From the NCBI GenBank assembly GCA_963719005.1, contig CAVRAR010000014.1, positions 1,392,901-1,456,900 on the forward strand: DNA of 64,000 nucleotides. Direction: 5' to 3'. The notes beneath the pieces were generated by a model. The model searched no databases and had not been told where the DNA came from. It worked only from the letters and a program-made list of their open reading frames with translations. Both the position numbers and the translations under genes were made by a program. This document shows, piece after piece, positions 1 through 64,000 of the stretch; position 1 is the stretch's first letter, and the number at the start of each line of letters is the position of its first letter. The stretch is from an uncultured Planctomycetia bacterium (GTDB taxonomy: Bacteria > Planctomycetota > Planctomycetia > Pirellulales > Thermoguttaceae).

Positions 1-142
1 TCTTGATATCGTCGCGACGTGGCACTGCAAGAGCCTTCCTTGACGTGGACACAAGAACAAAACCGCGGCGTTCCCCGCTACTTGGGGGATGCTCGCCGTG
101 TAAAATCCCCTTAGTTTAGCACGATCACCTGGCTTTCTTCAA

Positions 143-1222
143 GTGGGTGACGGTCTAGTTGACGGAGATTGTCGTCGGTGGCATTATGAGACGTGGCAAG
201 CGACAGCGTCTCTGCCGCGTCTCTCCGCTGTGAGTAAGTTAGGATGCCAAAGATACCCGTCGGGAACACGTTTCTCAAACGATCAGCGCCTCCGGCCCTG
301 TTTGACCAACTTCCTCCGGTGGGTCTGCGGCATCGAAATTCAAAAGTGTGAAACGCCGGCGTCGCCGCAGGTATTCTATACCCATCCCAACGGAACCCTG
401 TGGGTTGGCGACAGCGTCGACTGGTTAGAGTCCTTGAAACCGGCATCCGTGGACCTGATCTTCGCCGATCCGCCCTACAACATCGGCAAGGCCGATTGGG
501 ATGAGTTTGACTCCCACGACGCCTATATCGAATGGTCGCTCCGATGGATCGAACTCGCTTCCCGAGTCCTGAAGCCGCACGGCAGTCTCTATGTTTGCGG
601 TTTCTCCGAAATCCTGGCCGACCTGCGGCGTCCGGCCGCGGAGTTTTTCGCCGGCTGTAAGTGGTTGGTCTGGTTCTATAAGAATAAGGCAAATCTGACA
701 AAGGACTGGGGACGTTCCCACGAGTCCATCCTTCACTATCGCAAGAGCCGCAAGACAACCTTCAACGTAGACGACGTACGGATTCCCTACGGCAGGCACA
801 CGCTGAAGTACCCCGTTCACCCCCAAGCCGAATCGAGCCAATACGGCGGCGGCAAGCCAGCCGGGGAAGATTGGCAACCGCATCCGCACGGTGCGAAGCC
901 GAAGGATGTTTTTGAGATTCCAGTCACGAGCAATGGGATGGCCGAGAAAACGCCACACCCAACGCAGAAGCCCGAGGAATTGATCCGGAAGCTCATTATT
1001 GCTTCCTCGAACGAAGGCGATTTGGTGGTCGATCCCTTTTCTGGGTCTGGAACCACTCTCGTTTGTGCGGAGCAACTCAATCGTAAATGGGCGGGATGCG
1101 ACCTCAATGCGGAGTACTGCTCCTGGGCCGTGATGCGCTTGGAACAGGTGCCCTCTCGAACCGTGGAGGAGTGGCTCGAATTGGACCGGAAAACCGCGGC
1201 CCGCAGGGAAAGCATCCGATGA
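143..1222 (+). CDS. DNA methyltransferase, beta-class (N6-adenine or N4-cytosine)
   Basis: DPPYN motif (..SVDLIFADPPYNIG..) early in the domain and FSGSGTT (motif I) near the C-terminus is the beta-class arrangement. Real start is probably a non-ATG codon around 300-350, because the N-terminal 60-70 aa of the ORF look like read-through. The stop overlaps the downstream ATG (ATGA). Confidence 0.8.
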   Translation: MGDGLVDGDCRRWHYETWQATASLPRLSAVSKLGCQRYPSGTRFSNDQRLRPCLTNFLRWVCGIEIQKCETPASPQVFYTHPNGTLWVGDSVDWLESLKPASVDLIFADPPYNIGKADWDEFDSHDAYIEWSLRWIELASRVLKPHGSLYVCGFSEILADLRRPAAEFFAGCKWLVWFYKNKANLTKDWGRSHESILHYRKSRKTTFNVDDVRIPYGRHTLKYPVHPQAESSQYGGGKPAGEDWQPHPHGAKPKDVFEIPVTSNGMAEKTPHPTQKPEELIRKLIIASSNEGDLVVDPFSGSGTTLVCAEQLNRKWAGCDLNAEYCSWAVMRLEQVPSRTVEEWLELDRKTAARRESIR

Positions 1223-2118
1223 AACTCGACAAACTCGTCGCCATCGCCTCGGACAAGACCAATTTCACCAAGCTTTCCGACTATTTGGATTTCTGCGTCC
1301 AATTCCTCGATTTCGCATCTCGCGGCTTGCAGGCCGTGATTGTTTCGCAGAACGAATGCCATTATCGCTTCTTTCAATACAAGAAAGACGGCCATTTCAA
1401 CGTCTCTCGCCCAATCAACTCCCAGTTGATGTATGATGCCGCGAACAGCAGCCTCATCAAGTCGCGGTTTGTCAGGACGTTGCGGCAGGCGAGAGACATT
1501 CCAGCCGAGGACAATGAAAGCCGCTGTCTCATCTGCAATTGCATCTACACAATCCAACAGTCGATCGGCGCGGCCCTTGACGCTCTTCCGGCGGGCAGGT
1601 CGAACAATGCGCGCAAGGTCAATGGCGACCTTTTCGAGCGACTGATCCGACTGCTCATCGCCGAATTGGGCATCGACTGTCGAAGCGGTGTGGTTAGCAT
1701 TCCGGTCGTGGCCGATGGCGTCGAATTGTTCCAGATGAGCTACCAACACGACTTGGTGGTTCGTTTCCAAGATGAAGTGAAGGTCATCGGATCGGTCAAG
1801 ACATCGAGTAAGGACCGTATCGACAAGATCTTCATGGACAAGTTCCTCTACAACCGCCTTGCGGAGACCGACATTCCCCATATCGCCGTTTTTCTGAACG
1901 ACGTGCAGAGGAAGAAAAATCGGCAGGAGAACCGCTTCGGCGTGAACGCCACTTTTCTGCCCGGTCACTTCAAGGGATACACAATCAGGCTGAATCCGCT
2001 TGACGGCGTGTACTATTGCGATATCCGTCCTAATATGCAAACTGACCCTTTCCTCCGCTCGCATATCCAAACGATCGATCACCTGTTCTGCACGGACCTT
2101 TGGTCATTTCTCGATTAG
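1219..2118 (+). CDS. candidate type II restriction endonuclease, partner of the methyltransferase
   Basis: Start is translationally coupled to the MTase stop. Possible PD-(D/E)xK signature in ..HDLVVRFQDEVKVIG... About 50% GC against a 65-68% background. No recognisable family name from sequence alone. Confidence 0.5.
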   Translation: MKLDKLVAIASDKTNFTKLSDYLDFCVQFLDFASRGLQAVIVSQNECHYRFFQYKKDGHFNVSRPINSQLMYDAANSSLIKSRFVRTLRQARDIPAEDNESRCLICNCIYTIQQSIGAALDALPAGRSNNARKVNGDLFERLIRLLIAELGIDCRSGVVSIPVVADGVELFQMSYQHDLVVRFQDEVKVIGSVKTSSKDRIDKIFMDKFLYNRLAETDIPHIAVFLNDVQRKKNRQENRFGVNATFLPGHFKGYTIRLNPLDGVYYCDIRPNMQTDPFLRSHIQTIDHLFCTDLWSFLD

Positions 2119-2171
2119 CCAGAAGGTGATGTCAGATACGCCCGAGTTTCTTGGCAAAGGATGTGTAACCC

Positions 2172-3921
2172 ATGAAGTGGATCGGCATTTTCAGCGCGGC
2201 GATGCTTGCCACCCTGAGCCTCGTTGGCATGGGAAATTGCCAAGACAAACCGACGCCGGCGAACTCTTCGCCGCAGACCTTCGCCATCGAGACCTACATC
2301 GGCCGGGCGTACAACTACCTGGACCGGATGGTGGACAAGGACGGACTGCCGTACTTCAACATTTTCTGGACCGATCCGGCCGAGGCCGCCCACGATTGGC
2401 CCGATTTCGGCGACGTCACCAGCCGACAGTTGCAGGGGGCGATCATGGCGCGGCATTTGACCGGCCGGGAAGCCCGAAATGAAAAGGTCTGGATGAAAAT
2501 GGTGCTCTCGCGCCTCGACCCGACGACGGGCCTGCTCATGCGGCCGAAAACATCCTACTGCGACCCCGGCGCCGACGCCGGCGACCAAGCGCTGACGCTC
2601 TACACCCTTGTGACCGCTTACGCCGACTCGAAAGACCCGGCCCTTCGCGACGCCATCGACAAAATGGTTGCCCATTTGCCGGACGACGGCGATCGGGCGT
2701 TCATCATCAAGAGCCTGATGACGTGGGTGCGCCTGACCGGTTCGCCCGCCGCGCTCGAACAGGCGAGGAGACGGGTTGACGTCGCCTTCGGCCCGTCGGG
2801 GATGTTCACGCCCGACAACAAAATCCCGAGGTTGGGACATATCCACGGCAGCTTGCGGGCCCTGGTCGGCGCGGCCGACTATGCGCTCTACGTGAAAGAC
2901 CCCGTGCTCTTCAGCCGCGTCGATGCAATCTACCGCTACATGAAATCGAAGGGCACGCGGTTCGGCTTTCTGCCGGAAGTGATGGATCGCCACGGCGATA
3001 TCATTTCCTGCGAAACCTGTGCCCTGATGGACTTCGTGGGATTGGCGACGACGCTGGCCAACAACGGCCATCCCGAATACTGGGGCGACGTCGAGCGAAT
3101 GCTGAGAAACCAGTTGGTCGAAAGCCAACTGGTGGACGGCTCGTGGCTGAAGCCCGGCGACAAGCCCGACACCGAGCAGTTCAGTTGGCGGGAGATCGGG
3201 GCACGAATGGGTCGGCGGCTACGCGGGCTGGACCTCGCCCACGCATTTCCTGGCCGCGCGCGAGGTGCTTTGCTGGGGTGGGCCGGAGCTGCGCGGCAAG
3301 ACCCGTGCCTTTCAGAATTGCTGCGGCGGCTCGGGCACGCACGGTTTCTTCATCGTTTGGAAAAACGCCGCCCGCTTTGAAAAAGGGACGCTCTCGGTCA
3401 ACCTGCACATCGACAAGCTCCTGCCGCAAGCCGAAATTCGCTGCTTCCAACCGTATCAAGGGCGATTGACGATCGTGCTGAAGCAAGACTGCAAGGTTCG
3501 GGTGCGAATCCCCGAGTTCGTGACGGCCGACGAGATGAAGGCCACTTCCGACCGTGGCAAAGTCGAGTCGAGGGCCTGGGGCAACTATCTGGAACTCGGC
3601 GACCGCAAGGCCGGCGAGAAAATCGAAGTCGCGTATCCGCTGCCGGTGTGGGAAGAAGAGATCGCGATCGGCAACGTCGGTTTCCGACAGTATCGCTACC
3701 GCGTAGCATGGAAAGGCGACACGGTGGTCCGCATGACGCCCATCGGCGAACAGGTCAAAACCGCCTATTCCGATTTCGACAAGAAGCAGGTCGAGGTTTT
3801 CTACGGCGAGGAAGGCCCAGGGCGTCTTTACCAGCGGGAGTACATGCTAAAGACCGCCGAGCCGAAACCGGCGGCGCTGCATCTGGACGATGGCTCGCTC
3901 GATTTCTGGCTGCTGCATTAG
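2172..3921 (+). CDS. secreted GH127/DUF1680-like glycoside hydrolase (beta-L-arabinofuranosidase-like), frameshifted in this sequence
   Basis: Signal peptide MKWIGIFSAAMLATLSLVG. SCETCALMDF and QNCCGGSGTHGF resemble the Glu/Cys and Cys-Cys zinc-site motifs of GH127. The reading frame switches from frame 0 to frame 1 near 3180-3265 with clean protein-like sequence on both sides. Confidence 0.5.
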
Positions 3922-4109
3922 ACTGGAAAAAATGAAACCCTACGAGGAACTGCCGTTCTCGGGTCTTCTGCACCACCTTCTCGCTATGGCAAAGGATGTC
4001 TCACCTGAAAATCTTGGACGTCCGCCAAGAACTTTTGTACATCCGCAATCGACAAAGGAGGCTGCAAATTGTGCGCACAGTGATTTCCAGTCGTAGCCAA
4101 CGTGTCGGC

Positions 4110-4688
4110 TTACTTCATGCTGATCTTGTCTAGGTGGGTACCCTTATACAGCACTTGGTTCAAATCGTTAATTGTTGGCCTACCTGCCGGAAGACAACTG
4201 TGTCGTTCGCAGAGTCTGCGCAAGTGTTCTTCCAAGACGGCTCGGCCAAGCACGCCCGCAGCAAGACTGAAGCTCTTTTCGAGCAATTCCTCAGCCTGTT
4301 CCAAGAGGCTTGCAAACGCGTCCGCTGTGATCAAGTCCACAACTGGAGTAAGGGCGTCTTGGTCGATAGACTCCCGCAACGCCGCAAGATTGCCCATTGC
4401 AGTTTCCACATTGGACGCGAGACTGTGCTTGGGTGGTGGGAAGCTGTCCCACCACGTCTTGGCCGACTCGCCAATTTGGACGACGAGGTTTCGACAGCCC
4501 GTAATCCACTTCGTCAGCTTCTGCGAATCAACGCATGGTGGAGGGGGAATTGCGACAAAGTTGGGTCCACTCGTGACCGACCCGACAACTGTCGTGTTCA
4601 ACACTTCCCGACCCTCGGCGATGAGCCTATCGGCATGTCGGAGGAATCTGTCCTTGGCTATGGGTGTCATCCTTTCCAATCCTCCCAC
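4110..4688 (-). CDS. hypothetical protein, possible HEPN-type (Rx4-6H) domain
   Basis: Composition is protein-like. C-terminal ..GRAVLEEHLRRL.. fits an Rx5H HEPN-like motif. Sits in a lower-GC stretch between the GH127-like gene and the Uma2 gene. Confidence 0.35.
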   Translation of the reverse strand: MGGLERMTPIAKDRFLRHADRLIAEGREVLNTTVVGSVTSGPNFVAIPPPPCVDSQKLTKWITGCRNLVVQIGESAKTWWDSFPPPKHSLASNVETAMGNLAALRESIDQDALTPVVDLITADAFASLLEQAEELLEKSFSLAAGVLGRAVLEEHLRRLCERHSCLPAGRPTINDLNQVLYKGTHLDKISMK

Positions 4689-4718
4689 CGACGGTTGTCG
4701 GGCGCAGAAACGATCTTC

Positions 4719-5408
4719 TTAAGCCTCCTCGCGCAGATCAAACTCCCAGTTGCCGCCCTTGTCGCGTATGGCGTCCAGACGATAGCGACAACCGAAGACG
4801 GCGGAAGGCTGGAAGCCGTCGACGTCGACGGAAACGGGCTCGAAGCCCTTCGGACCGGGCTGATGAATGATGAAGATGGGCTTTTCACCCCGAGCATCGA
4901 CCAGCCAGAACTCGCGCACGCCAGCCTGAAAATACGCCGCAGGCAGCCGCCGCGTATCTTTCTTCACGGAGGAATCACTGACGATTTCGACGACGAGGTC
5001 AGCCATCCCCTCCACTTCGATGTAGCGGTCGGCATGATGGCCGGCTTTCGGCACGAGCCGAGCGAGGCCAGATTCAAGGGTTTCGTAAGAGATGAAGACA
5101 ATATCCGGCTCGACGGACAAGTCGGCTTGGGGACAGGAGATACGCGTTCTATCGATTTGCAGATAGCCAAGTCGCTGTCTCTTTACGCGATGCGAAAGCA
5201 CCCGAGCAAACTCCGTTTTGACGCCTCCATGACAAAAGAACTCCTCCGGCGCCATGTCTACCTCGATCTTTCCCGCAATAAAGTCAATTCGACCGGTTTC
5301 CGGAAATTCGTCGGACAGCGCCCATTGACGGAAGTCGTCCAATGAGCGCATGGTGAGCGGCACCTCGATCTGCTCCTCAAAGATGATGCTCGTCGCCACG
5401 GATGCCAT
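4719..5408 (-). CDS. Uma2-family endonuclease (DUF820, restriction-endonuclease-like fold)
   Basis: 229 aa with the typical length and acidic/Lys pattern of Uma2 proteins (..DLVVEIVSDSSVKKD..). A clean ORF. Confidence 0.65.
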   Translation of the reverse strand: MASVATSIIFEEQIEVPLTMRSLDDFRQWALSDEFPETGRIDFIAGKIEVDMAPEEFFCHGGVKTEFARVLSHRVKRQRLGYLQIDRTRISCPQADLSVEPDIVFISYETLESGLARLVPKAGHHADRYIEVEGMADLVVEIVSDSSVKKDTRRLPAAYFQAGVREFWLVDARGEKPIFIIHQPGPKGFEPVSVDVDGFQPSAVFGCRYRLDAIRDKGGNWEFDLREEA

Positions 5409-5653
5409 GTTCGCTCTCTCGAAATTGCGGCCTTGTTGCAGTCGGCTGCGGCCACCATCATTCTATGTTGCGTCGGAAGTTCCTACAAGAACAAGGCGAT
5501 ATGCCACCCGGTGGATGGGGTGGTGGATGAATCGGCGTTCTTCCATGATTGGGGCGTCGGCCTCCGCAATGGCAGCCTTCCCCCGCTGCCCCCCTCGGCC
5601 GAATTGTGGTACACTTTTCTGATGATTTCTTAGGCAGTCTGGAGGAGTCTCGT

Positions 5654-7044
5654 GTGGCCGACAAAGCTTGGGGGGGAGTGTTCGAGCAGGCGACCGACCG
5701 TCGCGTCGAGGAGTTCACCGAAAGCGTGAGCTTCGACCGCCGTCTGTATGCGCATGACATCGACGGCTCGACCGCCCACGCCCAGATGTTGGCCAAGGTC
5801 GGCCTGCTGACGCCTCGACGAATGCCGCCAAATTGAGCAGGCGCTCCAGGAAATCCGCCAAGAAATTGAGCAGGGCCGATTCCCGTTCCGCACCGAACTC
5901 GAAGACATCCACATGCACATCGAGCGGGCGCTGATCGACCGGCTCGGCGACGTGGGGCGAAAACTGCACACCGCCCGCAGCCGAAACGATCAGGTGGCCA
6001 CCGACCTGCGGCTCTGGGTCCGCTGGGCGATCGACCGGATCGACGAGCGGCTGGTGGCCCTGCAACGGGCGCTGGTCGGCCGCTGCGACGCCGACGCCGA
6101 CGTGATCTTGCCCGGCTATACCCACATCCAACGGGCGCAGCCGGTCTTGGCCCCGCACTACTGGCTGGCCTACTGCGAGAAGTTCCAGCGCGACCGGCTG
6201 CGGTTGGCCGACTGCCGCCGCAGGGCGAACGTCCTGCCGCTGGGCGCCGCGGCCCTGGCGGGCACGAGCCTGCCGATCGATCGGGACGACGTTGCTGCGC
6301 GGCTCGGGTTCGAGGGCGTCGCCGCCAACAGCCTCGACGCCGTGAGCGACCGCGACTTCGCCGTCGAGTTCGCCTTCGTCCTGACGCTGGTGGCCGAGCA
6401 TTTGAGCACCTGGGCCGAGGAGTGGATCCTCTGGTCGACCGACGAGTTCGACTTCGTGAAGTTGCCGCAGGAGTTTTGCACCGGCTCGTCGATCATGCCG
6501 CAGAAGATCAATCCCGACGTGCTGGAATTGATCCGCGGCAAGACCGCCCGCGTCGTCGGCAATCTGCAAACGCTGCTGGTGTTGATCAAAGGGCTGCCGC
6601 TGGCCTACAATCGCGACCTCCAGGAAGACAAGCCGCCGCTGTTCGATTCGTTCGACACCGTGTCGCGCGTCGCTGGAACTGGCCGCCCCGCTGGTCGCCG
6701 GAATGAAGTTGAACCGCGAGGCGATTGCCGCGCGGCTCGACCGCGGACATCTCGACGCGACGACTTTGATGGAATACCTGATTCGCCGCGGCGTGCCGCA
6801 GCGGACCGCTCACGGGCTGGTCGGCCGGCTGGTGCGCAAGGCGCTCGATCGCGGCGTGCGGCTGTCGGATTTGTCGCTCGACGAGTTCCGCGAGGCCGAC
6901 GCCGGCCTGGATGCGAGCGTCTACGACGTGCTCGGTCCCGAGAAGGCCGTGGCGGCCATGACCAGTTTCGGATCGACCGGGCCGGAGCAGGTGAAGGAGC
7001 AAGTTCGGCGTTGGAAGAAGTTGTTGAAGCTGAAATCCTCTTGA
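5654..7044 (+). CDS. argH: argininosuccinate lyase, split by two single-base frameshifts
   Basis: N-terminus [35 protein letters not shown] in frame 2. Middle [55 protein letters not shown] in frame 0 from 5820. C-terminus [29 protein letters not shown] in frame 1 from 6703. Shifts are near 5815 and 6660-6700. GTG start at 5654 chosen by similarity to the MALWGGRF N-termini. Confidence 0.85.
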
Positions 7045-7058
7045 CTGTGAGCAATCCG

Positions 7059-9337
7059 ATGTTGCGAGACGGCCTTTTCCGATTCATCCGCTTGGCGGCT
7101 GTCGCTTTGTGTCTGACGGCGATCCTATCCGCGAATTCTGCAACCGCACAAGCCCCGAAGGCCAAACCACCGAAGGCCGACGAGCCGGCGGCGGCGAAGG
7201 AGGAGAAGAAGACCGACATCGACAAGATTTTGTCGGACAAGACGCCGCCCGAGAACGCCGCCGTCGCGGCGATTCTCGATACCAAGCCGACCACGCCCGA
7301 GGAATGCGTCCGTGCGGCGAAATTGCTGTTCGATTTCGATCGGGCGGATCTGGCCAAGGGGTTTCTTGAAGAAGGCTCTCGACGCGAATCTCGATCAGCA
7401 ACAGTTGGCCGATCTCGGCGAAGCAGATCGGCTCGCCGCTGTTCTTCGATCTGCGCGACCGGTCCGCGCTGCAGCCCGAGGCCAGGCAGCTTGCCGACGC
7501 CGTTGCCGCGGCCGTCAAGGCCAGGCTCGAAGACAGCCAGCGAATCGCCGGGCTGATCCAACAACTGCAAGACCCGTCGGCCGAGAAGCGTTTGCAGGCG
7601 ATTATCGGATTGCAAAAATCCGGCGCGGCGGCCGTCGGTCCGCTGATCGCCGTGTTGGCCGATCCGGCACGCGCCGCCGAGCACGCGAACGTGCGAGCGG
7701 CTTTGGCCGAGATGGGCCGAGCTGCGGAGCCGCCGCTGGTGGCTGTCGTCGAGCAGGCCGATCCGAAGACGGCGGTCCAGGCGATCGAGGTGCTCGGCGA
7801 GATGAACAACGCGAGGATGGCGTTCTGCCTGCTGCGGCCGGCTCTGTCGGACAAGAGCGACCCGGCGGTGCGCGAGGCGGCGGCCGCCGCTCTGAAAAAG
7901 CTGGGCGTTGCCGTTCCCAGTCGAGCCGAGGCCGTCAAGCGGCTTGTCCAGGACGCGAAGGACTATTTTGAGCGTCCCGCTAACGTCGAGGATTCGGCCG
8001 CGGGTGCGGAAAAGACGCCGCTGTGGCGATGGGACGCGGCTCGCCGGCAGCCCGTGGCCCGGGTCTGCACGCAAAACGACGTGGCCCGGGCGTTCTTCGC
8101 CCAGGAGGCTCGCGATGCTTACGCCATAGCGCCGAACGATGCGTTGGCTCGCCTCCTCTACTTGGCTACGATGCTCGAACGGGCGGCGTACGACAACGGT
8201 TTGGATCGGCCGTTGGATGCGAAGAACCCCGCGGCGGTCGAGGCAGCTCGATTCGGCGCGAAACAGATCGAGGAAGTGCTGACGTATGCCATGGCCGACA
8301 ATCGTCCGGCAGCGGCGGCAGCGGCGGCGCGACTGTTGGGTCAAATCGGCACGGCCGCCGAACTGCTCTACCGCGGCGCCTGGCCGTCGCCGTTGGCGCT
8401 GGCCGTCCAATCGCCCGACCGCCGCCTGCGCATGGCCGCCTGGAGGCCATCGTGCGGCTGCAACCGGCCAGACCGTTCGCCGGGTCGAGCTACGTGTTGC
8501 CGGCGCTGGGGTTCTTCGCCGGCAGCAGCGGCTCTCGCCATGCATTGGTCGCCGCTCCGAGCCTTATGGAGGCGCGGGAGTTGGCGGGCATGCTCGTCGG
8601 CGGCCGGCTTCGTCACCGATACGTTCACCAACGGCAAGGAATTGGTCCTCAGGGCCGCGCAATCGCCCGACTACGAGTTCGCGTTGATCGACGTGACGAT
8701 CGACCGACCCGTAATCGGCATCCTCTTGCAGCAGTTGAGGCACGACGCTCGAACGGCGTCGCTCCGCGTGGGGCTCATCGCCCGGTCGGGCGATTTCCAT
8801 GAGGCCGAACGTCTCGCGGGGCTCGATCCGTTGACAAAGGCATTCTCGCGGCCGCACGACGACGCGGCCTTCCGTTGGCAACTCGATCAGTTGGCGAGAC
8901 TGTCGCCGCAGAGCTTCGTCGGCTTCGAGGCTCGCCAGCGGCAAGCGGTCGAGGCCCTCGATCTGCTGGCCGAACTCGCCCAATCGTCGGGCAGTCTTTA
9001 CGATCTGCGGAGCGTGCAGAAATACCTCATCGCGGCGACGCACAATCCGAAGCTCGCCGCGAAGGCGGTCGCCGTGCTGGCCGAAGTCAACTCCGCCGAG
9101 AGCCAGCAGACGCTGGTCGACCTGGCGAGCCGCTTCACCTCGCCCTTGCCGCTGCGTCAGGCGGCGGCCAAGGCGTTTCGTCAAAACACCCAGCAACACG
9201 GCATCCTGTTGACGGCCGAGGAAATCCGCCGACAATACCAGCGATACAATGAGAGCGAAAAGCTGGATGCCCCCACACAGCACGTGCTAGGGCTGATCCT
9301 CGATTGTCTGGAAGTCGGAGCGCCGAAGAAGAAATAG
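7059..9337 (+). CDS. secreted HEAT/PBS-lyase-like repeat protein, several frameshifts
   Basis: Signal peptide [32 protein letters not shown]. Repeated ..AV..AA..ALGKIG.. HEAT-like units. Frame changes near 7380, 7560 and 8400-8600. Confidence 0.5.
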
Positions 9338-9435
9338 AATCGGAGGAGAGCGAAGAAAATCGAGAGCAGATCGCTGCGAAGCCGCAAGCGGCTTTCCAAT
9401 CCCTAATCCCTAGCCCCTAATCCCTGCCCCCTCCC

Positions 9436-10495
9436 ATGCCCCGCATTCCGCCGAACGTTGATCTGAACGAAACCGGGCCGCCGATCCCGGGGCTGATCGG
9501 CTCGGGACCGGCGATGGAACACGTCTACCGGCTGACGCGGCAGGTCGCCCGGTCGAACGCCTCGGTGCTGCTGCTCGGCGAGACGGGCACCGGCAAGGAA
9601 CTGATCGCCAAGGCGATTCACCGCCTCAGCCCGCGCGGCAGCGGCCCCTTCATCCGCGTCAACTGCGGGGCGCTCGCCGAAAATCTGCTGGAGAGCGAGT
9701 TGTTCGGGCACGTCCGCGGGGCGTTCACCGGCGCTGATCGACAACCGCACCGGACGGTTCGAGGCCGCACACACCGGCACCGTCTTCCTCGACGAAGTCA
9801 ACTCGACCAGTCCCAAGCTCCAGGTCAAACTGCTCCGCGTTTTGCAGGAGCACGAGTTCGAGCGCGTCGGCGACACGCAAACCATCCGCGTCGATACCCG
9901 CGTGATCGCCGCGAGCAACTGCGACCTGCTGGAAGAGACCGAGGCGGGCCGTTTCCGCGAAGATCTCTACTATCGGCTGAACGTGATAACGATCTACCTG
10001 CCGCCCTTGCGCGAGCGGCGCGAAGACATTCCATCGCTGGTCGGCTATTTTCTGAAGATTTACAACGAAGAGAACCTGCGGCACGTGCCGCACGTCGAGC
10101 CCGCCGCCATGCAGGCGTTGCAGGATTACTCGTGGCCGGGCAACGTGCGGGAATTGCAGAACTACATCGAGCGCGCGGTCGTCTTGGCCCCCGGCGATGA
10201 ATTGACCCGCGACCTGCTGCCCGAGGCGGTGTTGGGCGGCCGGCCGCGCCGCATCGGCCGCCTGCGGGCCGCCGACGTGGAAACGCTCGCCTCGGAACTG
10301 GTGCAGCAGGGCATCGAGACCGCCGGCGTCTCGGCCGAGAACCTCTACGCCACGGTGGTCAATCGCGTCGAGCGCGAGTTGATCGTCCAGGTGATGGCCG
10401 CCTGCGACAACGTGCAAATCAAAGCCGCCGAGCGCCTCGGCATCAACCGAAACACGCTGCACAAGAAGCTCAATGAATATGGGCTGGAGAAGTGA
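9436..10495 (+). CDS. sigma-54-dependent transcriptional activator with no N-terminal sensor/receiver domain, frameshifted
   Basis: Walker [25 protein letters not shown] motif, then after a frame change near 9725-9842 ..[21 protein letters not shown] and a C-terminal Fis-type HTH (..[15 protein letters not shown]). Confidence 0.85.
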
Positions 10496-10506
10496 AGGAG
10501 ATCGCC

Positions 10507-11703
10507 ATGTATCTCAGCCGATTCGGTGTGAAGAACTACAAGTGTCTCGGCGATATCGACATCCCGCTGACGCCGATTCACGTGCTGATTGGGCAGAATG
10601 ACTGCGGAAAGACGAGCTTGCTGGAAGCGATGGCGGCGTTCTACTCAACTGGGGAGAAGCCCGTGTCAGAGGTCTTTCCTGAGCCGTGGGCGGGGCCGGA
10701 ACTTGTCCGTCACGGAGCGCGAGAACGGCGTGTTGAACTGTGGGGCGAATGGGCAAACCTCGCGGCAGGCGATCTCTCTTCGGCGTTTCCGACGTTTCGC
10801 TACGGTCTGTCCGTGGATTTTCCGCCTCCTGACCATCGTTCTCTCCACACAAGGAATGGATGGACCGAGACGAATGGTGAAAGACACCCGTTTCCCCCGG
10901 GGCAAGCCCTACGCGATTCTCTCGGCGAGGATCGCGTGAGAAACGAAGCGAGTGCACTTTCGATGGTCCTGATACCGGCGCACCAATACGCACTTGACGC
11001 GAGTCAAATGGCGCTGCCGGCGGGTTTTGATTCCTTGCGCAGATTTCGCCTTGCTCCGGACGGATTTGGTTTGGCGACACTCCTTGACGACATTCTCAGT
11101 TTCGACCCAAACCGATTTCTTCAAATTCAAGGAGAGTTTTGCGGTTTCTTTCCGCAATTCCGAAAAGTTCAACTAGAAACGGAGTACGGCATTGATCGCA
11201 CGGTAACAGCAGACGGGCTACCTCAATCGTCGAGGGTAACGGGCAAAGGCATTTACTTGGAGATGAACTCCGGCCAGAGGGTTCGCGCTCGCCACGCCTC
11301 TGACGGAGCGATTCTATTCCTCGGGCTCCTTGCTCTGGCGCATTCACCCCAACAGCCAGGCTCACTCTTATTGGAGGAGCCTGAGAACGGCGTATACCCG
11401 ATGCGGCTGGGGCAGATTATCAAGCTACTGAAACAGATGGTGACTCGTACCGAGGGCGTGCAGTTCCCGCAGATTGTAATAACGACGCACTCGCCCTACG
11501 TGCTGAGTTTCTTTGAGCCAGAGGAGGTAACGCTACTTAGTCGCATGTCGGGAGAGCCGGATGCTCCCGTCCGCGCCCGGCCGCTCCGCGACGCTCCGAA
11601 CATCCGCGAACGATTAGGCAACGATTTCTATTTGGGCGAACTTTGGTATAACCTGAGTGAAGGAGAACTGTTCGGTGACGAGCCGCGCCAAAGTTGTGAT
11701 TGA
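10507..11703 (+). CDS. ABC-type (AAA_21/AAA_15-like) ATPase, defense-associated family
   Basis: Walker A GQNDCGKTSLLEAM, Walker B/D-loop LLLEEPENGVYP, H-loop ITTHSPYVL. Start is 12 nt after the sigma-54 activator stop. About 55% GC. Confidence 0.75.
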   Translation: MYLSRFGVKNYKCLGDIDIPLTPIHVLIGQNDCGKTSLLEAMAAFYSTGEKPVSEVFPEPWAGPELVRHGARERRVELWGEWANLAAGDLSSAFPTFRYGLSVDFPPPDHRSLHTRNGWTETNGERHPFPPGQALRDSLGEDRVRNEASALSMVLIPAHQYALDASQMALPAGFDSLRRFRLAPDGFGLATLLDDILSFDPNRFLQIQGEFCGFFPQFRKVQLETEYGIDRTVTADGLPQSSRVTGKGIYLEMNSGQRVRARHASDGAILFLGLLALAHSPQQPGSLLLEEPENGVYPMRLGQIIKLLKQMVTRTEGVQFPQIVITTHSPYVLSFFEPEEVTLLSRMSGEPDAPVRARPLRDAPNIRERLGNDFYLGELWYNLSEGELFGDEPRQSCD

Positions 11704-12361
11704 AGTGATCGGCGAGGGTCGCACGGACGTGGGAATGGCTGGAACCTCCGACGAACCGAGCGCCCCGTTGCCGCCGAACAAAGGCGTAGTGCCGATTATC
11801 GTTCATGCACTTTGCGGAAAGCCGGATACAATGCTTGTTGTGCGACGGCAGTATGCGTCCCTCCATGGAAAAGGGAAGACACGGGCGCAGAAAGTCCACT
11901 TCGCCAAACGCCAGGCACTCTACAACAACTCTACGGGGGTCGTCTTCCTGCTCGACTCGGAAGGTGATCTTAAAGGAAGAACGAGAGAACTGATCGAGGG
12001 GCGCGACCGCCAGTATCAAGAATATCCTGCGGCAGTCGGTGTCGCTCATCCTTGCATCGAAGCGTGGCTCTTGGCCGATGCCGCCGCTGTCGCGGAAGGT
12101 TTGAATCTCGCAAAGACGCCGGCCGTCCCCGCGAAGCCGGAAGAGTTGCCGGCGCCCTGCCACGACGCGAAGAAGAATCCAAAGGCGATGTTGAGAGAGA
12201 TCGCAAAACGGGCAATCTCGGTCAGCGACAAAGACCGCATCGCCGCTATCGCGGATATATCAGTGCTTCGACAGCATTGTCCGCTTGGCTTTTCCCCGTT
12301 CGCCGATGAAGTCGAAAAGCACATTCGTCCTTTATTCCAAAAACCATGCTCTCCGGCGTAG
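11675..12361 (+). CDS. DUF4276/RloB-like (Toprim-fold) protein, putative nuclease partner of the ATPase
   Basis: N-terminal ..KVVIEVIGEGRTD.. (EGxTE/D Toprim-like glutamate) and a later ..VVFLLDSEGD.. (DxD-like). GTG start overlaps the ATPase 3' end. Family assignment is from motif memory, not a search. Confidence 0.45.
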   Translation: MTSRAKVVIEVIGEGRTDVGMAGTSDEPSAPLPPNKGVVPIIVHALCGKPDTMLVVRRQYASLHGKGKTRAQKVHFAKRQALYNNSTGVVFLLDSEGDLKGRTRELIEGRDRQYQEYPAAVGVAHPCIEAWLLADAAAVAEGLNLAKTPAVPAKPEELPAPCHDAKKNPKAMLREIAKRAISVSDKDRIAAIADISVLRQHCPLGFSPFADEVEKHIRPLFQKPCSPA

Positions 12362-13314
12362 GCACCGTCTGTTTCGCTTCCAGCTACGCGATCGCGTGGG
12401 CGCTGGAAATCTCGCGGCTGCTGTTCCGCAGCGGCGTGCGCGGGGCGATCATGCTCGCATTCGCCGCCGCGGGATTGATCGCTCATACGGCATTCCTCTA
12501 TTATCGGGCCGTCAAGGTGGTCCATGCGCAAGGCGCACCGCTGTCGAGCGAAAGGGATTGGTTCCTCGTGGCGGCTTGGGCGCTGGTCGTGGTCTATCTT
12601 TGCCTGGCAGTTCTGCGTCCGAAGATCCCTTTCGGACTGTTTCTGCTTCCGTTGGCTCTCGGGCTGATCGGCGCGGCGACTTTTTGGGCCCCGACCGAAC
12701 CGCTGGCACGCGAGCCGGCGTCGAAAATCTGGGGGGCGATCCACGGCGTCTCGATCGTGCTGGCAGTCGTCTCCGTGCTCGTCGGATTCATGGCCGGCCT
12801 GATGTACCTCGGCCAATCGCGACGGCTGAAACACAAACACCTCCCCGCCGGCCGCCTGCGGCTGCCCAGCCTGGAATGGCTGGAAAAGGCCAACAGCCAC
12901 GCGATCGTTGCCTCGATGGTGATGCTCGGCGTCGGCGTTTTATCGGGCATGATATTGAATCTGATCAATAGCGGCAACGAAGCCGCACGTCTGCGATGGA
13001 ACGATCCGGTCGTGTTGAGCACCTGGTTGATGTTTCTTTGGCTGCTGGCAGCGGTGGCGGCCATCGCGATCTACCGCCCCGCCCGAAAAGGCCGCAAAGT
13101 CGCCTACCTCACGGTCGCCAGCTTCGTCTTCCTCGTCATCATGCTCGCCGCCGGCCTGCTGATGGATAGCCGGCATTGGGGAAGAGGAGAAGGGAAGAAT
13201 GCTGAATGCGGAATGATGAATGATGAATATTCGCAGGCGTCGGCTTCACGTAATTCATCATTCATCACTCATCATTCATCATTCATCGTTCCCCCCGGAG
13301 GCCGGCCATGTTAG
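12346..13314 (+). CDS. cytochrome c assembly family membrane protein (HemX/CcsA-like), upstream of hemA
   Basis: About 8 predicted TM helices. ..LMYLGQSRRLKHKHL.. is typical of the Cytochrom_C_asm family. hemX-hemA synteny as in Bacillus. The real C-terminus probably lies before the palindrome at 13195-13288. Confidence 0.55.
   Translation: MLSGVGTVCFASSYAIAWALEISRLLFRSGVRGAIMLAFAAAGLIAHTAFLYYRAVKVVHAQGAPLSSERDWFLVAAWALVVVYLCLAVLRPKIPFGLFLLPLALGLIGAATFWAPTEPLAREPASKIWGAIHGVSIVLAVVSVLVGFMAGLMYLGQSRRLKHKHLPAGRLRLPSLEWLEKANSHAIVASMVMLGVGVLSGMILNLINSGNEAARLRWNDPVVLSTWLMFLWLLAAVAAIAIYRPARKGRKVAYLTVASFVFLVIMLAAGLLMDSRHWGRGEGKNAECGMMNDEYSQASASRNSSFITHHSSFIVPPGGRPC
13195..13288. repeat. AT-rich palindromic element (GAATGATGAATGATGAA ... 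TTCATCATTCATCATTC), family E
   Basis: Near-perfect inverted repeat arms around a roughly 30-nt centre. The same element recurs at 59078-59168. Confidence 0.7.
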
Positions 13315-14579
13315 CGCGCGTGGTCGGTTGCAGCCATCACGGCACGTCGATTGACCTGCGCGAACGGCTGGCGTTCTCGCATGAACAAGTGCGCGAGGCG
13401 CTCGATCATTGGCGGCGGGTGTTTCCCGGCGTCGAGGCGGTGCTGCTTTCGACCTGCAATCGCGTGGAGATTTACGCCGCCACCGAGCATGAAACGGAGC
13501 CGGGGCTCGATCAGATCGCCGGATTCCTCGCCCGCTTTCACGGCCTCGATCCCGGCGAAATCGCCGAGCATCTTTACCAATACAGCGACGAGGCGGCGGT
13601 GCAGCACCTGTTCACCGTGGCGTCGAGCCTCGACAGCATGGTGCTCGGCGAGACGCAGATCCTCGCCCAGGTGAAAGAGGCGTATCAGACGGCCACCGAG
13701 CAGGACAACACCGGGCCGCTGCTGCACGCCACTTTCCAGGCGGCGCTCCGCGTGGCACGGCGAGTGGCCAAGGAGACGGCGATCCACCAGCGCCGCGTCA
13801 GCATTCCCAGCGTGGCGGTCGCCGATTTCGCCCGGCAGGTCTTCGAGCGCTTCGACGACAAGCACGCCCTGGTCGTCGGGGCGGGCGAGATGGCCGAGGA
13901 ATGCCTGCGCTACCTCCGCGATGAAGGCATCCAACGGGTGACGGTCGTCAATCGGCATTTTCAACGGGCGGCCGAGTTGGCCCAGCGATGGAAGGGCGAG
14001 GCGGCGCCGTGGGAGAATCTCGCCGCGTCGCTGGCCGCCGCCGATCTCGTGGTCAGCACGACCGGCGCGACGGAACCGGTGGTCACCGCCGAGCGCTTCG
14101 CCGCGGTCGAAGCATCGCGGTTTCAGCGGCCGCTGCTGATTCTCGACCTCGCCGTGCCCCGCGACTTCGAGCCCTCGATCGGCGATCGGCCCAACGTGTA
14201 TCTCTATTCGATCGACGATCTGCAAGCGGTTTGCAATCGGAATCGCGCGGCGCGCGATCGGGAATTGCCCGCGGCGATGCACATCGTCGAACAGGAGACG
14301 ATCCGCTTCATCGCCGAGATGCGCCGGCACGCCGTCGGTCCGGTGATCGAGCGGCTCAGACAGGGCTGGCAGAAGCCGAAGGAGGAGGAGTTGCAGCGGC
14401 TGCTGCACAAGCTGCCGGAGTTGGACGATCGCGCCCGCGACGAAATCCGCCGCTCGTTCGAGCGGCTGGTGAACAAGCTGTTGCACCCGCCGCTGGAGTC
14501 GCTCCGCGACGAGTCGCGGCACGGCGTGCCGCGGGCGCTGTTGGACGCGCTGGCGCGGCTGTTCCAGTTGAAGGATTGA
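13308..14579 (+). CDS. hemA: glutamyl-tRNA reductase
   Basis: ..LSTCNRVEIYA.. catalytic-Cys motif and an NADPH-binding ..ALVVGAGEMAE... 423 aa. Confidence 0.9.
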   Translation: MLARVVGCSHHGTSIDLRERLAFSHEQVREALDHWRRVFPGVEAVLLSTCNRVEIYAATEHETEPGLDQIAGFLARFHGLDPGEIAEHLYQYSDEAAVQHLFTVASSLDSMVLGETQILAQVKEAYQTATEQDNTGPLLHATFQAALRVARRVAKETAIHQRRVSIPSVAVADFARQVFERFDDKHALVVGAGEMAEECLRYLRDEGIQRVTVVNRHFQRAAELAQRWKGEAAPWENLAASLAAADLVVSTTGATEPVVTAERFAAVEASRFQRPLLILDLAVPRDFEPSIGDRPNVYLYSIDDLQAVCNRNRAARDRELPAAMHIVEQETIRFIAEMRRHAVGPVIERLRQGWQKPKEEELQRLLHKLPELDDRARDEIRRSFERLVNKLLHPPLESLRDESRHGVPRALLDALARLFQLKD

Positions 14580-14615
14580 CCGATTCCGGCCAGAGAATGA
14601 TGGAGTTTTGTGAGA

Positions 14616-14644
14616 TTGTCGATTTGCAGATTATGAGGTAGAAT
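14616..14644 (+). promoter_or_regulatory. candidate sigma-70-type promoter (TTGTCG, 17-nt spacer, TAGAAT) for the ATPase/PIN module
   Basis: Seen directly in AT-richer intergenic DNA about 35 nt upstream of the 14679 start. Confidence 0.25.
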
Positions 14645-14678
14645 TGGGTGTTAACGCCCGAGTGGCAGGTGAACAAAC

Positions 14679-15992
14679 ATGCCGATAAACACGATACAAT
14701 TGCGGGACTTCAAGTGCTTCGCAGACAGCGGAGATATACCGTTTGCGCCATTGACGATCATCTTCGGTCGCAACAATACCGGCAAGTCCTCGATTCTGCA
14801 AAGCATCCTGTTGCTCCGGCAGACGTTGGATTCTCCAGAGTATGGTCCTAGGCTTGATCTTCGGGGGCCGCTCTATCAGGCAGGAAGTTACGCTGATATC
14901 GTGCATCAGCACAAAGCCAGCCAAAACGTCGTAATGGAGTTTCATGTTACTCCGAACAACGGCGCACCTGCAAAGATCGAACTGGAGTTCAGTTCGGATG
15001 AGCCCCAGCCAGCCAGATTGGTGCGTCTGAAGGTACATGGTCGAGCCGCCGATCCGCTGGAGATTAAGCGTGGTCGTGGGCGTGGCGGCCCATATGAATT
15101 GTTTATTGGCGAAGAGTCTCAGGGTTCCGAAACGGATGCACTCTTTCGATTTCCTCAAAGCGGTTTCTTTCCTCTTATAGGCCCTGAACCAGCCCGGCGA
15201 GGTCGCCCAAACAAGAAGCACGAAGAGATTCGCGACTTTACTCGGGAAAGCCTACAGAGCTTTGAGATCATTCTAAGGTCAATACGAGCGGTTGGGGCTT
15301 TTCGGCAGCAGCCAATTCGCCGTTACGAATACCAGGGACGCGCTTCGGAAACGATAGACGCCGCCGGTCGATCTGTTGTCGACGCGTTGATTGAAGATTC
15401 CTTGCGGCGGGGACAGAAGCGTGGCGAGTTGTTCAAGTCTGTCAATCGGTGGCTCAAGGCCGTCGGGCGCGTTCGAATTCTTCCATTCAGACGAATTTCC
15501 AAAACGGCGCGTATTTTCGAGGTCCGCCTGAGGGACACAGACTCGGGAAGATGGGCTAATTTTGCCGACGTGGGCTTTGGAATAGGCCAAGCGTTCCCCG
15601 TTTTCGTGGAAGGCTTGCGGACTCCTGAAGGTGGCACTTTCATTGTCCAGGAACCGGAGATTCACTTGCACCCAGATGCGCAACTCGGAATGGCGGACTT
15701 TCTTGTTAGCCTTGCAAAGAGCGGTCGGCACGTCATCGCCGAAACACACAGCGAGAACCTGCTTCTTCGGATCAGACGATTAATGACCGGTAAGACACCG
15801 ATGTTTAACCGTAAGGATGTGAGTATCCTTTATGTGGCAAAGCGTCTCGACGGAACCAGCCACGTCACTCCGTTGGAAATCGACGAGATGGCACAGATCA
15901 GGAATTGGCCAAAAGGGTTCATGGAGGAAGCTACCGATGAGCGAATGGCAATTCTTAGAAGGATGGCTGGTGACTCCCCAAAGGGACGCTAA
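14679..15992 (+). CDS. ABC-type (AAA_21-like) ATPase, second copy of the defense-associated family
   Basis: Walker A FGRNNTGKSSILQSI, Walker B FIVQEPEIHLHPD, H-loop AETHSENLL. About 52% GC. Confidence 0.75.
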   Translation: MPINTIQLRDFKCFADSGDIPFAPLTIIFGRNNTGKSSILQSILLLRQTLDSPEYGPRLDLRGPLYQAGSYADIVHQHKASQNVVMEFHVTPNNGAPAKIELEFSSDEPQPARLVRLKVHGRAADPLEIKRGRGRGGPYELFIGEESQGSETDALFRFPQSGFFPLIGPEPARRGRPNKKHEEIRDFTRESLQSFEIILRSIRAVGAFRQQPIRRYEYQGRASETIDAAGRSVVDALIEDSLRRGQKRGELFKSVNRWLKAVGRVRILPFRRISKTARIFEVRLRDTDSGRWANFADVGFGIGQAFPVFVEGLRTPEGGTFIVQEPEIHLHPDAQLGMADFLVSLAKSGRHVIAETHSENLLLRIRRLMTGKTPMFNRKDVSILYVAKRLDGTSHVTPLEIDEMAQIRNWPKGFMEEATDERMAILRRMAGDSPKGR

Positions 15993-15994
15993 GT

Positions 15995-16435
15995 ATGCCG
16001 AGTGAAGTCGTTATCGATACGACCGTACTGCAAAAGGCAAATGCGCCTATTCTCAATCCGCCGGGGAAGCGGTCACGATTTGCACGGCGGCTTAGACTTC
16101 TGAACAGTATACGAACTGGGGACATTGCCGTTCTCTTCAGCAAACGATTGCTTACCGAATACCAAAAACAGGTCAAGAGCCCTAGAAACGACTTCGTCAA
16201 GCTGTTCTTTGAGCTTCTCACCGATCCAGGGCGGGCGATCTACAACTGGCCAAAGTGGTCGGGGCAAGAGTCTGAGAAGGCGCGACACTGCCGATTTCCA
16301 CGGGAGGACTATCATGTCCTTCGCACGGCCATCCGCCCCAATGCGACAACCATCGTGACTGAGGAGGATCGCATGCTTCGGAGAGACGACTGCATCTACC
16401 GCGAATTTCGAGTCCATGTTTGTGACATTCCTTGA
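15995..16435 (+). CDS. PIN-like domain protein, putative nuclease partner of the ATPase
   Basis: Starts 3 nt after the ATPase stop. N-terminal VVIDTTVL with a conserved Asp, then ..REDYHVLRTAI.. and ..TTIVTEEDRML.. carry the further acidic residues spaced as in PIN domains. Confidence 0.4.
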   Translation: MPSEVVIDTTVLQKANAPILNPPGKRSRFARRLRLLNSIRTGDIAVLFSKRLLTEYQKQVKSPRNDFVKLFFELLTDPGRAIYNWPKWSGQESEKARHCRFPREDYHVLRTAIRPNATTIVTEEDRMLRRDDCIYREFRVHVCDIP

Positions 16436-16462
16436 CGCCAAGGTCCATGGCGTTGGCACGCA

Positions 16463-19113
16463 ATGAGTTGCGCAGGAGGCGCGTCTCCGATGCTCGACCC
16501 ACAACTCAGCACCGGATTGCCGGGATTGGACCGCGTCTTGCGCGGCGTTCTGCCGGGCGACAATTTCGTCTGGCAGGTGGAATCGCTGGCCGATTTCATG
16601 CCTTTTGCCAAGGCGTTCTGCGAGGCGGCGCTGGCCGAGGGCAAGAAGCTGGTCTATTTCCGCTTCGCCGACCACGAGCCGCTCGTGCCGGAATCGCTCG
16701 AGGCCGACGTCCACGTGCTGCGCGGCAACGAGGAGTTCGAGCCGTTCGTGACCGAGGTTCATCGGGTCGTTCAAGCGGCGGGAGCGGGAACGCATTTCGT
16801 CTTCGATTGCCTTTCGAACCTCGTCGACGTGTGGTTCAGCGACCGGATGCTCGGCAATTTCTTCATGCTGACTTGCCCGGCCATCTCCGAGTGCCAATCG
16901 CTGGCCTACTTCCCGCTGATCCGCCATCGGCACAGTTTTCACGCCTCGGGCCCGATCACCGAAACGACGCAGATCCTGATCGACGTGTTTCGCCATCGGG
17001 GGCGATTCTACATCCATCCGACGAAGGTCGAGCACCGTTTCTCGTCGACGATGAACATGCTGCACCGCTGGGACGGCGACCGCTTCCTGCCGGTGATGGA
17101 AAGCTCGACGACCGCCGAGGTGCTCACCTCGCGGCCCTGGGCAGGGCTGGAATCCGTTCGCCTCCGCCCCGGCGAGTGGACGCGCACGTTCTTCCACGCC
17201 GAGGAGGTTTCCGACAAGGTCCGCCGCGGAAAGCTGCCGGCCGAAGCGGCGCGGCAACTGCTGCCCGAGTTGCTGCGGATGGTGATTTCGCGCGACCAGC
17301 GCGTCATGCCGCTTGGTCGAACGCTATTTCACGCTCCCCGACGTGGTGGAAATCTGGAAACGCATGATCGGCTCCGGGCTGATCGGCGGAAAGTCGGTCG
17401 GCATGTTGTTGGCCCGGGCTATCCTGAGAAACTCCGACCGACGCTGGAACGATCTGCTCGAAGCCCACGATTCGTTCTTCATCGGCTCGAACGTGTTTTG
17501 CTCGTTCATGGTCGAAAACGGCTGCTGGTGGCTGCGGCAGAAGCAGCGCGACCCCGCCACGTTTCTCGACGGCATCGAGGAGACCCGGCGGCTCGTGCTG
17601 GCGGGCCAATTTCCCCAGTATCTCGTCGACGAGTTCGCCGAAATGCTCGATTATTTCGGGCAATCGCCGATCATCGTCCGTTCCAGCAGCCTGCTGGAAG
17701 ACGCCTACGGCAACGCCTTCTCCGGCAAGTACGAGAGCGTGTTCTGCGCCAACCAGGGGCCGCACTCGAAGCGATTGCAGGAATTCCTCTCGGCCGTCAA
17801 GACGATCTACGCCAGCACGATGAGCGAAAAGGCCCTGCGATACCGCGCCCAGCGCGGGCTGTTGGATCGCGACGAGCAGATGTCGCTGCTGGTGCAGCGG
17901 GTCTCCGGCGCCTGCTACGACACCCTGTTCTTCCCGCAAATCGCCGGCGTCGGTCTCTCGCGCAACCCTTACGTCTGGAACGAGTGCATCGATCCCGAGC
18001 GCCGGCGTAGTGCGGCTGGTGTTCGGCTTGGGCACGCGGGCGGTCGATCGCTCGGACGACGACTACACGCGGATCGTCGCCCTGAACGCGCCCGATCGCC
18101 GCCCGGAGGGCGATCTGGATTGCGTGCGGCAGTTCAGCCAGCGCAAGGTCGATCTGATCGATCTGGAGGCGAATCATCTGGTGTCGCGCGATTTCGTCGA
18201 CGTGGCCGCCGCCGGCCCTCATCTGCCGCTGCATATTTTCGCTTCCGCCGACGACGCCGATACCTCCGGCGGTGAAGAGGGGAGCGAGACGCCGAGCAAT
18301 CCGAACCTGGTTCTCACTTTCGACGAGCTGCTCTCGAAGACCCCCTTCATCGGCGACATGCGCGAGATGCTGCGCGTGCTTCAGACGGCTTACGACTATC
18401 CGGTCGATATCGAGTTCACCGCGAATTTCCCCGCGTCGGATCGCTACAAGATCAATCTCGTGCAGTGCCGGCCGCTGCAAGTGGCCGCCGACGGCGGAAC
18501 CGTCGAATTGCCCGAGTCGCTCGATCGCAACGATTGCATTCTCGAAGCCCACGGCGCGGTGATCGGCAAGAGCCGCGTCAACCTGATCGACCGGCTGGTG
18601 TACGTGGCGCCGTCGGTTTACGGGCAGCTTCCGATCCGCGACCGTTACAGCGTGGCTCGGCTGATCGGCCGGCTGTTGCACCTCGACGAGCCGAAGCCGC
18701 CGGAGCAGATCATGCTGATCGGGCCGGGCCGCTGGGGCACCACCACGCCTTCGCTGGGCGTGCCCGTCTCCTTCGCCGAAATCGACACCGCCACCGTGCT
18801 CTGCGAGATCGTCGCCATGCGCGAAGACCTCGTGCCCGACGTCTCGTTGGGAACGCATTTCTTCAACGACCTGGTCGAGATGGACATTCTCTATCTGGCG
18901 CTGTTTCCGGGCCGCAAGGGCAACTCCTGGAACTATGCGTTCTTCGAGCAGACGCCGAACCGCCTGGCGGAACTGCTGCCCAACGACGGGCGATGGTCGG
19001 AAGTGGTCCGGGTGATCGACATGCCCCGCGACGGCGCCACGCTGAAACTCAACGCCAACGCCTTGACGCAGCAGGTGCTCTGCTATCTGGACAAGTCGGG
19101 CCACGTCGTCTAA
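16463..19113 (+). CDS. large protein fusing a degenerate KaiC/RecA-like domain (no Walker A) to a PEP-synthase/pyruvate-phosphate-dikinase N-terminal ATP-grasp domain (PPDK_N) and an unknown C-terminal domain; two frameshifts
   Basis: N-terminus ..LSTGLPGLDRVLRGVLPGDNFVWQVES.. is KaiC-like but lacks GxxxxGKT. PPDK_N motifs ..GGKSVGMLLA.., ..IIVRSSSLLEDAYGNAFSGKYESV.. and ..VDIEFTANF..INLVQCRPLQV... Frame changes near 17300 and 18000. Confidence 0.55.
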
Positions 19114-19237
19114 GCGTTTCTCACTTCTGCATGGCGTCTTGGGCGCCATGGCCACGCTTCTCGCGGGCATGTTTCTCGCAGGGGACGCCGCATGGCCACG
19201 CAATGCGGCCACGGCACCCCGCTAGACTTCTCTTGCA

Positions 19238-19328
19238 CGCGCTCGGAGGGAAAAAGGGGACAGGTCCAATTTGCCGGAACGGCCCGGAGGGTGCTTCGCA
19301 CAAATTGGACCTGTCCCCTTTTTCCCGC
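19238..19328. repeat. roughly 90-bp palindromic repeat, family B copy 1 (GGGAAAAAGGGGACAGGTCCAATTTGCC..GGCAAATTGGACCTGTCCCCTTTTTCCC)
   Basis: Near-identical copy at 20449-20541. Internally a long hairpin. Core GGGGACAGGTCC is related to family A. Confidence 0.85.
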
Positions 19329-19433
19329 TCCAGACGGCTGGTGATGGGCTGGCGGATCAAACGGGGATTACCAGGTAGACAGCGACCCCATCTTCCCAAT
19401 TCCTCAACACCCCAAGAATAAAGGAAACGTCCC

Positions 19434-20288
19434 ATGAGACACCTAATCGGCACCGCCGTAGGTATTGGTCTTTCGCTGGCCTGCGGTCTCTCGAATGCCG
19501 GCAGTCCGCATAGCGTTCCCCATGGCGGCGGCCATGTTTCGCATTCGGTCCACACGGGCCACCCTTCCACTGCTGTCCGTTCGGCCTATGCCCGGAGCCA
19601 TGCTCTTACCGGGCATTCCCATCATGGCTCCTATCTTGACCCCCATCATGGTATGCACTATTCCCACGGCCATCTAGTTGTCGTGGCTGCCGGTGTGGGG
19701 ACTGGCACCCGATCACTCCCCAACAGTTACGCCGACGCCCTGGAGGCATGGGACCAACACGATCTTGCCATGTCCCAGGCTGCCATCAACTGGCAAATCG
19801 CCAAGAGCATGGCGATTCAGAACCAACGGGAGGCGGCCAAAGCACGCGACGAAGCTCGTCGAATGAACGCAGCCCGATATCGAGCTCAGCAGGCCGAGCG
19901 CCTGCTGGCCAGACGCCGTCCAGCCGACGAGAACGGTCTTCCCGCAATCCCAGCCATGCTGCAACTGCCGCCCAACCAAATCGATCGCCAGACGGGCAAG
20001 ATTTGCTGGCCGAGGACGCTGCAAGGCAGGGCGTTTGACGCCGCTCGCCGCGGACTGGAGGGACTTGCCGCCGCGGGCCACCAGGCTTCCCGCGACCCCG
20101 TTAAGAATGGCAGCCGTGAAATCCGGGAGCGGATCGAGGAGATCAAGGATCAGTTGAGGGAGCAGATTAACGAAATGCCACCCATGGAGTACATTGCCGC
20201 ACAGAAGTTCCTCGACGGCTTGGTCGGCGCAGTTGCGATTCCAAGTCACAAAGTTCGACCAGGTGACGGACTCGCAGAGCAACCGTAA
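19434..20288 (+). CDS. secreted/lipoprotein-like histidine-rich protein
   Basis: Signal peptide MRHLIGTAVGIGLSLACG. N-terminal His-rich tract (HGGGHVSHSVHTGH..GHSHHGSY..HHGMHYSHGH). Coiled-coil-like C-terminus. Flanked by the two family-B repeats. Confidence 0.5.
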   Translation: MRHLIGTAVGIGLSLACGLSNAGSPHSVPHGGGHVSHSVHTGHPSTAVRSAYARSHALTGHSHHGSYLDPHHGMHYSHGHLVVVAAGVGTGTRSLPNSYADALEAWDQHDLAMSQAAINWQIAKSMAIQNQREAAKARDEARRMNAARYRAQQAERLLARRRPADENGLPAIPAMLQLPPNQIDRQTGKICWPRTLQGRAFDAARRGLEGLAAAGHQASRDPVKNGSREIRERIEEIKDQLREQINEMPPMEYIAAQKFLDGLVGAVAIPSHKVRPGDGLAEQP

Positions 20289-20448
20289 GGACTCGCCGGA
20301 ACAGGATTGATTCAGCACAGCGGGGCGAGTGATGCCGCCACGCACCCCAGATTACGCACTCTTCCCATATCTCCTGACAACCGCACGAATCAGTGTGGAA
20401 CCTTTCCGCGATCCCCGCTACACTATGGCGGCGTGTCTAAATGCCCTT

Positions 20449-20541
20449 GCACGATCTCGGGAGGGAAAAAGGGGACAGGTCCAATTTGCCGGAACGGCCC
20501 GGAGGGTGCTTCGCACAAATTGGACCTGTCCCCTTTTTCCC
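20449..20541. repeat. roughly 90-bp palindromic repeat, family B copy 2
   Basis: Same sequence as 19238-19328 including the shared leader TTGCACG..CTCGG(G)AGGG. Direct-repeat orientation. Confidence 0.85.
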
Positions 20542-20586
20542 AGGATCACGCAAGTCTATTTAGCTTTCCGCTCTTGCCCCGTCAGC

Positions 20587-21993
20587 ATGGAGGTGGCGAT
20601 GTCTGGTTGGCCGTTTCGTTTCATCCATGCCAGCGACCTCCACCTGGAACGGCCGCTGATGGGCGTGGCCGAAGTGCCCGACCATCTCCGCGATCTGTTT
20701 CTCGAAGCCCCCTACACGGCGGCGCGACGGGTGTTCGACGCGGCATTAGTCGAGGATGTCAAATTCGTAGTTCTTTCGGGCGGTGTCGTTGCGCCGGGAG
20801 GTTCCGGTCCGCGGGGACCGTTGTTCCTGGCCGAGCAGTTCACCCGGCTGGCGGAACGGGGGATCGCCGTCTATTGGGCCGGCTCGGCGACCGATCCGCC
20901 GGAGGTCTGGCCGGCGTCCGTCCGGCTGCCGCAAAATGTTCATGTTTTCCCTCGGGGTCGAATCGAGGAACTGGTGGTGCAGGGCGATGGCGGGGCGAAC
21001 GTGAAGGGAAGCGTCAAGGGGGACAGTCCCATTTTCGCCGAGACGAAAATCGGGACAGTCCCCGACACGAAAACTGGGACAGTCCCCGGGCCGCTGGCGC
21101 GAGTGGCGGGCGTCAGTCGCGATGAGCGGCGACCCTGGCAGCCCACCGACTTCCAATCCGATCCCGCCGGTCTGTACACGATTGTCGTCGCCCACGGCCA
21201 GCCCGATCTAGCGGTGCTGCCAACCCGCGGGATTCACTATTGGGCCTTGGGCGGGCGGCACGATCGAAGCACGCCGCTGTGCGCCGCTGCCGGCGGCGTT
21301 TTGCACGCCAGCTTGGAGACCGCCCCGGTTTTGCCGCAATCATCGGGCACTTCGCAAGTGGCCCATTATTGCGGCACGCCACAAGGCCGGCGGCCCGAGG
21401 AGTGCGGCATTCACGGCTGCACGCTGGTGCAAGTCGACGAACAACGCCAGACGCGAACCAGCCTGATTCCGACCGACTCGGCGCGTTGGATCGGCGAGCG
21501 GCTGCTGATTGACGAAACCACGACGGCCGAGGAGTTGGAATCGCGGCTCCGCGAGCGCATGCACGCGCTGTTGGAAGCGACGCCGGCGGTGGCCCTGCTG
21601 ATCTCGTGGACGATCGCCGGCCGCGGCCCGCTGCTGGGCTCGCTGCGGCGCGGGGACGCGGCCGACGGGCTGCTCGATCGGCTCCGCGGCGACTACGGCT
21701 ATCGACAGCCGGCCGCGTGGAGCGTGGCGATCGAGGTCGAGCTGTCCGAAACGCTGCCGCCCGAATGGTACGAACAGGAGACGATTCGCGGCGACTTTCT
21801 GCGGGCGATTCGCCAGTTGCAGATGAACCCCGACGAGCCGCTGGCGTTGGAGCAATACCTGGCCGAGGCGCATCGGGCGGGCACGCTGGCCGCGGCGGTC
21901 GCCTTTCCCGGCAAGACGGCCCGCGACGGCGTTTTACGCGAGGCGGCGGCGCTGGGCGTCGATCTGCTCAGCGGCGAGGAGGCCCAGGCATGA
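20587..21993 (+). CDS. SbcD/YhaO-like calcineurin-type metallophosphoesterase (DNA repair exonuclease subunit)
   Basis: ..FRFIHASDLHLE.. phosphoesterase motif I. Stop overlaps the start of the downstream ATPase (ATGA). Carries an in-frame family-A palindrome insertion at 21018-21088. Confidence 0.7.
   Translation: MEVAMSGWPFRFIHASDLHLERPLMGVAEVPDHLRDLFLEAPYTAARRVFDAALVEDVKFVVLSGGVVAPGGSGPRGPLFLAEQFTRLAERGIAVYWAGSATDPPEVWPASVRLPQNVHVFPRGRIEELVVQGDGGANVKGSVKGDSPIFAETKIGTVPDTKTGTVPGPLARVAGVSRDERRPWQPTDFQSDPAGLYTIVVAHGQPDLAVLPTRGIHYWALGGRHDRSTPLCAAAGGVLHASLETAPVLPQSSGTSQVAHYCGTPQGRRPEECGIHGCTLVQVDEQRQTRTSLIPTDSARWIGERLLIDETTTAEELESRLRERMHALLEATPAVALLISWTIAGRGPLLGSLRRGDAADGLLDRLRGDYGYRQPAAWSVAIEVELSETLPPEWYEQETIRGDFLRAIRQLQMNPDEPLALEQYLAEAHRAGTLAAAVAFPGKTARDGVLREAAALGVDLLSGEEAQA
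21018..21088. repeat. palindromic element, family A (GGGGACAGTCCCATTTTCGCCGAGACGAAAATCGGGACAGTCCCC plus an extra half unit), in-frame inside the sbcD-like gene
   Basis: Hairpin seen directly. Translated in-frame as ..GDSPIFAETKIGTVPDTKTGTVPG... Confidence 0.85.
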
Positions 21994-24900
21994 AAATCAC
22001 GAACCTCGACGTCGATGGCTACGGCGTTTGGAGCGGCCTGCGGATCGAACGCTTCTCCGACGCCCTGAACGTCTTCTACGGGCCGAACGAGGCCGGCAAA
22101 ACGACGCTGCTGCAATTCATCCGCTCGATGCTCTACGGCTTTTCGCCGCAGCGGCAGCGAGTATTTGCCGCCGCTGCATGGCGGACGGCCCGGCGGAACG
22201 CTCGACGTGGCCGGACCGCACGGCCGCTTCCAGATCAGCCGCCACGATTCGGCCGCCGACGGCACGCCGGGCGAGCAGCTTACGCTGACCGCTCCCGACG
22301 GCACCCGGCAGGGCGAGCATTTCGTCAAGGTGCTGCTGTCGAACGTCGACGAAACGGTCTTCAACAACGTCTTCGCCGTCGGCCTGCGCGAAATCCAGGA
22401 GTTGGCCACGCTCGGCGACACCGAAGCAGCCGAACTGCTCTACAATCTCACCGCCGGGCTGGATCGCGTCTCGCTGGTCGAGGTGTTGCAGGAGTTGGAC
22501 GGCCTCGCGCAACCGCATCCTCGACGCCGCCGGCCGGCCGTGCCAGGTGCTGCAACTGCTGGCCGATTATGAGAAGCTTCGGGCGGAGATCGACGAGCTT
22601 GGCCGCGGTCGGCCATCGCTACGGTCACGTGGCCGCCGAACGCGAGCAACTGCACGCGGAAATCACGCAACTCGAAGAAGAAGCCAATCGCATCGAGCGG
22701 CTTGCCCGCGTGACCGACCTGGCCCTGGCGGTGCGCGACCGCTGGACGCAGCGGGCCGCGCTCGACGAGCAATTGTCGGCGATCGGGCCGCTGAAGATCA
22801 TGCCGGAAGCGGCCGTCGAGCGGCTCGACGCCCTCAACGCCCGAATCCAGAAGCACCAGGAACACCTCGACCGCTTCGCCCGGCAGAGCGAGGCGCTTGC
22901 GGAGCGAATTCGCCGGGCTGGCCGTCAACGAGTCGCTCTGGCGTCAGGCCGCGCGGATCGAGGCGTTCAAGGAACAAGAGCCGTGGATCGCGCAGTTGCA
23001 GGGCCAGATCGGCGAGCTGGAGAAGGAAATCGCCGGCCTCGGCGCGGAATTGACCGCCGAGAGCGAGCGGCTGGGGCTGGGCGCTGAGAGCGTCAAAGAG
23101 TGCGGCGAAGGGGACAGTCCCATTTTCGCTGACACGAAAATCGGGACAGTCCCCCTGCTGCCGGAGATTTCGGCCAAGCGGCTTGCGTCGCTTCGATTGC
23201 CGGCCAAGTTGGTGCAACAGGCGCGACGGCGATTGCAGGAGGCGCGGCAAGCGGCCGCGCGGGCCGCCGACAACGTTCACGCGCTCGCCGAGCAGATCGA
23301 AACGGCCCTGGCCGAGCATGGCCAATCGAACCTGACTTCCGCCCTGGACGCCGCGGGCAATCTCGTCTCGCAGTACCGCCGCCGCGTGCAGATCGACGAG
23401 CGGCTCGACCAGTTGGCTCGCCATCGGACCGAACTGGAGGAGCGGAGCCGCAATTGCAGCGACCGGCAACTGCTGCCCGTCAATACGTTGGTCTGGACTT
23501 GGCGCCATGTTCGTCGTCGGCATGGTGCTTGGTGCTGGCGGGGCTCTTCCTGTCGGGCCCGATCACCGGCGGGATCGGCTGGGGATTGGTAGTGGTGGGG
23601 CTTGGCGGCATCGGGGCGGCCGTCGGCAGCAAGACGTTGATCGAACGCTCGAACGCCAAGCAACTCGAAGCCTGCCAGAAGCAACTCGCCACGCTGAAAT
23701 CGCAGGTCGAGCAGACCGAGGACGACCGCGATACTTTGGACGCCCAACTGCCGCGCGGCGGAGGGCCGATCGTCAGCCGGCTTCAGACCGCGGAGAGCGA
23801 CTTGGCTGCCTTGGAGGCAATCGCGCTCGCAGGACGCCCGGCGCGCCGCAGCACAGCAAGACGCCGACGTCGCCGCACGCCGGGCGGACGAGGCGGAGCA
23901 GTCGCTCAAGACCGCGCGACGACGCTGGCGCGAGGCGCTGGCCGCGGCGGGACTTCCCGAACACAATCGCCCCGAAACAGGCTCGCCGGCTGGTCGAGCG
24001 CGGCGATTGGATCGCCGAAACGCAGCGGCGTCTTGCGCAGCGCCGCGAGGAAGCTCGCCCGGCGGCAAGCGGAATTGGATTCCTTCGCGGCCCGGGTCGT
24101 TCAACTTGCCGCGGATGCAGGGGTGTCGCTCGCCTCGCTCACCTTGCTCGACCAGTTGAGCGAGCTTGCCGAGGCCGCCGCGCGGCAGGCGACGTTTGTC
24201 GAGCGCCGCGAGGAGATTCGCCGTCAAGCGGCGGCGCCTTCGTGCCGGACAAAGCAAGCACGAGGAGGCGATCGGCCGCCAGAAACACCGCCGCCGGCAG
24301 TTGTTCATCGAGGTCGGCGTCAAGGACGAGCAGGAGTTCCGCCAGCGGGCGTTGGAGTGCGCCAGGACCGACGTGCTGCGGCGGCAACGCGAGGCGGTCG
24401 CCCACGACATCGAAGCGGCGCTGGCCTCGCAATGCTCCGAAGACGCAATTCGACAGCAGTTGGAAGCCGACTATCCCGGCCTGCTCGAGGGGCGATCGGG
24501 CGAGTTGCGGCAGCGGCTGGCCGGCATCCAGGAGCAACTGCACGGGCTGCTGGAGAAGCGCGGCCGGCTGAGCGGGCAATTGGAATCGCTGGCCGCCGAC
24601 CGGCGAATGGCCTCGAAGCAACTCGATCTGGCCGTGCTGGAAAAGCGGCTCGAAGACGCCGTGCACCGTTGGCAAGTGCTGGCCACAACCTGCCGCATCC
24701 TCGACGTGATCCGCGAGGCCTACCAGCAGCATCGCCAGCCGGAGACGTTGCAGGAGGCATCCGTCTATCTCGACCGGCTGACGCAAGGGCATTACCGGCG
24801 GGTGTGGACGCCGCTGGGCGATCGCTCGCTGCGGGTTGACGACGCCGAGGGGCGAGCCTTGCCGGTCGAGTCGCTCAGCCGCGGCACGCGCGAGCAGCTT

Positions 24901-25395
24901 TTCCTGAGTCTGCGGCTGGCCTTGGCGAGTTCGTACGCCCGGCGAGGGTCGCCGCTGCCGCTGGTGCTCGACGACGTGCTGGTGAACTTCGACGCCGAGC
25001 GGGCGAAGGCGGCGGCCGCCGTTTTGCGCGATTTCGCCGCCGAAGGGCATCAACTGCTCGTCTTCACCTGCCACGAACACATCCTCAAGTTGTTCAAGTC
25101 GCTGAAGGTTCCGGTCAGCCAATTGCCCAACAACGCCGAGCCCGGCCCGGCGGTCATCGTGTTGCGGCCGCAGGGCGACGATGACGAGAAACCGAAGCGC
25201 GAGAAGCCGCCGCGTCCGCGGCGCAAGACGGCGGCCAAGCAAGAGATACCCGGGCCGGATGACGACGGATTCCGCGAGGACGGCGGGGAAGAGGAGATCG
25301 GGGACGTGGACGAAGTCGCCGACGAGGACGATTCGCTCTGGGAAGGCGAAGAGGACGAGAGATTCGGCGAGCTCGACGACAGCGCGGCGGCGTAA
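21991..25395 (+). CDS. SbcC/YhaN-like SMC-type AAA ATPase, about 1130 aa, several frameshifts
   Basis: N-terminal Walker A YGPNEAGKTTLLQFI. Long coiled-coil middle. C-terminal ..LVLDDVLVNFDAERAKAA..LLVFTCHEHIL (Walker B/D-loop/H-loop). Frame changes near 22150, 22550, 22900, 23500 and 24200. Confidence 0.7.
23109..23156. repeat. palindromic element family A, in-frame inside the sbcC-like gene
   Basis: GGGGACAGTCCCATTTTCGCTGACACGAAAATCGGGACAGTCCCCC, translated as ..GEGDSPIFADTKIGTVPLL... Confidence 0.85.
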
Positions 25396-25445
25396 GAACC
25401 TTAGTTTTGCCTAAACCGCCGCATCACATCCCGACCCTACCCGCC

Positions 25446-25522
25446 GTGTGCCACTGCTTGGAACAAGCAGTGCCGGGGCAGCAGGTTACGCCCCACACTG
25501 CTTCTGCGAAGCAGTGGCACAC
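25446..25522. repeat. palindromic element family C (GTGTGCCACTGCTTGGAACAAGCAGTGCC..CACTGCTTCTGCGAAGCAGTGGCACAC), intergenic between convergent genes
   Basis: Near-perfect 77-bp palindrome. Second copy at 38847-38923 lies inside a CDS. Could act as a bidirectional terminator here. Confidence 0.8.
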
Positions 25523-25558
25523 TGGTGGCCAATATCGCTGCACGGCGAGAAATGCGGG

Positions 25559-26599
25559 CTAATCTTTCGCCGGGAGCAGCCCTCGGCGCTTCAGGAATTG
25601 CAGGATCGCCTCGGCGGCGTAGCGATGCCCTTGGTCGTTGGGATGGTAGAGGTCGCGGCCGAGGGCCGAGAGACGGCCGTGCCGGCGCAACTGCGGCAGG
25701 AGATCGAGGTACTCCACGCCGATCGCGTCCAACAGGCCCTTCACGTACGTCAATTCGGTCTGTGCGTTGCCGTCGTCGAACAACGGGAACAGAACGACGA
25801 AGAACGGAATCCGCGTGGTGCGCGAGTTGTCGCGAAACCAAACAAACGCCGTCCGCTGTTGGTCGTTGCCGGGCAACTGAACGCCGCCGTTGAGGCTCGG
25901 CGAGTCGGAGGTGTGATCCCGCAAGAGCCAGAGAAGCCGCGATTGAAGGAAACCGGCTCCGTCGCCGGAGAAATCCGGCCGCCCTACGCGCGTTCCCACC
26001 AGCTCGTACTCCGGCCACTCGTTGTTGGGCCACGGCCGGCCCGGATCTCTTTTCTTCAACGACATCACGTCGGCGTCGTTCGAGCAGCATTCCAAGAGGA
26101 GCACGTCGGTCTGAATCTGCCGCCAGCCGTCGCGATAAAAATGCATCTCTTGCCACGTGTTGTATCCGCCGACGCCCAACGGCAGCACCTCGACCTTCCG
26201 GCCGGGCAGTTCCTTCGCGACCGCGGAGCGGAGAAAATCGGTGTAGTTGACGAATCCCGGCAGGTTCCACTCCTCGGTCAGCGAATCGCCCACGGCCACG
26301 ACGCGGAACGTATCGGCCGGCTTGCGGAAGGAGAACTTCCGCAGCCGGTTGTCGGGGTAATGCACCGCCAGCGAACCCTTCCCGTCCGTCTCGAAGCCGC
26401 TGAAGGTGTAGTAAAGCGGGGAGTCAGGGTTCAGCGTCGGGCTGAAGTAGCCGGAGTTTCGCTGGATCGTATAGCGGATCGTAGTCCTCGGCGGGAAGAA
26501 GATCCGTGCGGCGATCTCCGCAGCCAGGAGCGCGAAGAACACGCCCGCCACGGCGGCCGCCAGGCGAAAGAGCCATTTCTTGACTTTCGGCGCGTTCAT
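25559..26599 (-). CDS. SGNH/GDSL-family hydrolase with N-terminal TM anchor
   Basis: ..VVAVGDSLTEE.. (GDS(L) block I) and ..LYHPNDQGH.. (block V, DxxH). Start MNAPKVKKWLF.. chosen because the upstream part of the ORF is read-through. Confidence 0.7.
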   Translation of the reverse strand: MNAPKVKKWLFRLAAAVAGVFFALLAAEIAARIFFPPRTTIRYTIQRNSGYFSPTLNPDSPLYYTFSGFETDGKGSLAVHYPDNRLRKFSFRKPADTFRVVAVGDSLTEEWNLPGFVNYTDFLRSAVAKELPGRKVEVLPLGVGGYNTWQEMHFYRDGWRQIQTDVLLLECCSNDADVMSLKKRDPGRPWPNNEWPEYELVGTRVGRPDFSGDGAGFLQSRLLWLLRDHTSDSPSLNGGVQLPGNDQQRTAFVWFRDNSRTTRIPFFVVLFPLFDDGNAQTELTYVKGLLDAIGVEYLDLLPQLRRHGRLSALGRDLYHPNDQGHRYAAEAILQFLKRRGLLPAKD

Positions 26600-26756
26600 C
26601 GCCGGCAAACTTCTCCATGCGGCATTGCAGGGCAAGGGGCCGTCCCCATAAGGCGGCCGCGACCAACGGGTTTCTACACCGGCGCAGCGGCGATTGTCAA
26701 GAACGGCGCGCAGCGAGATTTCCGCAGGAGGACTGCAAAGTCGAGAAATTGATCGT

Positions 26757-26785
26757 GGCACGGGCATCCTGCCCGTGCATCACGG
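26757..26785. promoter_or_regulatory. perfect 9-bp inverted repeat GCACGGGCA-tcc-TGCCCGTGC overlapping a TGGCAC hexamer, in divergent intergenic DNA
   Basis: Seen directly. Candidate operator or hairpin. Resemblance to a sigma-54 -24 element is weak because the -12 TTGC is absent. Confidence 0.3.
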
Positions 26786-26843
26786 CCGGGATGGCCGTGC
26801 CACCAAGCACTTCGCAGTCCCGCCGGAGACTCCCGGCGGTTGC

Positions 26844-26906
26844 TTGTTGCGGCGTCAAAAACGAGCTATAATTTAGGGCATTGGGTAGCGAACGTCTTGC
26901 GTTCGC
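26844..26906 (+). promoter_or_regulatory. candidate sigma-70 promoter (TTGTTG, 17 nt, TATAAT at 26867-26872) followed by a perfect palindrome GCGAACGTCTTGCGTTCGC (26888-26906)
   Basis: Seen directly, about 45 nt upstream of the 26949 start. Palindrome position suggests an operator. Confidence 0.35.
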
Positions 26907-26948
26907 GGCAAACACGTTTCTGAAATAGTCGATTCAACGAGGCATGTC

Positions 26949-27944
26949 ATGGTGAAAACGTTGCTTGCGGTAACGGCGCTCTTTTTCGCGGTTTCGGTCG
27001 CGCGGGGCGGGGAGATTGTCTTGTCGGCGGGAATGTCCCGCGCCGACGCGGTGGCGATGCTCGCCGGCGTCGCCATCGATATGGGCCCATTCATCGACGT
27101 CGCTTCACCGACCGGCGAAAAGCCCAAGCTGGTCTGTTGGGAAGTGAAACACAACGGCGCCGTCATTTGGCTCTACGAAACGATCGACGGGAAGATCTGG
27201 GCGTTTGGATACTGGCCGAAAGAGGCGTTTCAAGTCAGCCTGCGGCAAGCGAGAGCCCGCGAGCAAATGGTCGGCCGGATTACGATCGACACCGACAAGA
27301 ACACCGTCAAGGTCGAGAAATCGCCGGACTACTTCGCCGGCAATGCGCCCGACCCGGTAACGGGAGCGACTTGCGGCGACCTGCTTGCCGATCTGAAGGA
27401 GCCGATCCTCGCCGGGAAAGAAAAAGACACGAAGGTTTCCGCACTTCGCGTGCTGTATTTCTCTTGCGATCCGGCGCACCGCGCCGTGGTGCGCTACGAA
27501 ACCAGGGGAGATCGCTGCTACCGGCGTTCCATCCGGCTGAACGAGCAAACGTCGGGCAAGAAGGCGAAAGCGAAAGAGGTCGAGGCGCCGAAGAAGGAGT
27601 TGGAGAACCTGATGGCAGCGTTGGGGAAGACCGGTTTCGGGAAGATGCCAAAAGACGACGGCGTCAATGCCCCGGAACCATCGTCGGATCAGGACAACTC
27701 AGGCTCGCACGGAACGCTCTTCGTCATCGAGGCGATCAACGGAGGCAAGTATCTGGCACGAATGCGTTTGGGCCCGTGGTACCAGACCGAAGAACGAGGG
27801 CTTCTCCCCTTCGTGCAGTTTTACACGAAGGTCTTTCAAGAGGCGGGGGCGTGGAAGCAGCCCGAGAAGAAAACAGAGAAAAAGCCAGGTACGAAGGCAG
27901 ATAAGAAGGCGGGTAAGAAAGCGGAGACGAAGGCGGGCAAGTAG
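26949..27944 (+). CDS. secreted hypothetical protein with Lys-rich C-terminal tail
   Basis: Signal peptide MVKTLLAVTALFFAVSVARG. No recognisable domain. C-terminal KKTEKKPGTKADKKAGKKAETKAGK. Confidence 0.45.
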   Translation: MVKTLLAVTALFFAVSVARGGEIVLSAGMSRADAVAMLAGVAIDMGPFIDVASPTGEKPKLVCWEVKHNGAVIWLYETIDGKIWAFGYWPKEAFQVSLRQARAREQMVGRITIDTDKNTVKVEKSPDYFAGNAPDPVTGATCGDLLADLKEPILAGKEKDTKVSALRVLYFSCDPAHRAVVRYETRGDRCYRRSIRLNEQTSGKKAKAKEVEAPKKELENLMAALGKTGFGKMPKDDGVNAPEPSSDQDNSGSHGTLFVIEAINGGKYLARMRLGPWYQTEERGLLPFVQFYTKVFQEAGAWKQPEKKTEKKPGTKADKKAGKKAETKAGK

Positions 27945-28029
27945 GACGCAAGTCCCTGCAACCGTTCACATCTGCTTCTACCGTCGCATGCGCGAGAAGC
28001 ACGAAGTCACGCCCCTCCCCGCGCCACGC

Positions 28030-29175
28030 TCATTTTCGCCAGGCTCGCTCGATTTCGGCGGCCAGCGGAGACCGGGGTGCAATGCCGCACACGTTTTCCA
28101 GCACTTTCGATAGTCCCTGCTTGGCTAGTTGTTCGGAAAGCGCGACCGACTGCGGGTCTTTCGGATGGCAGTAGCGCAGCGCCGCCGCAATGGCGTGGAC
28201 GATCTCGCCGCGCGGCAAGCCGTACTCGACGGCCAGCGAGGCGGGGGCGACCAATCGCTCGCGCGGCGAGAGCTTGCGGATCGGATCGCGAATCACCCGC
28301 AACACCTCGTCGCGCATCTCGGCTATCGCGCCCCGTCGGCAGAGGTCTTGCTTGTAATGGTCGATCGACTCCGCCGAAAAGCCCCATTTTTGCCGCACGA
28401 CCTCGCCTAGCTCGTCGAGCGCCGCGACCACGTGCCCGGCTACCTCCGGATCGGCCACGGCCTCGTGGATGTAGCGATGCCCGCGATGGAAGGCGAGGTA
28501 GCCGCACGTGGCATGACCGCCGTTATGGATAAAGAGCTTTCGTTCGAGCCGGGCCGTCTGGTTGTCGACCAGTTCGAGGGCCGAAAGGGCCGTCGGCTTC
28601 TCGCCGCGGAAAGACTCGCGGCGGACGGTCCATTCGTTGTAGTCTTCGGCGACGATCCTCAGCGGATCGGGCTCGGGCCGAGGGACGACGCGGCTGATCA
28701 TGCAGTCGGGAAAGCCGGCATTCGCTTCGCACCAGTCGAGATCTGCGCCGCCGAGGTGCGTGCGAACGTGCCGCCCGAGCTGCGTCGAGCTATCCATCAT
28801 GTTCTCGCAGGCGATGCAATTCAGCGGCGTCGTGCGGCCGGCGCAGGCGCAGGCCGAAATGCCCAGGGCAAGCGTTTTGGCCACGTCGTGCAGATTCTGA
28901 TCGAATACGGCCGTGAGCACGAGCCGGGCGTCGCGGATTTCCTCGGCCACCGCCGCCCGATCGAGCGAATGATGGACGCGGTAGCCGGATACGACGATCT
29001 CCTGCGGCTGGTCGCCGAAGATTTTGACCGTGTAGCGGCCCTGCCGGCGGAGGGCCTCGACCAACGGCGTCTTTTCATCGACGAAGACGATCTCGAAGCC
29101 GGCCTGCCAGGCCAGCAGCCCGACGTGTCCTCGTCCCGTGGCGCCCGCACCAAAAAGTACGATCTTATCCGTCAT
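28030..29175 (-). CDS. mannitol dehydrogenase family protein (mannitol-1-phosphate 5-dehydrogenase-like)
   Basis: N-terminal Rossmann ..IVLFGAGATGRGHVG.. as in MtlD (..LHFGAGNIGRGFIG..). 381 aa. Confidence 0.65.
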   Translation of the reverse strand: MTDKIVLFGAGATGRGHVGLLAWQAGFEIVFVDEKTPLVEALRRQGRYTVKIFGDQPQEIVVSGYRVHHSLDRAAVAEEIRDARLVLTAVFDQNLHDVAKTLALGISACACAGRTTPLNCIACENMMDSSTQLGRHVRTHLGGADLDWCEANAGFPDCMISRVVPRPEPDPLRIVAEDYNEWTVRRESFRGEKPTALSALELVDNQTARLERKLFIHNGGHATCGYLAFHRGHRYIHEAVADPEVAGHVVAALDELGEVVRQKWGFSAESIDHYKQDLCRRGAIAEMRDEVLRVIRDPIRKLSPRERLVAPASLAVEYGLPRGEIVHAIAAALRYCHPKDPQSVALSEQLAKQGLSKVLENVCGIAPRSPLAAEIERAWRK

Positions 29176-29243
29176 ATTTCTACCGCTGGGATTATGGTTC
29201 CCACGCCCTACATTGTCGGCAACCTGAAAAGCTGTAAACGATG

Positions 29244-29597
29244 TTAGCGATGGTAATCGTCCTCGACCCGCACCACGTCATCCAACTCGGGCGTGCTGAC
29301 TTCCAGAATCCGAACGTCCTCGACGGCGGTGGCGCGGTGCTTGCGGCCCGGCTTGTTCTCGACGACGTCGCCCGGATGGAGCGTCAGGGTCGTCATTTTC
29401 CCCGATTCGTCCTCCCACTCCATTTGCAACACGCCGGAATCGACGTAGATGTGTTCGTGCTTGCGAACGTGGTACTGGAGGCTCGATCGGGTGCCCGCCT
29501 TGATCTCGATGATCTTGAAGGCGTACTTGTCGGTGTGGGCCACCCAGCGTTCGCATCCCCACGGCTTTTCCACGAGTTTGATCGGCGGATGATTCAT
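29244..29597 (-). CDS. cupin-domain protein (mannose-6-phosphate-isomerase type II-like small cupin)
   Basis: ..EKPWGCERW.. and a His-containing ..LQYHVRKHEHIYV.. cupin motif. 117 aa. Confidence 0.6.
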   Translation of the reverse strand: MNHPPIKLVEKPWGCERWVAHTDKYAFKIIEIKAGTRSSLQYHVRKHEHIYVDSGVLQMEWEDESGKMTTLTLHPGDVVENKPGRKHRATAVEDVRILEVSTPELDDVVRVEDDYHR

Positions 29598-31024
29598 TTG
29601 GCAAGCTCCGGGTATCGTTGTCGTAATGCTTCGGTCAGGGCGGTCAGATTCTTTGCCCGCGCGACGGCCGCCAGTTTAGGCAGATGGTCGTCCATCGACG
29701 TGTCGGCCAGTTCGCCGGAGCGATGCACCTGCAACGCCTGGAGCATGGCCTCGGCGCCGAGCTTCGGATCGGGGCGGCCCTGCGCGTTCTTGATCGAGTT
29801 GATCGCGGAGCCGGCGAGGAAGAGGACGTTGGCGGCAATGCCGCGGCGCTCGGCGTCGGCCAGATTGAGAATGATGTTGCCCTGATCCAACCCGCCGGCC
29901 CGCGCGATCATCGTCGGGCGAATACCCGGCAGATCGCGGGACAAAATCTCCTCCGATGCGATCCATTCGTCGCCGTAAGGGCGAATGAACGGCGGGCCGG
30001 GGCGAACGGGGGCGGTCTGGCGAATATCGATGCCGTCGAGCCGAGCCAACAGGTCGATCACTTCGCGGAAGATGCCGCCGCGGGTCTTCACGCCGATGCC
30101 GGCGTTGTGGCCGTAAATCGCCGGCGGACTGGGCAGGTGCTTCGTGGCCTCGCGAACCATGCGGACCGTGCCGCCGGCGAAGGTCTCGCTGAACATCACT
30201 CCGGTCGCTCCGGCCTCGACGACGGCCTGGAGCGTCTCCTGCATTTCGTGCGGGGCGCCCGTGATGTGCGGCGCGAAGATCAGTCCCTTGCCGCCGCGCC
30301 GCTGTTTCGCCCGCTCGATCGCCCCCACCGCGCCGCGCACGCGATCGCGGATGGGCGAATAGTCCAAGTTGGGGTAAAGGTCTTCGTCCTCCTTGACGAA
30401 CAGCAGCAGCGGGCACTCGGCGGCCTCGGCGACCAACGCGGCGACTTCGTCGGCGGTGATGCCGGCGGTCGGCTTCAAAATGGTGCCGAACGCCGGTTCG
30501 TCGGGTGTGAAGTTGGCGCGCTCGCGCAAGCCGAAGGGACCGTAGGCGGGGCCGGGAAACGTCCGCAGCACGTGCTCGGGGATTTGCAGCGCCACCAACC
30601 GGGCGTCCTGGTTCTCGTACACGTCGAAGATGATCGCACCCGCCACGGTGTGCAGAATGTCGCAACTGGTGAGATGGCCGTCCGGTTGCAGGAGCATCTT
30701 CAACGGAAACGCCATGTGCAGCAGGCCAATCCGCCCCGTAGCGTCCCAGACGTCGACGCCGGCTGCGTGGGCGGTACATTGGGCCAGCAGCGAGCCGGGC
30801 GGCGGATTCTTGATTCCGCTGGTGGCGTGGTAGGCGATCTCCTTGGCGATCCGGGAAAGCTGCTCCGTGCGCAAGGCCAGGAAGTACGTGGCGACGATAT
30901 GATCGTCGATCGCCGGCGGCGGGTTTTCGGCCATCCGCCCCGCAACCAGTTGCCGCAACCGCGTATCCCGCGCGTCGGCATCAAACCAGAGAAGATCCAA
31001 GGTGGAATTGTCGACGGGTTTCAT
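29594..31024 (-). CDS. RuBisCO large-subunit-like protein (form IV RLP)
   Basis: ..ILKPTAGITADEVAALVAEAAECPLLLFVKEDEDLYPN.. aligns with the RuBisCO IKPKLGL..GGLDFTKDDENVNSQ block, with substitutions typical of RLPs. Start taken at MKPVDNSTL. An alternative start MDKTRSS is at 31087. Confidence 0.65.
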   Translation of the reverse strand: MKPVDNSTLDLLWFDADARDTRLRQLVAGRMAENPPPAIDDHIVATYFLALRTEQLSRIAKEIAYHATSGIKNPPPGSLLAQCTAHAAGVDVWDATGRIGLLHMAFPLKMLLQPDGHLTSCDILHTVAGAIIFDVYENQDARLVALQIPEHVLRTFPGPAYGPFGLRERANFTPDEPAFGTILKPTAGITADEVAALVAEAAECPLLLFVKEDEDLYPNLDYSPIRDRVRGAVGAIERAKQRRGGKGLIFAPHITGAPHEMQETLQAVVEAGATGVMFSETFAGGTVRMVREATKHLPSPPAIYGHNAGIGVKTRGGIFREVIDLLARLDGIDIRQTAPVRPGPPFIRPYGDEWIASEEILSRDLPGIRPTMIARAGGLDQGNIILNLADAERRGIAANVLFLAGSAINSIKNAQGRPDPKLGAEAMLQALQVHRSGELADTSMDDHLPKLAAVARAKNLTALTEALRQRYPELAK

Positions 31025-31175
31025 GGGCGGGTGCTTTTCCTCGTGCGAGGCCGCCCATTCTAATCGCGAAGATCGTGTCTTGTCCATGACTCTCCGCGCA
31101 TGCGAGTTGTGAATTCGCGCAGAGCGGGGTGGGAAGGCACGATCGCTTCCCTTCGGGACGCGGCTAAACGGCGGG

Positions 31176-32825
31176 CTAAACAGCCTTCTGCGGGTCGAGG
31201 TGACCATCGACCGGCGGCTTCGCCTCCGGTCGCTTGGAATCGGCGCCGTCGAGGTTGACGAATCGCTCGGGGAACTCGACGCCTCCGATGTCGCGCATCA
31301 CCTGCATCATTGGCGGCAGGGTGCGGGCCATGTTGTGCAGCCAGCTCGCCGTGGCGCTCTTGCCGTCTTGACTGTTCCCCTCCCAGACCACGACCTTGTC
31401 GAATTTGATGTTCGAGATCGCCTTGGCGGAAGCATCGACGAGGTTGTCGAAGTGCTCGAGCATGAGCATTTTGAAGGCCTGCTCCGAGCCGCCGCAGGCG
31501 TCGATGATTCGCTGCAAGCCTTCGCCCTTCTTGGCGAGGATTTCGTACTGGCCGCGGGCCTCGGCCTCGAGCTTGACGAAGATGGCGGCGGCCTCGCCCT
31601 CGGCCTCGATGCGGCGTTTGGCGGCCTCGGCGGCGGCGTCGACTTCGACGCGGGCCCGCTCGGCCTTGGCGGGGGCTTCCAGCTCGGCGCGACGCTCGGC
31701 CTCGATCCGCTGGGCCTCGGCCAACGCGGCCTTCGCCCGGGCGAGGTGCTCGGCTTCCAACACGGCGGCCTCGGCGCGAACCTTGCGGGTTTCGCCCAGT
31801 TCGTAGGCTTCGGCCTTCTTCACCTGCAAGCCGGCCTGCGAGGCGGCGATGTCGGCCTTCGAGAGGTTTTCGCCCTCGACGGCCTGGGCGTCGGCCTGGG
31901 CCAGCTTGATGCGCATGTCGCGCTCGGCGGCCTTCACTTCGGCGTCGCGCTGGAAGCCGGCCGTCTGCTCGCCGATCTTCTGCTCCTTCTCCAATTCGGC
32001 CACGCGAACCGCCTGCTCGCGCATCGCCTCGCGCGTGCCGATCTCGCGGAGCTTGTGGGCGTTTGCCACTTGGACGGTCCTTTCGCGTTCGGCGTCGGCA
32101 ACGCGGATTTCGCCCATCTTCTCGTTGTCGGCCACGTCGCCGCGGGCCTTCTGGATCGCCTGCGACGCCGCCTTCTTGCCGATCGCCTCGATGTAGCCCG
32201 ACTCGTCGGTGATGTCGGTGATGTTGACGTTGATCAGCACCAGGCCGATCTTGCACAACTCCGGTTCGAGCGACTTCTGCACGGCTTCGAGGAACTTATC
32301 GCGGTCGCGGTTGATGTCCTCGATCAGCATCGAGGCGATCACCTGGCGAAGCTGGCCGAAAATCATGTCTTCCGCCTGCTTCTGAATGTCCTTGTTGCTC
32401 AGACCGAGCAGGCGGATGGCGGCGTTTTGCATCAGTTCGGGCGTGGTGCCGACGGCGACGGTGAACACGCTGGGTACGTTGACGCGAATGTTCTCGACGC
32501 TCAGCGCGCCACGAAGCGGAATCTCGATCTGCATCGGTTCGAGACTCAGCCAGGCGTAATCCTGAATGAGCGGCAAGACCAGTTTTGCGCCGCCGTGGAT
32601 GCAAAGTGCCGCGTCGTGCCCGCGGCCCGCCTTGCCATAGATCACCAGGATGCGGTTGCTGGGGCAGCGTTTGTAGAACCTCGCCGCCACCCCGAAGACA
32701 ATCAACAATATGATGGCCGTGACAAAGCAGAGGAGTATCACTCCGACCCAGAAGGAGCCCACAGGCGGATCGGCGGCGAAGAGGGCCAACGAGGAAGACG
32801 TTGAATGGAAGAGCGAAGCGATCAT
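31176..32825 (-). CDS. flotillin (SPFH/band-7 domain, FloT/YuaG-like)
   Basis: N-terminal TM segment, SPFH domain, long Ala/Glu-rich coiled coil (..AEAYELGETRKVRAEAAVLEAEHLARAKA..). Confidence 0.85.
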   Translation of the reverse strand: MIASLFHSTSSSLALFAADPPVGSFWVGVILLCFVTAIILLIVFGVAARFYKRCPSNRILVIYGKAGRGHDAALCIHGGAKLVLPLIQDYAWLSLEPMQIEIPLRGALSVENIRVNVPSVFTVAVGTTPELMQNAAIRLLGLSNKDIQKQAEDMIFGQLRQVIASMLIEDINRDRDKFLEAVQKSLEPELCKIGLVLINVNITDITDESGYIEAIGKKAASQAIQKARGDVADNEKMGEIRVADAERERTVQVANAHKLREIGTREAMREQAVRVAELEKEQKIGEQTAGFQRDAEVKAAERDMRIKLAQADAQAVEGENLSKADIAASQAGLQVKKAEAYELGETRKVRAEAAVLEAEHLARAKAALAEAQRIEAERRAELEAPAKAERARVEVDAAAEAAKRRIEAEGEAAAIFVKLEAEARGQYEILAKKGEGLQRIIDACGGSEQAFKMLMLEHFDNLVDASAKAISNIKFDKVVVWEGNSQDGKSATASWLHNMARTLPPMMQVMRDIGGVEFPERFVNLDGADSKRPEAKPPVDGHLDPQKAV

Positions 32826-32886
32826 GGCGGTTTCCCCTAGAGTCGGAAGGTAGCGCGGTGTTGGTTGTTGTTTGGCTGCGGCGTGC

Positions 32887-33540
32887 TCAGTCGGCCTGAA
32901 CTTCGAGCGTCGTCGGATTGACGATGCCCACTATGACTACTTTAGCACCGGTGGGGAGTTCGGGGCCATCCGTGACTGCCAAGTACTCCATGATCCGGTT
33001 TTGCAGATTAAACTGGATTTTCCCGCTGCCAGATCGGTTGGCGGGAATGCGGAGATAGACGTTGCCGTGTTGCCCGACGGACCGCTGGATTCGCACGTTG
33101 CCGTCGGCCTGCAACCGGTATAGGCACTGCATCAGCCAATAGACCGCGTACATAGCGGCCACGCCCGCCGCCACCGCCACGAGAAGTGCGGTTGGCGGCG
33201 ACATTTCAGCCGATTGCGCCGTCCAGCCGGCCAGCCCGAAGAAGGTCAGCGCCGCGGTGATCGTGCGAAACGAGAGGACGTTGAAGAGCCAGGTGGAACC
33301 GTGTTGGATGCCCTGCTCGCTATCCGCCGAATCGCCGCCGGCGTGATCGGTGTGGAGGCCGGCGTCGCCGTGCAAACCGTCGCCGCCGGCGTGGAAGTCT
33401 CCGCCGAAGCCGTGGCCGACGTCGGCGGGCATGTCTGCGTCCATGAAGGCATGGCCGCCGAGCCCAATCAACATCATCACGAGCTGACAGACCAGAATGG
33501 TGCCGCCGATGGCGGCGCAGACGATGAATACAGAAGTCAT
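32887..33540 (-). CDS. NfeD/YuaF-like membrane protein, flotillin partner
   Basis: TM N-terminus, Gly/His/Asp-rich linker, C-terminal OB-fold-like ..GKIQFNLQNRIMEYLAVTDGPELPTGAKVVIVGI... Immediately downstream of the flotillin gene on the same strand. Confidence 0.65.
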   Translation of the reverse strand: MTSVFIVCAAIGGTILVCQLVMMLIGLGGHAFMDADMPADVGHGFGGDFHAGGDGLHGDAGLHTDHAGGDSADSEQGIQHGSTWLFNVLSFRTITAALTFFGLAGWTAQSAEMSPPTALLVAVAAGVAAMYAVYWLMQCLYRLQADGNVRIQRSVGQHGNVYLRIPANRSGSGKIQFNLQNRIMEYLAVTDGPELPTGAKVVIVGIVNPTTLEVQAD

Positions 33541-33825
33541 GCCCAGTCCCCCTTTTTCAATTCCCGGCGAAATGAGGAACGAACAAGTCTACTCATCATG
33601 GGAAATCCGTCGCCGGTTGTCAATCGACCCCCCCCCATTCGGCCGTTGCTCTCATGCTTCGGCGAAGCCAGTTCCGTTCAACTGTAGTTCGCCGGCGGTG
33701 CAGGAATCTTGGGTGGCCCCTCCGTTTGCAACTCCGGCTTCGGCCGGATTCCGCGAGGGAGTTCTGCCTGAAGGCGGGGCTACGAACGGCGAGTAGCGGG
33801 AGGTACACTAGAAGAGGGTTTTTGC

Positions 33826-34107
33826 TTGGGAGGCCGTATGGCGGAAAGCACGACGTCGTCTCCATGGGATCTGTCGCCGTCGGTCCCAAAGTCGGCCACC
33901 CCCCAGCAATGCATCGCCGCATGGGTTGACTTGATGGACGCTTGCGAGCAGTTCTTGCTGGCCGGGCTGCGGCGCGAGATCGGACCGGACGGAGACCTGA
34001 AGGCCGCCTATCGCAAGTGGTACGCGGAGCAGACGCAAGAACACGACCGCACGGTCCTGCACATGATGCGGGAGTTCGAGCGGCGAGGAGGCGGCCATGT
34101 CCGGTGA
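33826..34107 (+). CDS. small protein, putative antitoxin-like partner of the nucleotidyltransferase
   Basis: 93 aa. 3' end overlaps the downstream gene start. Resembles the small protein at 50523-50741 (..eeRl.aL..mR..). Confidence 0.35.
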   Translation: MGGRMAESTTSSPWDLSPSVPKSATPQQCIAAWVDLMDACEQFLLAGLRREIGPDGDLKAAYRKWYAEQTQEHDRTVLHMMREFERRGGGHVR

Positions 34108-34675
34108 ACTTGTGCTTCAGACGTTGCAGCACGTTTGGCGAACGCTGAAGCCGCTCGGCATTCCGATGGCGGTCGTCGGCGGATTGGCTTTGGCGGCCCG
34201 GAAGCACGTCCGCGCCACGAAGGACATCGACCTGTTGCTCGGCATCGGCCGCGAGAATCTCGATTCGCTGTTGCAGCGATTACGTAGGGCGGGGATACGC
34301 ACCAAACACAGCCCGCCGGTCGTCGATCTGGACCAATGGGAACTCGTCCAACTCGTCTACGAGCCTCCCGAATCCATGATGGAACTTCAGATTAATCTTC
34401 TCTTGGGAAGGTCGGAGTATCATCGGCAAGCACTTTCCAGACGTATTGCCACCGCACTGCCCGGCATCGACGATGAGATTGCGGTCCTCGCCTGTGAAGA
34501 CCTGATTCTGCACAAACTGCTGGCGGGACGGGTGATCGACCGCGCTGACGCCGTGGCCCTGTTGCAGATGAATCGAGACGTGCTCGACGTCGATTACTTG
34601 GATCATTGGGCCGACAGCCTTGGGGTTCGCTCGGAGCTTGACGAGGCTAGGCTGCAAACGTCCTCAGGACACTAA
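34097..34675 (+). CDS. minimal nucleotidyltransferase-fold protein (MNT/DUF6036-like), putative toxin
   Basis: ..MAVVGGLALAARKHVRATKDIDLLL.. carries the GG..(n)..DxD Pol-beta-type NTase motif. Confidence 0.45.
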   Translation: MSGELVLQTLQHVWRTLKPLGIPMAVVGGLALAARKHVRATKDIDLLLGIGRENLDSLLQRLRRAGIRTKHSPPVVDLDQWELVQLVYEPPESMMELQINLLLGRSEYHRQALSRRIATALPGIDDEIAVLACEDLILHKLLAGRVIDRADAVALLQMNRDVLDVDYLDHWADSLGVRSELDEARLQTSSGH

Positions 34676-34696
34676 TCAGCACCGTGCATCAGCGGG

Positions 34697-36131
34697 CTAC
34701 ATCAGCGGGCTGAAGAGCTTGGCCAGATTCATCTTCAAGCGGCTGCTGCGCGTCTGCGAGGGCCATTGGCCGGGCACGGCTTGCAGCGATTTGTCCAGAT
34801 AGCCTTCCTGCAAGGCGCGCATCTCCTCGACCGCCGAGCCCGCATGGACGAACAGATTCAACTCGAAGTTCAAGTTGAACGAACGGATGTCGTAATTCGC
34901 CGAGCCGAACATGCCCAACTCGTCGTCGATCGTGAGCGTCTTGGCGTGAAGCATGCCCTCTTGAAAGAGGAAGACGCGGACGCCGAATTTCATCAAATAG
35001 TCGCAATAGAAGGCGCCGGCGGCGTTGGTCACCCGATGGTCGCATCGTTTCGGGATGACGAGATCGACCTGCACGCCCCGCAACGCCGCCAGACGCAACG
35101 CCAGCAACATCGCTTCGTTCGGGATGAAATAAGGCGATGTGATGACGACGCGACGACGCGCCAGGAAGATCGACCTCACCACGAGATCCTGAAACAACTC
35201 GGTCGGCTGGTCGGGGCCGGTCGGAATCACCTGGATGGCGATCGAGCCGGCAGGATGGCCCGCCGGAAACAGGGCCGGATCTTCCAGCAACTCGCCCGAG
35301 GCGTAGAACCAGTCTTCCAGGAAAATGCCCTGAAGCTGCCGGACGACCGGGCCGGTGATGCGGGCCATGATGTCGAACCAGACGCCCGCCCGCTTGTGGC
35401 CGTAGCTGGCCTCGACGATGTTCTGCGAACCGGTGAACGCCACCGTGCCGTCGATCACCGCCAGCTTGCGGTGGTTGCGCAGATCGAGCCGCGAAAAAGG
35501 AATCCGCCACAGATTGGCGGGCAGAACCGGGAAAACTCGCACTCCTTGCTGCCGCATCGACGGCGCCAGGTGGCGGAAGAGCCGCCGCGAGCCCACGGCG
35601 TCGGCCAACACGCGGCACACGACGCCCCGCGCCGCCGCCCGGGCCAGCGCCGTGGCCACGCGATGCCCCACCGAATCGTCCTTGAAGATGTAGAACAACA
35701 GATGAACGTCGTGCCGGGCGGCGTCGATCTCGGCGATCAGCCGGTCGATCACCACGTCGGTATCGGACATCAGCGAGATGGCGTTGCCGCCCACGACCGG
35801 CAGGCCGCCGCCGTGCTCGGCCAGTTGCGACCAATACGTTATACTCGTCGCTGTCGTCGGGGACGATGCGGTTCGCTGCAACGCTCGGATGCTCGAAGAC
35901 GTCGAGCAGCGGGCGAAGCTGCTGCCGACGCGTCAATTGCCGCCGACCCAGCCGATTCTCGCCGATCAGCAGGTAGAGCCCCAAGCCGATCCAGGGCTCG
36001 AAAAAGACGATGGCCAGCCACGCCAGACACGTGGCCGGCTTTTCCTTGCGCAACACAATCACCGGCAGCATGGTCAGGCGGATCACCCATTCGCTTGCCG
36101 CCAGCACTTGGGTCCAATAGGCGACGTTCAT
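34697..36131 (-). CDS. cls: cardiolipin synthase, one frameshift
   Basis: N-terminal TM part (MNVAYWTQVLAASEWVIRLTMLPVIVL..) in one frame. Catalytic part in another frame with two HKD motifs (..HRKLAVIDG.. and ..LHAKTLTIDDELGMFGSANYD..). Shift near 35860. Confidence 0.85.
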
Positions 36132-36303
36132 ACGGCAAGTATACGATGCTCGGACAAGTGGGGCGGTGGAATCGCGGGTGTTGAGTGTCGGATATGTACG
36201 ATCGGAACGCCCCGCGACCGCGGTCGCGGGGGATGAGCAGCGACGCCGTTTCACCCCGCGACCGCAGTCGCGGGGCGTCTGCCGATGCGCCGTAACGAAC
36301 GCA

Positions 36304-36570
36304 CTACAGCCCCAAGTCGAGCAGCCCCCGCGACGATTTCTTCGCCCCCGTTTTCGGCATTTCCTTGATCGGCGGCGACGGCCCTTCGATTCCCTTCGGC
36401 GCCGGCGGCGGGTTCAGAACGATTTCCAGCGGCAGACCGAATGCATCGACTTTGCCGTGCGGCTCGACGCGCACGCTTTCATCCCCCAGCTTCGTCGTCG
36501 GCTCTTCCTGCGACAAGCAACCGCCCAGCAGCACCAACACAATCACCGCGAACAACCATCTGCTGTTCAT
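36304..36570 (-). CDS. small lipoprotein
   Basis: MNSRWLFAVIVLVLLGGC lipobox, then a Pro-rich tail. Confidence 0.4.
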   Translation of the reverse strand: MNSRWLFAVIVLVLLGGCLSQEEPTTKLGDESVRVEPHGKVDAFGLPLEIVLNPPPAPKGIEGPSPPIKEMPKTGAKKSSRGLLDLGL

Positions 36571-36714
36571 GTTCAGGATTATCGCCGATCGTGGGTGTGA
36601 TGGGAAGTACCCCCGGCGGGTGAGTGGTACGGCGGAATTCCGCCCACTTGATCCTCGCTTGCTGCCGCATATAGTTTCCATAGGAGAAGCGTTGGGGATA
36701 AAGGGTGAAGATGG

Positions 36715-36780
36715 CGGGGGCGGACATTCTTGTCTCCCGGAGAAAATGTGGCAGACATGGCAGACAAGGGTGTTTGCCAC
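36715..36780. repeat. palindromic element family D (GGCGGACATTCTTGTCT..CAGACA..), intergenic
   Basis: Related copies at 41452-41509 and 38926-38960. Confidence 0.7.
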
Positions 36781-36790
36781 ACACAAGGGG

Positions 36791-38026
36791 ATGACCTCCT
36801 ATATGCGATTCCAAATCAGCCTCTTATCGTTGATAATCATCCTTATTGCGGCCGGTTGCAGCGGCCCGATGGATGCCGCCGCCGCAACCAAGCCGGGGAC
36901 GAAGCCGAAGGAGAAAGCCCCAATGTCGTACGTGCGCGTTCGAGTCATCGGTGCCGATGGCAAGCTCACCGGCCCGGTGGAAGTTCCCAAAGTCGTCCTT
37001 TCCGACGCCGAGTGGCGGCTGCGCCTGACGCCGGAGCAATACCGCATCACCCGCGGCAAGAACACCGAAGCGGCTTTCTGCGGCGGGCTGCTGAATAACG
37101 ACAAGCCGGGCATGTACCTCTGCGTCTGCTGCAATCTCCCGTTGTTCGAGTCGAATGCGAAGTTCCACTCGGGCAGCGGTTGGCCCAGCTTCTTTCAGCC
37201 CGCGGCAAAGGAGAACATCCGCGAGAAGCGCGATACCAGCCATCACATGGTCCGCACCGAAATCCTCTGCCAGCGTTGCGGCGCGCATCTGGGGCACTTG
37301 TTCGACGACGGGCCCCCGCCGACCGGCATGAGGTACTGCTTGAACTCCGAGGCCCTGCGATTTGTCGCCACCGATCAATTGAAGACTATCGCCGAGCCCG
37401 ACGCGGCGCTGAAGGGGACAGTCCCATTTTCGCTGAGACGAAAATCGGGACAGTCCCCCGAGCGAGCCGAGGCGGTCTTCGCCGGCGGCTGTTTCTGGTG
37501 CGTCGAGGCGGTCTTTCGGCAGCTTAACGGCGTTCTAGACGTCACCAGCGGCTATGCCGGCGGAGACGCCAGCACCGCCAACTACGCGGCCGTTTCGACC
37601 GGCCTGACCGGCCACGCCGAATCGGTCCGCATCGTCTACGACCCGCGAAAAATCTCGTACGAAACGCTGCTGAAGGTCCATTTTGCCACGCACGATCCGA
37701 CCAGTTTGAACCGCCAGGGAGCCGACGTCGGCACGCAGTACCGCTCGGCCGTCTTCTACGCCAACGACGAGCAAAAGCAGATTGCCGAAGCGATGATCGC
37801 CGACCTGACCGACGCCAAAGTGTTCCACCACCCGATCGTGACGACGCTGGAGCCGCTGGTGGCGTTTTATCCCGCCGAGGCCCATCATCAGAACTACGTC
37901 GCCTGTCACGCCCATGAGCCCTACATCCGCTCCGTGGCGCTGCCGAAAGTGGCCAAGGTGCGGGCGAAATTCAAGGACTTGCTGAAGAAGCCGAAAGTGG
38001 CGGAGCCAAAGTCCATCGCACGCTAG
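36791..38026 (+). CDS. msrAB: bifunctional peptide-methionine sulfoxide reductase MsrB-MsrA (lipoprotein)
   Basis: Lipobox LIAAGC. MsrB/SelR motifs ..CGGLLNND..YLCVCCNLPLFESNAKFHSGSGWPSF..RCGAHLGHLFDDGP... MsrA ..FAGGCFWCVEAVF... A family-A palindrome lies in-frame in the inter-domain linker. Confidence 0.9.
   Translation: MTSYMRFQISLLSLIIILIAAGCSGPMDAAAATKPGTKPKEKAPMSYVRVRVIGADGKLTGPVEVPKVVLSDAEWRLRLTPEQYRITRGKNTEAAFCGGLLNNDKPGMYLCVCCNLPLFESNAKFHSGSGWPSFFQPAAKENIREKRDTSHHMVRTEILCQRCGAHLGHLFDDGPPPTGMRYCLNSEALRFVATDQLKTIAEPDAALKGTVPFSLRRKSGQSPERAEAVFAGGCFWCVEAVFRQLNGVLDVTSGYAGGDASTANYAAVSTGLTGHAESVRIVYDPRKISYETLLKVHFATHDPTSLNRQGADVGTQYRSAVFYANDEQKQIAEAMIADLTDAKVFHHPIVTTLEPLVAFYPAEAHHQNYVACHAHEPYIRSVALPKVAKVRAKFKDLLKKPKVAEPKSIAR
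37423..37460. repeat. palindromic element family A, in-frame in the msrB-msrA linker
   Basis: GGGGACAGTCCCATTTTCGCTGAGACGAAAATCGGGACAGTCCCCC, translated as ..KGTVPFSLRRKSGQSP... Confidence 0.85.
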
Positions 38027-38045
38027 TCAACTCTCGCAGGGCACG

Positions 38046-39623
38046 TCACGCCGCTCGGCCGAGAATCGATGCAGAAGCGGCAGTTCGTGCGTCCTTCGCT
38101 TTCGCGGCACGGACTGTTGCCCAATCCGTTCGGGCGATCAGCACCATTGCGGCCATCAGCCATGCCGTAGTGCCAAAACCGAGCAGGCCGACGCGGCCGC
38201 CGTAGGGGAGGAGAATGTAGTGCAGAATGGAGAGCACCGGCAGAATTGCGGCCATGACGATGCCCGCCCGCGGCCGGCCGTGACGATCGAGCCAGAGCGG
38301 TACGAGCAGGATGGCGGGGGCGAGAAGCAGGAAGTAATGGGCACGCGCCACCGGCGAGACCGCCAACATCGTGACGCACGACAACGCAAAGCCCGTGGCC
38401 ATGTTCAACTTGTTGCCGGGCTGCCGAGCAAGCTGAACGCCTAACGCCAGTAGGGTCAGGCCGAGCATCGCCCGCGACAAGAACAGAAATCGGTCGGAGG
38501 CCGGTGAATCCATCGCCATCTTCGGGGCGTCGAAGTTTTCGACCAGGCGATCATCGGGCCCGTCGGCGAAGACATGTGAGCCGAAGTTGCCCAATCGGTA
38601 GGCCGCGTTTTGCAGGCTCTGGTTGCGGGCGGAATGCGAATTGCCCGAGCGCGGGTCCATTCCGCCGTTGTCGGCCTTGGTGAGCATGAACCGCCCCCAC
38701 GTGTCCAAATGATGCAGGTTCGCGTTCCAACCGATCAGCATCGCCGGAACAATGAGGAAGAACAAAACCAGTCCGAGAGAAAAGCCGAAACTCGACGACA
38801 GGAAACGAAGCCCGCACAACGTGGCAAGCTCGCCCTTCTCGCTGCCGTGTGCCACTGCTTGCTCGCAAGCAGTGCGGGGCGGCGGGTTGCACTCGGCACT
38901 GCTTCTGCGAAGCAGTGGCACACCAGTGGAATCAGGGCAGACAGGAATGTCCGCCCTGCCGGCCGCCCGCCGTTTCGCATAGTTCCATGCCCATTCGGCC
39001 AGTTCCAGGAAGAGGAGAAACCCGACCGGCAGCGCCGGCACGATTTTCAATACGACGGGCAAGGCAAGCACGACGCCGCCGAGCAGCCAGGCGCGATAGG
39101 AGCGGCCGCTAAGAGTCACGCGGAGCCCCAGCAACAGCAGGTACATTTTGACGACGCCCACCTGCCCGCGTTGCAGACAGTTCAACGTCGGCAGCGCGGC
39201 GGCTGCCACCGCGGCAACGCCCAGCCAGGGAAGCCACCGCGTCCACGCGGCGCGCACCCGCGGATCTTCGTCGCAGACGATCGCCACGATTCGGCGGCAC
39301 TCGCGGTAGCAGCCCCAGCAGACCAACAGGTTCAAGAAGAACCAAACCGTCACCTGATCTTGCATCGGCAACGGATGCAGCGGGGCCAACAGCAGGGCGA
39401 ACAGCGGCGGATAGAGATAGGTCCAGCCGCGCGGATTGGCAACCTCGTAGGGCTCGCGGCCGTCGAAGAAGGCCGCGCCCGCCTCGGTGTACACCGTCAG
39501 ATCGGTCCTATGCTCTTCGGGGCAATCGGGATAGCAATATCCACGGCGGCGGACGTCGAGAAACCCCCAAACCGTCGCCGCCGCCAACAAGAGAATCAGC
39601 CATCGACCAGACCGACTACCCAT
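38046..39623 (-). CDS. GT87/DUF2029-family integral membrane glycosyltransferase (mannosyltransferase-like)
   Basis: Many TM helices. ..EPYEVANPRGWTYLYPPLFALLLAPL.. typical of DUF2029. Contains about 40 aa of in-frame palindrome insertion. Confidence 0.6.
   Translation of the reverse strand: MGSRSGRWLILLLAAATVWGFLDVRRRGYCYPDCPEEHRTDLTVYTEAGAAFFDGREPYEVANPRGWTYLYPPLFALLLAPLHPLPMQDQVTVWFFLNLLVCWGCYRECRRIVAIVCDEDPRVRAAWTRWLPWLGVAAVAAAALPTLNCLQRGQVGVVKMYLLLLGLRVTLSGRSYRAWLLGGVVLALPVVLKIVPALPVGFLLFLELAEWAWNYAKRRAAGRADIPVCPDSTGVPLLRRSSAECNPPPRTACEQAVAHGSEKGELATLCGLRFLSSSFGFSLGLVLFFLIVPAMLIGWNANLHHLDTWGRFMLTKADNGGMDPRSGNSHSARNQSLQNAAYRLGNFGSHVFADGPDDRLVENFDAPKMAMDSPASDRFLFLSRAMLGLTLLALGVQLARQPGNKLNMATGFALSCVTMLAVSPVARAHYFLLLAPAILLVPLWLDRHGRPRAGIVMAAILPVLSILHYILLPYGGRVGLLGFGTTAWLMAAMVLIARTDWATVRAAKAKDARTAASASILGRAA
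38847..38960. repeat. composite family-C (38847-38923) plus family-D (38926-38960) palindromic insertion inside the GT87 gene
   Basis: Same palindromes as 25446-25522 and 36715/41452. Translated in-frame as ..DIPVCPDSTGVPLLRRSSAECNPPPRTACEQAVAHGSEKGE... Confidence 0.8.
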
Positions 39624-39907
39624 AATGCCTTCGTACTTCGGTTTTTTGGGATGTACCGATTTCTGTGGCAATGGAACCGTCGCCGCGCCAAATTCCGGCA
39701 AAGGCAGTCCCCGTTTTTTCGTGACGGGCATGGCCGGCGATTGTAGCCGCGTCTGTTCCCCAGACGCAACCGCGATTTTCCTAGTTTTCCCCTTTTCGCG
39801 AACCCAGCGGGGCGATATGTTCACTTTCAGTCTTGCCGGCTGAAGCCGGAGCTACAAACACGATTGCTGGTTGTTTGGGAAAGTCTGGTCAATTGGAGGG
39901 TTCCGTG

Positions 39908-40456
39908 ATGTCTACCCGCGAACGCTGGATCGTATATCCGCTGCTTCTCTTGACTCTCGGAATCGTGCTCCGCGACAAGATTGTGCCCCAGGGGCATTTT
40001 CAGGCCAACGAAATCGCGGCGGGGCGGATTCACTGCGGCCAGTTGCAGGTCGACCAGCTTGTCGACGGGCTTGCCGTTCGCAACCTTCGCTGTGGCGAGG
40101 AGTTTGCGGCGGGAAGGATTCACTGCACTCAATTGCAGGTCGATCAGGTGATCGCCGCCGGCGGCCTGGCTGCTCGGGGCATTCGATGCGGGGAATTGGT
40201 GATTAGCGGGCAAAACGGTCGGCCGACGGTTGTTGTTGCTACCGACGTGAAGAAGGGAGGTGTAATCCAGACCTTTTCTCCGACGGGAGTCCCGCTTGTT
40301 CTTGTCCAGCCTACCGACGCGGGGGGCATAGTCGTGGCGTCAGCGTTCGTTAAGTCCACCATCACGCCACCCAGCACGCCAAAGACGCCGTCAACGCCCA
40401 AACCGAAGTCGCCGTCGAAGGAGCCCGAAAGACCGCCTGCCAAGGCGGGCAAGTGA
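39908..40456 (+). CDS. membrane-anchored hypothetical protein with internal AAGRIHC(G/T)QLQVDQ repeats and a Pro/Thr/Lys-rich tail
   Basis: TM start MSTRERWIVYPLLLLTLGIVL. Three repeats of ..A(A)GRIHCxQLQVDQ(L/V)... Confidence 0.4.
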   Translation: MSTRERWIVYPLLLLTLGIVLRDKIVPQGHFQANEIAAGRIHCGQLQVDQLVDGLAVRNLRCGEEFAAGRIHCTQLQVDQVIAAGGLAARGIRCGELVISGQNGRPTVVVATDVKKGGVIQTFSPTGVPLVLVQPTDAGGIVVASAFVKSTITPPSTPKTPSTPKPKSPSKEPERPPAKAGK

Positions 40457-40496
40457 ATCGAGAGTGCGGCGGCAGGCTTCTGCCAACAAGGGGGGA

Positions 40497-40595
40497 TTTC
40501 TGATTGATGATTGATGATTTATGATTGTCGATTGAACATCGGCCCAACCCTTGTGGCAATCAACAATCAGCAATTAGCAATCAACGATTATCGAT
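40497..40595. repeat. AT-rich imperfect palindrome (TGATTGATGATTGATGATT..CAATCAACAATCAGCAATTAGCAATCAACGA), family E variant
   Basis: Intergenic. Loose inverted symmetry. Similar composition to 13195 and 59078. Confidence 0.5.
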
Positions 40596-41442
40596 GTCCA
40601 GTTCCGCCGTACAACCGCTGCTGGCCTTGCTGGCCTGTCCCGTGGGGGGAAACCCGACGCAGTACATGATCGAGAAGGCCGTCGCCCATCACGACCTCGA
40701 TTGGCGATACCTGACCTTCGAGGTCGGGCCCGACGATCTTGGCGATGCGGTGCGCGGCTTGCGGGCGCTGGGGTTTCGCGGCGCCCATTGTGCCCCGCCG
40801 CACCGGCAGGCCGTCATTGCCTTGCTCGATCGCACGACCGACACGGCCGCGATGATCGGCGCGGTCAATCTCATCTCTCGCGAAGAGAACGCGCTGGTCG
40901 GCGAAAATACCGAAGGCAAGGGCGCGGTCGAAGCCATCCGCACGGCGCTCGATCCGGCTGGAAAGACCGTGGTAGTGCTGGGCGCCGGCCAGATCGCCCG
41001 GGCCGTGGCCGTCGAATTGGCCGCGGCAGGCGCTGCCGGGCTGACCATCGTCAATCGCACGGACAGCCACGCCGCCGAGTTGGTTGCAACGCTATCGGGC
41101 AAGTTTGCCGCGACGGTTTCGTCGGTTTCCTGGTTGGACGATTATCACGTGCCGCCGGAGGCCGAATTGCTCGTCAACGCCACGAGCATCGAACACGGCG
41201 ACAGCGACGCCCTGCTGGCGATTGTCACCGATACGCTGCGGCCGGAGTTGTTCGTGGCCGACGTGACCGCCAACTCCCCCGAAACCTGGCTGCTGGGCGA
41301 AGCCCGGCGCCGCGGCTGCAAGACCATCGACGGGTTGACCATGTTCATCGAGCAGGTGGCCATCGGCTTGCGGCTTTGGACCGGCATCGATCCCAATCGC
41401 CAGGTATTGCGCGAGGCGGCGGAAGAGTTTCTTGGATTGTAG
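40594..41442 (+). CDS. aroE: shikimate dehydrogenase
   Basis: ..NTEGKG.. (NTDGxG), ..VVVLGAGQIARAVAVEL.. Rossmann. 282 aa from MSSSAVQPLL. Confidence 0.8.
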   Translation: MSSSAVQPLLALLACPVGGNPTQYMIEKAVAHHDLDWRYLTFEVGPDDLGDAVRGLRALGFRGAHCAPPHRQAVIALLDRTTDTAAMIGAVNLISREENALVGENTEGKGAVEAIRTALDPAGKTVVVLGAGQIARAVAVELAAAGAAGLTIVNRTDSHAAELVATLSGKFAATVSSVSWLDDYHVPPEAELLVNATSIEHGDSDALLAIVTDTLRPELFVADVTANSPETWLLGEARRRGCKTIDGLTMFIEQVAIGLRLWTGIDPNRQVLREAAEEFLGL

Positions 41443-41451
41443 AGAACAAGT

Positions 41452-41509
41452 GCCGGTGGGCAGACATTCTTGTCTGTCACGTCTGTGGCAGGCAGGAATG
41501 TCCGCCCCA
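41452..41509. repeat. palindromic element family D (GGGCAGACATTCTTGTCTG..GGCAGGAATGTCCGCCCC), intergenic between aroE and bioD
   Basis: Hairpin seen directly. Confidence 0.7.
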
Positions 41510-41536
41510 CCGACGTTGATTCCAATGGTTGGCCCT

Positions 41537-42230
41537 ATGCCACGTCGAACTCCCGGACTGTTCATCACCGGCACCGATACGGGGGTGGGCAAGACCTACG
41601 TGGCGGCGATTATCGCGCGACGGCTCGCCGCCGACGGCCGCAAGGTCGGCGTCTATAAACCGGCGGCCAGCGGTTGCTCGCGCGTGGACGGCGTGCTCGT
41701 GTCGGACGACGCCGTGGCGCTTTGGAACGCCGCCGGCCAACCGGGCCAGTTCGATCGCGTTTGCCCGCAGTGTTTCGAAGCCCCGCTGGCGCCCCATTTG
41801 GCGGCCCTGGCCGAGGGACGCCGGCTCGATGCCGGCCTTCTCCGTCAGGGCCTCGAATACTGGCGGCAGCGGTCGGAGATCATCCTGGTCGAAGGCGCCG
41901 GCGGATTGATGTCGCCGCATGGGAGAAGACGAGTATGTCGCCGATCTGGCCGAGGAGTTCGGATTTCCGCTTGTAGTGGTTGCACGCAATGTGCTGGGGA
42001 CGATCAACCAGACGCTGCAAACGCTGATCACCGCCTGCGTGTTCCGCGAAGGACTGGCGATTGCCGGCGTCGTCTTGAACCATCCGGCGACACCCCGGGC
42101 GGATGACGCCAGCCTCTCGCAAAACCGTGGGGAGTTGGCTGCCCGATGCGTGCCTCCGATCCTTGCCGAGGTAGCTTGGGCCGCCGATGAGACCGACGTG
42201 AGCGTGGACTGGCTCTCCTTGGCACGGTGA
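41537..42230 (+). CDS. bioD: dethiobiotin synthetase, one frameshift
   Basis: ..LFITGTDTGVGKTYVAA.. P-loop. C-terminal part (..VVVARNVLGTINQTLQTL..) continues in another frame from about 41900. Confidence 0.8.
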
Positions 42231-42637
42231 GGCCCCTGCAAGCCGCACATAGTTAAAGGCTGGGGAAAGTGGCTCGAATGAGGGGCTTCGGACTCGTCCC
42301 ATGCGTGGCTCCAGACTTGCAACCGCCCTGTTTTCCATTAAAATGGATGTAACTGAGGCGTTCTGTTTCTGGGAGATCGATGCCGGGTGCCTGCCGTGGC
42401 GACGTTCGCACGGGCATTGGGAGTATAATAATTGCCTAGTTGGCAAGGGTCTCCGCTGAGAGACGCCCGGGGGCGCGTGGCGGTTGTGCAGACAGTCGGA
42501 GCGTCTGACCTTATCGTATTCACGGCGCGGCCCGAGGATTGGTTTGACTTTTGGAGTTTCCGTCGATTGAGGCCCATTTCCCTCCAGCAAGAAGCATCGA
42601 GTGTGTCCGAGCGCACAGGGACCGACGGAGGGAAGCT

Positions 42638-43150
42638 ATGCAGTGGTTGATGAGGATTGTCTGCATCGCTATGCAGTGGTTGATGAGAATTGTTTGCATC
42701 GGTTATGTCATCTTTCTGACCATGTTGTTGCTGGCCAATCATCCGGAGTGGTTGATCGGCATAAAGGGAGAATGGCCGTGGTTATTGCAGATGCTGCATC
42801 CCGCGGCGCATATCGTCAGTTTTTTTGTGCTGGCCGTCTTAGCGTTGACGACTCGCTGGCCTTTGCCGCGATGGAGCATCGTGCCCATCCTGGCGATCTA
42901 CGGCGGATTGACGGAGATCGGCCAGCACTTTACGGTTACGAGAACGCCGAGATGGACGGATTGGCTTCGGGATTTGGCCGGCATTGCGTTGGGAACGGCG
43001 TGTTGTTGGGGCGTCGCGATGCTCGCCGGCGCGCTGGTCGCAGCGAGACGAGGTCCGCAGCCCCCGCCGTCGGCGTCGTCCGATGGATGGGCCGTCACGC
43101 GGAGACTGCTTCAGCGTTCCTGCCCGAGCGGGCGGTCGTGGTGGAGCTGA
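42638..43150 (+). CDS. VanZ-family membrane protein
   Basis: ..HIVSFFVLAVLA..ILAIYGGLTEIGQHF..WTDWLRDLAGIALG.. VanZ-like. The 5' end carries a tandem duplication (MQWLMRIVCIA / MQWLMRIVCIG). Confidence 0.55.
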   Translation: MQWLMRIVCIAMQWLMRIVCIGYVIFLTMLLLANHPEWLIGIKGEWPWLLQMLHPAAHIVSFFVLAVLALTTRWPLPRWSIVPILAIYGGLTEIGQHFTVTRTPRWTDWLRDLAGIALGTACCWGVAMLAGALVAARRGPQPPPSASSDGWAVTRRLLQRSCPSGRSWWS

Positions 43151-43205
43151 CCGCCGCCGTGGATGAGACTTGTTTTTGAGTTCAAACCGTAGTGAGACGC
43201 TTTCC

Positions 43206-46200
43206 ATGAGAGTATTCAACGTTCGGCTGGCCGCCATCCTGCTCGGGATTGCGGTGGTTCTTGTCATCGGGGTTTACGTGCTGCACTCGTTCATGGTTCG
43301 CAGGAACGCCTCGTTTTTTCTGGTCGAGTCGAAGAAGGCGGAGCAACGCGCCGAAGAAGCCGCCAAGGACGGGGACACCGCGCTCGAGGCACGATCGAGG
43401 AACGAGGCCATCAAGTACCTGAATTGGTACGTGGGACTGATGTCCAGAGACTACAAGGCGATGGAACATCTCGGAATCTTGCTGGCCGACAAGGTGCAGA
43501 GCAGCGAAGTGATGGAACGCCGGAGTTTCTTTTTGGCGTATGACACGCTGGAGAAGACTGTGCGGCTGGACCCGGAGCGAACGGCCGCCCGACGCCGGCT
43601 GGTGACGTTGGCGATGCTGCCTCAAGTCGGTCGCTATCAAGACGCGAAGGATCACCTCGAGAGATTTCTGCTGCCCGACTCCCCTAAGGATCCCGACCTG
43701 CTCGAACAGCTCGCGGATTGCCAGGCGGGGTTGCGCCAATTCGACAGCGCTCAGAAGTCGTACAAGAAGGCGATCGAGAATGCGATCGCCAGCAAGCGCA
43801 CCCAAGCCACGGCCTATTCGAAGCTGGCCGGACTGCTGCGACACCGACTCTCGAACCCCAAAGAAGCCGACCAATGGATGGCGAAACTGGTAAAGGTCAA
43901 TCCGAAGTCCTATAAGGCCCACTATCTCCGCGCCGCTTACCTGGCCAGTCGCCAGGTGCATCTGGCTGACGAGGCGCTGCAAGAGGCCTGCAAGGCGAGG
44001 GAGCTGGCCCCGGACGACGTGGATGTCCTGTTGCTGGTGGCGGAGTGCAATGCGGCAAAGGGGAAGTACGACAACGCCCGCGATTGCCTCGTCCACGGCA
44101 TCAAGGTGCATCCGTCGAGCATCCTCATGTATAGGGCGATGTCCGAAGTTGAGTCGAGAGCCGGGAATCGCGACAAGGCCGTGGCGGCGTTGCAGAAAGG
44201 CATCAAGGCCACGGATCGAAATCCTACTCTCTTGTGGGAGTTGGCCGGCCTGTTGATCGACACCAATAAACTGGACCAGGCGCGGCGGATCCTCGACGAA
44301 TTGCGGAAGAGGTCGTTTCCCAAGCCAATGATCGACTACGGGGATGCGCGGATCGAGTTCGTTCAAGGGCACTGGAAGCCCGCGCTTGACCGTCTGAATG
44401 GAGTGCGCCCCGTGATCATGGACCCGCGGGATCCGCGGTATCCGCAGTACGTCATGCAGATCGACTATTACCTGGCGGTCTGTTATCGCCAATTGGGGAA
44501 CCGCGAGCAGGAAGAGCAGGCCCTCCGCCGGGTTTTGGACGTCAATCCCTCCTTCGTCCCCGCCAAGAAGATGCTGGCCGAGATAGCCAGGCGGAAGGGC
44601 GACTATGGCGACACGCTGAAGGAGTTGTCGGATCTCGAGCGAGACGGCAAGCTCGATCCGGCCGGCAAGATCCAACTGGTGCAATTGCTTTTCCTCAACA
44701 TCGTCCAACAAAAATCCGGTCAGCGGAACTGGAGTCCGCTAGAGAAGCTTCTTGACAGAGTGGAGAAATCCCTACCGGATTCACCCGACATTCCAGCGGT
44801 GCGGGCCAACGTGCTGACCGCGCAGGGCGCAGCGCCGACGCCGAGAAGCTCCTGTTGAAAGCCCGCGACAAGTACCCGAAGGAAACCGCTCCGTGGAAAG
44901 GCCTCGTCATCCTGGCCCTACGCGACAAGGACTGGGAGAAGGTGGAAAGACTCTTGACGGAAGCGCGGAAGGCGCTGGGCGACACCGTGGAACTGCGGCT
45001 GCTTGAATCGCAGTACGTCCTGCTTCGCGGCAGCAGAGACGCCGCCCAGCGTCTGCAAAAACTGGCCGAGAACGCGGAGCAGTTTCCCGATAGAGAATGT
45101 CTGCAACTCTGGTCCGGCCTGCTCGGCGCCGCCCTTCAGGTCGGCGACAAGGCGTTGGCCAACTCGCTGGCTCAGAAGATCGCCGAGAAGCAGCCCAACA
45201 ACGTTCAGATTCGGTATCTCCGCTTCGAGCAGGCGGTCGCCGCGGAAGATATAGCCGCCACGGAAAGCGCGCTGAAAGAAATCGAGGCCGTCGCCGGCCA
45301 AGACTCTTACTGGCTTTACGGCCAGGCGGTTTTATTGTATCTGCAAGCCAGACACAGCAAGGATGGCGGGCCGCTGTTGGAGAAGGCTCTCGGCTACCTG
45401 AAAAGGGCTCACGAGGCGCAAAGATTGGTCGCGCGTTCCGCTGGCCGAAGCGGGGATCTACGACGAACAGCACAAGGTGGACTTGGCCCTGCAATCGTAT
45501 CTGGAAGCTATTGAATTGGGAGACCGCACCGTAACCGGCATCCAGCGAGCAATCCAGATTCTCTTCCAATCGCAACGCTACGCGGACGCCCGTCGGTTGC
45601 TCGAACGCCTCGAAACTGAGCAGGGAGCGCTTCCCACCAGGCTGATGCAAGCCCTTGCCGAGTGCGACATGCATTTGGGGAACACGGCGCGCGCCATCGA
45701 AGAAACCCGACGAGCCGTGCCCAGCGACTCCAAGAACGGTAGGGATCAAGTCTGGCTGGGGCAAATGCTCGGCGTCGTCGGCCGGCGGGCTAAAGACGCA
45801 AGGACAGTCCGCCGAGGCCGGGGAACTGCTCGGCCAGGCGGAAAAAGCGCTCCGCCGGGCGGTGGAACTCGAACCGAAGCTCTCTGTAGTCTGGAAGGCG
45901 CTCGTGCAGTTCTTCGCTCTATCGGATGAGCAGGACAGGGCTGAAGCGACGATTCAAGAGGTCAAAGCAAACCTCCCCGACAAGGATCTGCCCTCGACGC
46001 TGGCTTATTGCTACGAGATCGTGAAGAATATTGATGCCGCGCAAGAGCAGTATGAAGTCATGTTGAAGGCAGCGCCGCAGGATATCGCCACGGTGCGGCT
46101 TGTCGTCGATTTCTACACTCGCAGCGGCAGGTCGCAGTCGGCGGAAGCCTTGCTGCAGGGCATCCTCGACGGCAAGACGCAGGCCAGCGACGTGGACGTG

Positions 46201-47550
46201 GCTTGGGCCCGACGGGAGCTCGCCAGGAGTCTTGGCGTCGGCGGCAAGTACCCCGACCTTCAGAAAGCCGTGAACCTGGTCGAACAGAACTTGTCCGGCC
46301 CGCTGGCTTCGGTTGCCGATCGCGAACTGCTCGCCAAACTGACGGCGGCCGATCCCAGACGGGGCGCGCGCGACAAAGCGATAGAATTGTTGGAGAGTCT
46401 GGGTGCGTCTGCGTCGCCGGACGACCGCTTCCTTCTGGCCAGATTGTACCTGAGCGCGGGTAACTGGATAGGAGCCAGCGACGTGCTTCGAGGTCTTGTC
46501 GCTTCCAACAGCAGAGAATCGCGGTACCTGGAGTTTTACATCGATGTTTTGTTGAAGCACAATGAGATGTCCAGTGCAAAAACATATCTCGATCTCCTGG
46601 AGAAGCTTGCCCCCAACTCGTTCGGCACGATCAGCCGGAAGGCCGACCTGCTTTGCGCCACGAACCAACGGCCGCAAGCGTTCGAGGCATTGAAGAACTT
46701 CGTCGATAACGTCGATGCAGAGCCTCGCGACCGCGGTTTGCGCCTCCGCATGGTGGGCGAGAAGCTGTCCGATCTCGCCGCGCAATCGACGAAGCCGGAA
46801 CAAGCATCCTTCGCTGCGCAGGCCGTCGATCTCGCCGAATCACTGTTCCGAACCTTCGTCAAGGAGAATCCCGGCCGGGAACTGGTGCTGGCGGTGTTCC
46901 TGGGACAACACGGCAAGATGGACGAAGCCCTCGGCATCCTCGATGAAAGCCTGCAAGTCTGCACCATCGAGGAGTTCGCCCAGGCATGTTCGCTCCTGCT
47001 CGAAAAGAGCAAGGCCACCCCGGATCAACTGCAACGCATGGACAAGATCATGAAGGCGGCGGAAGCGAAATTCGAGCGAGTGCCTCGCCTGCTGTCGGTC
47101 ATGGCGGACATGCGCAATCGCCAGACTCTCTTTTCCGACGCCGTCGACATCTACCGCGAGATCCTTCAGAAGACTCCCGACGACGCTTTTGCCATGAACA
47201 ATCTTGCGGTGCTGCAGGCGCTGCAAGGGATCAAACTGGACGAGTCTCTGAAGCTCGTCAATCGCGCCGTGGATCTCGTGGGACCCCTCGGGGCAATACT
47301 CGATTCGCGCGCGACCGTCTACATTGCCATGAAGAATCCCGAGAGGGCCATCGAGGACATGAACGCCGCGATCGCCGACAAGGAGGGACCCGAGCGGCTC
47401 TTCCACCGAGCGCAGGCTTACGCATTGGCGGGAGACATCGCCAACGCCAAGAAGGACTGGGACGCAGCCCTGAAAGCGGGACTCAGCAAGGATTCGCTCC
47501 AACCGCTGGAAGTGCCCGCCTTTGAAAGACTGCGGCAATCCCTGCGATAG
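43206..47550 (+). CDS. large TPR-repeat protein with N-terminal TM anchor, about 1450 aa, 3-4 frameshifts
   Basis: MRVFNVRLAAILLGIAVVLVIGVYVL then dozens of TPR-like units through to ..LEVPAFERLRQSLR. Frame changes near 44850, 45480 and 45700. Confidence 0.6.
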
Positions 47551-47553
47551 ACT

Positions 47554-48826
47554 TCAATAGAATCGACCGTTGGTCCTGGCCAGCCTTTCCAGCATCGGGG
47601 TGGGGCCGCTTCGCTCTGCGATCGTGCGACGCGGGGAGAACATGTCCAGGATGCGCCGCGGTCCCAAGGCATCCGCCCACCAGAGCAGCCCCCCCTTATC
47701 GGCCGGAAACCCCAGGCCGAATAGCACGGCCAGATCGACGTCGCGAACGTCGCCGACCTTGCCTTCCTCCAGGATGCGCGTCGCTTCCAACAGCATCGGC
47801 AGAACGAGTCGGTAAGCGATCGGCTCGGCGGACGGCTTGGCTGGAGCGTCGATCCAGCGGGCGATGATTTCAGCGACGCTCTTATCGGGACCATCGGCGG
47901 CGGCAGGGTGCGGCGGCTTGCCGTACAGATAGAACCCCGCCCCCGCTTTTTTCCCCAGGCGGCCGGCCTTCACCATCGACACGAGCAACGGCGAAGAAGA
48001 CGATCCGCTCGGGAAATGCAGCAGCCAGCACCCATCCGGCCTGCAACGCGGTGTCCAGCCCGATTTCATCCATCAGCCGCAGCGGTCCGATAGCCATGCC
48101 GAATTCGGTGGCCGCCCGCTCGATCGCGTCGGCCGGCACGCCTTCCCGCAACAATTCCAATGCCTCGCCGAGATAGGGAAACAGAAGTCGATTCACGAGA
48201 AACCCCGGCCCGTCGCGCACCACGATCGGCATTCTGCCGATGCGTCTCACGTGAGCCGCCGCAGCAGCGATCGTTTGCTCGCTGCTGCGCGGGCCGCGCA
48301 CGATCTCCACCAGCCGGCGGCGGCGCACGGGGTGAAAAAAGTGCATTCCGCAGAATCGCGATGCGTCTGCGACGCTGTCGGCCAACTGCTGGATCGGAAT
48401 CGTCGAGGTGTTCGAGGCGACGATCGCATGGGGCGTTACATGCCGCTGCAATTCCGAATATAACCGCAGTTTCGCCGGCAGCGCCTCGATGATCGTTTCC
48501 AACACGAGGTCGCAGCGGGCGGCCTCCGCCGCGTCGGAGGTCGTGCGGACCAATGCGGTGACGAGTTGTGGCTCCGAGCGAATGGCCGCCGGCAGATCGG
48601 CGCTGATCGACGCCGCGGCGCCGGCCAGGGCCGCTCGATTGACGTCGCTTATGACCACCGGCACCTGATGTTCGACGTGGGCCGCCGCAATCGATATTCC
48701 CATCATGCCGGCGCCGATGATTCCCACGTTCCCGATCGGCGGCGAAGCGGCCGACGCCGAATCCCCGCCGTGGTCCCCTCGGCTCCACTCCTCCAACCGG
48801 CGAACGTTCTCCAAGGCAGGCGTCAT
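47554..48826 (-). CDS. 3-hydroxyacyl-CoA dehydrogenase family protein, frameshifted
   Basis: ..VGIIGAGMMGISIA.. NAD-binding motif, ..NTSTIPI.., ..FFHPVRRR.. (FFNPV-like), C-terminal 3HCDH_C ..GRLGKKAGAGFY... Shift near 47900-48070. Confidence 0.8.
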
Positions 48827-48837
48827 GTGTCGGTATG

Positions 48838-49896
48838 CTAGATGCCTCCGCCGCGAGGGCCAAGTTTATTGTAATCGCGCCCCTGAGCCTCCGCGTCGAG
48901 CACCGCGGTGCCGCCCTGCGAACCTACGCCAAACAGCCGCTCGATCGGACTGGCGAACTTTGATATAAAGGCATTGATGCCGACCGCTCTGTCGTCGCCG
49001 ATGTAGACGCGGTCGCCCGGCAAGAGTTGGTAGTTCGTATCGGTTATGCCGGCATGCGCGATTTCGTCCCAATTGACCGGCAGGATTTGATCCCGGCGGC
49101 AATCTGCTGGCACCGGACGCGCCACCCATATCGTCTTGCTCGTCATGCGTCTGACTTGCCCCAACTGCGCAATCGCGTCCAAGACCGTCTCATTCCCGGT
49201 AATCGGAAACCGCAGCATTATCCCATCCCCAGTCGACGATTCATCAATAACAAAGTAACTCTTGCTGTTGAATTGCACCACCTCGACTCCCGCGCGGGGC
49301 GAGTCGAAGTATTGATTGAGCCGCGCCTCTACCGCCTCCCTCGCTTCGGTCACTGTCTTGCCGGCCAGGTATAGCATGCCGCAACTGCGAAGGTTCACTG
49401 TCCCGTCCGCTTGCACCGGGTAAAGGCCGGTAATTTGTTCCACGGTCGCGGATCGCGTCAACTGGACGGATACGACGGGCCGTCTCAAGGTCATTTTCAA
49501 GATCCGCGTGAGTTCCGCTTCGACCTCCTCGATTGTCAACCCCTCCACCCGAACCTTCCCGTACGATGCTCCCAGAATCACGGTTCCGTCGGCCTCCACT
49601 GGGTACTGCTTGTCAATTGGTTGGCTCTTGAGAGTCCCCAACACCCGGATCAGCAACACGTCGGCTGGCTCGATGCGGTGGGAAGCCCGAGGCACCAGTT
49701 TCACCGCCTCGATGCGAATCACGTCGGGCGGTGAAATGCGATAGACCGGCAGCGATACCATCGAGAGCTCCCGGGGCGGCTCCATTTCCGCTGGAATCGG
49801 GCTCTGCAACGACGGCGTGTAGAAGTCGATCGCGTGGCAACCCGCAACCGTTGCCAGCACGCCTACCGCCAGCACCGCCAGGAAGTGCTTTGTCAT
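48838..49896 (-). CDS. polysaccharide export outer-membrane lipoprotein (Wza/SLBB-like)
   Basis: MTKHFLAVLAVGVLATVAGC lipobox. Poly_export-like ..PPDVIRIEAV..YRISPGDVL.. and SLBB repeats. Confidence 0.6.
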   Translation of the reverse strand: MTKHFLAVLAVGVLATVAGCHAIDFYTPSLQSPIPAEMEPPRELSMVSLPVYRISPPDVIRIEAVKLVPRASHRIEPADVLLIRVLGTLKSQPIDKQYPVEADGTVILGASYGKVRVEGLTIEEVEAELTRILKMTLRRPVVSVQLTRSATVEQITGLYPVQADGTVNLRSCGMLYLAGKTVTEAREAVEARLNQYFDSPRAGVEVVQFNSKSYFVIDESSTGDGIMLRFPITGNETVLDAIAQLGQVRRMTSKTIWVARPVPADCRRDQILPVNWDEIAHAGITDTNYQLLPGDRVYIGDDRAVGINAFISKFASPIERLFGVGSQGGTAVLDAEAQGRDYNKLGPRGGGI

Positions 49897-50140
49897 TGAC
49901 CGACTGAAAAGATAGGCAGTCCAGGAAGATCGCGCAATGCCGTGCAGATTTTGCCAAATCGGCATCGTCGGAATAATCGGCAAACCCAGCCAGAAACTTG
50001 CATCTTTCCCAGAATGAGCCCCATCGCCCTGCCCTGGATTATTCACAAACGTCATCCTGAGCGGAGTGAAGAATCTCCGATACCTCCGAGCCAGCCCAGA
50101 TTCTTCGGCACGCGAGGAAGACGCCGGGTAGAATCGCCAG

Positions 50141-50590
50141 CTACGGCAGGTGCCCCAGGTCATCCAAATCCTTGGGCCGGCCCACAGCTTGCTTGTTGGT
50201 TTTCAGATCCGCTAGGGAAATGACGCTCACTTCCACGGCGTCCAACAGCGTCACTGTACGATTCTTGAAGCTCCGGACGAAGTCGATTCCCTCGACGCTT
50301 GTGATGATGTCGATTTGCAGCGGCGGCACTCCAATCCGCAACACCTTGTTACTGGCCATAAACGTTGCCGCCGATAGCGAGTCGGAGCTGAAACCAAACT
50401 TCCGAAGCGCGCGCACCAGCGCCGCGGCGTTGGCGGGAGTTGCGGCAATCCAGACATCCATGTCGCCGGTGGCGCGTGGGTAGCCGTAATGTCCCACGGC
50501 ATACCCGCCCACCAACAAATACTCAACTCCCTCCGAGTTCAACAACCGTAAGAACTCTTTGAAGTCGTTCGGCAGATGGATCGTAGCCAT
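50141..50590 (-). CDS. minimal nucleotidyltransferase-fold protein (MNT/DUF6036-like), putative toxin, paralog of 34097-34675
   Basis: ..LLVGGYAVGHYGYPRATGDMDVWI.. GG..(n)..DxD motif. Confidence 0.45.
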   Translation of the reverse strand: MATIHLPNDFKEFLRLLNSEGVEYLLVGGYAVGHYGYPRATGDMDVWIAATPANAAALVRALRKFGFSSDSLSAATFMASNKVLRIGVPPLQIDIITSVEGIDFVRSFKNRTVTLLDAVEVSVISLADLKTNKQAVGRPKDLDDLGHLP

Positions 50591-50741
50591 AGTGGATTTG
50601 CCGCATGAGTTCGAGGGCTGCCAGGCGTTCCTCCGGCGTTTTCGACCACCAACAAGTGCGATCCTCTTCGGCGGCCTCGGCGAATGTCATCACCGAGAAG
50701 GCCGTCTTGTCCATTCTTGTGGATCGCACGAGATCAGTCAT
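50523..50741 (-). CDS. small partner protein (antitoxin-like), paralog of 33826-34107
   Basis: 72 aa from MTDLVRS... Overlaps the NTase gene start. ..TPEERLAALELMRQ.. resembles the other small partner. Confidence 0.35.
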   Translation of the reverse strand: MTDLVRSTRMDKTAFSVMTFAEAAEEDRTCWWSKTPEERLAALELMRQIHYGYDPSAERLQRVLTVVELGGS

Positions 50742-50803
50742 GGTGTTCCTCAGAGTACCGACAACCGGCAGCGAAGTCAAGATAGTTCAACGCCGTGCGT
50801 TCC

Positions 50804-51898
50804 CTATACCGCGTCCCGCCCGTAGCGTTCCGCGATCTGCACGTGCAACTCCTTGATCGCGTCGGCGCAATCCGCGCGGCATACAAGCGTGGCGTCGGGC
50901 GTGTGCACGATCAACAGGTCCTCACAGCCGATCGTGGCGATCAGATGATTGGGATCGCTCGAAGCCGCCAAGGTGCGGTGCGTGTCCAACAACAGCGTCC
51001 GCTCGGCCGCCAAGGCATTGCCCTGCTCGTCGTGCGGGCATGTCTCGGCGAACGCGGGCCACGAGCCGACGTCGAGCCAGCGGAGCGGCATCGGAATCGC
51101 CGCCACCGTGACCGCCGCATCGCGCGACGCCGGCTCCATTACGGCATAATCTACGCTGATCTTCTTGAGCGACGGGTAGACTTCTTCGAGAACCGCCTGA
51201 CGGCCGGCGCCGTCCCAGGCGTCGGCGATTCGCATCAAGCCCGCGTAATTCTCCGACGCGTAGCGGCGAATGCAATTCAGCAACGTGTCGGCCGGCCAAA
51301 CGAACATCCCGCTGTTCCACAAGAATCGCTCCGGTCCAGCGACGAAATATTGACGGGCCGTGTCGAGATCGGGCTTTTCGCGGAACTGCCGCAGACGCCG
51401 GGCCGAAGCGTCAAACACTTCGCCGAGTTCCAGATAGCCGTAGCCGGTGGCCGGGCCCGTCGGCGCGATGCCAAATGTGAGCAGGGTTTCAGGATTTCGC
51501 TCGACGATGGCATATCCGCCATCGACGATCGCGCGGAATTGATCGACCGGCTCGATGACGTGGTCGGCCGTGAAGACGCCGATGACCGCCTCGGGGTCGC
51601 GGCGAGCGAGGACGGCGGCGCTGAATCCGACGGCGTTGAGCGTGTCGCGCCCGCACGGCTCGCCGAGAAATTGCCCAGGGCCAAGTCGGGGCAGGGCCCT
51701 GGCGATCGCGCCGGCGTGCATTTGTCCGGCGCAAACGAAGCACCGCTCCGCCGGCAGCAGTCCTTCCAGCCGCCCGACGGCAATCTCCAACAGACTTCGC
51801 CCGCCGACCAGCGGAATCAATTGTTTCGGCTGCGCCGCTCGGCTCATGGGCCAAAGTCGCGTGCCCGAGCCGCCGGCGATGATTACGGCATATCGCAT
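50804..51898 (-). CDS. manC: mannose-1-phosphate guanylyltransferase
   Basis: ..AVIIAGGSGTRLWPMSR..PKQL.. NTP-transferase signature. 364 aa. Confidence 0.85.
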   Translation of the reverse strand: MRYAVIIAGGSGTRLWPMSRAAQPKQLIPLVGGRSLLEIAVGRLEGLLPAERCFVCAGQMHAGAIARALPRLGPGQFLGEPCGRDTLNAVGFSAAVLARRDPEAVIGVFTADHVIEPVDQFRAIVDGGYAIVERNPETLLTFGIAPTGPATGYGYLELGEVFDASARRLRQFREKPDLDTARQYFVAGPERFLWNSGMFVWPADTLLNCIRRYASENYAGLMRIADAWDGAGRQAVLEEVYPSLKKISVDYAVMEPASRDAAVTVAAIPMPLRWLDVGSWPAFAETCPHDEQGNALAAERTLLLDTHRTLAASSDPNHLIATIGCEDLLIVHTPDATLVCRADCADAIKELHVQIAERYGRDAV

Positions 51899-52298
51899 GG
51901 AAATCCTCGATTTAAGTTTTCACAGCACGAGCAGGGCGGTTGTATCAGGCCAGGCGTTGGTTCACGCAACGTTTTGGCAACCGGTTTTCGTGCCCCAAGA
52001 ATCTAACCGCCCGTGTACCAGCCGACAAGCGGTCATGGTTGCCTGCCTCCGATCAAAAACTGGCACTGCTGGTCCAGACATGCCCATTTGCGCAATAAGA
52101 TGCAAGATTCCTTGGAAACCTCAGGGCTGCGATGCTGTTGCAGCAGCACCATCGTGTCCCCCCAACAAAGACTGTTGCCTAATTCGAGGCAGGCCGATAC
52201 CATGAGGTGGTTCTTCGTCCGCGTGCGGAGGTTATTGGAGCGTGAGAAGCGCAATGGCAAGGGGATTTAGAACCACCCGATGGATGTAGGAGACAGAT

Positions 52299-52781
52299 AT
52301 GGACGCCTTTCTCCATGATCAAGATGAGTTTTCTTCGCTCGGACTGGTTTTCTTCGCCAATGGGTTCGTTCGGTTACTCGATGAGTACGCGACCACCGGA
52401 ATACGACCGGCGACTTTATCGGCTGATTGCGACAAGGCGATCACCGCCCTCGAGAAGCCGCAGGAAAAGACCGCCAGCGTTGGTCCATTTTCCGGGTTGC
52501 TCAGTAGCGCCGATGAAATAACAATCCTGGCTGCGACGACCGAGCGGCTTTACGGAGTGCGAACCACCGAAGCTGCAACGAGTGCGCTTGACCGGATCCA
52601 GAAAGCCGTTGGGACAATTAAGACCCAAAAGGATTTTACCGAACACCTGAGAGAAAGAATCAACGACGTAGTACGGTTTTTTGAGTGCCTGGCTGAAGAG
52701 GGGCTCGCCAACTGTCAGCGGCGCGCCCTTGGAGACATGACGGAAGCCGAGCGCATATGGCAGCATTACGCGATGACCTAG
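52299..52781 (+). CDS. hypothetical protein, low-GC island
   Basis: ORF with plausible composition and about 53% GC. No recognisable domain. Confidence 0.3.
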   Translation: MDAFLHDQDEFSSLGLVFFANGFVRLLDEYATTGIRPATLSADCDKAITALEKPQEKTASVGPFSGLLSSADEITILAATTERLYGVRTTEAATSALDRIQKAVGTIKTQKDFTEHLRERINDVVRFFECLAEEGLANCQRRALGDMTEAERIWQHYAMT

Positions 52782-53080
52782 CAACTGAAAGCACGGCCCT
52801 CCTCTCGATCGTTAGCCACGTAAAGGGTTTTCTTGACGACCGCCGCTCGGAAAAGAACTACCTTTTCGAGACGGACGAGTTCTTTGTGTACGTGAACGAG
52901 GCCCTTGAGGCTATTCGCAACTTCACGAAGGAAGTTGTTGCATGCAAGTCCTCCGTGCGCCGGTCCACATACCTCAAGGATCTCGCTGGATTGAAGATGG
53001 TTCTTGGCCCTCTCTGCCGTTTGGTGCGTCAAGTGTCGGACGCAGACATGCTTACGGTGCCATTTCCAATCTGTCTTGAA
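52757..53080 (+). CDS. hypothetical protein, 3' end probably interrupted by IS insertion
   Basis: Overlaps the previous ORF by 25 nt. The reading frame runs into the IS left end near 53075. Confidence 0.25.
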
Positions 53081-53144
53081 CCAATTGGAAATGGAAATTC
53101 TCGGTCGCCTGGGTTAGAATCTTCCCCCAGACGAGGAGAATTTC

Positions 53145-53495
53145 ATGAGTGGACAACGACGACATTTCGGCACGGACCAGAAGGCTGCCATTCTCAAGAG
53201 GTATCTGGTCGATAAAGTGCCCATCTCGGACCTCTGCGACGAGTACGGGATCAAGCCGAACCAAATCTACGCCTGGCAGAAAATCCTGTTCGATAACGCT
53301 CCGGCCGCCTTTCACCCGGTCGCCAAACGCGAAGCCAAGAGGCTTTCCGCCCAGGAGGAGGAAGTCGCCCGACTGCGGGCCAAGCTCGTTCAGAAGAACG
53401 AGGTCATCTCCGAGTTGATGGAGGAGAACGTCCGCGCAAAAAAGAGAATGGGGAACTCTAAACGGACGTTGGGTTCCCCACGACACTCGCGATGA
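53145..53495 (+). CDS. IS3-family transposase OrfA (HTH)
   Basis: ..QKAAILKRYLVDKVPISDLCDEYGIKPNQIYAWQK.. then a leucine-zipper-like ..EEEVARLRAKLVQKNEVISELMEEN.. and RAKKR at the slippery site. Confidence 0.8.
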   Translation: MSGQRRHFGTDQKAAILKRYLVDKVPISDLCDEYGIKPNQIYAWQKILFDNAPAAFHPVAKREAKRLSAQEEEVARLRAKLVQKNEVISELMEENVRAKKRMGNSKRTLGSPRHSR

Positions 53496-53496
53496 A

Positions 53497-54432
53497 GTGG
53501 TCGATTACGTGCGGCGTTGGAACGAGCGCACGGAGATTCCCGCCAGAAAGTTCGTGGCTTGGCTCGGCATTGGTCAAAGCAAGTTCCACGATTGGAAGGA
53601 TCGCTACGGCAAGCGGAACGAACACAACGGTTGGGTGCCGCGTGACTGGTGGCTCGAAGATTGGGAGAAGCAGGCCATCATCCGCTTCTCCTTCGAGTAT
53701 CCACTGGAAGGCTACCGACGATTGGCGTTCATGATGCTCGACCGCGACGTGGTGGCCGTCAGTCCGTCGAGCGTATATCGCGTGTTGAAAACGGCGGGCC
53801 GCATCGGACGATCGACGAACAAGCCATCGAAGAAAGGCACGGGCTTCCAACAGCCGCAAAAACCCCATGAACACTGGCATATCGACATCAGCTACCTCAA
53901 CATCCACGGCACGTTTTACTACCTGACGACGATCCTCGACGGCTACAGCCGCTACACCGTGCATTGGGAGATTCGCCGCTCGATGACCGAGCAAGATGAA
54001 CTGACGATCCTGCAACGCGCGCGGGAGAAGTTCCCCAAGGAGACGCCGCGGATCATCAGCGACAATGGGTCGCAGTTTTTGGCGAAGGACTTCAAAGAGT
54101 TCATTCGCATCTGCGGGATGACGCACGTGCGCACCAGCCCGTACTATCCGCAGAGCAACGGCAAACTGGAGCGATTTCACGGGAGCATCAAGGGCGAGTG
54201 CCTGCGGCCGGGCACGCCGATCTCGCTGGAGGATGCCATCCGCATTGTGGCTCGTTACGTGGAGCACTACAACGAGGTGCGATTGCACAGCGCGATTGGC
54301 TATGTGGCGCCGGCGGACAAATTGGCGGGCCGTGAGGCGGAGATCTTCGCAGCCCGCGATCGCAAACTGACGGAGGCCCGCGAGCGTAGAAAGGAGCAGC
54401 GAGAGGCGGCCCGTTTGCGGACGGTTGCCTGA
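53497..54432 (+). CDS. IS3-family transposase OrfB (DDE integrase core)
   Basis: ..HWHIDISYL.., ..ISDNGSQF.., ..YYPQSNGKLERFHGSIK.. (D, D, E with the K/R signature). Confidence 0.85.
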   Translation: MVDYVRRWNERTEIPARKFVAWLGIGQSKFHDWKDRYGKRNEHNGWVPRDWWLEDWEKQAIIRFSFEYPLEGYRRLAFMMLDRDVVAVSPSSVYRVLKTAGRIGRSTNKPSKKGTGFQQPQKPHEHWHIDISYLNIHGTFYYLTTILDGYSRYTVHWEIRRSMTEQDELTILQRAREKFPKETPRIISDNGSQFLAKDFKEFIRICGMTHVRTSPYYPQSNGKLERFHGSIKGECLRPGTPISLEDAIRIVARYVEHYNEVRLHSAIGYVAPADKLAGREAEIFAARDRKLTEARERRKEQREAARLRTVA

Positions 54433-54732
54433 TCGAAAGAAGGACGTTACGATGAGAGACGACCTGGGCGGAGGATAGGGCTCCGGTGGGAACCGACCCG
54501 AGCGCCGCCCCAGGGGTTGTGAGCGAGGTCCGGGCGGTGGTTCTGCTGCCGCCCACCTCCCTCGCTTACAACACCAAAGCGAAAAATCCAAGCACTACCA
54601 ACCAACTTCAACACCCGGACGATCCTAGCAAGCCAATCGAAGTTTCCATTTCACGCTGAACCAAGACAGCATGACCTGGATACGAAAATTCGCAACATAA
54701 CCACAAAGGCGTTCTTATTTGATGCATCTGCG

Positions 54733-55452
54733 ATGCAGCAGCGAGCACGCCGAGTTGTCTTGTCGTGGTGTGAAGAGATATTTGCGGATCTGCTTGCGAC
54801 GAGTCTCGTTGGTCCGAGCTACGCGATTGCATTTGACCGCTTGGTTCGTCTCACAGTTGCGCATTCCGACGTACATATGCGTTTCTCGGACATCCACCCC
54901 GCGAACCATTTCCGACGGACACAAATTGCCCAATTCCTGGATGAACAAGGCTGGTTTGCGGCAATTGATAGAGCAGACACGGCGAGAGCAAATGTAGATT
55001 TCGTCGCCGACATGAATACACTTAGGACGACCGGTGAGGTACCGGAGTACAAATTTCCGCTCGACAATTCGGCCTTGGCAAAGGTGTTTGTGGAGGCGTT
55101 CATTTCGCTCGTGCCACGGGTAGTCAGTGCTGTGAAGTCAATTACCGTCCATTTACCGCGGCAGATCGACGATTTTCTTCGGTATTATGGTGAGATAACA
55201 GAGAGCCTATTCCATCTCGTTGTTCCGAACGTCGTTTACGACCCAAAGTCTCATTCCATTTCTCCATCACCCGTTACTACGCTCATCTGCGGGAGTCTAG
55301 TGCTCAACCAGGATCTGGACAGCGTGTTTGCTCTTTGCGGACGCGACATGAACAACATTGAGGATCGACTTTGGGTGGAGAACCGGATTAATCGTCTTGT
55401 AATGAAGGCAATGGAAGATGCCATGGTGCTCGAAAAGTGGTGGCAAGTATGA
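54733..55452 (+). CDS. hypothetical protein, upstream partner of the dCTP-deaminase-like gene
   Basis: 239 aa, about 50% GC. Stop overlaps the downstream start (ATGA). No recognisable domain. Confidence 0.4.
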   Translation: MQQRARRVVLSWCEEIFADLLATSLVGPSYAIAFDRLVRLTVAHSDVHMRFSDIHPANHFRRTQIAQFLDEQGWFAAIDRADTARANVDFVADMNTLRTTGEVPEYKFPLDNSALAKVFVEAFISLVPRVVSAVKSITVHLPRQIDDFLRYYGEITESLFHLVVPNVVYDPKSHSISPSPVTTLICGSLVLNQDLDSVFALCGRDMNNIEDRLWVENRINRLVMKAMEDAMVLEKWWQV

Positions 55453-56108
55453 GCGTTCTCGATACGGACAGAATCCGTGAGCTTCTCCGCCTGCCGATCA
55501 GTGACCCGCATTCGTTACGCGTTACCCCGCTCCTGAGTCCAGATGATCAGGTAAAGGATGATGCGGTCGATATCCGGCTTGGCAGTTGTTTCTTGGTGCC
55601 TCGCAGTGAGAAACGCAGCACGTTTGTTCCTGGCAAAACGCCCGGGCAGGATGTGGCTCATCGACTCCACTTGTCCCCAGGGCGAGAGCTTATCTTGCCA
55701 GGGAAAGGTGTGGTTCTAGCGAGCACCTTCGAGTATATCAAGATGCCGGTGCATGTGTCAGCCCAGGTATTGCCCCGTTCCTCCATTGGCCGAATTTTCG
55801 TGACGACCGCGACCGCGACATTGGTTCACCCCTTGTACCGGGGCTGCTTGACTTTGGAGATTGTCAACTTAGGCAACGCGTCTGTCGAGCTACGGATACT
55901 ATCACGCATCGCCCAGTTGCAGTTTAGCGAAACTGGTATCAGGTCTATCGCCACGGACGGTGGTACACGGCCGGTGGCACCTGAGGACAAAGTCGCCGGT
56001 CGGTACGCAGCGGCAGTCGAACCGGAGTTTTCGGACTTTGCAGGTGACTCGTCAGAATACGCGAAGCTGCTGGCATTCCTTCCCGATACCCGTGACCAGG
56101 ACACGTAG
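55449..56108 (+). CDS. dCTP deaminase (Dcd/dUTPase-fold) family protein
   Basis: ..AVDIRLGSCF.. (VDVRLG), ..SPGRELIL.. (HPGEL), ..SSIGRIFVTTATATLVHPLYRGCLTLEIVNLGN.. aligns with the Dcd block [33 protein letters not shown]. Confidence 0.65.
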   Translation: MSVLDTDRIRELLRLPISDPHSLRVTPLLSPDDQVKDDAVDIRLGSCFLVPRSEKRSTFVPGKTPGQDVAHRLHLSPGRELILPGKGVVLASTFEYIKMPVHVSAQVLPRSSIGRIFVTTATATLVHPLYRGCLTLEIVNLGNASVELRILSRIAQLQFSETGIRSIATDGGTRPVAPEDKVAGRYAAAVEPEFSDFAGDSSEYAKLLAFLPDTRDQDT

Positions 56109-56230
56109 ATGGCCATCGGTCGTCCGGCGTTCTTGCGCCGCATGTTGTCGTTCGGTATGGTGCCACGCTCCGACTATTATGGTGTAGATCGGTTGTCAGC
56201 CAGCAAAACCCAAACGACTGCCGCAACAGT

Positions 56231-57345
56231 TCATCGGGTTTCTCCCTGCGTCCTCCATTCTCCGTTCTTCCCATCTCGTAGCACTCGCCGATAGAGCGAA
56301 TCCCGCTCGACCGGCTCGCGGCCGGCTTCAACGATGAGGGATTGCAGCTCCTCGACGCCCAATTTCTCGGGCGACGTGGCGCCGGCGTCGTGATGGATGC
56401 GTTCGCGGCGGACCGTGCCGTCGAGGTCGTCGGCGCCGTAGGCCAGCGCCGTCTGGGCCGTACCCACTCCCAGCGAAATCCAATACGCTTTGATATGATC
56501 GAAATTGTCGAGCATCAAACGGCTGACCGCCGTCACCCGCAAATCCTCCAAGGCCGAAACGCGTCGCAGGTACGACAGGGCGGTGTTCTGGGGATGAAAC
56601 GCCAGCGGCACGAACGCCTGGAAACCGCCGGTCGCGTCCTGCAGCTGTCGCAACCGCACCAGGTGCTCGACGCGATGCTCGATGCTCTCGATATGGCCGT
56701 AGAGCATCGAGGCGTTGCTGCGAAGCCCCAGTTCGTGGGCGGTTCGGTGGATGTCGAGCCAAGCCTTGGCGTCGGCCTTCCGCGGACAGATTTGCGTGCG
56801 AACCTCGGCGTCGAAGATCTCGGCCCCGCCGCCGGGCAAACTGCCGAGCCCTGCCGCGGTCAATTCTTCGAGTATCGCTCGCACCGGCCGCTTGGTCATG
56901 TGCACAAAGTGGTCGATCTCGACCGCCGTCCAAGCCTTCAGGTGCAGGCGGGGAAAGGCCGCGTGCAAATCGCGAATAATTCCCACGTACCAGTCGAACG
57001 TTTTCGACGGATGCACGCCGCTGACGATATGGATCTCGGTGCATCCGGCGTCGCCCGCTTCCTTCTCGCAGGCCAGGATTGTGTCGCGATCCATCGTATA
57101 GCACAAAGGCGAGTCCTCGTCGCAACTATAGGCGCACAGCGCGCAGCGAAAGATGCAGGCGTTCGTGGGGTTGATGTGCAGATTGAGATTGTAGTACGCC
57201 ACGTCGCCGTTCTTGCGGCGTCGCACCAGATCGGCCAGCTCGCCGACCTCGTGCAAATCGGCTTCCGGCGAGAAGAGAAACTCGCCGTCGGCCGCCGAGA
57301 GGCGCTCGCCAGCTTCGACTTTCTTGCGTATCTGATCCAACATGG
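56231..57345 (-). CDS. radical SAM enzyme of the futalosine pathway (MqnC/MqnE family)
   Basis: CxxxCxxC cluster ..NACIFRCALCAY.. and the downstream ..HIVSGVHP.. / ..YGHIESIEHRVEHL.. typical of MqnC/MqnE. Cannot separate MqnC from MqnE by eye. Confidence 0.75.
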
Positions 57346-57378
57346 GAATCGGCTGCGAAGCCGCAGGCGGATTTGTTG

Positions 57379-58263
57379 TTATCCACGAACGAACAGATCC
57401 ACGACGCCAATCGCCAACAATCCGAGACTCACAACCGCGTTGACGTGAAAAAACGCCCGGTTGACGCGGCTCAGGTCGTCGGGACGGACGAGCCAATGCT
57501 CGTAGGCCAACAGCAGGCCGATGGCCGCCACGCCCGCCAGGTAAATCCAGCCGAACCCATCGTACACCGCCGGCAGGAGAAACAACAAGACCACCGTGCC
57601 GAAATGACATGCCGCCGCCAGCCGCAGCGCCGCGGCCACGCCGAATCGGGCGGGCAAGCTGCGAAGCCGCATCTTCACGTCGAAGTCATAGTCCTGGCAG
57701 GCGTAGATCACGTCGAAGCCGGCGACCCAGAGCATGACCGCCGCCCCCAGCACAACCGGCGCCCAGGCCAATTCCGCCCGAATCGCCACCCAAGCCGCCA
57801 GCGGGGCCAACATCAGCGCCGTACCCAGCCAGAAATGCGACAGCACCGTGAACCGCTTGGCAAAGCTGTATCCGAACAGAAACGCCAACACCGGCAGCGA
57901 CGCGAGAAGCGGAATCGGGTTGCGCGGCAGAAACAGAAGCGTGGACGCCACAAAACCCAGGGAGCACAACGCCGTAAACAGCGCGACGCTGCCGGTGGAA
58001 ACAACGCCCCTGGGCAAGTGCCGCATTTGCGTTCGCGGATTCAGCGCATCGAGCCGCCGGTCGGCCAGCCGGTTGAAGGCCATCGCCGCGCTGCGGGCGA
58101 AGACCATACACGCCAAGATTCCCAACAAATCGAGCCAGCGAAACGCCAGCGGCGGGTCGGATCGCAAGTTGGCCGCCCACGCCATCGCCGCCGCCAACAG
58201 CGCAAACGGCAATGCAAAGACCGTGTGGCTGAACCGGATCAGTTCGAGCAAGTGGCGAAGCAT
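57379..58263 (-). CDS. UbiA-family prenyltransferase (MqnP/MenA-like)
   Basis: Polytopic membrane protein with ..ARSAAMAFNRLADRRLD.. (NxxxDxxxD-like) and a second Asp-rich ..DVIYACQDYDFD... Confidence 0.75.
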   Translation of the reverse strand: MLRHLLELIRFSHTVFALPFALLAAAMAWAANLRSDPPLAFRWLDLLGILACMVFARSAAMAFNRLADRRLDALNPRTQMRHLPRGVVSTGSVALFTALCSLGFVASTLLFLPRNPIPLLASLPVLAFLFGYSFAKRFTVLSHFWLGTALMLAPLAAWVAIRAELAWAPVVLGAAVMLWVAGFDVIYACQDYDFDVKMRLRSLPARFGVAAALRLAAACHFGTVVLLFLLPAVYDGFGWIYLAGVAAIGLLLAYEHWLVRPDDLSRVNRAFFHVNAVVSLGLLAIGVVDLFVRG

Positions 58264-58344
58264 GGGGGAGCGGAGTGTCCCGAGTTGCGAAGCCGCAAGC
58301 AGCCGAGAGTTGCGAAACCGCAAGCGGTGGAGTTCTTGGAATCC

Positions 58345-59076
58345 TTAATCCCGCATCTCTAATCCTTCATCTCTTATTCCCAGTCTCTTATTCTCACCCC
58401 ATCGCTCAACTAACGCATTCGCGATCCCCAATTGATCGCAGATCCGTGAAACGACGAAATCCACGAGATCGCCGATGAGTTTCACGCCGTGATAGAACGC
58501 GGGCATGGCTGGCAGGATCACCGCGCCCGACTCGGCGGCGGCGGTCATGTTGCGAAGCTGCACCAGCGACAGCGGCGTTTCGCGCGGCACGAGGATCAGC
58601 CGCCGCCGCTCCTTCAAGTGCACCTCGGCGGCGCGATGAATCAGGTTGATGCTCGTGCCGTTGGCGATTGCGCTGAGCGTGCCGCCGGTGCATGGGCAAA
58701 CGACCATGCCGTCGGTCAGGAACGAGCCGCTGGCGACCGGGGCGAGGCAGTCGCCGAAGTGATGGTAGTGGAGCGTGCCCGGCTCGCCCGCCCCCATGCC
58801 GAGCACGTTGCTCGAATCGCCGGAGATTCCGGCCATCGTTCCCAGGGCTTGCAGTTTGGGATCGCGGAGGGTTTCGCCGGCATCGAGCATCAGCATGGCG
58901 GGCGTAAAACTGTCCAGATCGACAATGAGGCCGAGCTCCTGTTTAAGCACAACCTGGCCGGCGGCGCTGATGGTCAAGTGGACGTCGCACCCGGCGGCCA
59001 GCAGCACTTCCAGCAGCCGCACCGAGTACGCCACGCCGCTCGCGCCGGTAATCGCCACGACAATGGTGCGTTTCAT
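58345..59076 (-). CDS. ubiX: UbiX-family flavin prenyltransferase (MqnL-like)
   Basis: ..IVVAITGASGVAYSVRLLEVL.. flavoprotein fold. 244 aa. Confidence 0.85.
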   Translation of the reverse strand: MKRTIVVAITGASGVAYSVRLLEVLLAAGCDVHLTISAAGQVVLKQELGLIVDLDSFTPAMLMLDAGETLRDPKLQALGTMAGISGDSSNVLGMGAGEPGTLHYHHFGDCLAPVASGSFLTDGMVVCPCTGGTLSAIANGTSINLIHRAAEVHLKERRRLILVPRETPLSLVQLRNMTAAAESGAVILPAMPAFYHGVKLIGDLVDFVVSRICDQLGIANALVERWGENKRLGIRDEGLEMRD

Positions 59077-59077
59077 G

Positions 59078-59168
59078 GGAATGATGAATGATGAAAGGTG
59101 AATGATGAATGCTGAATGATGAAGATCGCGAATGCTGGCATTCATTATTCAGCATTCATCATTCACAC
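59078..59168. repeat. AT-rich palindromic element family E (GAATGATGAATGATGAA..TTCATTATTCAGCATTCATCATTCA)
   Basis: Intergenic between ubiX and ubiE homologs on the same strand. Near copy of 13195-13288. Confidence 0.7.
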
Positions 59169-59881
59169 TTCTTTCCACAATACAGCGTTGCCACTCCAAA
59201 CGTAAACGGCCAATACTGTACCTCTTCCAGTCCCGCCGCCCGCATCCGCTCGGCCAGCGCTTCGCCCTGGGGGAAGCGGCCGACGCTCTGCGGGAGATAA
59301 TTGTAAGCGGCCTGACGGTTTCGAGCCAGGGCCTGGCCAATGCGGGGCAAAACGTGCTGGAAATACCAGCCGTACATCGCCCCCAGCGGCCAGGCGGCGG
59401 GCGTCGAGAACTCCAGCACCGCCGCTCGTCCACCGGGCAGGCACACGCGGACCATTTCCCGTAGCCCGGCGTCGCTGTCGGCCAGGTTGCGTAAACCGAA
59501 CGCTACGGAGACGATCTGAAACGTGTCGTTGGGAAACGGCAGGCGGAGCGTGTCGGCTTCCAACAGCGTAATGCCCGACTCCCCCAGCGCGCCCCCGCGG
59601 CGGCATTTTTCCCGGGCGATCGCCAGCATCGGCTGGCAGAAATCGGTGCCGATGACGGGCACACTGCCCTTCGACGCCTTCCAGTACGCCAACGCCAAAT
59701 CCGCGGTGCCGGTGCAGACGTCGAGGATCGGGGCGTCGCCCACCGGCGGCACGAGTTCCACCGTTTTCCGCCGCCACGAGCGATCGATGCCCAGCGACAG
59801 CAGCCGATTCAAGAAATCGTACCGCCCGGCGATCTGGCCGAACATTTCCTGGATTCGGGCGGCGGATTTGTCGAGCGTCAT
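59159..59881 (-). CDS. ubiE: demethylmenaquinone/ubiquinone C-methyltransferase
   Basis: ..ARIQEMFGQIAGRYDFLNRLLSLGIDRSWRR.. UbiE/MenG N-terminal signature and SAM motif ..ILDVCTGTADLA... Confidence 0.85.
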   Translation of the reverse strand: MTLDKSAARIQEMFGQIAGRYDFLNRLLSLGIDRSWRRKTVELVPPVGDAPILDVCTGTADLALAYWKASKGSVPVIGTDFCQPMLAIAREKCRRGGALGESGITLLEADTLRLPFPNDTFQIVSVAFGLRNLADSDAGLREMVRVCLPGGRAAVLEFSTPAAWPLGAMYGWYFQHVLPRIGQALARNRQAAYNYLPQSVGRFPQGEALAERMRAAGLEEVQYWPFTFGVATLYCGKKCE

Positions 59882-61176
59882 GGCTTGGAGCGGTCCTGCC
59901 GCTGGCCTTTGAGATACTCTAGCCACATGTCGGCCGTCTCGCGTATGAAGCGCTTGAGGTTTTTTTCGTGCTGCGGAATCGTCCACGGGAAATCCACGAC
60001 AACCCAATCGTAGTCTATTGCCACGAAGTGCAAACGTTCTCCGGCCTTGGAATAGAGGACGCGAACTCTGACCCCCTGCGAATTCCGTTTCACCCCCCTG
60101 TACCAGACGGCCGTTTTCGCTTCCGACGGGAAAGGCAGATCACGAGACCGACCCGCCGAAGACAAGCGAGCAGCGGAATCGGGCGGCTGCTCACAAATTT
60201 CGTATCCTTGCGTCACAAGCCAACGGTCGATATCGGTCAGGAAGGAGTCGGACAAGCGGCGGTCCGTCTGGCCGTAACCCGGCTCGGCATTCGTGCCGCA
60301 TATTCGATCGGACTGGCTATGGTTCGTCAACTGCGTATATCCGGCCAAGAGAACGGCGGCGACAACGATCAGCAGGCCCTTCCCCAATGTCCGGCGGTCA
60401 AGCCAGATTGCCAACAGGCCAAGTCCCACGAGTCCTGCCATCGTGAGGTGCCAGAAGGGAACCGTCTGCTGAGAGACGCCGGCCAAGATCACGGCGGCCG
60501 CCGCCGCGAGGATCAGCAACGCTCGAATGCCGAACTGAACGGGCGGTCCGCGATCCAGGCCGAAATCGCTTGCCGACGGCAGTCTCTTCACCATGCCCTT
60601 CAGTCCGGCAATCGTTTGCCACAGCGAAACGAGCGACTGCATCCAAACAATTATCGCGATCACGAAGAGAATGGAAAGCGGAATCATCACGCCTGCGGGG
60701 GTGTAAACCGGGGAAATCACGCCGATCTCGCCCCGCACCGCCCAGAGGCTCAGACAACTCGCGCCTGCGTTGGCGGGCAATCCGACGCGCCACAACAAGT
60801 TGTTCCTTCGCCAACTTTTCTCCGCGCGCTTCAGAGACGCTGTTTCGCACATTTGCCGCATGACCGCGCAAAACCCCATGGCGGCCAGAGCGTTGAGAAT
60901 GCCAAGTGCGACGCCGACGATCTTCTCCACAGAGGAAACCGCGCTCGAGCATTCGGCGAACGGCGCCCAGAGAGCGTCGAGCAGCGACACGATCGCGATG
61001 AGCTTTATCAGTAAGCCGTGGCGACCCGCCGCGGAAGCCTTGACCAGGCCGATCATCCCCACGGCGATAATGGCGTATCCGAGAACGCCGTTGAACAAGC
61101 CGGCGCCGCCCACCGAGACGACGATCGCCAGCAGCACGCCCCAGAAGACCCATTTCAATGATTGCAGAACAGACAC
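59878..61176 (-). CDS. polytopic membrane protein, unknown function, inside the menaquinone cluster
   Basis: About 10 hydrophobic segments and a C-terminal soluble domain. No recognisable family. Confidence 0.4.
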   Translation of the reverse strand: MSVLQSLKWVFWGVLLAIVVSVGGAGLFNGVLGYAIIAVGMIGLVKASAAGRHGLLIKLIAIVSLLDALWAPFAECSSAVSSVEKIVGVALGILNALAAMGFCAVMRQMCETASLKRAEKSWRRNNLLWRVGLPANAGASCLSLWAVRGEIGVISPVYTPAGVMIPLSILFVIAIIVWMQSLVSLWQTIAGLKGMVKRLPSASDFGLDRGPPVQFGIRALLILAAAAAVILAGVSQQTVPFWHLTMAGLVGLGLLAIWLDRRTLGKGLLIVVAAVLLAGYTQLTNHSQSDRICGTNAEPGYGQTDRRLSDSFLTDIDRWLVTQGYEICEQPPDSAARLSSAGRSRDLPFPSEAKTAVWYRGVKRNSQGVRVRVLYSKAGERLHFVAIDYDWVVVDFPWTIPQHEKNLKRFIRETADMWLEYLKGQRQDRSKP

Positions 61177-61358
61177 AATGCTTCCTCACAGTTGCAGGCT
61201 CTTGAATTTCCGATTGCCACTGTCGCAGGACGACAGCCGGGAGCTAACAGCTCCCGGAGAGCAATCAGCGACTTCGCATATTCCGGGAGTCGTTGACTCC
61301 CGGCTATTCTTGTTGCTTAATTCGTTTACCTATCACAAAACAGTCTCGATTCGCAGCG

Positions 61359-62852
61359 TCACTCCGAACCCAGTTTTCGCGTTGCATCGATCGCCATCTT
61401 CTGCCCCAATTCCCCGATACGCGCCGCCGGGTCGAACGGGTCGGTCGGGCCTTGGTCGATAAGAACGTCGCGGGCGGGATTCATGTTGGCCGACACGGCC
61501 GCCAGCACGGCTTGATGGTCGCGAACGTCAACGTCGTCATCGACCACCACGAGTGTCTTGGCGAACATCATCGGCTGCAACCCCCATGCCGCATGAGCCG
61601 CACGGCGGCCCTGGCCGGCGTATGTCTTGCGAATCGATACCGACGCCCAATAACGCGCGGCGGCGGACTCGGGCATGTCGTAATCGACCAACTCGGGCAT
61701 CGCCGATCGCGTGAGCGGCAAGAACGCACGCTGCATCGCCCGAGCCACCGTCACGGCCTCGTGCGGCGGCTTTGCGGGAACCATCACCACGTAAATCGGA
61801 TTCGCCCGCTGCGTCAGGGCCGTTACGTGCATCACCGCTGCGGCCAGCGGCAGCGTGGCATGGCCCAACGGTCCGCACAACGGGCCAGCCGTCACCGGCG
61901 ACTCCACGGGATCGACGCAACCTTCCAGCACAATCTCCGCCTCGGCGGGCACCATGAGATCGACGTCGCGGCAGGCGACCACATCAAGCGGCTTTTGCCG
62001 CAACAAACCCGCAACGGCGCAAACGTCGCCCCCGGCCGGCAGCGGCGCCGCCGCCGCCAACAGGAACGCCGGATCGCCGCCGATGACCACAGCCAGCGGC
62101 ATCTTCCGGTTTCGCGCCCGATAGTCGCCCAACAACCGGGCGTGGTCGTCGTGCGCCGCCCAGCAGACGGCAAGCCGCGCGGCGTCGAGCTGTTGCAGAT
62201 CGAAACGTCCCGCAACCGGCCGATGCGAGTCGGCCTCGGCAGAGAAAACCACTGCGGACGTGATCGCACGCAAGGGGACGGAGGACGTTGTCGGGGACTG
62301 TCCTAATTTTTGCGGGCACCGCGGCGAAGCCGTGGTCGTCGAAGATGGGACTGTCCCCTTTGCCGGGATTTTCCCGACAACCTCTTCCGTCCCCATCCGC
62401 GCAGGCGAGACGCCTGCGCCACAAGCCAATAGCGGCAGTTCGTTCAGATCGATGTCGTCGCCCAGCCGCACGATCTGCTGACAGGCCGCCGACTTGACCT
62501 CGCGCGGCGTCACAGCGGAAATCGCCGCCGCCGGCGAGCCGCTCTTGAGGCGCTCGAACCAGCCTTCCGGCGAGGAGACATCGACCAGCCGAGCGATTCG
62601 TTCGGTCAACTGGTCGAGCGTCGAAATGCCCAGCGCCCGGCAGATGCGTCCTTCCGTGCCCAGCAGGTTGGCGAGCACCGGCAGATCGTGCCCCCTGACG
62701 ACCCCAAAGAGTAGAGCTGGTCCACCCGATCGTGCCGCTTGGGCGACAATCTCGCCGGCTTCCAGGCTTGCATCGACTTCGTTTTCCAGCCGGTTCAATT
62801 CGCCGTCGCGGCTCAGTTCTTCCAGAAACTCGGCTAGGCATCGGTATGGCAT
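61359..62852 (-). CDS. UbiD-family decarboxylase (MqnM-like, menaquinone biosynthesis)
   Basis: ..GGPALLFGVVRGHDLPVLANLLGTEGR.., ..ANPIYVVMVPAKPP.., C-terminal ..VVVDDDVDVRDHQAVLAAV..PARD.. UbiD blocks. Carries an in-frame family-A-variant palindrome at 62293-62358. Confidence 0.8.
   Translation of the reverse strand: MPYRCLAEFLEELSRDGELNRLENEVDASLEAGEIVAQAARSGGPALLFGVVRGHDLPVLANLLGTEGRICRALGISTLDQLTERIARLVDVSSPEGWFERLKSGSPAAAISAVTPREVKSAACQQIVRLGDDIDLNELPLLACGAGVSPARMGTEEVVGKIPAKGTVPSSTTTASPRCPQKLGQSPTTSSVPLRAITSAVVFSAEADSHRPVAGRFDLQQLDAARLAVCWAAHDDHARLLGDYRARNRKMPLAVVIGGDPAFLLAAAAPLPAGGDVCAVAGLLRQKPLDVVACRDVDLMVPAEAEIVLEGCVDPVESPVTAGPLCGPLGHATLPLAAAVMHVTALTQRANPIYVVMVPAKPPHEAVTVARAMQRAFLPLTRSAMPELVDYDMPESAAARYWASVSIRKTYAGQGRRAAHAAWGLQPMMFAKTLVVVDDDVDVRDHQAVLAAVSANMNPARDVLIDQGPTDPFDPAARIGELGQKMAIDATRKLGSE
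62293..62358. repeat. palindromic element, family A variant (GGGGACTGTCC..GGGACTGTCCCC with longer loop), in-frame in the ubiD-like gene
   Basis: Same GGGAC(A/T)GTCCC arms with a 42-nt loop. Translated as ..GKIPAKGTVPSSTTTASPRCPQKLGQSP... Confidence 0.75.
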
Positions 62853-62955
62853 GGCGGCATTGTAGAGGGGAAGGCCGGATGGGGGAAGGTGGAAGCGGGA
62901 ATTGGCATGAATTGCTCCCCGCCGACCGATAACAGATAATGCCCTCGGCGGGAGG

Positions 62956-63678
62956 GTGATCTTGTCAGGGGAGGAAGCGATGGGGTTGGATTCCGTCGAA
63001 CTGGTCCTGGAAGTGGAAAACACCTTCGGATTCTCCATCCCCGACGAGGATGCCGCCGGGCTGACGACCGTGGGCAAGCTTTACGACTACGTGCTCGCCC
63101 ATCGCTTCCGCGGCAAGCAAGACGCCTGCCTGAGCAGCATGACGTTCTACAAACTTCGGCGAGGCTTGATGTTGGTCCTTCAAGTCCCGAGAAATTCGGT
63201 GCGGGTCTCGACGGAGGTGTCGGCGATCATCCCCAAGCACCGACGGCGAAGCTGGCGAGCCCTCGAAAAAGCGACGGGCTTTCGCCTTCCCTTTCTCCGC
63301 CGCCCGGGCTGGGTCGTAACGCTCGGCACAGTGACGGCTATTGGGCTCGGCGTCGCAACGCCGGCATTGTTGGGACTCAAGCCATTTGGCGGCGGCGTTA
63401 TCGTGGCGCTCCTTTCAATGGGTCTGCTGGCGTATGCCCTCTTTTGGCTGACAGAGATTCTCGCGTACGAGTTTCCTCCGGATGTTGCAACAGTGGGCCA
63501 ACTGGCGAAGGCGACGCTTGCCCGCAACTACCAGCCGATTGTCGCGGAATCGAAGAAGTCGGCCACCGACGCCGAAGTTTGGGATATGCTGCAACGTATA
63601 ATTGGGGAGCAGTTGGGGGTTCGGATCGACCAACTCACGAAAGAAGCGAACTTTGTCAAAGATCTCCACGTCGATTGA
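62956..63678 (+). CDS. membrane protein with ACP-like (phosphopantetheine-attachment-like) segments at both ends
   Basis: N-terminal ..MGLDSVELVLEVENTFGFSIPDE.. and C-terminal ..IIGEQLGVRIDQLTKEANFVKDLHVD both resemble carrier-protein helix II (DSL/DSV Ser). Two TM helices between them. Confidence 0.35.
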   Translation: MILSGEEAMGLDSVELVLEVENTFGFSIPDEDAAGLTTVGKLYDYVLAHRFRGKQDACLSSMTFYKLRRGLMLVLQVPRNSVRVSTEVSAIIPKHRRRSWRALEKATGFRLPFLRRPGWVVTLGTVTAIGLGVATPALLGLKPFGGGVIVALLSMGLLAYALFWLTEILAYEFPPDVATVGQLAKATLARNYQPIVAESKKSATDAEVWDMLQRIIGEQLGVRIDQLTKEANFVKDLHVD

Positions 63679-63692
63679 CGCCGGCCGCTGAA

Positions 63693-63766
63693 GGGGACGG
63701 AGGAGGTTGTCGGGATAGATTTTCCCGTTATTCGGAGTTTCCTGCCGACAACCTCCTCCGTCCCCC
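63693..63766. repeat. perfect 21-bp-stem hairpin (GGGGACGGAGGAGGTTGTCGG..CCGACAACCTCCTCCGTCCCC)
   Basis: Intergenic, directly after the stop of 62956-63678. Probable terminator. The arm resembles the variant A element at 62283-62300. Confidence 0.6.
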
Positions 63767-63815
63767 TCCGCCACCAACAGTCGCCTTGCCCGGATATCTC
63801 CATACATATTCTCCC

Positions 63816-64000
63816 ATGAAACCGACGCTGAACGTTTACGCCCTGCCGAGACTCGTCGATCCCCAAGAGCTTGTCGGCGGAACGGCCGTGGTGATCGACG
63901 TGCTTCGCGCGACCACCACCATTGCGTATGCCCTGGACGCCGGCGCCGGGCAGATCATTCCCTGCCTGACCGTTGCCGATGCCCTGACCGCCGCCGAGCA
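63816..64000 (+). CDS. 2-phosphosulfolactate phosphatase (ComB) family protein, 5' partial at window end
   Basis: MKPTLNVYALPRLV..GGTAVVIDVLRATTTIAYAL.. ComB-family N-terminus. Truncated by the window. Confidence 0.5.
   Translation, partial: MKPTLNVYALPRLVDPQELVGGTAVVIDVLRATTTIAYALDAGAGQIIPCLTVADALTAAE

What the first reader, a model, noticed from the sequence alone, without database searches (positions are those of the whole stretch)
10507..12361. ABC-type ATPase + DUF4276/RloB-like Toprim pair placed directly behind a sensor-less sigma-54 activator
This is a two-gene module with overlapping stop and start, about 10 GC points below background. It has the architecture of split OLD-family / AbiL-like / PARIS-like defense systems (ABC ATPase plus Toprim-fold nuclease). 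Its start is 12 nt after the stop of a sigma-54 enhancer-binding protein that has no N-terminal regulatory domain, which suggests co-transcription or regulatory coupling. I cannot assign it to a named system from sequence alone.
Basis: partly seen in the sequence, partly recalled or inferred. Interest (0 to 1): 0.6.

Follow-up and report, generated by a model that had tools for sequence, protein, structure and literature searches.

The report
ATPase–Toprim defence-like cassette in operon hotspot
This is an intact two-gene cassette, an ABC-type ATPase plus a small Toprim-fold nuclease of an already catalogued candidate anti-phage type (PADLOC HEC-01, related to MADS Mad3/Mad4), and it sits behind the sigma-54 activator only because that gene junction is a swap site for small mobile cassettes in this group of planctomycetes.

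Summary
Window 10507-11703 encodes a 398-aa ABC ATPase (AAA_15/AAA_21). Window 11675-12361 encodes a 228-aa DUF4276 protein that overlaps the ATPase gene. GC is about 8 points below the flanks, and GC3 about 25 points below. Both proteins match PADLOC HEC-01A/B. They match MADS Mad3/Mad4 only far below cut-off. The DUF4276 model (pLDDT 93) is a four-strand alpha/beta fold. Its best nuclease matches are the OLD and AriB Toprim domains, and the acidic residues are conserved in the expected places.

The proposed coupling to the sigma-54 activator is not supported. The backbone ASL-HEAT-activator-ccsA-like-hemA is conserved across Pirellulales, and the activator stop usually lies 5-8 nt from the ccsA-like start. 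The cassette fills that junction in only 7 of 53 relatives. Other relatives carry an MNT/HepT toxin-antitoxin pair or other cargo there. The ATPase-DUF4276 pair also occurs elsewhere without any activator. A genome with 92% identical HemA carries a 58% identical allele at the same site.

My reading is that this is a mobile, promoter-less HEC-01-type cassette, read through from a housekeeping operon. It most likely works as an ATPase sensor controlling a Toprim nuclease. No defence activity has been shown for this type. It is a new member of a known kind, of modest interest.

The parts
9436..10495 (+). Left flank, not part of the cassette. Sigma-54 enhancer-binding protein without an N-terminal sensor domain (AAA+ sigma-54 domain, lid, Fis-type HTH). 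Broken here by a 1-nt insertion at 9735.
   Evidence: Pfam Sigma54_activat, AAA_lid_14 and HTH_8 are split over two frames. An extra T at 9735 relative to L043 and L007. Orthologues of 350-352 aa sit in the same gene string in about 50 Pirellulales loci.
10495..10506 (+). Left junction: the last base of the activator stop codon plus an 11-nt spacer carrying AAGGAG (10495-10500), 6 nt before the ATPase ATG.
   Evidence: Sequence. Identical junction in L043. Empty sites have only 5-8 nt between the activator stop and the ccsA-like ATG.
10507..11703 (+). ABC-type ATPase, 398 aa (HEC-01A-like, AAA_15/AAA_21). The Walker A lysine K35, signature S265-D266-G267, Walker B/catalytic E290-E291-P292-E293 and H-loop H328 are all present.
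   Evidence: Pfam. PADLOC HEC-01A E=3e-31, with one model matched nearly end to end. Invariant columns in a 71-sequence alignment. AlphaFold model pLDDT 91.5. Best structural matches are PtuA, Rad50 and SMC heads, E about 1e-13. PDB sequence hits to an OLD nuclease and PtuA.
10747..10986 (+). Hypervariable insert of the ATPase (aa 81-160, a beta-sheet extension between the first helix and the second core strand). Candidate sensing or partner surface.
   Evidence: Mean top-residue frequency is 0.34-0.44 here against 0.85-0.94 in the ATPase core. DNA identity to the closest relative L043 falls to 32-56% over 10660-11290, while the flanking genes are about 90%. Strands at residues 75-129 in the model.
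11675..12361 (+). DUF4276 Toprim-fold protein, 228 aa (HEC-01B-like, a distant Mad4 relative). Predicted metal-dependent nuclease effector. Alternative starts at 11657 and 11696.
12346..13314 (+). Right flank, not part of the cassette. ccsA/HemX-like membrane protein whose start overlaps the DUF4276 stop by 16 nt. It is followed by hemA (13308-14579), which overlaps it by 7 nt.
   Evidence: Pfam Cytochrom_C_asm. Conserved next to hemA in all 80 relatives' loci that hold the upstream sequence. DNA identity to L090 jumps to 82-98% from about 12310 onward.

Best explanation
The region is a mobile, promoter-less two-gene cassette of the PADLOC HEC-01 type. It combines an SMC/Rad50/PtuA-like ABC ATPase with a stand-alone DUF4276 Toprim-fold nuclease. 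It is inserted in sense orientation into the 5-8-nt junction between the sigma-54 activator gene and the ccsA-like/hemA genes of a conserved Pirellulales (family Thermoguttaceae) gene string.

That junction is a cargo hotspot. Different relatives carry nothing, this cassette in divergent alleles, or toxin-antitoxin genes there.

Shown:
- the identities of both proteins, with ATPase and acidic Toprim motifs intact;
- strict ATPase-DUF4276 adjacency across the family;
- patchy presence and allele replacement at the site;
- foreign base composition;
- a hypervariable ATPase insert.

Inferred, by analogy with PARIS (AriA/AriB), OLD/Gabija and Septu: the ATPase oligomer holds or restrains the Toprim nuclease. 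Its variable insert senses an invader-derived cue in an ATP-dependent way. The nuclease is then released or activated and cuts nucleic acid (DNA or tRNA; substrate unknown). The outcome is invader destruction or abortive infection.

Also inferred: expression comes from read-through of the host operon.
For: Identity:
- Pfam and PADLOC hits.
- Confident models.
- Structural neighbours are PtuA/Rad50/SMC for the ATPase and OLD/AriB Toprim for the partner.
- Conserved catalytic-type residues.

Obligate pairing: the ATPase is immediately upstream of DUF4276 in 35 of 37 close and 19 of 19 distant metagenome loci.

Mobility and hotspot:
- The cassette is present in 7 of 53 loci with the conserved junction. 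It is always lower in GC than the flanks, 0.40-0.59 against 0.58-0.69.
- Empty sites have 5-8 nt between the two genes.
- Alternative cargo is MNT/HepT or a Zn-ribbon membrane protein.
- The same pair sits next to SecA, HisG, TopA, MotB or an MmeI-like enzyme elsewhere.
- L090 has 92% identical HemA but 58% identical DUF4276, with a sharp identity step at about 12310.
- Syntenic and non-syntenic copies are interleaved in a neighbour-joining tree.

Variable insert.

Literature:
- HEC-01 is an ABC ATPase plus TOPRIM pair found embedded in Hma systems (bioRxiv 10.1101/2024.01.29.577857).
- DUF4276 is described as Toprim, and Mad4 as a homologue (PMC12065111).
- MADS3-4 and AbiL are placed among ABC ATPase plus TOPRIM systems, and the AriA/AriB release mechanism is described (PMC11464382).
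Against: - No defence function has been demonstrated for this type. The HEC-01 representative gave no protection against any phage tested in E. coli.
- The motif after strand 3 is D-x-E rather than the canonical DxD.
- No physical ATPase-nuclease interaction was tested.
- Flanks elsewhere are mostly housekeeping genes rather than recognised defence islands.
- No hits in viral contigs.
- No flanking repeats, integrase or transposase explain the mobility.
- The neighbour-joining tree has no support values.
Confidence: 0.6

Rival explanations
1. Regulatory coupling. The sensor-less sigma-54 activator and the ATPase-Toprim pair form one functional unit. For example, the pair controls or is controlled by the activator, or is a sigma-54-dependent stress module.
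For: Same strand, 11-nt gap, no terminator. The activator-cassette arrangement recurs in several genomes and metagenome contigs.
Against: The activator is part of a string conserved down to Lacipirellula, Aeoliella and Botrimarina and usually abuts ccsA directly. Only 7 of 53 junctions hold the cassette. Other cargo uses the same site. The pair occurs without any activator in most other contexts, with the activator upstream in 5 of 21 close and 0 of 13 distant loci. There is no sigma-54 promoter motif within several kb.
Confidence: 0.05
2. A selfish addiction or toxin-antitoxin-like cassette. The Toprim nuclease is a toxin held in check by the ATPase. The pair persists by post-segregational killing or by stabilising its locus, with no dedicated anti-phage role.
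For: The same hotspot carries bona fide toxin-antitoxin genes (MNT/HepT) in sister genomes. The Pfam AAA_21 description refers to an AbiEii-type toxin-antitoxin system. HEC-01 gave no phage protection when tested. The cassettes stand alone between housekeeping genes.
Against: The hypervariable ATPase insert and the allele turnover look like an arms race with an external partner. Related ABC ATPase plus nuclease pairs (PARIS, Septu, HEC-02/03/04) are experimentally defensive. Toxin-antitoxin and abortive-infection roles are not mutually exclusive.
Confidence: 0.2
3. A housekeeping DNA-repair or DNA-maintenance pair, analogous to RecF (ABC ATPase) with RecR (Toprim) or Rad50/SbcC-type machines, retained in this operon for genome maintenance.
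For: The ATPase resembles Rad50, SMC and RecF heads. The partner has a Toprim-like fold. The cassette is embedded in a housekeeping operon.
Against: Patchy presence among close relatives, foreign GC/GC3, replacement by divergent alleles, a hypervariable insert, and best matches to defence-type HMMs rather than any NCBIfam housekeeping equivalog.
Confidence: 0.05
4. An inactive relic: a decaying cassette with no current function, merely tolerated in the operon.
For: Neighbouring genes in this assembly carry frameshifts. In L001 and L043 the ATPase gene is split.
Against: Both ORFs are intact here and keep every invariant family residue. The frameshifts are scattered over housekeeping genes too, which fits long-read assembly errors. 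Family-wide conservation of the ATPase core and the Toprim motifs implies purifying selection.
Confidence: 0.05

Closest known systems
HEC-01 (Hma-embedded candidate 01; PADLOC-DB v2; Payne et al., bioRxiv 10.1101/2024.01.29.577857)
   Same: Two adjacent same-strand genes, an ABC ATPase followed by a small TOPRIM-like protein. Both window proteins have HEC-01A and HEC-01B as their best PADLOC hits. The acidic metal-site residues are conserved.
   Different: It is not embedded in an Hma/MADS methylation system. It stands alone inside a housekeeping operon. The HMM matches are moderate (107 and 32 bits). It belongs to a planctomycete-specific subfamily. HEC-01 itself is an unvalidated candidate, with no protection seen.
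MADS Mad3/Mad4 (methylation-associated defence system, Maestri et al. 2024; NCBIfam NF047739 and NF047734)
   Same: The same ATPase plus DUF4276 pairing. Weak matches to both models. Distant family members do sit beside a DNA methylase and a GHKL-type ATPase (L163).
   Different: Scores are far below the equivalog cut-offs, 84 against 420 and 18.5 against 160 bits. No methyltransferase or other mad genes lie nearby.
PARIS (AriA ABC ATPase plus AriB DUF4435 Toprim nuclease)
   Different: The partner is DUF4276, not DUF4435. There is no AriB HMM hit. The PADLOC AriA hits have the lengths and coordinates of the generic Pfam models. The ATPase is structurally closer to PtuA, Rad50 and SMC. Its trigger and substrate are unknown.
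OLD-family nucleases and Gabija GajA (class 1 and 2 OLD)
   Same: An ABC ATPase with a Toprim nuclease. The top PDB sequence hit of the ATPase is an OLD nuclease. The top structural nuclease matches of the partner are OLD Toprim regions.
   Different: In OLD and GajA the two domains are fused in one polypeptide. Here they are separate overlapping genes. There is no GajB-like helicase.
AbiL (AbiLi ATPase plus AbiLii RloB) and Septu (PtuA plus PtuB HNH)
   Same: Two-gene ABC ATPase plus nuclease abortive-infection or defence modules. 17 of 71 family members also touch the RloB model. PtuA is the best structural match of the ATPase.
   Different: The window protein itself matches DUF4276, not RloB. 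There is no HNH partner.

Membership tests
Pfam DUF4276 (PF14103) | Score above Pfam's gathering cut-off | tested here: met
   37.5 bits against a cut-off of 30.2, E=3.9e-9. 69 of 71 aligned homologues also hit.
Toprim-fold nucleases | Three-layer alpha/beta fold with a four-stranded parallel sheet, resembling solved Toprim nucleases | tested here: inconclusive
Toprim-fold nucleases | Conserved Glu after strand 1 and an acidic DxD motif after strand 3 | tested here: met
   E14 (with E10, G13, G15 and D18) follows strand 7-13. Invariant D94 and near-invariant E96 follow strand 88-94. The motif is D-x-E rather than the strict DxD.
ABC ATPases of the AAA_15/AAA_21 (OLD/PtuA/AriA-like) group | Walker A, signature, Walker B/catalytic Glu and H-loop present; ABC/SMC-head fold | tested here: met
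   AAA_15 scores 81.5 bits and AAA_21 80.3 bits, both above cut-off. K35, S265/G267, E290/E291/E293 and H328 are invariant. Foldseek matches PtuA, Rad50 and SMC heads at E about 1e-13.
PADLOC HEC-01 | Adjacent HEC-01A (ATPase) and HEC-01B (TOPRIM) genes | tested here: met
   HEC-01A E=3e-31 and HEC-01B E=2e-8 are the best hits for each protein, and the genes overlap on the same strand.
PADLOC HEC-01 | Embedded within an Hma/MADS methylation-type system (the context in which it was defined) | tested here: not met
   The neighbours are the sigma-54 activator and the ccsA-like and hemA genes. There is no methylase or helicase.
PADLOC HEC-01 | Demonstrated anti-phage activity | not testable with these tools
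   Payne et al. saw no protection from their HEC-01 representative.
MADS (Mad3/Mad4 equivalogs) | NCBIfam equivalog cut-offs reached, and other mad genes present | tested here: not met
   84 against 420 bits and 18.5 against 160 bits. No methyltransferase is in the neighbourhood.
PARIS | AriB-type DUF4435 Toprim partner | tested here: not met
   No DUF4435 or AriB hit in Pfam or PADLOC. There is only fold-level similarity to AriB.
OLD / Gabija | ATPase and Toprim fused in one protein (plus a GajB helicase for Gabija) | tested here: not met
   They are two separate ORFs and no helicase is adjacent.
Sigma-54-dependent operon | A -24/-12 promoter (TGGCAC-N5-TTGC) upstream of the regulated genes | tested here: not met
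   No match with up to 2 mismatches between 3310 and 14221. Matches across the window are no more than expected by chance.

The most novel reading that the evidence does not exclude
The tight gene junctions on both sides of ccsA-like/hemA in Thermoguttaceae and wider Pirellulales act as operon-embedded immune slots. Promoter-less two-gene sensor-nuclease or toxin-antitoxin cassettes are exchanged there by homologous recombination through the conserved flanks. Examples are HEC-01-like cassettes upstream, a HEC-03/Menshen-like ATPase plus PIN pair downstream, and MNT/HepT in sister genomes. The cassettes are expressed by read-through of an essential haem-biosynthesis operon, and the ATPase insert is swapped or diversified as a specificity module. 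This would be a mode of defence-gene carriage without mobile-element machinery, and a natural set of DUF4276 alleles for finding the first trigger of a HEC-01-type system.
Probability: 0.3. Interest if true: 0.5.

Novelty: new member of a known kind. Interest (0 to 1): 0.3.

Why it matters
On its own the cassette adds a planctomycete subfamily to the catalogued but functionally unproven HEC-01 / Mad3-Mad4 class of ABC ATPase plus DUF4276 Toprim pairs.

Three things are useful:
- The apparent link to a sigma-54 regulator is positional and should not be propagated into annotations.
- The family shows strict pairing, an intact catalytic make-up and a sharply hypervariable ATPase insert. These make it a reasonable candidate for finding what HEC-01-type systems sense.
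- The activator/ccsA junction, and the hemA 3' junction, behave as small cargo hotspots inside a housekeeping operon. This is a pattern that island-based defence-discovery methods would miss.

Tried and rejected
- A sigma-54 promoter search (TGGCAC-N5-TTGCW, up to 2 mismatches) found nothing near the cassette, and counts across the window were at chance level.
- The terminator and sigma-70 promoter scan found no terminator between the activator gene and hemA, and no promoter in front of the cassette.
- A search for flanking direct or inverted repeats that would mark an integration site found only chance-level short matches.
- An Rfam scan of 9000-17000 found nothing above gathering score.
- A viral-contig scan with the DUF4276 profile found no relatives.
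- PHROGs gave no hit for the DUF4276 protein and only unknown-function families for the ATPase.
- A PDB sequence search with the DUF4276 profile gave no meaningful hit.
- P0195 (635 aa) was suspected to be an ATPase-Toprim fusion, but it has no DUF4276 similarity.
- The exact-sequence look-up of the source contig (P0121, 100% identical ATPase, 1.65-Mb contig) was not on record.
- A single ancient gain with vertical descent was considered. I reject it as the sole explanation because of L090 (92% HemA, 58% DUF4276) and the interleaving of syntenic and non-syntenic copies in the tree. The small clade of the window, L043, L001, L087 and L088 does look vertically related.
Full report
**1. What is in the sequence**

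On the + strand, an ATG at 10507 opens a 398-aa ORF that ends at 11703. A second ORF in another frame ends at 12361.
- The second ORF can start at GTG 11657, 11675 or 11696.
- I favour 11675 (228 aa). AAGGAG lies 9 nt upstream, and the N-terminus then lines up with the homologues.
- The two genes therefore overlap by 29 nt.
- The ATPase ATG lies 11 nt after the stop of the upstream gene and is preceded by AAGGAG.
- The DUF4276 stop lies 16 nt inside the next gene (a ccsA-like membrane protein, 12346-13314). That gene in turn overlaps hemA (13308-14579).
- No terminator-like or sigma-70-like site separates these genes.
- GC is 0.568 for the pair against 0.654 and 0.643 for the flanks. GC3 is 0.60-0.62 against 0.85-0.87 for the activator gene and hemA.

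The corrections are 228 aa not 229, an 11-nt not 12-nt spacer, a 29-nt overlap, and about 8 GC points below the flanks.

**2. Protein identities**

*ATPase*
- It passes Pfam AAA_15 (81.5 bits) and AAA_21 (80.3 bits).
- In a 71-sequence family alignment, the Walker A lysine (K35), the signature S265-D-G267, E290/E291/E293 and the H-loop H328 are invariant.
- Its AlphaFold model (pLDDT 91.5) best matches the PtuA ATPases of Septu and retron systems, and Rad50 and SMC heads (E about 1e-13, TM about 0.5).
- By sequence its best solved relatives are an OLD nuclease and PtuA.

*Partner protein*
- It passes Pfam DUF4276 (37.5 bits against a cut-off of 30.2).
- 69 of 71 relatives hit the same model and 17 also touch RloB.
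- Its model is confident (pLDDT 93.2, pTM 0.91), with four strands alternating with helices.
- Conserved acidic residues sit where Toprim enzymes have them. E14 (with E10 and D18) follows strand 1, invariant D94 and near-invariant E96 follow strand 3, and E129 follows strand 4.
- The Foldseek top PDB hit is the Toprim region of Burkholderia OLD, but it is weak (E=0.048, TM 0.40-0.44).
- I therefore treat "Toprim-fold nuclease" as likely but not proven. This agrees with two papers that reached the same assignment for DUF4276 (PMC12065111; bioRxiv 10.1101/2024.01.29.577857).

**3. Named systems**

- PADLOC's best hits are HEC-01A (E=3e-31) and HEC-01B (E=2e-8).
- HEC-01 was defined as an ABC ATPase plus TOPRIM pair embedded in Hma systems. 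Its tested representative protected against none of the phages tried.
- The NCBIfam models for MADS Mad3 and Mad4 match only far below their cut-offs (84 against 420 bits, 18.5 against 160 bits).
- The PARIS paper lists MADS3-4 and AbiL among ABC ATPase plus TOPRIM systems.
- No AriB/DUF4435, GajB or HNH partner is present, and no methylase lies nearby.

So this is a stand-alone member of the HEC-01 / Mad3-Mad4 kind. It is not PARIS, Gabija, Septu or MADS.

**4. The sigma-54 activator link**

The upstream gene is a sensor-less enhancer-binding protein. Its sigma-54 domain starts at residue 20 and is followed by a lid and an HTH_8 domain. In this window it is broken by one extra T at 9735 relative to two close relatives.

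To test linkage I fetched 80 loci around hemA from species-representative genomes and mapped all neighbours.
- The string ASL - HEAT-repeat protein - activator - ccsA-like - hemA is conserved from the closest MAGs (HemA 90-92%) down to Lacipirellula, Aeoliella and Botrimarina (HemA 54-58%).
- In many loci the activator stop and the ccsA-like ATG are only 5-8 nt apart.
- The ATPase-DUF4276 pair fills that junction in only 7 of 53 scorable loci. It is always lower in GC than the flanks.
- Five near relatives (L007-L010, L014) instead have a 640-670-nt insert, read in L007 as an MNT nucleotidyltransferase plus HepT/HEPN toxin-antitoxin pair.
- L028 has MNT plus a Zn-ribbon membrane protein. L043 has the cassette plus that membrane protein.
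- Elsewhere the pair sits between unrelated genes such as SecA, HisG, TopA, MotB or an MmeI-like enzyme.
- Distant relatives sit beside a methylase/GHKL ATPase or a helicase.

In 80 metagenome loci found with the DUF4276 profile:

| Feature tested | Close relatives | Distant relatives |
|---|---|---|
| ATPase immediately upstream | 35 of 37 | 19 of 19 |
| Activator upstream | 5 of 21 | 0 of 13 |
| ccsA-like downstream | 11 of 43 | 0 of 14 |

. No sigma-54 promoter motif lies near the cassette.

The pairing of the two cassette genes is obligate. The association with the activator is positional.

**5. Turnover at the site**

- Against the closest cassette-bearing relative (L043, HemA 92%), DNA identity is about 90% in the activator gene and 84-96% in ccsA.
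- Within the cassette it is 67-90% in the ATPase ends and DUF4276. It is only 32-56% across 10660-11290, the ATPase insert.
- That insert (aa 81-160) is also the least conserved part family-wide.
- A metagenome contig with 92% identical HemA (L090) carries a DUF4276 that is only 58% identical. DNA identity steps from about 40-75% to 82-98% near 12310.
- In a neighbour-joining tree (no support values), junction-resident and non-resident copies are interleaved.

This points to repeated gain or allele replacement at a hotspot, not simple vertical descent. I found no repeats, integrase or transposase. Recombination through the conserved flanks is my inference.

**6. Mechanism**

Shown:
- an intact ATPase with all catalytic motifs;
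- a partner with Toprim-like acidic residues;
- obligate adjacency of the two genes;
- a hypervariable ATPase insert;
- foreign base composition and patchy, replaceable presence.

Inferred by analogy with PARIS, OLD/Gabija and Septu:
- the ATPase oligomer restrains the nuclease;
- the variable insert detects an invader cue in an ATP-dependent way;
- the nuclease is then released or activated and cuts DNA or tRNA.

Expression by read-through from the host operon is also inferred, from the gene packing. The main caveat is that no HEC-01-type system has shown activity. A toxin-antitoxin-like selfish role is the strongest rival.

**7. Verdict**

This is a real feature. It is a new planctomycete member of a catalogued candidate class, and the sigma-54 coupling is not supported. 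Interest is modest. The hotspot behaviour and the variable insert are the parts worth following. The family is not rare: 1,058 cluster representatives at E<=1e-3 and 57 at E<=1e-30 in 1.84 billion proteins.

Noticed in passing
window 14679-16435: A second low-GC (0.53) two-gene cassette directly after hemA. It pairs an ABC ATPase carrying a DUF3696 tail with a PIN_3 protein. The ATPase hits PADLOC NsnB at 1e-62, PDC-M55A at 4e-57 and HEC-03B at 3e-52. This matches the ATPase plus PIN (HEC-03 / Menshen-like) kind. Relatives L001, L007, L031 and L043 have only -25 to 138 nt at this junction, so it is an insertion specific to this genome among those sampled.
   Followed up: partly
window 9735 (in the activator gene 9436-10495); also about 6600-6703 in the argininosuccinate lyase gene: One extra T at 9735 relative to L043 and L007 frameshifts the sigma-54 activator inside its GAFTGA region. 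The ASL gene and the HEAT-repeat gene are also split across frames. The closest relatives are long-read MAGs with similar splits. Assembly indels are likely, but real pseudogenes are not excluded.
   Followed up: partly
L007 8313-8961; L028 1438-2147; L043 8580-8981: The same activator/ccsA junction carries other cargo in relatives. L007 has an MNT nucleotidyltransferase plus HepT (HEPN) toxin-antitoxin pair, and L008-L010 and L014 have a same-sized insert. L028 has MNT plus a Zn-ribbon/glycine-zipper membrane protein. L043 has that membrane protein behind the cassette.
   Followed up: partly
window 13192-13296: A long imperfect inverted repeat, with arms up to 37 nt made of GAATGATGAAT-type units, lies in the last codons of the ccsA-like gene, just upstream of the hemA ATG at 13308. 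It gives the protein an odd repetitive tail, also seen in L007. No Rfam family matches. It may be a regulatory hairpin for hemA. Not tested.
   Followed up: no
window 1087-2118 and 4719-5408 (-): A type II restriction endonuclease (PADLOC REase_II, E=3.5e-103) lies in a low-GC stretch at the start of the window. A Uma2-family putative endonuclease lies at 4719-5408 on the minus strand.
   Followed up: no
window about 51250-56100: Another low-GC block (minimum 0.54) holds several ORFs without Pfam or PADLOC hits and a dCTP-deaminase-like protein at 55437-56108. It may be another foreign island.
   Followed up: no
window 9401-9428; L020 and L040 junctions: Short simple tandem repeats lie in the intergenic DNA around the activator gene: CCCTAATCCCTAGC/CCCTAATCCCTGCC just upstream of its start here, GGCGGAAGG-type repeats in L020 and GACGAATGA-type repeats in L040 just after its stop. 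Their significance is unknown.
   Followed up: no
DUF4276 family alignment A1 (window protein residues C47, C127, C202, H125): Three invariant cysteines and a near-invariant histidine sit next to the predicted active-site region. This could be a structural metal site or a redox-sensitive feature.
   Followed up: no

What the first reader, a model, noticed from the sequence alone, without database searches (positions are those of the whole stretch)
14679..16435. Second ABC-type ATPase, paired with a PIN-like protein: candidate unnamed defense module
The 437-aa ATPase (Walker A FGRNNTGKSS, Walker B IVQEPEIHLHPD, H-loop ETHSENL) belongs to the same family as 10507-11703. Its tightly coupled 146-aa partner has PIN-like acidic residues (VVIDTTVL.., ..DYHVLRTAI.., ..TIVTEEDRML). 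I do not recognise an AAA_21 ATPase with a small PIN partner as a named defense system. The module is lower in GC, has its own candidate promoter, and sits 3 kb from the other ATPase module.
Basis: partly seen in the sequence, partly recalled or inferred. Interest (0 to 1): 0.65.

Follow-up and report, generated by a model that had tools for sequence, protein, structure and literature searches.

The report
ABC ATPase plus PIN nuclease defence pair
These are two tightly linked genes, an ABC-type ATPase and a small PIN ribonuclease, and they form a divergent relative of the phage-defence pair HEC-03 (itself related to Menshen), so this is a new branch of a known kind rather than an unnamed system.

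Summary
Two abutting + strand ORFs sit in a low-GC insert (0.53-0.55, flanks 0.62-0.70) between hemA and a PPDK_N-domain gene. They are a 437-aa ABC ATPase (14679-15992) and a 146-aa protein (15995-16435).

The ATPase belongs to the DUF3696 clade of OLD-type ABC ATPases. It matches three PADLOC models over their full length: NsnB (9.7e-63), PDC-M55A and HEC-03B.

The pair is a conserved, self-contained unit. Every PIN homologue with upstream sequence follows this ATPase, in at least five phyla (mostly Planctomycetota). Flanks vary and no third gene is conserved.

"Unnamed" is wrong. HEC-03 (Payne et al., bioRxiv 2024) has this same architecture and protects against phage, with both genes required. 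Menshen NsnB is predicted to clamp an inactive PIN domain of NsnC with the same DUF3696 tail.

The pair here is a divergent branch. The ATPases are 27% identical, and the PIN is invisible to the HEC-03 PIN model and linked only through an intermediate.

The likely mechanism is an ATPase-gated PIN RNase acting in abortive infection; this is inferred. Interest is modest.

The parts
14616..14644 (+). Sigma-70-like hexamer pair (TTGTCG, 17 nt, TAGAAT) in the 99-bp gap after hemA. It is a possible promoter only.
   Evidence: 1 site found against 1.1 expected in shuffled sequence, so it is not above chance.
14679..15992 (+). ABC ATPase of the DUF3696 (NsnB / HEC-03 / PDC-M55) clade, 437 aa.
   Evidence: Pfam AAA_15 5.5e-22, AAA_21 1.3e-18, DUF3696 1.7e-5. 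PADLOC NsnB 9.7e-63, PDC-M55A 4.4e-57, HEC-03B 2.7e-52. AlphaFold model pLDDT 87.3; Foldseek top hits are OLD, Rad50, GajA and PtuA.
14766..14789 (+). Walker A / P-loop, G30-S37 (GRNNTGKS).
   Evidence: N32, N33, G35, K36 and S37 are invariant in 42 homologues.
15573..15590 (+). Signature-like GFGIGQ (residues 299-304). This is the GxG replacement of the ABC SGG motif that was described for NsnB.
   Evidence: G299 and Q304 are invariant; F300, G301, I302 and G303 are nearly invariant. The motif is described in PMC12065111.
15639..15677 (+). Non-canonical Walker B, FIVQEPEIHLHPD (residues 321-333). Q324-E325 stands in place of the usual D-E.
   Evidence: E325 through D333 are invariant and Q324 is nearly invariant. 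HEC-03 and PDC-M55A have E-Q, remote relatives have Q-Q, and NsnB has E-N.
15741..15755 (+). H-loop, ETHSE (residues 355-359).
   Evidence: E355, H357 and S358 are invariant.
15810..15944 (+). DUF3696 C-terminal tail (residues 378-422): a beta hairpin, the NWPxGFM motif and a terminal helix. It is the proposed docking site for the PIN protein.
   Evidence: Pfam DUF3696 matches residues 378-422. D402, Q406, W410, P411, F414, E421 and R422 are invariant. The same NWP(E/K)(G/N)FF motif occurs in HEC-03 and PDC-M55A ATPases. The docking role is inferred from the AlphaFold 3 NsnB4-NsnC2 model in PMC12065111.
15995..16435 (+). Stand-alone VapC-like PIN protein, 146 aa; the predicted RNase effector.
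16016..16018 (+). Codon for D8, the first proposed catalytic acid (the DT motif at the end of strand 1).
   Evidence: D8 and T9 are invariant in 30 homologues. hhalign places it against the D/E-T-N motif of the HEC-03 PIN.
16157..16159 (+). Codon for E55, the second proposed catalytic acid (EY motif in the helix after strand 2).
   Evidence: E55 and Y56 are invariant. hhalign places it against the invariant E52-Y53 of the HEC-03 PIN family.
16307..16309 (+). Codon for D105, the third proposed catalytic acid (ED.HVLRTA helix).
   Evidence: Nearly invariant. Kept as HD.HLLAAA in remote family members.
16361..16363 (+). Codon for E123, the fourth proposed catalytic acid (TE after strand 4).
   Evidence: Invariant. 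Kept as (V/T)TE in remote members.

Best explanation
This is a self-contained, horizontally acquired two-gene anti-phage module of the 'DUF3696 ABC ATPase + PIN nuclease' type. It is a divergent, mainly planctomycetal sister branch of HEC-03 and a relative of the NsnB-NsnC core of Menshen.

**Proposed mechanism**
1. The ATPase forms an ABC-type dimer or tetramer.
2. Its conserved C-terminal DUF3696 tails hold the small PIN protein in an inactive state.
3. A phage-derived cue, sensed by the variable inserts of the ATPase, changes its nucleotide state.
4. That change releases or activates the PIN.
5. The PIN cuts cellular or phage RNA (tRNA, rRNA or mRNA, as VapC enzymes do), which stops growth and aborts the infection.

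**Shown here**
- The domain identities.
- The conserved catalytic-type residues.
- The strict gene pairing, and the absence of any third conserved gene.
- Purifying selection on both genes.
- Homology to the HEC-03 and NsnB ATPases.

**Inferred**
- The defence function, from HEC-03 experiments.
- Tail-to-PIN docking, from the published NsnB-NsnC model.
- RNA as the target, and the nature of the trigger.
For: **Family assignment**
- The ATPase hits PADLOC NsnB (211 bits), PDC-M55A (192 bits) and HEC-03B (176 bits) over their full lengths.
- It is 27-31% identical over about 390-450 residues to bona fide HEC-03 ATPases, E 4e-42 to 2e-46.
- It shares the NWPxGF(F/M) DUF3696 tail and a non-canonical Walker B with them.
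- Its fold is that of an ABC ATPase of the OLD/GajA/PtuA/Rad50 type.

**PIN identity**
- One of those hits is 6A7V, the structure used to identify the HEC-03 PIN.
- D8, E55 and E123 are invariant and D105 nearly so, and all are kept in remote relatives.

**Pairing**
- 24 of 24 loci with upstream sequence have the ATPase directly before the PIN.
- All-against-all comparison of flanking ORFs in 20 loci finds only these two families conserved.
- The remote PIN relatives P0360 and P0411, and the archaeal intermediate P0429, also follow AAA_15/AAA_21 ATPases.
- Taking ATPase homologues as the starting point instead also finds the PIN downstream in all three loci checked. It is intact in L035 and L036 and rearranged in L034.

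**Link between the PIN families**
- P0429 is hit by this PIN family's profile (E 5.9e-4 across 1.84 billion proteins).
- It is also hit by the HEC-03 PIN profile (33 bits; HEC-03A 5e-9).

**Function of the known relative**
- HEC-03 reduces plaquing by orders of magnitude, needs both genes, and was toxic when induced with IPTG.

**Horizontal origin**
- Low GC, scattered phyla and unrelated flanks.

**Selection**
- dN/dS is 0.08 for both genes.
Against: - There is no experiment on this subfamily.
- The PIN and its 29 homologues give no hit to any PADLOC model, including the HEC-03 PIN model, even at E <= 10.
- The direct profile-profile match of the two PIN families is weak: E 0.0012, probability 20%, N-terminal 72 columns only.
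- The ATPase scores far below true HEC-03 members on the HEC-03 model: 176 bits against 282-765.
- The ATPase-PIN interaction could not be modelled here, because no complex prediction or model coordinates were available.
- The locus is not in a dense defence island. Apart from the second ATPase module and a type II methyltransferase 13 kb away, ten neighbouring ORFs gave no significant defence hit.
- No copy was found on viral contigs, and no PIN copy on plasmids.
- The Walker B Q-E arrangement differs from the E-Q of HEC-03, so the nucleotide cycle may differ.
Confidence: 0.62

Rival explanations
1. It is a toxin-antitoxin or addiction module with no dedicated phage-defence role. The PIN is a VapC-like toxin and the ATPase acts as a protein antitoxin that stabilises the genomic islet.
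For: - The fold is VapC-like.
- NCBIfam gives a weak match to a PIN-family TA toxin model (TIGR00305, E 6.6e-4, below its cutoff).
- The genes are tightly coupled.
- The related HEC-03 is toxic on induction.
- The locus is not in a dense defence island.
Against: - There is no VapB-type small DNA-binding antitoxin.
- The partner is a 437-aa ABC ATPase with conserved nucleotide-binding motifs, which is more machinery than neutralisation alone would need.
- The closest characterised relative protects against phage, and needs both genes to do so.
- TA function and abortive-infection defence are not mutually exclusive.
Confidence: 0.15
2. The PIN is a non-catalytic adaptor, like the inactive 'inPIN' domain of Menshen NsnC or the Cas9 partner PcrIIC1. 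The real effector would be elsewhere, or the ATPase itself would act on nucleic acid.
For: - In Menshen, all 35 NsnC N-terminal PIN-like families lack catalytic residues and are predicted to dock on the DUF3696 tails.
Against: - This family keeps the four acidic positions, and remote relatives keep them too.
- No further domain or conserved gene is present that could serve as an effector.
Confidence: 0.1
3. It is a decayed Menshen system that has lost NsnA and the toxin half of NsnC.
For: The best PADLOC hit of the ATPase is NsnB, at 9.7e-63.
Against: - All 20 loci compared lack any DUF262-type or other conserved third gene.
- All 107 family representatives are short (164 aa or less; the full-length ones about 140-165 aa) stand-alone proteins.
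- Both genes are under strong purifying selection.
- True HEC-03 ATPases also score 177-257 bits on the NsnB model, so that hit does not discriminate.
Confidence: 0.04
4. It is a housekeeping nucleic-acid repair or processing pair: a RecF/Rad50-like ATPase with a PIN nuclease.
For: - The N-terminus gives weak matches to RecF, Rad50 and SMC models.
- The pair sits among core genes (hemA and ccsA-like).
Against: - Those matches cover only the P-loop region (residues 1-46).
- The distribution is patchy across phyla, with different neighbours each time.
- GC is low relative to the flanks.
- The family is small, with 107 representatives among 1.84 billion proteins.
Confidence: 0.04

Closest known systems
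HEC-03 (Hma-embedded candidate 03; Payne, Hughes, Fineran and Jackson, bioRxiv 10.1101/2024.01.29.577857; PADLOC models HEC-03A = PIN, HEC-03B = ATPase)
   Same: - It is a two-gene unit in the same order, ATPase then PIN, with overlapping or abutting genes.
- The ATPase is a 'DUF3696 domain-containing' ABC ATPase, collinear over its full length with the one here (27-31% identity).
- Both share the xxPEIHLHP Walker B region, the ETHSE/ESHSE H-loop and the NWPxGFF tail.
- The partner is a protein of about 150-160 aa with a VapC-like PIN fold, also compared with 6A7V.
- The two PIN families share the DT(N/T)V..AN(G/A), xEY and (N/G)Dxx.FF motifs.
   Different: - The PIN families are barely alignable: no HEC-03A hit for 30 members, and hhalign E 0.0012.
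- The fourth acid is E in a TE motif here, but D in NALD.DW in HEC-03.
- Walker B is Q-E here and E-Q in HEC-03.
- The ATPase scores 176 bits on HEC-03B, against 282-765 bits for true members.
- Hosts are mainly Planctomycetota metagenome-assembled genomes rather than Pseudomonadota.
- This pair is not embedded in an Hma system.
- Some HEC-03 loci add an RNA ligase gene; none is present here.
Menshen (NsnA-NsnB-NsnC; Millman et al. 2022; analysed in PMC12065111)
   Same: - The ATPase is NsnB-like: best PADLOC hit at 211 bits, a DUF3696 tail, a GxG signature-like motif and a non-canonical Walker B.
- The downstream partner has a PIN fold, as does the N-terminal domain of NsnC. That domain is predicted to be clamped by two DUF3696 tails.
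   Different: - There is no NsnA (ParB-DUF262) in any locus.
- The partner is a single-domain PIN that keeps its acidic residues, not an inactive PIN fused to a C-terminal toxin.
- Here the PIN would itself be the effector.
PARIS (AriA-AriB) and Septu (PtuA-PtuB)
   Same: - The working logic is the same: an OLD-type ABC ATPase oligomer binds a small nuclease and controls it.
- In PARIS the released nuclease cleaves tRNA (as summarised).
- The predicted ATPase fold matches PtuA and GajA.
   Different: - The effector here is a PIN, not a Toprim (AriB) or HNH (PtuB) nuclease.
- HMM scores to AriA, PtuA and GajA are low and partial.
- Those ATPases have no DUF3696 tail.
VapBC type II toxin-antitoxin systems
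   Different: There is no VapB antitoxin. The upstream gene is an ABC ATPase, and sequence identity to VapC proteins is 8-19%.
PDC-M55 (untested PADLOC candidate)
   Same: The ATPase scores 192 bits on PDC-M55A, and the tail motif is the same.
   Different: The PDC-M55 partner is a protein of about 350 aa (PDC-M55B, as in Bacillus plasmid locus L033). The PIN here does not match it.

Membership tests
HEC-03 | ABC ATPase of the DUF3696 clade (AAA_15/AAA_21 core plus an NWPxGFF C-terminal tail) | tested here: met
   Pfam DUF3696 1.7e-5 at residues 378-422. The tail motif is shared with HEC-03 ATPases. 27-31% identity over the full length.
HEC-03 | ATPase recognised by the HEC-03 ATPase model at the level of true members | tested here: inconclusive
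   HEC-03B gives 2.7e-52 (176 bits), but it ranks third behind NsnB (211) and PDC-M55A (192). Bona fide and divergent HEC-03 ATPases score 282-765 bits, with HEC-03B ranked first.
HEC-03 | Small VapC-like PIN protein encoded immediately downstream of the ATPase | tested here: met
HEC-03 | PIN recognised by the HEC-03 PIN model (PADLOC HEC-03A) | tested here: not met
   0 of 30 family members hit HEC-03A at E <= 10. True members score 84-284 bits and an archaeal intermediate scores 34 bits. Only a remote link exists: hhalign E 0.0012 and the intermediate P0429.
HEC-03 | Both genes required for phage protection | not testable with these tools
   Shown for the Pseudomonas cichorii system only.
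Menshen | NsnA (ParB-DUF262 plus ParBDB) gene preceding the ATPase | tested here: not met
   The upstream gene is hemA. No third conserved family was found in 20 loci.
Menshen | NsnB-type ABC ATPase with a DUF3696 tail | tested here: met
   PADLOC NsnB 9.7e-63, covering positions 2-342 of the 345-position model.
Menshen | NsnC: an N-terminal inactive PIN plus a C-terminal toxin domain | tested here: not met
   The partner is 146 aa with one domain, and its acidic residues are kept. All 107 family representatives are 164 aa or shorter.
PIN domain superfamily (VapC-like) | PIN fold with conserved acidic active-site residues | tested here: met
   The fold is supported, and the residues D8/E55/D105/E123. 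Their clustering in space was not measured, because no model coordinates were available.
VapBC toxin-antitoxin | Small VapB antitoxin gene upstream of the PIN | tested here: not met
   The upstream gene is the 437-aa ATPase.
Septu / Gabija / PARIS | Partner nuclease of HNH type (PtuB), a fused Toprim plus GajB helicase, or a Toprim AriB | tested here: not met
   The partner is a PIN. AriA, GajA and PtuA models match only in part and with lower scores. NCBIfam PtuA gives 29 bits against a cutoff of 500.
PDC-M55 | PDC-M55B partner protein | tested here: not met
   The PIN has no PADLOC hit. PDC-M55B is found in a 352-aa Bacillus protein.

The most novel reading that the evidence does not exclude
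This clade, mainly in Planctomycetota, may be a distinct and currently undetectable defence family in which a catalytically active stand-alone PIN docks on the DUF3696 tail.

Together with HEC-03 it would represent the ancestral 'ATPase + active PIN' state. Menshen would then have derived its inactive PIN adaptor and its swappable toxins from that state.

Its Q-E Walker B (E-Q in HEC-03, E-N in NsnB, Q-Q in remote relatives) would reflect a different nucleotide-gating cycle. The mosaic N-terminal half of the PIN seen between near-identical modules (L012 and L013) would reflect an arms race at the target-recognition or inhibitor-binding surface.
Probability: 0.25. Interest if true: 0.5.

Novelty: new member of a known kind. 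Interest (0 to 1): 0.3.

Why it matters
- It extends the validated HEC-03 type of defence (ABC ATPase plus PIN) into Planctomycetota and other poorly studied phyla.
- It exposes a blind spot. PADLOC-style models would see only an orphan NsnB-like ATPase and miss the system.
- It links two pieces of work that do not cite each other on this point: HEC-03, with an active PIN, and Menshen, with an inactive PIN docked on the DUF3696 tail. That suggests a simple evolutionary series for this ATPase clade.
- No step of the mechanism is shown here, and the architecture is already described, so the value is incremental.

Tried and rejected
**Searches that found nothing**
- PADLOC scans of the PIN alone, and of all 30 family members at E <= 10, gave nothing relevant.
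- A sequence search of solved structures with the PIN profile gave only chance hits.
- IMG/VR viral contigs hold no relative of the PIN.
- Plasmids hold no PIN relative, only distant DUF3696 ATPases.
- A search for flanking direct or inverted repeats as an insertion signature found only short, low-identity matches.
- The promoter and terminator scan gave nothing above chance.

**Assignments considered and rejected**
- Septu, Gabija and PARIS membership: the effector is of the wrong type and the scores are low.
- A decayed Menshen system: no NsnA anywhere, and purifying selection on both genes.

**Things that could not be done**
- Krishnan et al. 2020 (ABC ATPase classification) could not be read because it is not held.
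- Prediction of the ATPase-PIN complex was not attempted. The tool returns neither coordinates nor inter-chain error, and it accepts only window or database sequences.
Full report
**1. What is in the sequence**

The + strand carries two abutting ORFs, 14679..15992 (437 aa) and 15995..16435 (146 aa). The first ends in TAA and two bases separate it from the ATG of the second.

The pair occupies a block of 0.53-0.55 GC. The flanks are 0.67 (hemA side) and 0.62-0.65 (downstream). Upstream lie a ccsA-like gene and hemA (glutamyl-tRNA reductase, 13308..14579). Downstream, 27 bases after the PIN stop, a gene with a PPDK_N domain begins.

The single sigma-70-like site in the 99-bp gap (14616-14644) is what shuffled sequence would give, so I attach no weight to it. 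No flanking repeat marks an insertion.

**2. The ATPase**

Pfam gives AAA_15 (5.5e-22) and AAA_21 (1.3e-18). It also gives a C-terminal DUF3696 match at residues 378-422.

PADLOC gives three full-length matches: NsnB of Menshen (9.7e-63, 211 bits), PDC-M55A (192 bits) and HEC-03B (176 bits). AriA, OLD, GajA and PtuA match only in part and with lower scores.

An AlphaFold model built on 42 homologues has pLDDT 87.3. Its best PDB matches are OLD, Rad50, GajA, PtuA and SMC heads, so it is an OLD-type ABC ATPase.

In 42-115 homologues the following are invariant or nearly so:
- Walker A (GxNNxGKS).
- A GFGIGQ signature-like motif.
- The H-loop (ETHSE).
- A tail motif, Q..NWPxGFMEEAT.ER.

Walker B is non-canonical. 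It reads Q324-E325-P-E-IHLHP, where D-E is expected.

The other ATPase in the window (10507-11703) is only a superfamily relative: 30% identity over 53 residues. It has no DUF3696 tail and pairs with a DUF4276 protein, which is the PADLOC HEC-01 type.

**3. The small protein is a PIN**

- It passes Pfam PIN_3 (30.0 bits, cutoff 27).
- The model built on 30 homologues has pLDDT 94.7.
- D8, T9, E55, Y56, N65 and E123 are invariant; D66, D105 and D131 are nearly so.
- By position in the secondary structure, D8, E55, D105 and E123 occupy the four classical PIN acidic sites: the end of strand 1, the helix after strand 2, the start of the helix after strand 3, and just after strand 4.
- A D-E-D-E set is what I recall for the enteric VapC enzymes. 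That is from memory, not tested here.
- The same four positions survive in family members as remote as E 1e-5.
- I could not measure whether they cluster in space, because the tools do not return coordinates.

**4. The pair is the unit**

The PIN family is small. It has 82 clusters at 90% identity and 107 representatives at 50% identity among 1.84 billion proteins. None is longer than 164 aa, and the full-length ones are about 140-165 aa.

- In all 24 loci that hold upstream sequence, the ATPase lies directly before the PIN.
- An all-against-all comparison of every ORF of at least 100 aa within 8 kb in 20 loci found only two families conserved across loci, the ATPase and the PIN. The remaining clusters seen in three or more loci were antisense shadows of these two genes, apart from one three-locus cluster of flanking ORFs.
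- Flanking genes differ from locus to locus.
- Hosts are mostly Planctomycetota metagenome-assembled genomes (Thermoguttaceae, Planctomycetaceae, Phycisphaerales, Pirellulales, Tepidisphaeraceae). Riflebacteria, Myxococcota, Gemmatimonadales and Acidobacteria also occur.
- Remote PIN relatives (P0360, P0411) also follow AAA_15/AAA_21 ATPases.
- Starting instead from ATPase homologues, the PIN is again found downstream. In L035 and L036 it was simply not called as a gene, and in L034 it is rearranged.
- Both genes are under purifying selection: dN/dS is 0.08 against L007, with dS near saturation.
- Their pairwise identities across loci correlate, r = 0.67.

**5. Comparison with what is known**

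*HEC-03.* Payne et al. (bioRxiv 10.1101/2024.01.29.577857) describe HEC-03 as an ABC ATPase with a PIN-domain partner similar to VapC. It reduced plaquing of several coliphages by orders of magnitude. Both genes were required, and it was toxic when induced with IPTG.

Their Table S2 gives the tested Pseudomonas cichorii pair. WP_025259138 is annotated 'DUF3696 domain-containing protein', and WP_025259137 (157 aa) follows it with overlapping genes, ATPase first. In PADLOC 2.0.0 the PIN model is called HEC-03A and the ATPase model HEC-03B.

The ATPase here aligns with the HEC-03 ATPase over 389 residues (27% identity, E 4e-42). It aligns with plasmid-borne HEC-03 ATPases at 26-31% identity. All share the PEIHLHP block, the H-loop and the NWPxGFF tail.

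The PINs are much further apart:
- None of 30 members of this family hits HEC-03A, even at E <= 10.
- Profile-profile comparison of the two PIN families gives E 0.0012 (probability 20%) over the N-terminal 72 columns. It does line up DT(T/N)V..AN(A/G) and the EY motif.
- An intermediate connects them. P0429 is encoded after a DUF3696 ATPase on a 1.87-Mb contig. That contig is probably archaeal, judging from the neighbouring genes for TiaS and deoxyhypusine synthase.
- P0429 is hit by this family's profile (E 5.9e-4 library-wide), by my HEC-03 PIN profile (33 bits) and by HEC-03A (5e-9). Its ATPase scores best on HEC-03B (282 bits).

*Menshen.* Li et al. (PMC12065111) show that NsnB is an ABC ATPase with a DUF3696 helix. 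NsnC starts with an inactive PIN-like domain followed by a variable toxin. AlphaFold 3 places that PIN-like domain between two DUF3696 tails of an NsnB tetramer.

Their survey was seeded on NsnA (ParB-DUF262), so NsnA-less pairs were outside its scope. The paper does not mention HEC-03.

Here NsnA is absent and the PIN is single-domain with its acids kept, so this is not Menshen. The ATPase and the PIN-on-tail logic are nonetheless shared.

*Other reports.* A 2026 BREX survey (PMC12839542) also reports OLD-type ABC ATPases paired with PIN endoRNases.

**6. Mechanism**

I propose an ATPase-gated PIN RNase. The ATPase oligomer holds the PIN through its DUF3696 tails. A phage cue alters the ATP state. 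The PIN is then released or activated and cuts RNA, which aborts the infection.

- The domain identities, conserved motifs, pairing and selection are shown here.
- The defence role is inferred from HEC-03.
- Docking is inferred from the published NsnB-NsnC model and from the strict conservation of the tail.
- RNA as the target is inferred from the VapC-like fold.
- The trigger is unknown.

One feature is worth testing. Walker B reads Q-E here, Q-Q in remote relatives of this family, E-Q in HEC-03 and PDC-M55A, and E-N in NsnB. The whole clade has therefore abandoned the canonical D-E, but in different ways.

**7. Rivals**

- A plain toxin-antitoxin role for the pair is not excluded and overlaps with abortive infection (0.15).
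- A non-catalytic adaptor PIN is argued against by the conserved acids and by the lack of any other effector (0.10).
- A decayed Menshen system and a housekeeping repair pair are both poorly supported (0.04 each).

**8. Verdict**

This is a divergent new branch of the HEC-03 / DUF3696 ABC ATPase-PIN kind, which present PADLOC models would not call. I rate it as a new member of a known kind, with interest 0.3.

Noticed in passing
window 10507-11703 and 11657-12361 (+): This is the first ATPase module. It is an AAA_15/AAA_21 ABC ATPase followed by a DUF4276 (Toprim-like) protein, with overlapping genes. It matches PADLOC HEC-01A/HEC-01B, and weakly MADS3/MADS4. HEC-01 gave no phage protection in the Payne et al. 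preprint. GC is also lower here (0.54-0.59).
   Followed up: partly
window 9436-10200 / 9842-10495; 16463-18010 / 17313-18275 / 18010-19113: Flanking genes appear frameshifted. A sigma-54 activator is split over two frames, and the PPDK_N-domain gene downstream of the PIN over three. These are either pseudogenes or indel errors of a long-read assembly. The two defence genes themselves are intact.
   Followed up: partly
L012 6417-6716 versus L013: Two modules are 93-99% identical in DNA through the ATPase (97% in protein). Identity drops to 43-68% in the first ~300 nt of the PIN gene and recovers to 80-87% in its 3' half. The N-terminal half of the PIN therefore looks mosaic or fast-evolving.
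   Followed up: partly
L031 5452-6051 and L032 5431-6132 (Rhodococcus and Aeromonas conjugative plasmids): In these bona fide HEC-03 pairs an RNA ligase family gene (PF09414) directly follows the PIN gene. This hints that the PIN damages RNA and that the damage can be repaired. No ligase is present in the window or its close relatives.
   Followed up: partly
L034 3001-4659 and 4350-4634: In one metagenomic contig the ATPase ORF is 552 aa because it reads into the C-terminal half of the PIN (residues 84-144). PIN residues 40-79 lie inverted on the other strand, so this copy is rearranged and probably dead.
   Followed up: no
L035 4344-4781; L036 4341-4769: The PIN gene is present but was not called as a gene in the source annotations. 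Surveys based on called proteins will therefore undercount this pairing.
   Followed up: no
window 143-1222 (+): This ORF matches type II DNA methyltransferase models (PADLOC MTase_II, 9.5e-66). It lies about 13 kb upstream of the pair. No adjacent restriction enzyme was looked for.
   Followed up: no
L001 1-4796 (Riflebacteria): In this locus the module lies next to an SbcCD-like pair (AAA_23 plus Metallophos), an NTP_transf_5 protein and a protein with a Cas6b_C domain. This may be a defence neighbourhood.
   Followed up: no
window 15639-15677 and homologues: The Walker B dyad varies across the DUF3696 clade. It is Q-E here, Q-Q in L028 and L029, E-Q in HEC-03 and PDC-M55A, and E-N in NsnB according to the literature. 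The following P-E is constant in every sequence compared here.
   Followed up: partly

Follow-up and report, generated by a model that had tools for sequence, protein, structure and literature searches.

In-frame copies of a twin-core hairpin repeat in conserved genes of a Thermoguttaceae bacterium

How does one short palindrome come to lie inside four conserved genes of the same genomic stretch while their reading frames remain open? This question is raised by the sbcD-like gene of the 64,000-nt stretch analysed here (the window), which comes from an uncultured Planctomycetia bacterium. The first-pass annotation had described a hairpin of roughly 45 bp in this gene, in an sbcC-like gene and in an MsrB-MsrA linker, with a longer-loop variant in a UbiD-like gene, and had compared its behaviour with that of the Rickettsia palindromic elements (RPEs).

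Hairpin copies in the window

Both strands of the window were searched for the core GGGACAGTCCC with up to one mismatch, and 18 matches were found where 1.03 were expected (sd 1.10, maximum 5); none of 100 dinucleotide-preserving shuffles of the window gave that number. Four stable hairpin elements of about 45-96 nt were built on this core and 4 of 4 lay inside ORFs, confirming the hairpins in all four genes, including the longer-loop variant. When folded as single-stranded DNA, copies 1 to 4 had z-scores of -3.9, -4.8, -5.2 and -4.3, respectively, and for each copy none of 200 shuffles was equally stable. The host genes, element copies and other palindromes of the window are as follows.

20599..21993, + strand: host gene, SbcD/Mre11-like nuclease of 464 aa (Foldseek to Mre11/SbcD structures, E about 1e-11, probability 1.0)
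20992..21087, + strand: element copy 1, a 96-nt in-frame insert with three cores, reading GANVKGSVKGDSPIFAETKIGTVPDTKTGTVP
21020-21030, 21052-21062 and 21076-21086, + strand: cores of copy 1, with inner arms ATTTTCG/CGAAAAT
21990..25395, + strand: host gene, SbcC/Rad50-like ATPase (AAA_27/AAA_23 N-terminal, SMC_N C-terminal), its frame broken in this assembly by 10 single-base insertions
23108..23154, + strand: element copy 2 in the SbcC/Rad50-like gene, cores 23111-23121 and 23143-23153, reading (E)GDSPIFADTKIGTVP
36809..38026, + strand: host gene, bifunctional MsrB-MsrA (SelR and PMSR domains)
37412..37458, + strand: element copy 3 in the MsrB-MsrA interdomain linker, cores 37415-37425 and 37447-37457, reading KGTVPFSLRRKSGQSP
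38875..38929, - strand: further palindromic family (repeat D13), in frame in a GT87 glycosyltransferase ORF, reading ...STGVPLLRRSSAECNPPP...
61359..62852, - strand: host gene, UbiD-family decarboxylase of 497 aa, identical to public protein P0241
62293..62358, - strand: element copy 4, long-apex variant, in the UbiD-like gene, reading KGTVPSSTTTASPRCPQKLGQSP
62347-62357 and 62294-62304 (the latter reads AGGACAGTCCC), - strand: cores of copy 4, with apex hairpin ACCACGGC-TTC-GCCGCGGT
62274..62394, - strand: outer hairpin of a second palindromic family (GGGGACGGAGGA...TCTTCCGTCCCC), with copy 4 nested in its loop
62399..62419, - strand: adjacent third palindrome GCGCAGGCGAGACGCCTGCGC, reading GAGVSPAR in the UbiD-like protein
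63687..63771, no strand assigned: second window copy of the GGGGACGGAGGAGGTTGTCGG...CCGACAACCTCCTCCGTCCCC family, just downstream of an ORF ending at 63678

The consensus of the element was A-R-G-GGGACAGTCCC-ATTTTCG-(4-30 nt loop or apex hairpin)-CGAAAAT-(C/T)-GGGACAGTCCC-C, its boundaries being refined by the flank consensus of 48 copies (A-R-G before the first core, C after the last). The 12-13 nt end cores form terminal inverted repeats apart from their central base, and the twin direct-oriented cores give an A.A mismatch in the hairpin. Twin cores with the same centre outnumbered true inverted cores by about 4:1. Cores and inner arms were strongly conserved across many species, and the apex stems covaried between copies with pairing kept. 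Copies 2 and 3 differed by 1 nt across the span of both cores; genes flanking element copies were 80-92% identical to the genes of relatives.

The first-pass annotation held that each copy keeps the frame open and adds a short peptide. All four copies lie in ORFs, with the restriction that copy 2 is in frame only with its local flanks (22897-23497) because of the 10 single-base insertions in sbcC. Each copy is also predicted, as judged from intact ORFs, to be read as peptide, but a common peptide, GDSPIFA[E/D]TKIGTVP, was found only in the SbcD and sbcC copies, whereas copy 3 is read in a different frame and copy 4 gives yet another peptide. As many as 26 of 41 element variants were stop-free in all six frames, compared to 2% of shuffles and 8% of mirrored shuffles. 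The G4/C4-rich cores encode Gly...Pro tetrapeptides in every frame (GDSP, GTVP, GQSP, GDCP and GLSP), and identical DNA is read as GDSPIF..GTVP, as GTVPFS..GQSP or, on the reverse strand, as GDCPNFR..NGTVP. Since several frames and both orientations are used across genes, the constraint acts on the DNA and not on the peptide. An orientation bias of genic copies (about 16 sense vs 8 antisense in a hand tally) was judged not significant, by judgement rather than by a test.

Host proteins and the sites occupied

The SbcD profile gave no match in a sequence search against the PDB, so that a fold search with Foldseek was needed to identify the host protein. Its orthologs are mostly 410 aa long and carry no insert. 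The closest of them (L001/P0001, 91-92% identical) continues from ...CDA directly to GPLARV... at the point where the window has 32 additional residues, and by sequence comparison copy 1 is a clean 96-nt (32-aa) gain in SbcD relative to this ortholog. Copy 1 exceeds the annotated 45-mer by a 5' extension (20992-21018, encoding GANVKGSVK) and a duplicated 24-nt right arm. The AF2 model places the insert in a loop that connects two beta strands; copy 1 falls in the low-confidence segment 133-154, and pLDDT was below 50 at two insert regions only. In an NJ tree of SbcD, both element-bearing orthologs (that of the window and P0004) have element-free sisters, which on this phylogeny would mean either two gains at the same codon or one gain and at least four precise losses. 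When the filled and empty sites of the window and L001 were compared for a target-site duplication, only a GGG(G/C)CG resemblance was seen at the junctions, and no consistent direct repeat was found in the flanks of the 48 element copies. Elsewhere in the gene, the left arm of a hairpin at 21332-21376 is an inverted copy of the adjoining conserved HYCGT coding sequence.

At the sbcC site, L001 and L002 have two other palindromes instead of copy 2; at this one site three relatives thus carry three different palindromes. The frameshifts of sbcC are 10 window-specific +1 insertions, and a PPDK-like gene and a sigma-54 activator in the window are also split. Both observations make assembly indels the simpler reading, and the frameshifting of sbcC probably stems from them; a meaningful pseudogene, in which the hairpin nuclease was lost, was rejected on the same grounds. 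A GC-frame scan for frameshifts was too noisy to serve as sole evidence.

Copy 3 sits between the Pfam domains SelR (73-186) and PMSR (221-372). It is an equal-length replacement in a hypervariable linker and not a simple insertion: the corresponding linker of L121 is just as long as that of the window and resembles a decayed element copy. Among 121 UbiD-like orthologs, the loop that holds the insert is 7 aa long in 70 and expanded in 44, at least six palindrome-derived peptide families occupying it. By alignment to 2IDB the insert maps to a loop between residues 151 and 173 of E. coli UbiD; the Pfam match of the window protein lacks its first 38 positions. The long-apex variant of copy 4 is also present in L105, and L122 has the outer hairpin without the nested copy. 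Since the MsrB-MsrA and UbiD copies are cases of replacement and nesting, gene conversion or template switching may contribute at these sites. Other palindromic families of the window behave likewise, as indicated by repeat D13, which is in frame in the GT87 ORF.

The comparison with orthologs that had been suggested earlier showed a clean insertion in SbcD alone, an equal-length exchange in MsrB-MsrA and a nested copy in UbiD, where the annotated unit lies within a larger hairpin. All three inserts mapped to tolerant sites, namely the SbcD loop of low pLDDT, the MsrB-MsrA linker and the UbiD loop. Because the inserts occupy such sites and are mostly absent from orthologs, the RPE-like behaviour proposed for them is real. 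An ancestral peptide was rejected: most orthologs are without the inserts, and the frame in which this DNA is read varies between genes.

Occurrence beyond the window

Many Planctomycetota genomes contain dispersed copies of the element, most of them apparently intergenic. According to a crude GC-frame test in high-GC DNA, of 49 copies at other planctomycete loci about 9 were coding and 32 were non-coding, the other 8 lying at contig edges, so that about 32 of the 41 classifiable copies look non-coding; clear intergenic copies were found in L054. When the 34-aa insert was compared with 1.84 billion proteins by phmmer, only 6 significant matches were obtained because the query is too short. The insert also occurs, with a varying number of 24-nt arms, in unrelated proteins resembling UvrD/AddA helicases, LysS, BtuF and methyltransferases, as named from sequence motifs by eye and not by domain search.

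Twin-core hairpins with the same core were also found in frame in genes of Bacteroidota and Nitrospirota and on Mu-like phage contigs. The host genes encode an RsmB/F methyltransferase (Prevotella MAG contig), an Eco57I-type restriction-modification methylase (Nitrospirota/Thermodesulfovibrionales) and, on phage contigs, a Mu-like portal, a large terminase, a Mu-type transposase, an NAD-dependent ligase and a ParB-like protein. Two other low-GC genome loci carry the same element type in frame in genes for a U32 peptidase and an AMP-binding enzyme. No flanking genes common to the non-planctomycete loci were found. Rfam 15 gave no gathering-score match in the window or in 10 element-bearing loci, and none of the open-access papers searched contains the core in a bacterial context.

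These occurrences tentatively suggest a cross-phylum superfamily of twin-core hairpin repeats of which the planctomycete element is one branch, a reading that we hold to be possible but less likely than not. Its layout, proposed with equal reserve, would be GGGACAGTCCC, an inner arm, a variable apex hairpin, the complementary inner arm, a bulge of 1-3 nt and a second core, usually with the same central base. If such a superfamily exists, its conservation would imply a widespread protein that recognises the twin-core hairpin, and these phage-borne elements would generally supply proteins with insertions in loops and linkers.

Origin of the repeat and its relation to known elements

We consider it probable that the copies belong to a REP/MITE-type repeat that is short and non-autonomous and folds into a hairpin, genic copies surviving only at tolerant loops and linkers. 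The mostly intergenic-looking copies in other Planctomycetota indicate this type of behaviour, and the loops and interdomain linkers that hold genic copies are hot spots occupied by different palindromic families across orthologs. The repeat would be spread by a putative trans-acting enzyme that recognises the twin-core hairpin. Copies arriving in coding DNA would survive if they are of a frame-keeping length and extra residues can be accommodated where they land, and intact ORFs suggest that they are then transcribed and translated as an additional disordered peptide. The hot spots may reflect recurrent insertion and selection, accompanied by a local turnover in which elements are replaced, nested or have an arm duplicated. 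Several observations count against this explanation: no target-site duplication is evident at the one clean filled/empty pair; the MsrB-MsrA and UbiD copies are a replacement and a nested copy; all 4 copies of the window are genic, compared to mostly intergenic-looking copies elsewhere; no transposase or other mobilising gene was found in the genome pieces of 8-20 kb, no REP-associated tyrosine (HUH/Y1) transposase being among the genes inspected near copies in these pieces; and the assembly contains indel errors.

Alternatively, the palindromes may not have been transposed at all, arising instead by template switching at hairpins (quasi-palindromes) together with gene conversion, by which degenerate copies are 'refreshed' in place. 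The equal-length, decayed-looking linker of L121 fits this account, as do the inverted arm at 21332-21376, which bears the signature of a templated inverted duplication, the duplication of right arms in 24-nt units, apex hairpins that are unrelated in sequence yet self-complementary, and the lack of a visible target-site duplication between the window and L001. However, template switching makes local palindromes and cannot put one 45-mer at unrelated loci in many genomes, the SbcD site of the closest relative is empty and offers nothing to convert, and the family also occurs on phage contigs, so that we regard this origin as unlikely. It is less likely again that the hairpins are kept for a role in the genes, either by forming a structure, in the mRNA or the DNA, at which transcription or translation would pause between domains, or by offering a host protein a binding site at the twin cores. 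Close orthologs function without the element, unrelated palindromes fill the same sites in different relatives, genic copies occur in both orientations and no Rfam family matches, although the conserved cores and inner arms, the covarying apex stems, the excess of same-centre cores and the frequent position of genic copies at domain boundaries would all suit such a role.

The identical direct-repeat cores around a hairpin superficially resemble bypass elements. The inserts could then be skipped by translational bypassing, as in T4 gene 60 and mitochondrial byps, with the cores as take-off and landing sites, or be removed by RNA excision. They are stop-free, however, and keep the frame on read-through (96 nt in SbcD, equal length in MsrB-MsrA), and as the cores are spaced 32 or 56 nt apart, a skip from one to another would put SbcD out of frame. 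On these frame lengths and the lack of stops, translational bypass was rejected, and a skipped sequence of either kind is very improbable. Least probable of all are assembly artefacts or ancestral protein sequence. The long-read-style assembly does have indel errors, but the element recurs in many independent assemblies from different archives with several contig-naming conventions (NCBI, ENA, JGI and IMG/VR records), the insert-bearing UbiD protein is identical to a public record, and the inserts are missing from most orthologs.

The preferred reading, a dispersed REP/MITE-type repeat, can be compared with known systems. RPEs are confined to Rickettsia as a sequence family, and their units measure roughly 100-150 bp. 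Like RPE-1 to RPE-8, the element consists of dispersed palindromes that lie in frame in conserved genes and also in non-coding DNA, and it is read as an extra peptide where the fold is undisturbed; its copies form stable hairpins, are genic where orthologs lack them and occupy tolerant protein sites. It differs in its occurrence in Planctomycetota and other phyla, in its shorter units and in its twin-core architecture, and its sites show recent turnover and recurrent use in contrast to the ancient fixed insertions of RPEs. The element is set apart from RPEs by its Thermoguttaceae/Pirellulales-like host and its units of 45-96 nt. We know of no RAYT association of the element. Like REPINs, it combines two short palindromic units into a larger hairpin, seems to have a high copy number and long vertical persistence, and is presumed to be recognised as a single-strand hairpin; REPINs, in contrast, lie almost exclusively outside genes and go with a RAYT gene present in single copy.

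The first-pass annotation did not recall such behaviour for Planctomycetota-like genomes. The kind is not new, since in-frame REP-type repeats have been described in Opitutus terrae of the PVC superphylum, and REP families in Rhodopirellula baltica (PMC3733652). Intragenic GTAG/CGTC-tagged REPs (Di Nocera et al. 2013, PMC3733652) are likewise short GC-rich stem-loops with a fraction fully within ORFs that adds about 20-30 residues; they are mostly extragenic, as copies of the element seem to be outside the window, and they also form dimers, clusters and nested arrangements. Membership in this group was rejected because the end tag is absent (the flanks of 48 copies are A-R-G and C, and CGTC occurs only near the apex of some variants); the stems are also longer, and the twin direct-oriented cores with their A.A mismatch are a further difference. 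The element thus works like RPEs and intragenic REPs and belongs to neither.

Bacterial MITEs are also known in frame in genes, as for Coxiella MITEs (PMC5896051) and enterobacterial RU elements (PMC2759123), and MITEs are common to viruses and their hosts (bioRxiv 10.1101/2024.01.18.576219). The element shares with them a non-autonomous nature, open frames, peptides added to host proteins and presence in hosts and their viruses. MITEs are defined by terminal inverted repeats, target-site duplications and a parent insertion sequence; the present element is a hairpin as a whole, and no duplication was seen. PARCEL repeats (PMC2996958), a 25-residue tandem protein repeat, were rejected as a different thing.

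Conserved Planctomycetota enzymes appear to gain new loop and linker sequence recurrently from selfish hairpin repeats, a supply apparently shared by other phyla and phages, with the same few permissive sites being hit repeatedly. The conserved twin core points to an undescribed sequence-specific recognition factor. For annotation, the inserts shorten or split domain matches and inflate protein-length variation, and they probably also give rise to spurious small ORFs where the genome is rich in GC.

Intragenic REPs are often located in DNA repair and replication genes such as uvrA/B/D and recBCD, and RPEs too are frequent in repair genes (PMC3733652). The DNA-repair hosts found here, namely the genes of the hairpin-cleaving SbcCD nuclease and a UvrD-like helicase, echo this bias.

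Structure and coding capacity of the twin-core element

The first-pass annotation had described palindromic elements at four sites, and the described sequences were found at 20992-21087 (+), 23108-23154 (+), 37412-37458 (+) and 62293-62358 (-). The host genes were as follows.

20599-21993, +, SbcD/Mre11-like nuclease (AlphaFold model matching Mre11/SbcD structures, E about 1e-11)
21990-25395, +, SbcC/Rad50-like ATPase (AAA_27/AAA_23 at the start, SMC_N at the end)
36809-38026, +, MsrB-MsrA fusion (SelR and PMSR domains)
61359-62852, -, UbiD-family decarboxylase (UbiD_N, UbiD and UbiD_C domains)

The SbcD-like protein had no match in Pfam at E <= 0.001 or among PDB sequences; its AlphaFold model had a pLDDT of 78.5 and a pTM of 0.76. 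The UbiD-family protein was identical to a public protein encoded on a 1.65-Mb contig. Judged by the names of homologs, the organism falls among Thermoguttaceae/Pirellulales.

With at most one mismatch, the core GGGACAGTCCC occurred 18 times on both strands of the window, compared with a mean of 1.03 and a maximum of 5 in the shuffled window. Repeat finding in the window placed the three short copies in one family and also detected a right-arm duplication in the first copy (families D1 and D3). In all copies, two near-palindromes of 12-13 nt, GGGGACAGTCCC(C), surround a short loop bordered by inverted inner arms, ATTTTCG and CGAAAAT. Since the central base of both cores is A on one and the same strand, the long hairpin contains an A.A mismatch, and the right core is preceded by a one-base bulge. 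The four element regions can form stable hairpins, with z scores of -3.9, -4.8, -5.2 and -4.3 for ssDNA folding and none of 200 shuffles equally stable. The apex hairpins of the long variants differed in sequence, with self-complementarity kept. To the left of the element the flank consensus was A-R-G, to the right it was C; neither GTAG nor CGTC occurred as a tag, and the flanks showed no consistent duplication of the target.

The element was read in several frames: SbcD and sbcC gave GDSPIF..GTVP, MsrB-MsrA and UbiD gave GTVPFS..GQSP, and orthologs carrying it on the opposite strand gave GDCPNFR..NGTVP. Stop codons were depleted: 26 of 41 distinct variants were stop-free in all six frames, compared with 2% of composition-matched shuffles and 8% of mirrored hairpin shuffles. 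Whichever frame is used, the cores give tetrapeptides of the Gly-x-x-Pro type, suited to loops and linkers. These readings place the constraint on the DNA of the element, not the peptide.

Insertion, replacement and turnover at the four sites

SbcD orthologs are mostly 410 aa long. In the closest one (P0001, encoded at L001; 91-92% identical) the sequence is ...CDA|GPLARV..., and at this point the window has 32 added residues, or 96 nt in the DNA comparison. The clean insertion at loops and linkers that had been proposed for these genes was thus confirmed for SbcD only; the MsrB-MsrA copy was an equal-length replacement and the UbiD copy was nested in another palindrome. Two low-confidence segments of the SbcD model, residues 133-154 and 224-251, matched the element, which falls between two beta strands, and a second, lineage-specific insert. 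This second insert (about 23 aa, common to the sub-clade of the window) is a hairpin at 21332-21376.

The MsrB-MsrA element lies in the interdomain linker, which is A/P-rich and hypervariable among orthologs. The linker of the window has exactly the length found in the nearest orthologs, indicating replacement rather than pure insertion, and the linker DNA of an ortholog looks, by its sequence, like a decayed copy of the element. In three orthologs the element family was found reversed, a few residues upstream, reading GDCPNFRLGENGTVPF.

The UbiD site, aligned to residues 151-173 of E. coli UbiD, was a 7-aa loop in 70 of 121 orthologs and exceeded 10 aa in 44. Here the element occupies the loop of another palindrome, from a second family (GGGGACGGAGGA...TCCTCCGTCCCC), and a third palindrome adjoins; in one relative the outer hairpin occurred without the nested copy. 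At least six distinct palindrome-derived peptide families occupied this loop across orthologs. Turnover at such hot spots was also seen in sbcC, where three relatives had three different palindromes at the identical position. The sbcC-like gene of L001 carried an insert of two GCAGCCGGGACGGCTGC units (13460-13512), whose 53 nt are not divisible by three and so break the frame.

Distribution within and beyond Planctomycetota

When one genome per species was scanned, the twin core was found in more than 118 loci. Among the matches listed, about 40 twin-core loci had the ATTTTCG/CGAAAAT inner arms, the majority from Planctomycetota, and at a few loci from Sphingomonadales and Acidobacteriota the layout was similar. 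Copies among the matches listed were classified by a crude coding test as coding (about 9), non-coding (32) or at contig edges (8); this test gave the expected calls for genic and intergenic sites of the window. L054, a locus from another genome, had clear intergenic copies downstream of genes. When the 34-aa insert was used as a protein query, the same peptide was found in other proteins. In P0361, a UvrD/AddA-like helicase from another metagenome, the insert occupied residues 57-96, between helicase motifs I and Ia, and had the VKGSVK 5' extension seen in the window plus three TKIGTVP arm units. Three protein-search matches, including this helicase, had the 24-nt arm in two or three copies.

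The twin core was also found in further phyla and in IMG/VR viral contigs, in which same-centre twin cores were more common than true inverted pairs and than composition-matched control palindromes.

Twinned palindromes in viral contigs (L123-L190)
Twin core, same central base: 55 stretches
Twin core, central A then T (true inverted): 7 stretches
Twin core, central T then A (true inverted): 8 stretches
Control palindrome GGGTCAGACCC, twinned: 8 stretches
Control palindrome GGGCAATGCCC, twinned: 4 stretches

In viral contig L150 (12081-12217), GGGACAGTCCC and GGGTCAGACCC twin-core elements lay at most 140 nt apart.

Viral and non-planctomycete copies fell into a few types with a common layout of core, inner arm, variable apex hairpin, inner arm, bulge and core. 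Long ORFs can be trusted in low-GC contigs, and many of the copies there lay within such ORFs. In-frame hosts confirmed by Pfam were a Mu-like portal protein, a large terminase (element between its two domains), a Mu-type transposase, a phage NAD-dependent ligase, a ParB-like protein, an Eco57I-type methylase, a U32 peptidase and an RsmB/F methyltransferase (element between the catalytic and PUA domains). In-frame GGGACAGTCCC hosts at non-planctomycete loci were located as follows.

L139, 724-3781
L160, 4911-7022
L156, 2723-4450
L029, 5263-7998
L099, 6516-7823
L113, 3001-4842

No Rfam match for the element and no flanking genes common to twin-core loci were found. These types may share one ancestry and a recognition protein, as a possible cross-phylum twin-core superfamily, or may have converged on an ORF-friendly palindrome.

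Proposed mode of spread and other palindromes of the window

We propose that the element is a non-autonomous REP/MITE-like hairpin repeat, presumably mobile and spread in trans by a putative enzyme. Coding copies would persist only where the frame is kept and the protein tolerates the added, presumably translated, disordered residues. There may also be a contribution from template switching and gene conversion, supported by the MsrB-MsrA replacement, the arm duplications and the 21332-21376 hairpin, whose left arm is an inverted copy of neighbouring conserved HYCGT-coding sequence and which looks like a templated inverted duplication. These processes alone cannot seed unrelated, empty sites. 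In a neighbour-joining tree of SbcD orthologs, the element was at the same codon in two orthologs (the window's and P0004) from separate sub-clades, each with an element-free sister; on this tree, two independent gains are more parsimonious than one gain and four precise losses. An ancestral protein motif is disfavoured, as are a functional hairpin within genes and translational bypass of the element.

An assembly artefact is likewise disfavoured as the source of the elements. Compared with two relatives, sbcC had ten single-base insertions unique to the window (22158, 22503, 22601, 22895, 23497, 23527, 23830, 23959, 24053 and 24226), five of them directly 5' of CT[CT]G; the relatives had their own, different sbcC indels and none in sbcD. 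These insertions are most simply explained as long-read assembly indels. A PPDK_N-domain gene (17313-19113) and a sigma-54 activator gene (9436-10495) were each divided between overlapping ORFs in different frames, which suggests window-wide indel errors. Given the window-unique 1-nt insertions and the other split genes, treating sbcC as a meaningful pseudogene was rejected as over-interpretation.

The RPEs of Rickettsia are in-frame palindromic repeats, from which the planctomycete element is set apart by host lineage and unit size. It works like RPEs, intragenic REPs and MITEs. Intragenic GTAG/CGTC REPs, with a noted bias to DNA-repair genes, are known from several species, among them Opitutus terrae, a PVC bacterium, and REP families have been reported in Rhodopirellula baltica (PMC3733652); the REP tags are missing from the planctomycete element. 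MITEs have been described in frame within genes (PMC5896051; PMC2759123) and as common to viruses and hosts (bioRxiv 10.1101/2024.01.18.576219); the planctomycete element has inverted ends, with no further MITE hallmark demonstrated. No paper placing the core in a bacterial context was found in the searched literature.

Other palindromic families of the window behave alike. One D13 repeat copy was in frame in a GT87 glycosyltransferase, beside a further palindrome-derived stretch (GRADIPVCP), and the other was at a gene boundary (copies at 38875-38929 and 25474-25528). A palindrome, CCCCGCGACCGCGGTCGCGGGG, was present in two adjoining copies upstream of the MsrB-MsrA gene (36207-36293), and AT-richer hairpins of GAATGAT-type heptad repeats were located at 13192-13296, 40492-40583 and 59076-59171. 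A perfect 82-nt hairpin, GGGAAAAAGGGGACAGGTCCAATTTG...CAAATTGGACCTGTCCCCTTTTTCCC, occurred in two intergenic, 100% identical copies (19245-19326 and 20460-20541); its counterpart in the relative L002 (8655-8732) was 98.7% identical, whereas the genes of L002 were only about 82% identical.

Follow-up and report, generated by a model that had tools for sequence, protein, structure and literature searches.

In the 64-kb stretch of DNA analyzed here (hereafter the window), two unlike palindromic repeat families, C and D, lie side by side inside the open frame of a gene for a GT87-family membrane glycosyltransferase and are read through as protein. We consider it likely that a REPIN-type element of the kind moved by RAYTs (element C) entered what was left of an earlier, REPIN-like D doublet, and that it did so within a permissive, probably cytoplasmic loop of the enzyme. 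The features of the window that are concerned are the following (coordinates, strand, description):

38046..39623, minus strand: gene for a membrane glycosyltransferase of the GT87 family (GT-C fold), 525 aa when counted from the ortholog-supported start
38847..38963, minus strand: DNA absent from the empty-site ortholog in L006, 114 nt (38 codons), with a 3-nt alignment ambiguity at a CAC codon
38847..38923, no strand: element C, a 77-bp REPIN-type inverted doublet of two putative REP hairpins, read in frame as VPLLRRSSAECNPPPRTACEQAVAH
38853..38874, no strand: first REP hairpin of C, CACTGCTT-GCTCGC-AAGCAGTG
38897..38917, no strand: second REP hairpin of C, CACTGCTT-CTGCG-AAGCAGTG, the same as the second hairpin of the other copy (25496-25516)
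38924..38932, no strand: 9-nt junction between C and the D hairpin, CAGTGGAAT, which the TGGTGG flank of the 25446-25522 copy resembles
38933..38958, no strand: D hairpin, left half of the presumably older D doublet, CAGGGCAGACA-GGAA-TGTCCGCCCTG, read as ADIPVCP
25446..25522, no strand: second C element, 77 bp, intergenic, where two convergent ORFs face each other with their 3' ends
36719..36778, no strand: degenerate D doublet, upstream of msrB-msrA
41455..41512, no strand: intact D doublet with the ends GGTGGG...CCCACC, intergenic, directly past the shikimate dehydrogenase gene

The open frame of the host gene runs on the minus strand from 38046 to 39824, beyond its likely start at 39623, which is where the orthologs begin (MGSRSGRWL). 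The first-pass annotation of this DNA had proposed that the two elements sit in the GT87 ORF without breaking it, and indeed we found neither a stop codon nor a frameshift; the translation across the insert (..GRADIPVCPDSTGVPLLRRSSAECNPPPRTACEQAVAHGSEKGE..) is identical to the one quoted there. The peptide VPLLRRSSAECNPPPR is what would be expected of the translated insert. The product matches Pfam family PF09594 (GT87) with 50.2 bits (cut-off 25), and the same domain was present in all 120 listed homologs. An AF2 model of the protein, computed with 35 orthologs in the alignment, reached a pTM of 0.85. The top Foldseek match to this model was PimE (9dm5, E = 1.5e-6), a mycobacterial mannosyltransferase of the GT-C class, followed by GPI mannosyltransferase I, PIG-U, ArnT and ALG3, and the protein is accordingly modelled as a PimE-like, multi-helix GT-C fold.

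The GT87 gene with its insert is still under purifying selection and is not decaying. Pairwise dN/dS values against five orthologs were 0.11-0.18, the codon changes specific to the window lineage comprised 18 synonymous and 2 nonsynonymous ones, and the window protein retains all residues that do not vary among the aligned orthologs. These figures bear on the suspicion that the gene is dead or misassembled, i.e. that it is a pseudogene or a chimeric join formed at a repeat. Repeats can break assemblies, a metagenome contig (L001) begins just after the GT87 loop, and the database annotation of protein P0001 gives it a shortened N-terminus. However, the ORF is intact over 525 codons, an identical protein is encoded on a 1.65-Mb contig, and both flanks of the insert are colinear with the orthologs and with the syntenic locus L008, in addition to the excess of synonymous changes mentioned above. 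We find a dead or misassembled gene hardly credible.

Element C starts with GTGTGCCACTGCTT and ends with AAGCAGTGGCACAC, and these termini constitute a perfect 14-nt terminal inverted repeat that encloses two perfect hairpins (CACTGCTT-loop-AAGCAGTG). Both this copy and its counterpart at 25446-25522 were found where the first-pass annotation had placed them. Their termini and stems are identical, their loops and spacer differ, and the four C hairpins that they contribute to the window compare with none expected in shuffled sequence. The intergenic copy is nested in a longer imperfect inverted repeat, CCGCATCACATCCC ... GGCGAGAAATGCGG. One copy is bordered by gctgcc and cagtgg, the other by cccgcc and tggtgg, with no direct repeat. 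As single-stranded DNA each copy is predicted to form a single long hairpin (for the copy at 38847-38923, -29.4 kcal/mol and z = -6.9; for the intergenic one, -29.6 kcal/mol and z about -6 to -7), and the single-stranded folds of the repeat elements overall gave z = -5 to -7 against shuffles. All six frames of the copy within the gene are free of stop codons, and the intergenic copy is open in five of the six. A search at the Rfam gathering thresholds matched no family anywhere in the window, the palindromes included.

The core of the D hairpin in the gene, GGGCAGACAGGAATGTCCGCC, occupies 38935-38955, and the extended stem reaches from 38933 to 38958. D had been described as following C immediately; the two do adjoin at one locus, with D beginning 9 nt past C. 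The two further D copies that had been placed at 36715 and 41452 are present as well, at slightly different coordinates (36719-36778 and 41459-41506). Like C, D units fold as single-stranded DNA much better than shuffled sequence. The family forms inverted doublets in several copies (the 41459-41506 region, L007 and L008), with the ends CCGGTGGGGCAGACA...TGTCTGCCCCACCGG. Unlike these doublets, the D copy inside the GT87 gene is a single hairpin. No RAYT linked to family D was seen at the loci examined.

The state of the same site in orthologous genes speaks to the history of the insert. In L006 (protein P0007) the site is empty and reads CGCCGGGCA|CACGGCGGCGAG; compared with it, the window gene is longer by 38 codons, where the first-pass annotation had estimated a gain of about 40 aa. 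C alone accounts for 77 nt, and the net 114 nt also counts the D remnant and the junction. L007 and L008, on the other hand, carry a complete D doublet, with the ends GGTGGGGCAGACA...TGTCTGCCCCAC, at the same nucleotide as the window insert. The hairpins of this doublet translate as ADIPVCP and GRQECLPH, and ADIPVC and/or RQECLP(H/Y) peptides occur in the GT87 loop of at least 10 orthologs. The left D hairpin, together with the seven bases that follow it (CCCTGAT), is identical in the window and L007, and C occupies in the window the position of the D spacer and right D hairpin. The full 77-bp C was not found in the loop of any other ortholog examined; in L121, a distant ortholog, the corresponding position of the loop is taken by a lone C-type hairpin.

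As D is shared with relatives and the full C is not, D is read as an older resident common to the relatives and C as an addition specific to the window lineage, an order of events that we infer from the present-day sequences. The proposal that C and D arrived as a pair, with D particular to this genome, cannot be upheld, since L007 and L008 have a D doublet at exactly this nucleotide position. Whether orthologs carry the same segment, which the first-pass annotation had regarded as decisive against its reading, has a divided answer: they do carry D (at least 10 orthologs, with the DNA seen in L007 and L008), and they do not carry the full C. The empty junction of L006 deserves some caution. 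It reads GGCACAC, which is the end of C, and a deletion between GGC repeats would suffice to produce it from the window state. Since the junction equals the end of C, L006 may have arisen by secondary loss, as a deletion derivative, and need not represent a naive site, which makes the order of events given above provisional.

C is by no means confined to the window. In a scan that used one genome per species, the C hairpin was found in at least 110 stretches, all of them from Planctomycetota among the matches listed, and the hosts of the listed matches include Thermoguttaceae, Pirellulales, Planctomycetaceae, Fuerstiella and Phycisphaeraceae. Several genomes contain at least 4-7 C loci each. 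Among the matches listed, half of the clear cases are inverted doublets. The 51 clear doublets most often measure 73 nt from GTGCC to GGCAC, which corresponds to 77 nt with the ends. The ends of the listed doublets are sharp (GTGTGCC...GGCACAC) and their flanks unrelated; neither a target-site duplication nor a consensus flank was apparent over about 50 of them. The target-site preference that the first-pass annotation had recommended looking for did not emerge, there being no conserved target sequence beside the C copies among the matches listed. Nearly all listed copies share the 5' foot GTGT(G)CC, and a GTAG or CGTC tag is absent from the end of the C hairpin.

The window of 64 kb contains no gene for a RAYT or any other Y1 transposase. 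A related genome of the Thermoguttaceae (L028) has an ORF (1386-2132, 248 aa) which scores 95.6 bits against the NCBIfam model NF047646, REP-associated tyrosine transposase (cut-off 80), and displays the motifs HVH, WQ and YIHNNP. This RAYT gene is flanked by single inverted C hairpins (1408-1432 and 2160-2184), which lie inside inverted repeats of ~65 nt. A decayed RAYT remnant is found between C hairpins in L087, and in L068 a 49%-identical RAYT is flanked by a different hairpin family. A RAYT flanked by its own hairpins in inverted orientation is the defining picture of REPIN-RAYT systems (PMC3116915, PMC6006769). One further candidate for the mover of C, a Y1 gene located 4 kb from the L008 ortholog, was rejected: it is of the IS200 type and is flanked by AGCCCCGAAGGGGC hairpins, which are neither C nor D. 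This gene has no counterpart in the window, where synteny with L008 stops near 34697.

C is a palindrome present in many copies, it forms an inverted doublet with a short spacer, and in the related Thermoguttaceae genome L028 inverted C hairpins flank a RAYT. With respect to extragenic location the two window copies part ways, as the one at 25446-25522 is intergenic and the one at 38847-38923 is translated within the GT87 gene. Judged by these sequence features, C is an element of the REP/REPIN type. By analogy with the systems described, its movement in the source genome would have been driven by a RAYT.

A different account of the same data does without a transposase. Loop content might be swapped through recombination or gene conversion, or else when replication switches template or slips at hairpins, in which case C would have replaced the right half of the D doublet, with palindromes elsewhere in the genome as donors. 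The exact position of C, at the place of the D spacer and right hairpin, does look like replacement and not simple insertion. L008 has a 24-nt tandem duplication within its D element, which is typical of slippage, and the L006 junction can be obtained from the window state through deletion at the GGC microhomologies. The C copies also lack target-site duplications; Y1/HUH transposition, however, yields none regardless. The canonical 77-bp unit, whose sharp GTGTGCC...GGCACAC ends recur in many unrelated flanks and genomes, points to a defined mobile unit rather than to ad hoc conversion tracts, and a RAYT gene with C hairpins on both sides exists in L028. We therefore rate an exchange without transposase as unlikely and favour the insertion of a RAYT-type REPIN.

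According to this preferred reading, C would be a non-autonomous REPIN, mobilized in trans by a RAYT of the HUH/Y1 class that recognizes its hairpins in single-stranded DNA. In a first step, a REPIN-like D doublet would have entered the loop codons between the sixth and seventh transmembrane helices of the glycosyltransferase. In a second step, confined to the window lineage, C would have landed in or beside this doublet, and the D spacer and right hairpin would have been lost. The scenario is built on what could be demonstrated, namely the anatomy and distribution of the elements, a RAYT linked to C in a related genome, the differing states of the site among orthologs, the modelled location of the insert in a loop and the purifying selection that acts on the gene.

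Concerning the location of the insert in the protein, the AF2 model shows the extra residues (~222-260 of 525) as coil with a pLDDT of 46-65, placed between two long and confidently modelled helices (197-224 and 253-297). The earlier question whether the insert falls in a loop can thus be answered in the affirmative for the model. In a 12-helix topology every short loop obeys the positive-inside rule, and two long conserved loops come to lie on the outer side, which matches the expectation for GT-C enzymes; the insert loop is then cytoplasmic. This topology was derived from charge counts and hand-set helix limits, with residues 69-83 treated as a juxtamembrane helix. A count of seven helices from the N-terminus, which would make the loop periplasmic, was rejected because six arginines would sit in a short outside loop. 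On the modelled topology, the insert loop most likely faces the cytoplasm.

These properties suggest how the gene could have survived. As C has no stops in any frame, its insertion would need only a net length divisible by three. With a net addition of that kind, no stops and a disordered loop, the 38 extra residues would be tolerated passengers. The loop, being probably cytoplasmic, would also be remote from the periplasmic active site of the GT-C enzyme.

The GT87 gene may not be the only one in which C is translated. Long open frames span 31 C elements among the matches listed, although most of these frames have no Pfam support. The likely second in-frame case, judging by its codon composition, is L062, where an ORF of 2507 aa with a coding GC1/2/3 pattern contains a C doublet in the same frame as in the window (VPLLRRSS...QAVAH). 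L038 and L104 are possible further cases. Two other candidates were dismissed: in L021 the true N-terminus comes only after the element, and in L019 it lies 43 residues before an SNF2 domain, in a stretch that has no coding GC3 pattern. Several long frames over C show a non-coding pattern (GC1>GC3), and most of the others look spurious.

The loop of the glycosyltransferase is itself hypervariable. Over 120 orthologs it contains palindrome-derived peptides, and the stretch from anchor to anchor, 83 aa in the window, most often measures 38 aa in distant orthologs. Six palindrome families were confirmed as DNA hairpins in this same loop across the orthologs:

Family D: L007 and L008, DNA hairpins
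Family C: the window, and a single hairpin in L121, DNA hairpins
GCAGGCG-type doublet: L010, DNA hairpins
GCGTGC...GCACGC hairpin: L122, DNA hairpin
AAAAGGGGACAGGTCCAATTTG...CAAATTGGACC...CCCCTTTT: L123, DNA hairpin
GGGGACGGAG...CTCCGTCCCC: L124, DNA hairpin

The protein sequences suggest several further families, e.g. GDSPIF..KIGTVP and GAMPTTSVGMAP. On a neighbour-joining tree of the orthologs from which the loop was left out, sister lineages turn out to have unlike loop contents: the window (left D hairpin and C) vs P0002 (GCAGGCG type), P0003 (D doublet) vs P0007 (empty), and P0019 (D) vs P0020 (the GGGGACGGAG family). The synonymous divergence between such sister pairs is about 0.26. In P0007, P0012 and many distant orthologs such loop content is absent. 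At the protein level, P0010 and P0011 have a D doublet and then a third family, back to back in the loop, and in other genomes further palindrome families occur within or beside C elements. Other hairpins are enriched near C (9 of 121 vs 2.9 expected, with a control maximum of 9), an effect which is real but weak and which is confounded by a shared preference for intergenic DNA.

The first-pass annotation had taken C and D for two distinct, mobile palindrome families that accumulate side by side. The differences between sister lineages and the presence of D beside another family in P0010 and P0011 support both the mobility and the adjacency, and the mosaics in other genomes agree with them.

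The widespread occurrence of palindromes in this loop could also be taken as a sign of co-option. The host might make use of the loop peptide, which contains Cys and is rich in Arg, or of a stable mRNA hairpin that slows translation between transmembrane helices and so helps membrane insertion. A very stable mRNA structure is predicted for the loop (about -92 kcal/mol across its codons), the stems remain perfect despite their coding location, C is read in the same frame in the window and in L062, and some palindrome is present in the loop of many orthologs. Perfect stems are, however, equally explained by recent arrival, and the same elements reside in intergenic DNA too. Moreover, the insert peptide is a low-confidence coil in the AF2 model, and the loop content varies between sister lineages, down to its absence in P0007, P0012 and many distant orthologs. 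We regard co-option as very improbable, and retain the insertion of C as a tolerated passenger in the remnant of a D doublet.

A bolder extension of this preferred reading is that the loop is a true landing pad and more than a site where insertions happen to do no harm, one in which a resident REP hairpin attracts Y1-driven elements of other families that either insert or replace the resident. We put it forward tentatively, as a possibility that we would not bet on.

C resembles the known REPIN-RAYT systems in several respects: it is a short palindromic unit in many copies, it forms an inverted doublet whose halves are ~20 nt apart and which folds as a whole into a single long hairpin, the gene of a tyrosine HUH transposase is accompanied by the same hairpins in inverted orientation (L028), and a related RAYT is accompanied by other hairpins (L068). 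It differs in its host, the Planctomycetota, and in its 5' foot, which is GTGT(G) instead of the GTAG or CGTC typical of REPs described so far. The window copy is intragenic and translated, whereas REPINs have been described as extragenic, and the RAYT of C is found in a related genome and not in the window. The GTAG/CGTC tag marks two REP superfamilies, not REPs overall (PMC3733652). Di Nocera et al. 2013 described REPs that lie wholly inside ORFs of known proteins in several species, as well as REPs in Planctomycetes, and reported that dimers in opposite orientation are common (PMC3733652). C and D share with these intragenic REPs the location in an ORF, without having either tag.

The in-frame behaviour of C brings to mind the Rickettsia palindromic elements or RPE (Ogata et al. 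2000, 2002), which later accounts summarize as palindromic selfish DNA lying in frame in working genes at sites where the fold tolerates it (PMC10969869, PMC3733652). As in RPE, the insertion of C is in frame, the gene stays functional, the site is permissive and several families occur per genome. RPE are set apart by their length (roughly 100-150 bp vs 77 bp in C) and by a host of another phylum (PMC10969869). Furthermore, the window copy of C is open in six frames vs the single conserved peptide frame of RPE, C has a candidate transposase family and RPE have none, and one loop is reused by many families in the case studied here.

Two other kinds of element invite comparison. BIMEs and IS elements that insert into REPs, as cited in PMC3733652, resemble the present case in that unlike palindromes cluster side by side and palindromes serve as landing sites. 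The difference is that the mosaic described here lies in a coding loop, where targeting is suggested by co-occurrence alone. With classical, DDE-derived MITEs, C shares terminal inverted repeats (14 nt, perfect), but not a target-site duplication.

Searches by sequence in the searchable literature returned no match to the C or D sequences or to their peptides. Given that in-frame palindromes are known (RPE) and that intragenic REPs are known too, C is a new palindrome family of a known element kind, which shows a known behaviour. What is unusual is that one loop has been colonized repeatedly, with nested replacement. To our knowledge, translated palindromic elements are known mainly from Rickettsia, and REPINs have been described as extragenic residents.

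C therefore represents a putative REPIN family outside Proteobacteria which has a candidate transposase and which is read as protein in a gene under purifying selection. The series of states at one and the same site (empty, D doublet, D with C, and other families) constitutes natural material for studies of target choice, turnover rate and the amount of random peptide that a loop of a membrane protein tolerates. There is also a practical side, as peptides such as ADIPVCP, GRQECLPH and VPLLRRSS..QAVAH in proteins of Planctomycetota mark translated repeats and not domains, and can mislead gene callers and alignments. If the loop were indeed a landing pad, the turnover of REPINs would continually rewrite a protein loop, as the at least six families and the differences between sister lineages would indicate, and REPIN/RAYT systems would generate diversity among the disordered loops of planctomycetotal membrane proteins.

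The start of the window's GT87 membrane glycosyltransferase gene (38046-39623, minus strand) at the ATG at 39623 is supported by all orthologs, and the raw ORF continues upstream of this codon for a further 67 codons, where it reaches a GTG (39824). An identical protein is in the database (P0001, 482 aa), but its N-terminus is 43 residues downstream of the ortholog-supported start (region 39494-39824). As its annotated start is placed too far downstream, P0001 is devoid of the first transmembrane helix.

In the syntenic ortholog locus L008, a doublet of the D palindrome family is located within the GT87 gene, and its left end bears a 24-nt tandem duplication (10660-10710; two copies of GAGCACCCGGTGGGGCAGACATTC), which translates as APGGADIRAPGGADI. 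In another GT87 ortholog, P0019, a further short loop also carries an insertion (GSQWNRRRWGGSSTATPTGSTATPTAA; about 27 aa, columns 517-543 of alignment A1), the second in this protein.

A third palindrome family was found in the neighbouring msrB-msrA gene at 37415-37457, where GGGACAGTCCC units are spaced by 32 nt, with ATTTTCG...CGAAAAT in between. This palindrome is translated in frame as KGTVPFSLRRKSGQSP within the MsrB-MsrA interdomain linker; the linker of the syntenic L008 ortholog is unrelated to it and of nearly equal length. Further window sites of this family are as follows:

21020-21086, third-family palindrome
23111-23153, third-family palindrome, the same doublet as at 37415-37457
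62294-62357, third-family palindrome

Upstream of msrB-msrA, the intergenic region 36210-36275 contains two perfect hairpins, CCCCGCGACCGC(G/A)GTCGCGGGG, with a spacing of 44 nt, and the segment carrying them (approximately 36153-36303) gave no alignment to L008 in a blastn comparison of the window with that locus. Another hairpin pair, CCGGGAGC...GCTCCCGG and CCGGGAGT...ACTCCCGG, spaced by 46 nt, is present at 61237-61303, and its doublet layout is the same as that of C, the 77-bp REPIN-type inverted doublet.

The intergenic C copy (25446-25522) is itself enclosed by a longer imperfect inverted repeat at 25419-25563 (CCGCATCACATCCC ... GGCGAGAAATGCGG). In several other genomes (L012, L082, L086, L088, L094 and L097), C elements are likewise bordered by the outer motif CCGCATTTCTCACCAC / GTGGTGAGAAATGCGG, and the outer repeats around C differ in further genomes.

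At 15250-16000, L008 carries an IS200-type Y1 transposase gene bordered by AGCCCCGAAGGGGC and CCCAGGGC...GCCCTGGG hairpins. The distance between this gene and the GT87 ortholog is about 4 kb, and it has no counterpart in the window, whose synteny with L008 stops near 34697. At 1-780 of L119, a distant Y1 transposase homolog lies inside terminal inverted repeats, AAAGGGGGACAGGCGCGCTTATTG / CAATAAGCGCGCCTGTCCCCCTTT, which resemble the palindrome ends in the GT87 loop of L123. At 1340-2260 of the Thermoguttaceae locus L028, a REP-associated tyrosine transposase (RAYT) gene (NF047646) is placed between inverted repeats that are about 65 nt long and include a single C hairpin apiece, and a decayed version of this arrangement occurs in L087 (1301-1659). 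At 5900-6800 of L068, a RAYT sharing 49% identity with that of L028 is bordered by GTGGCATGGGCAA...TTGCCCATG hairpins, and the GT87 loop of P0095 includes a related motif, translated as GAMPTTSVGMAP.
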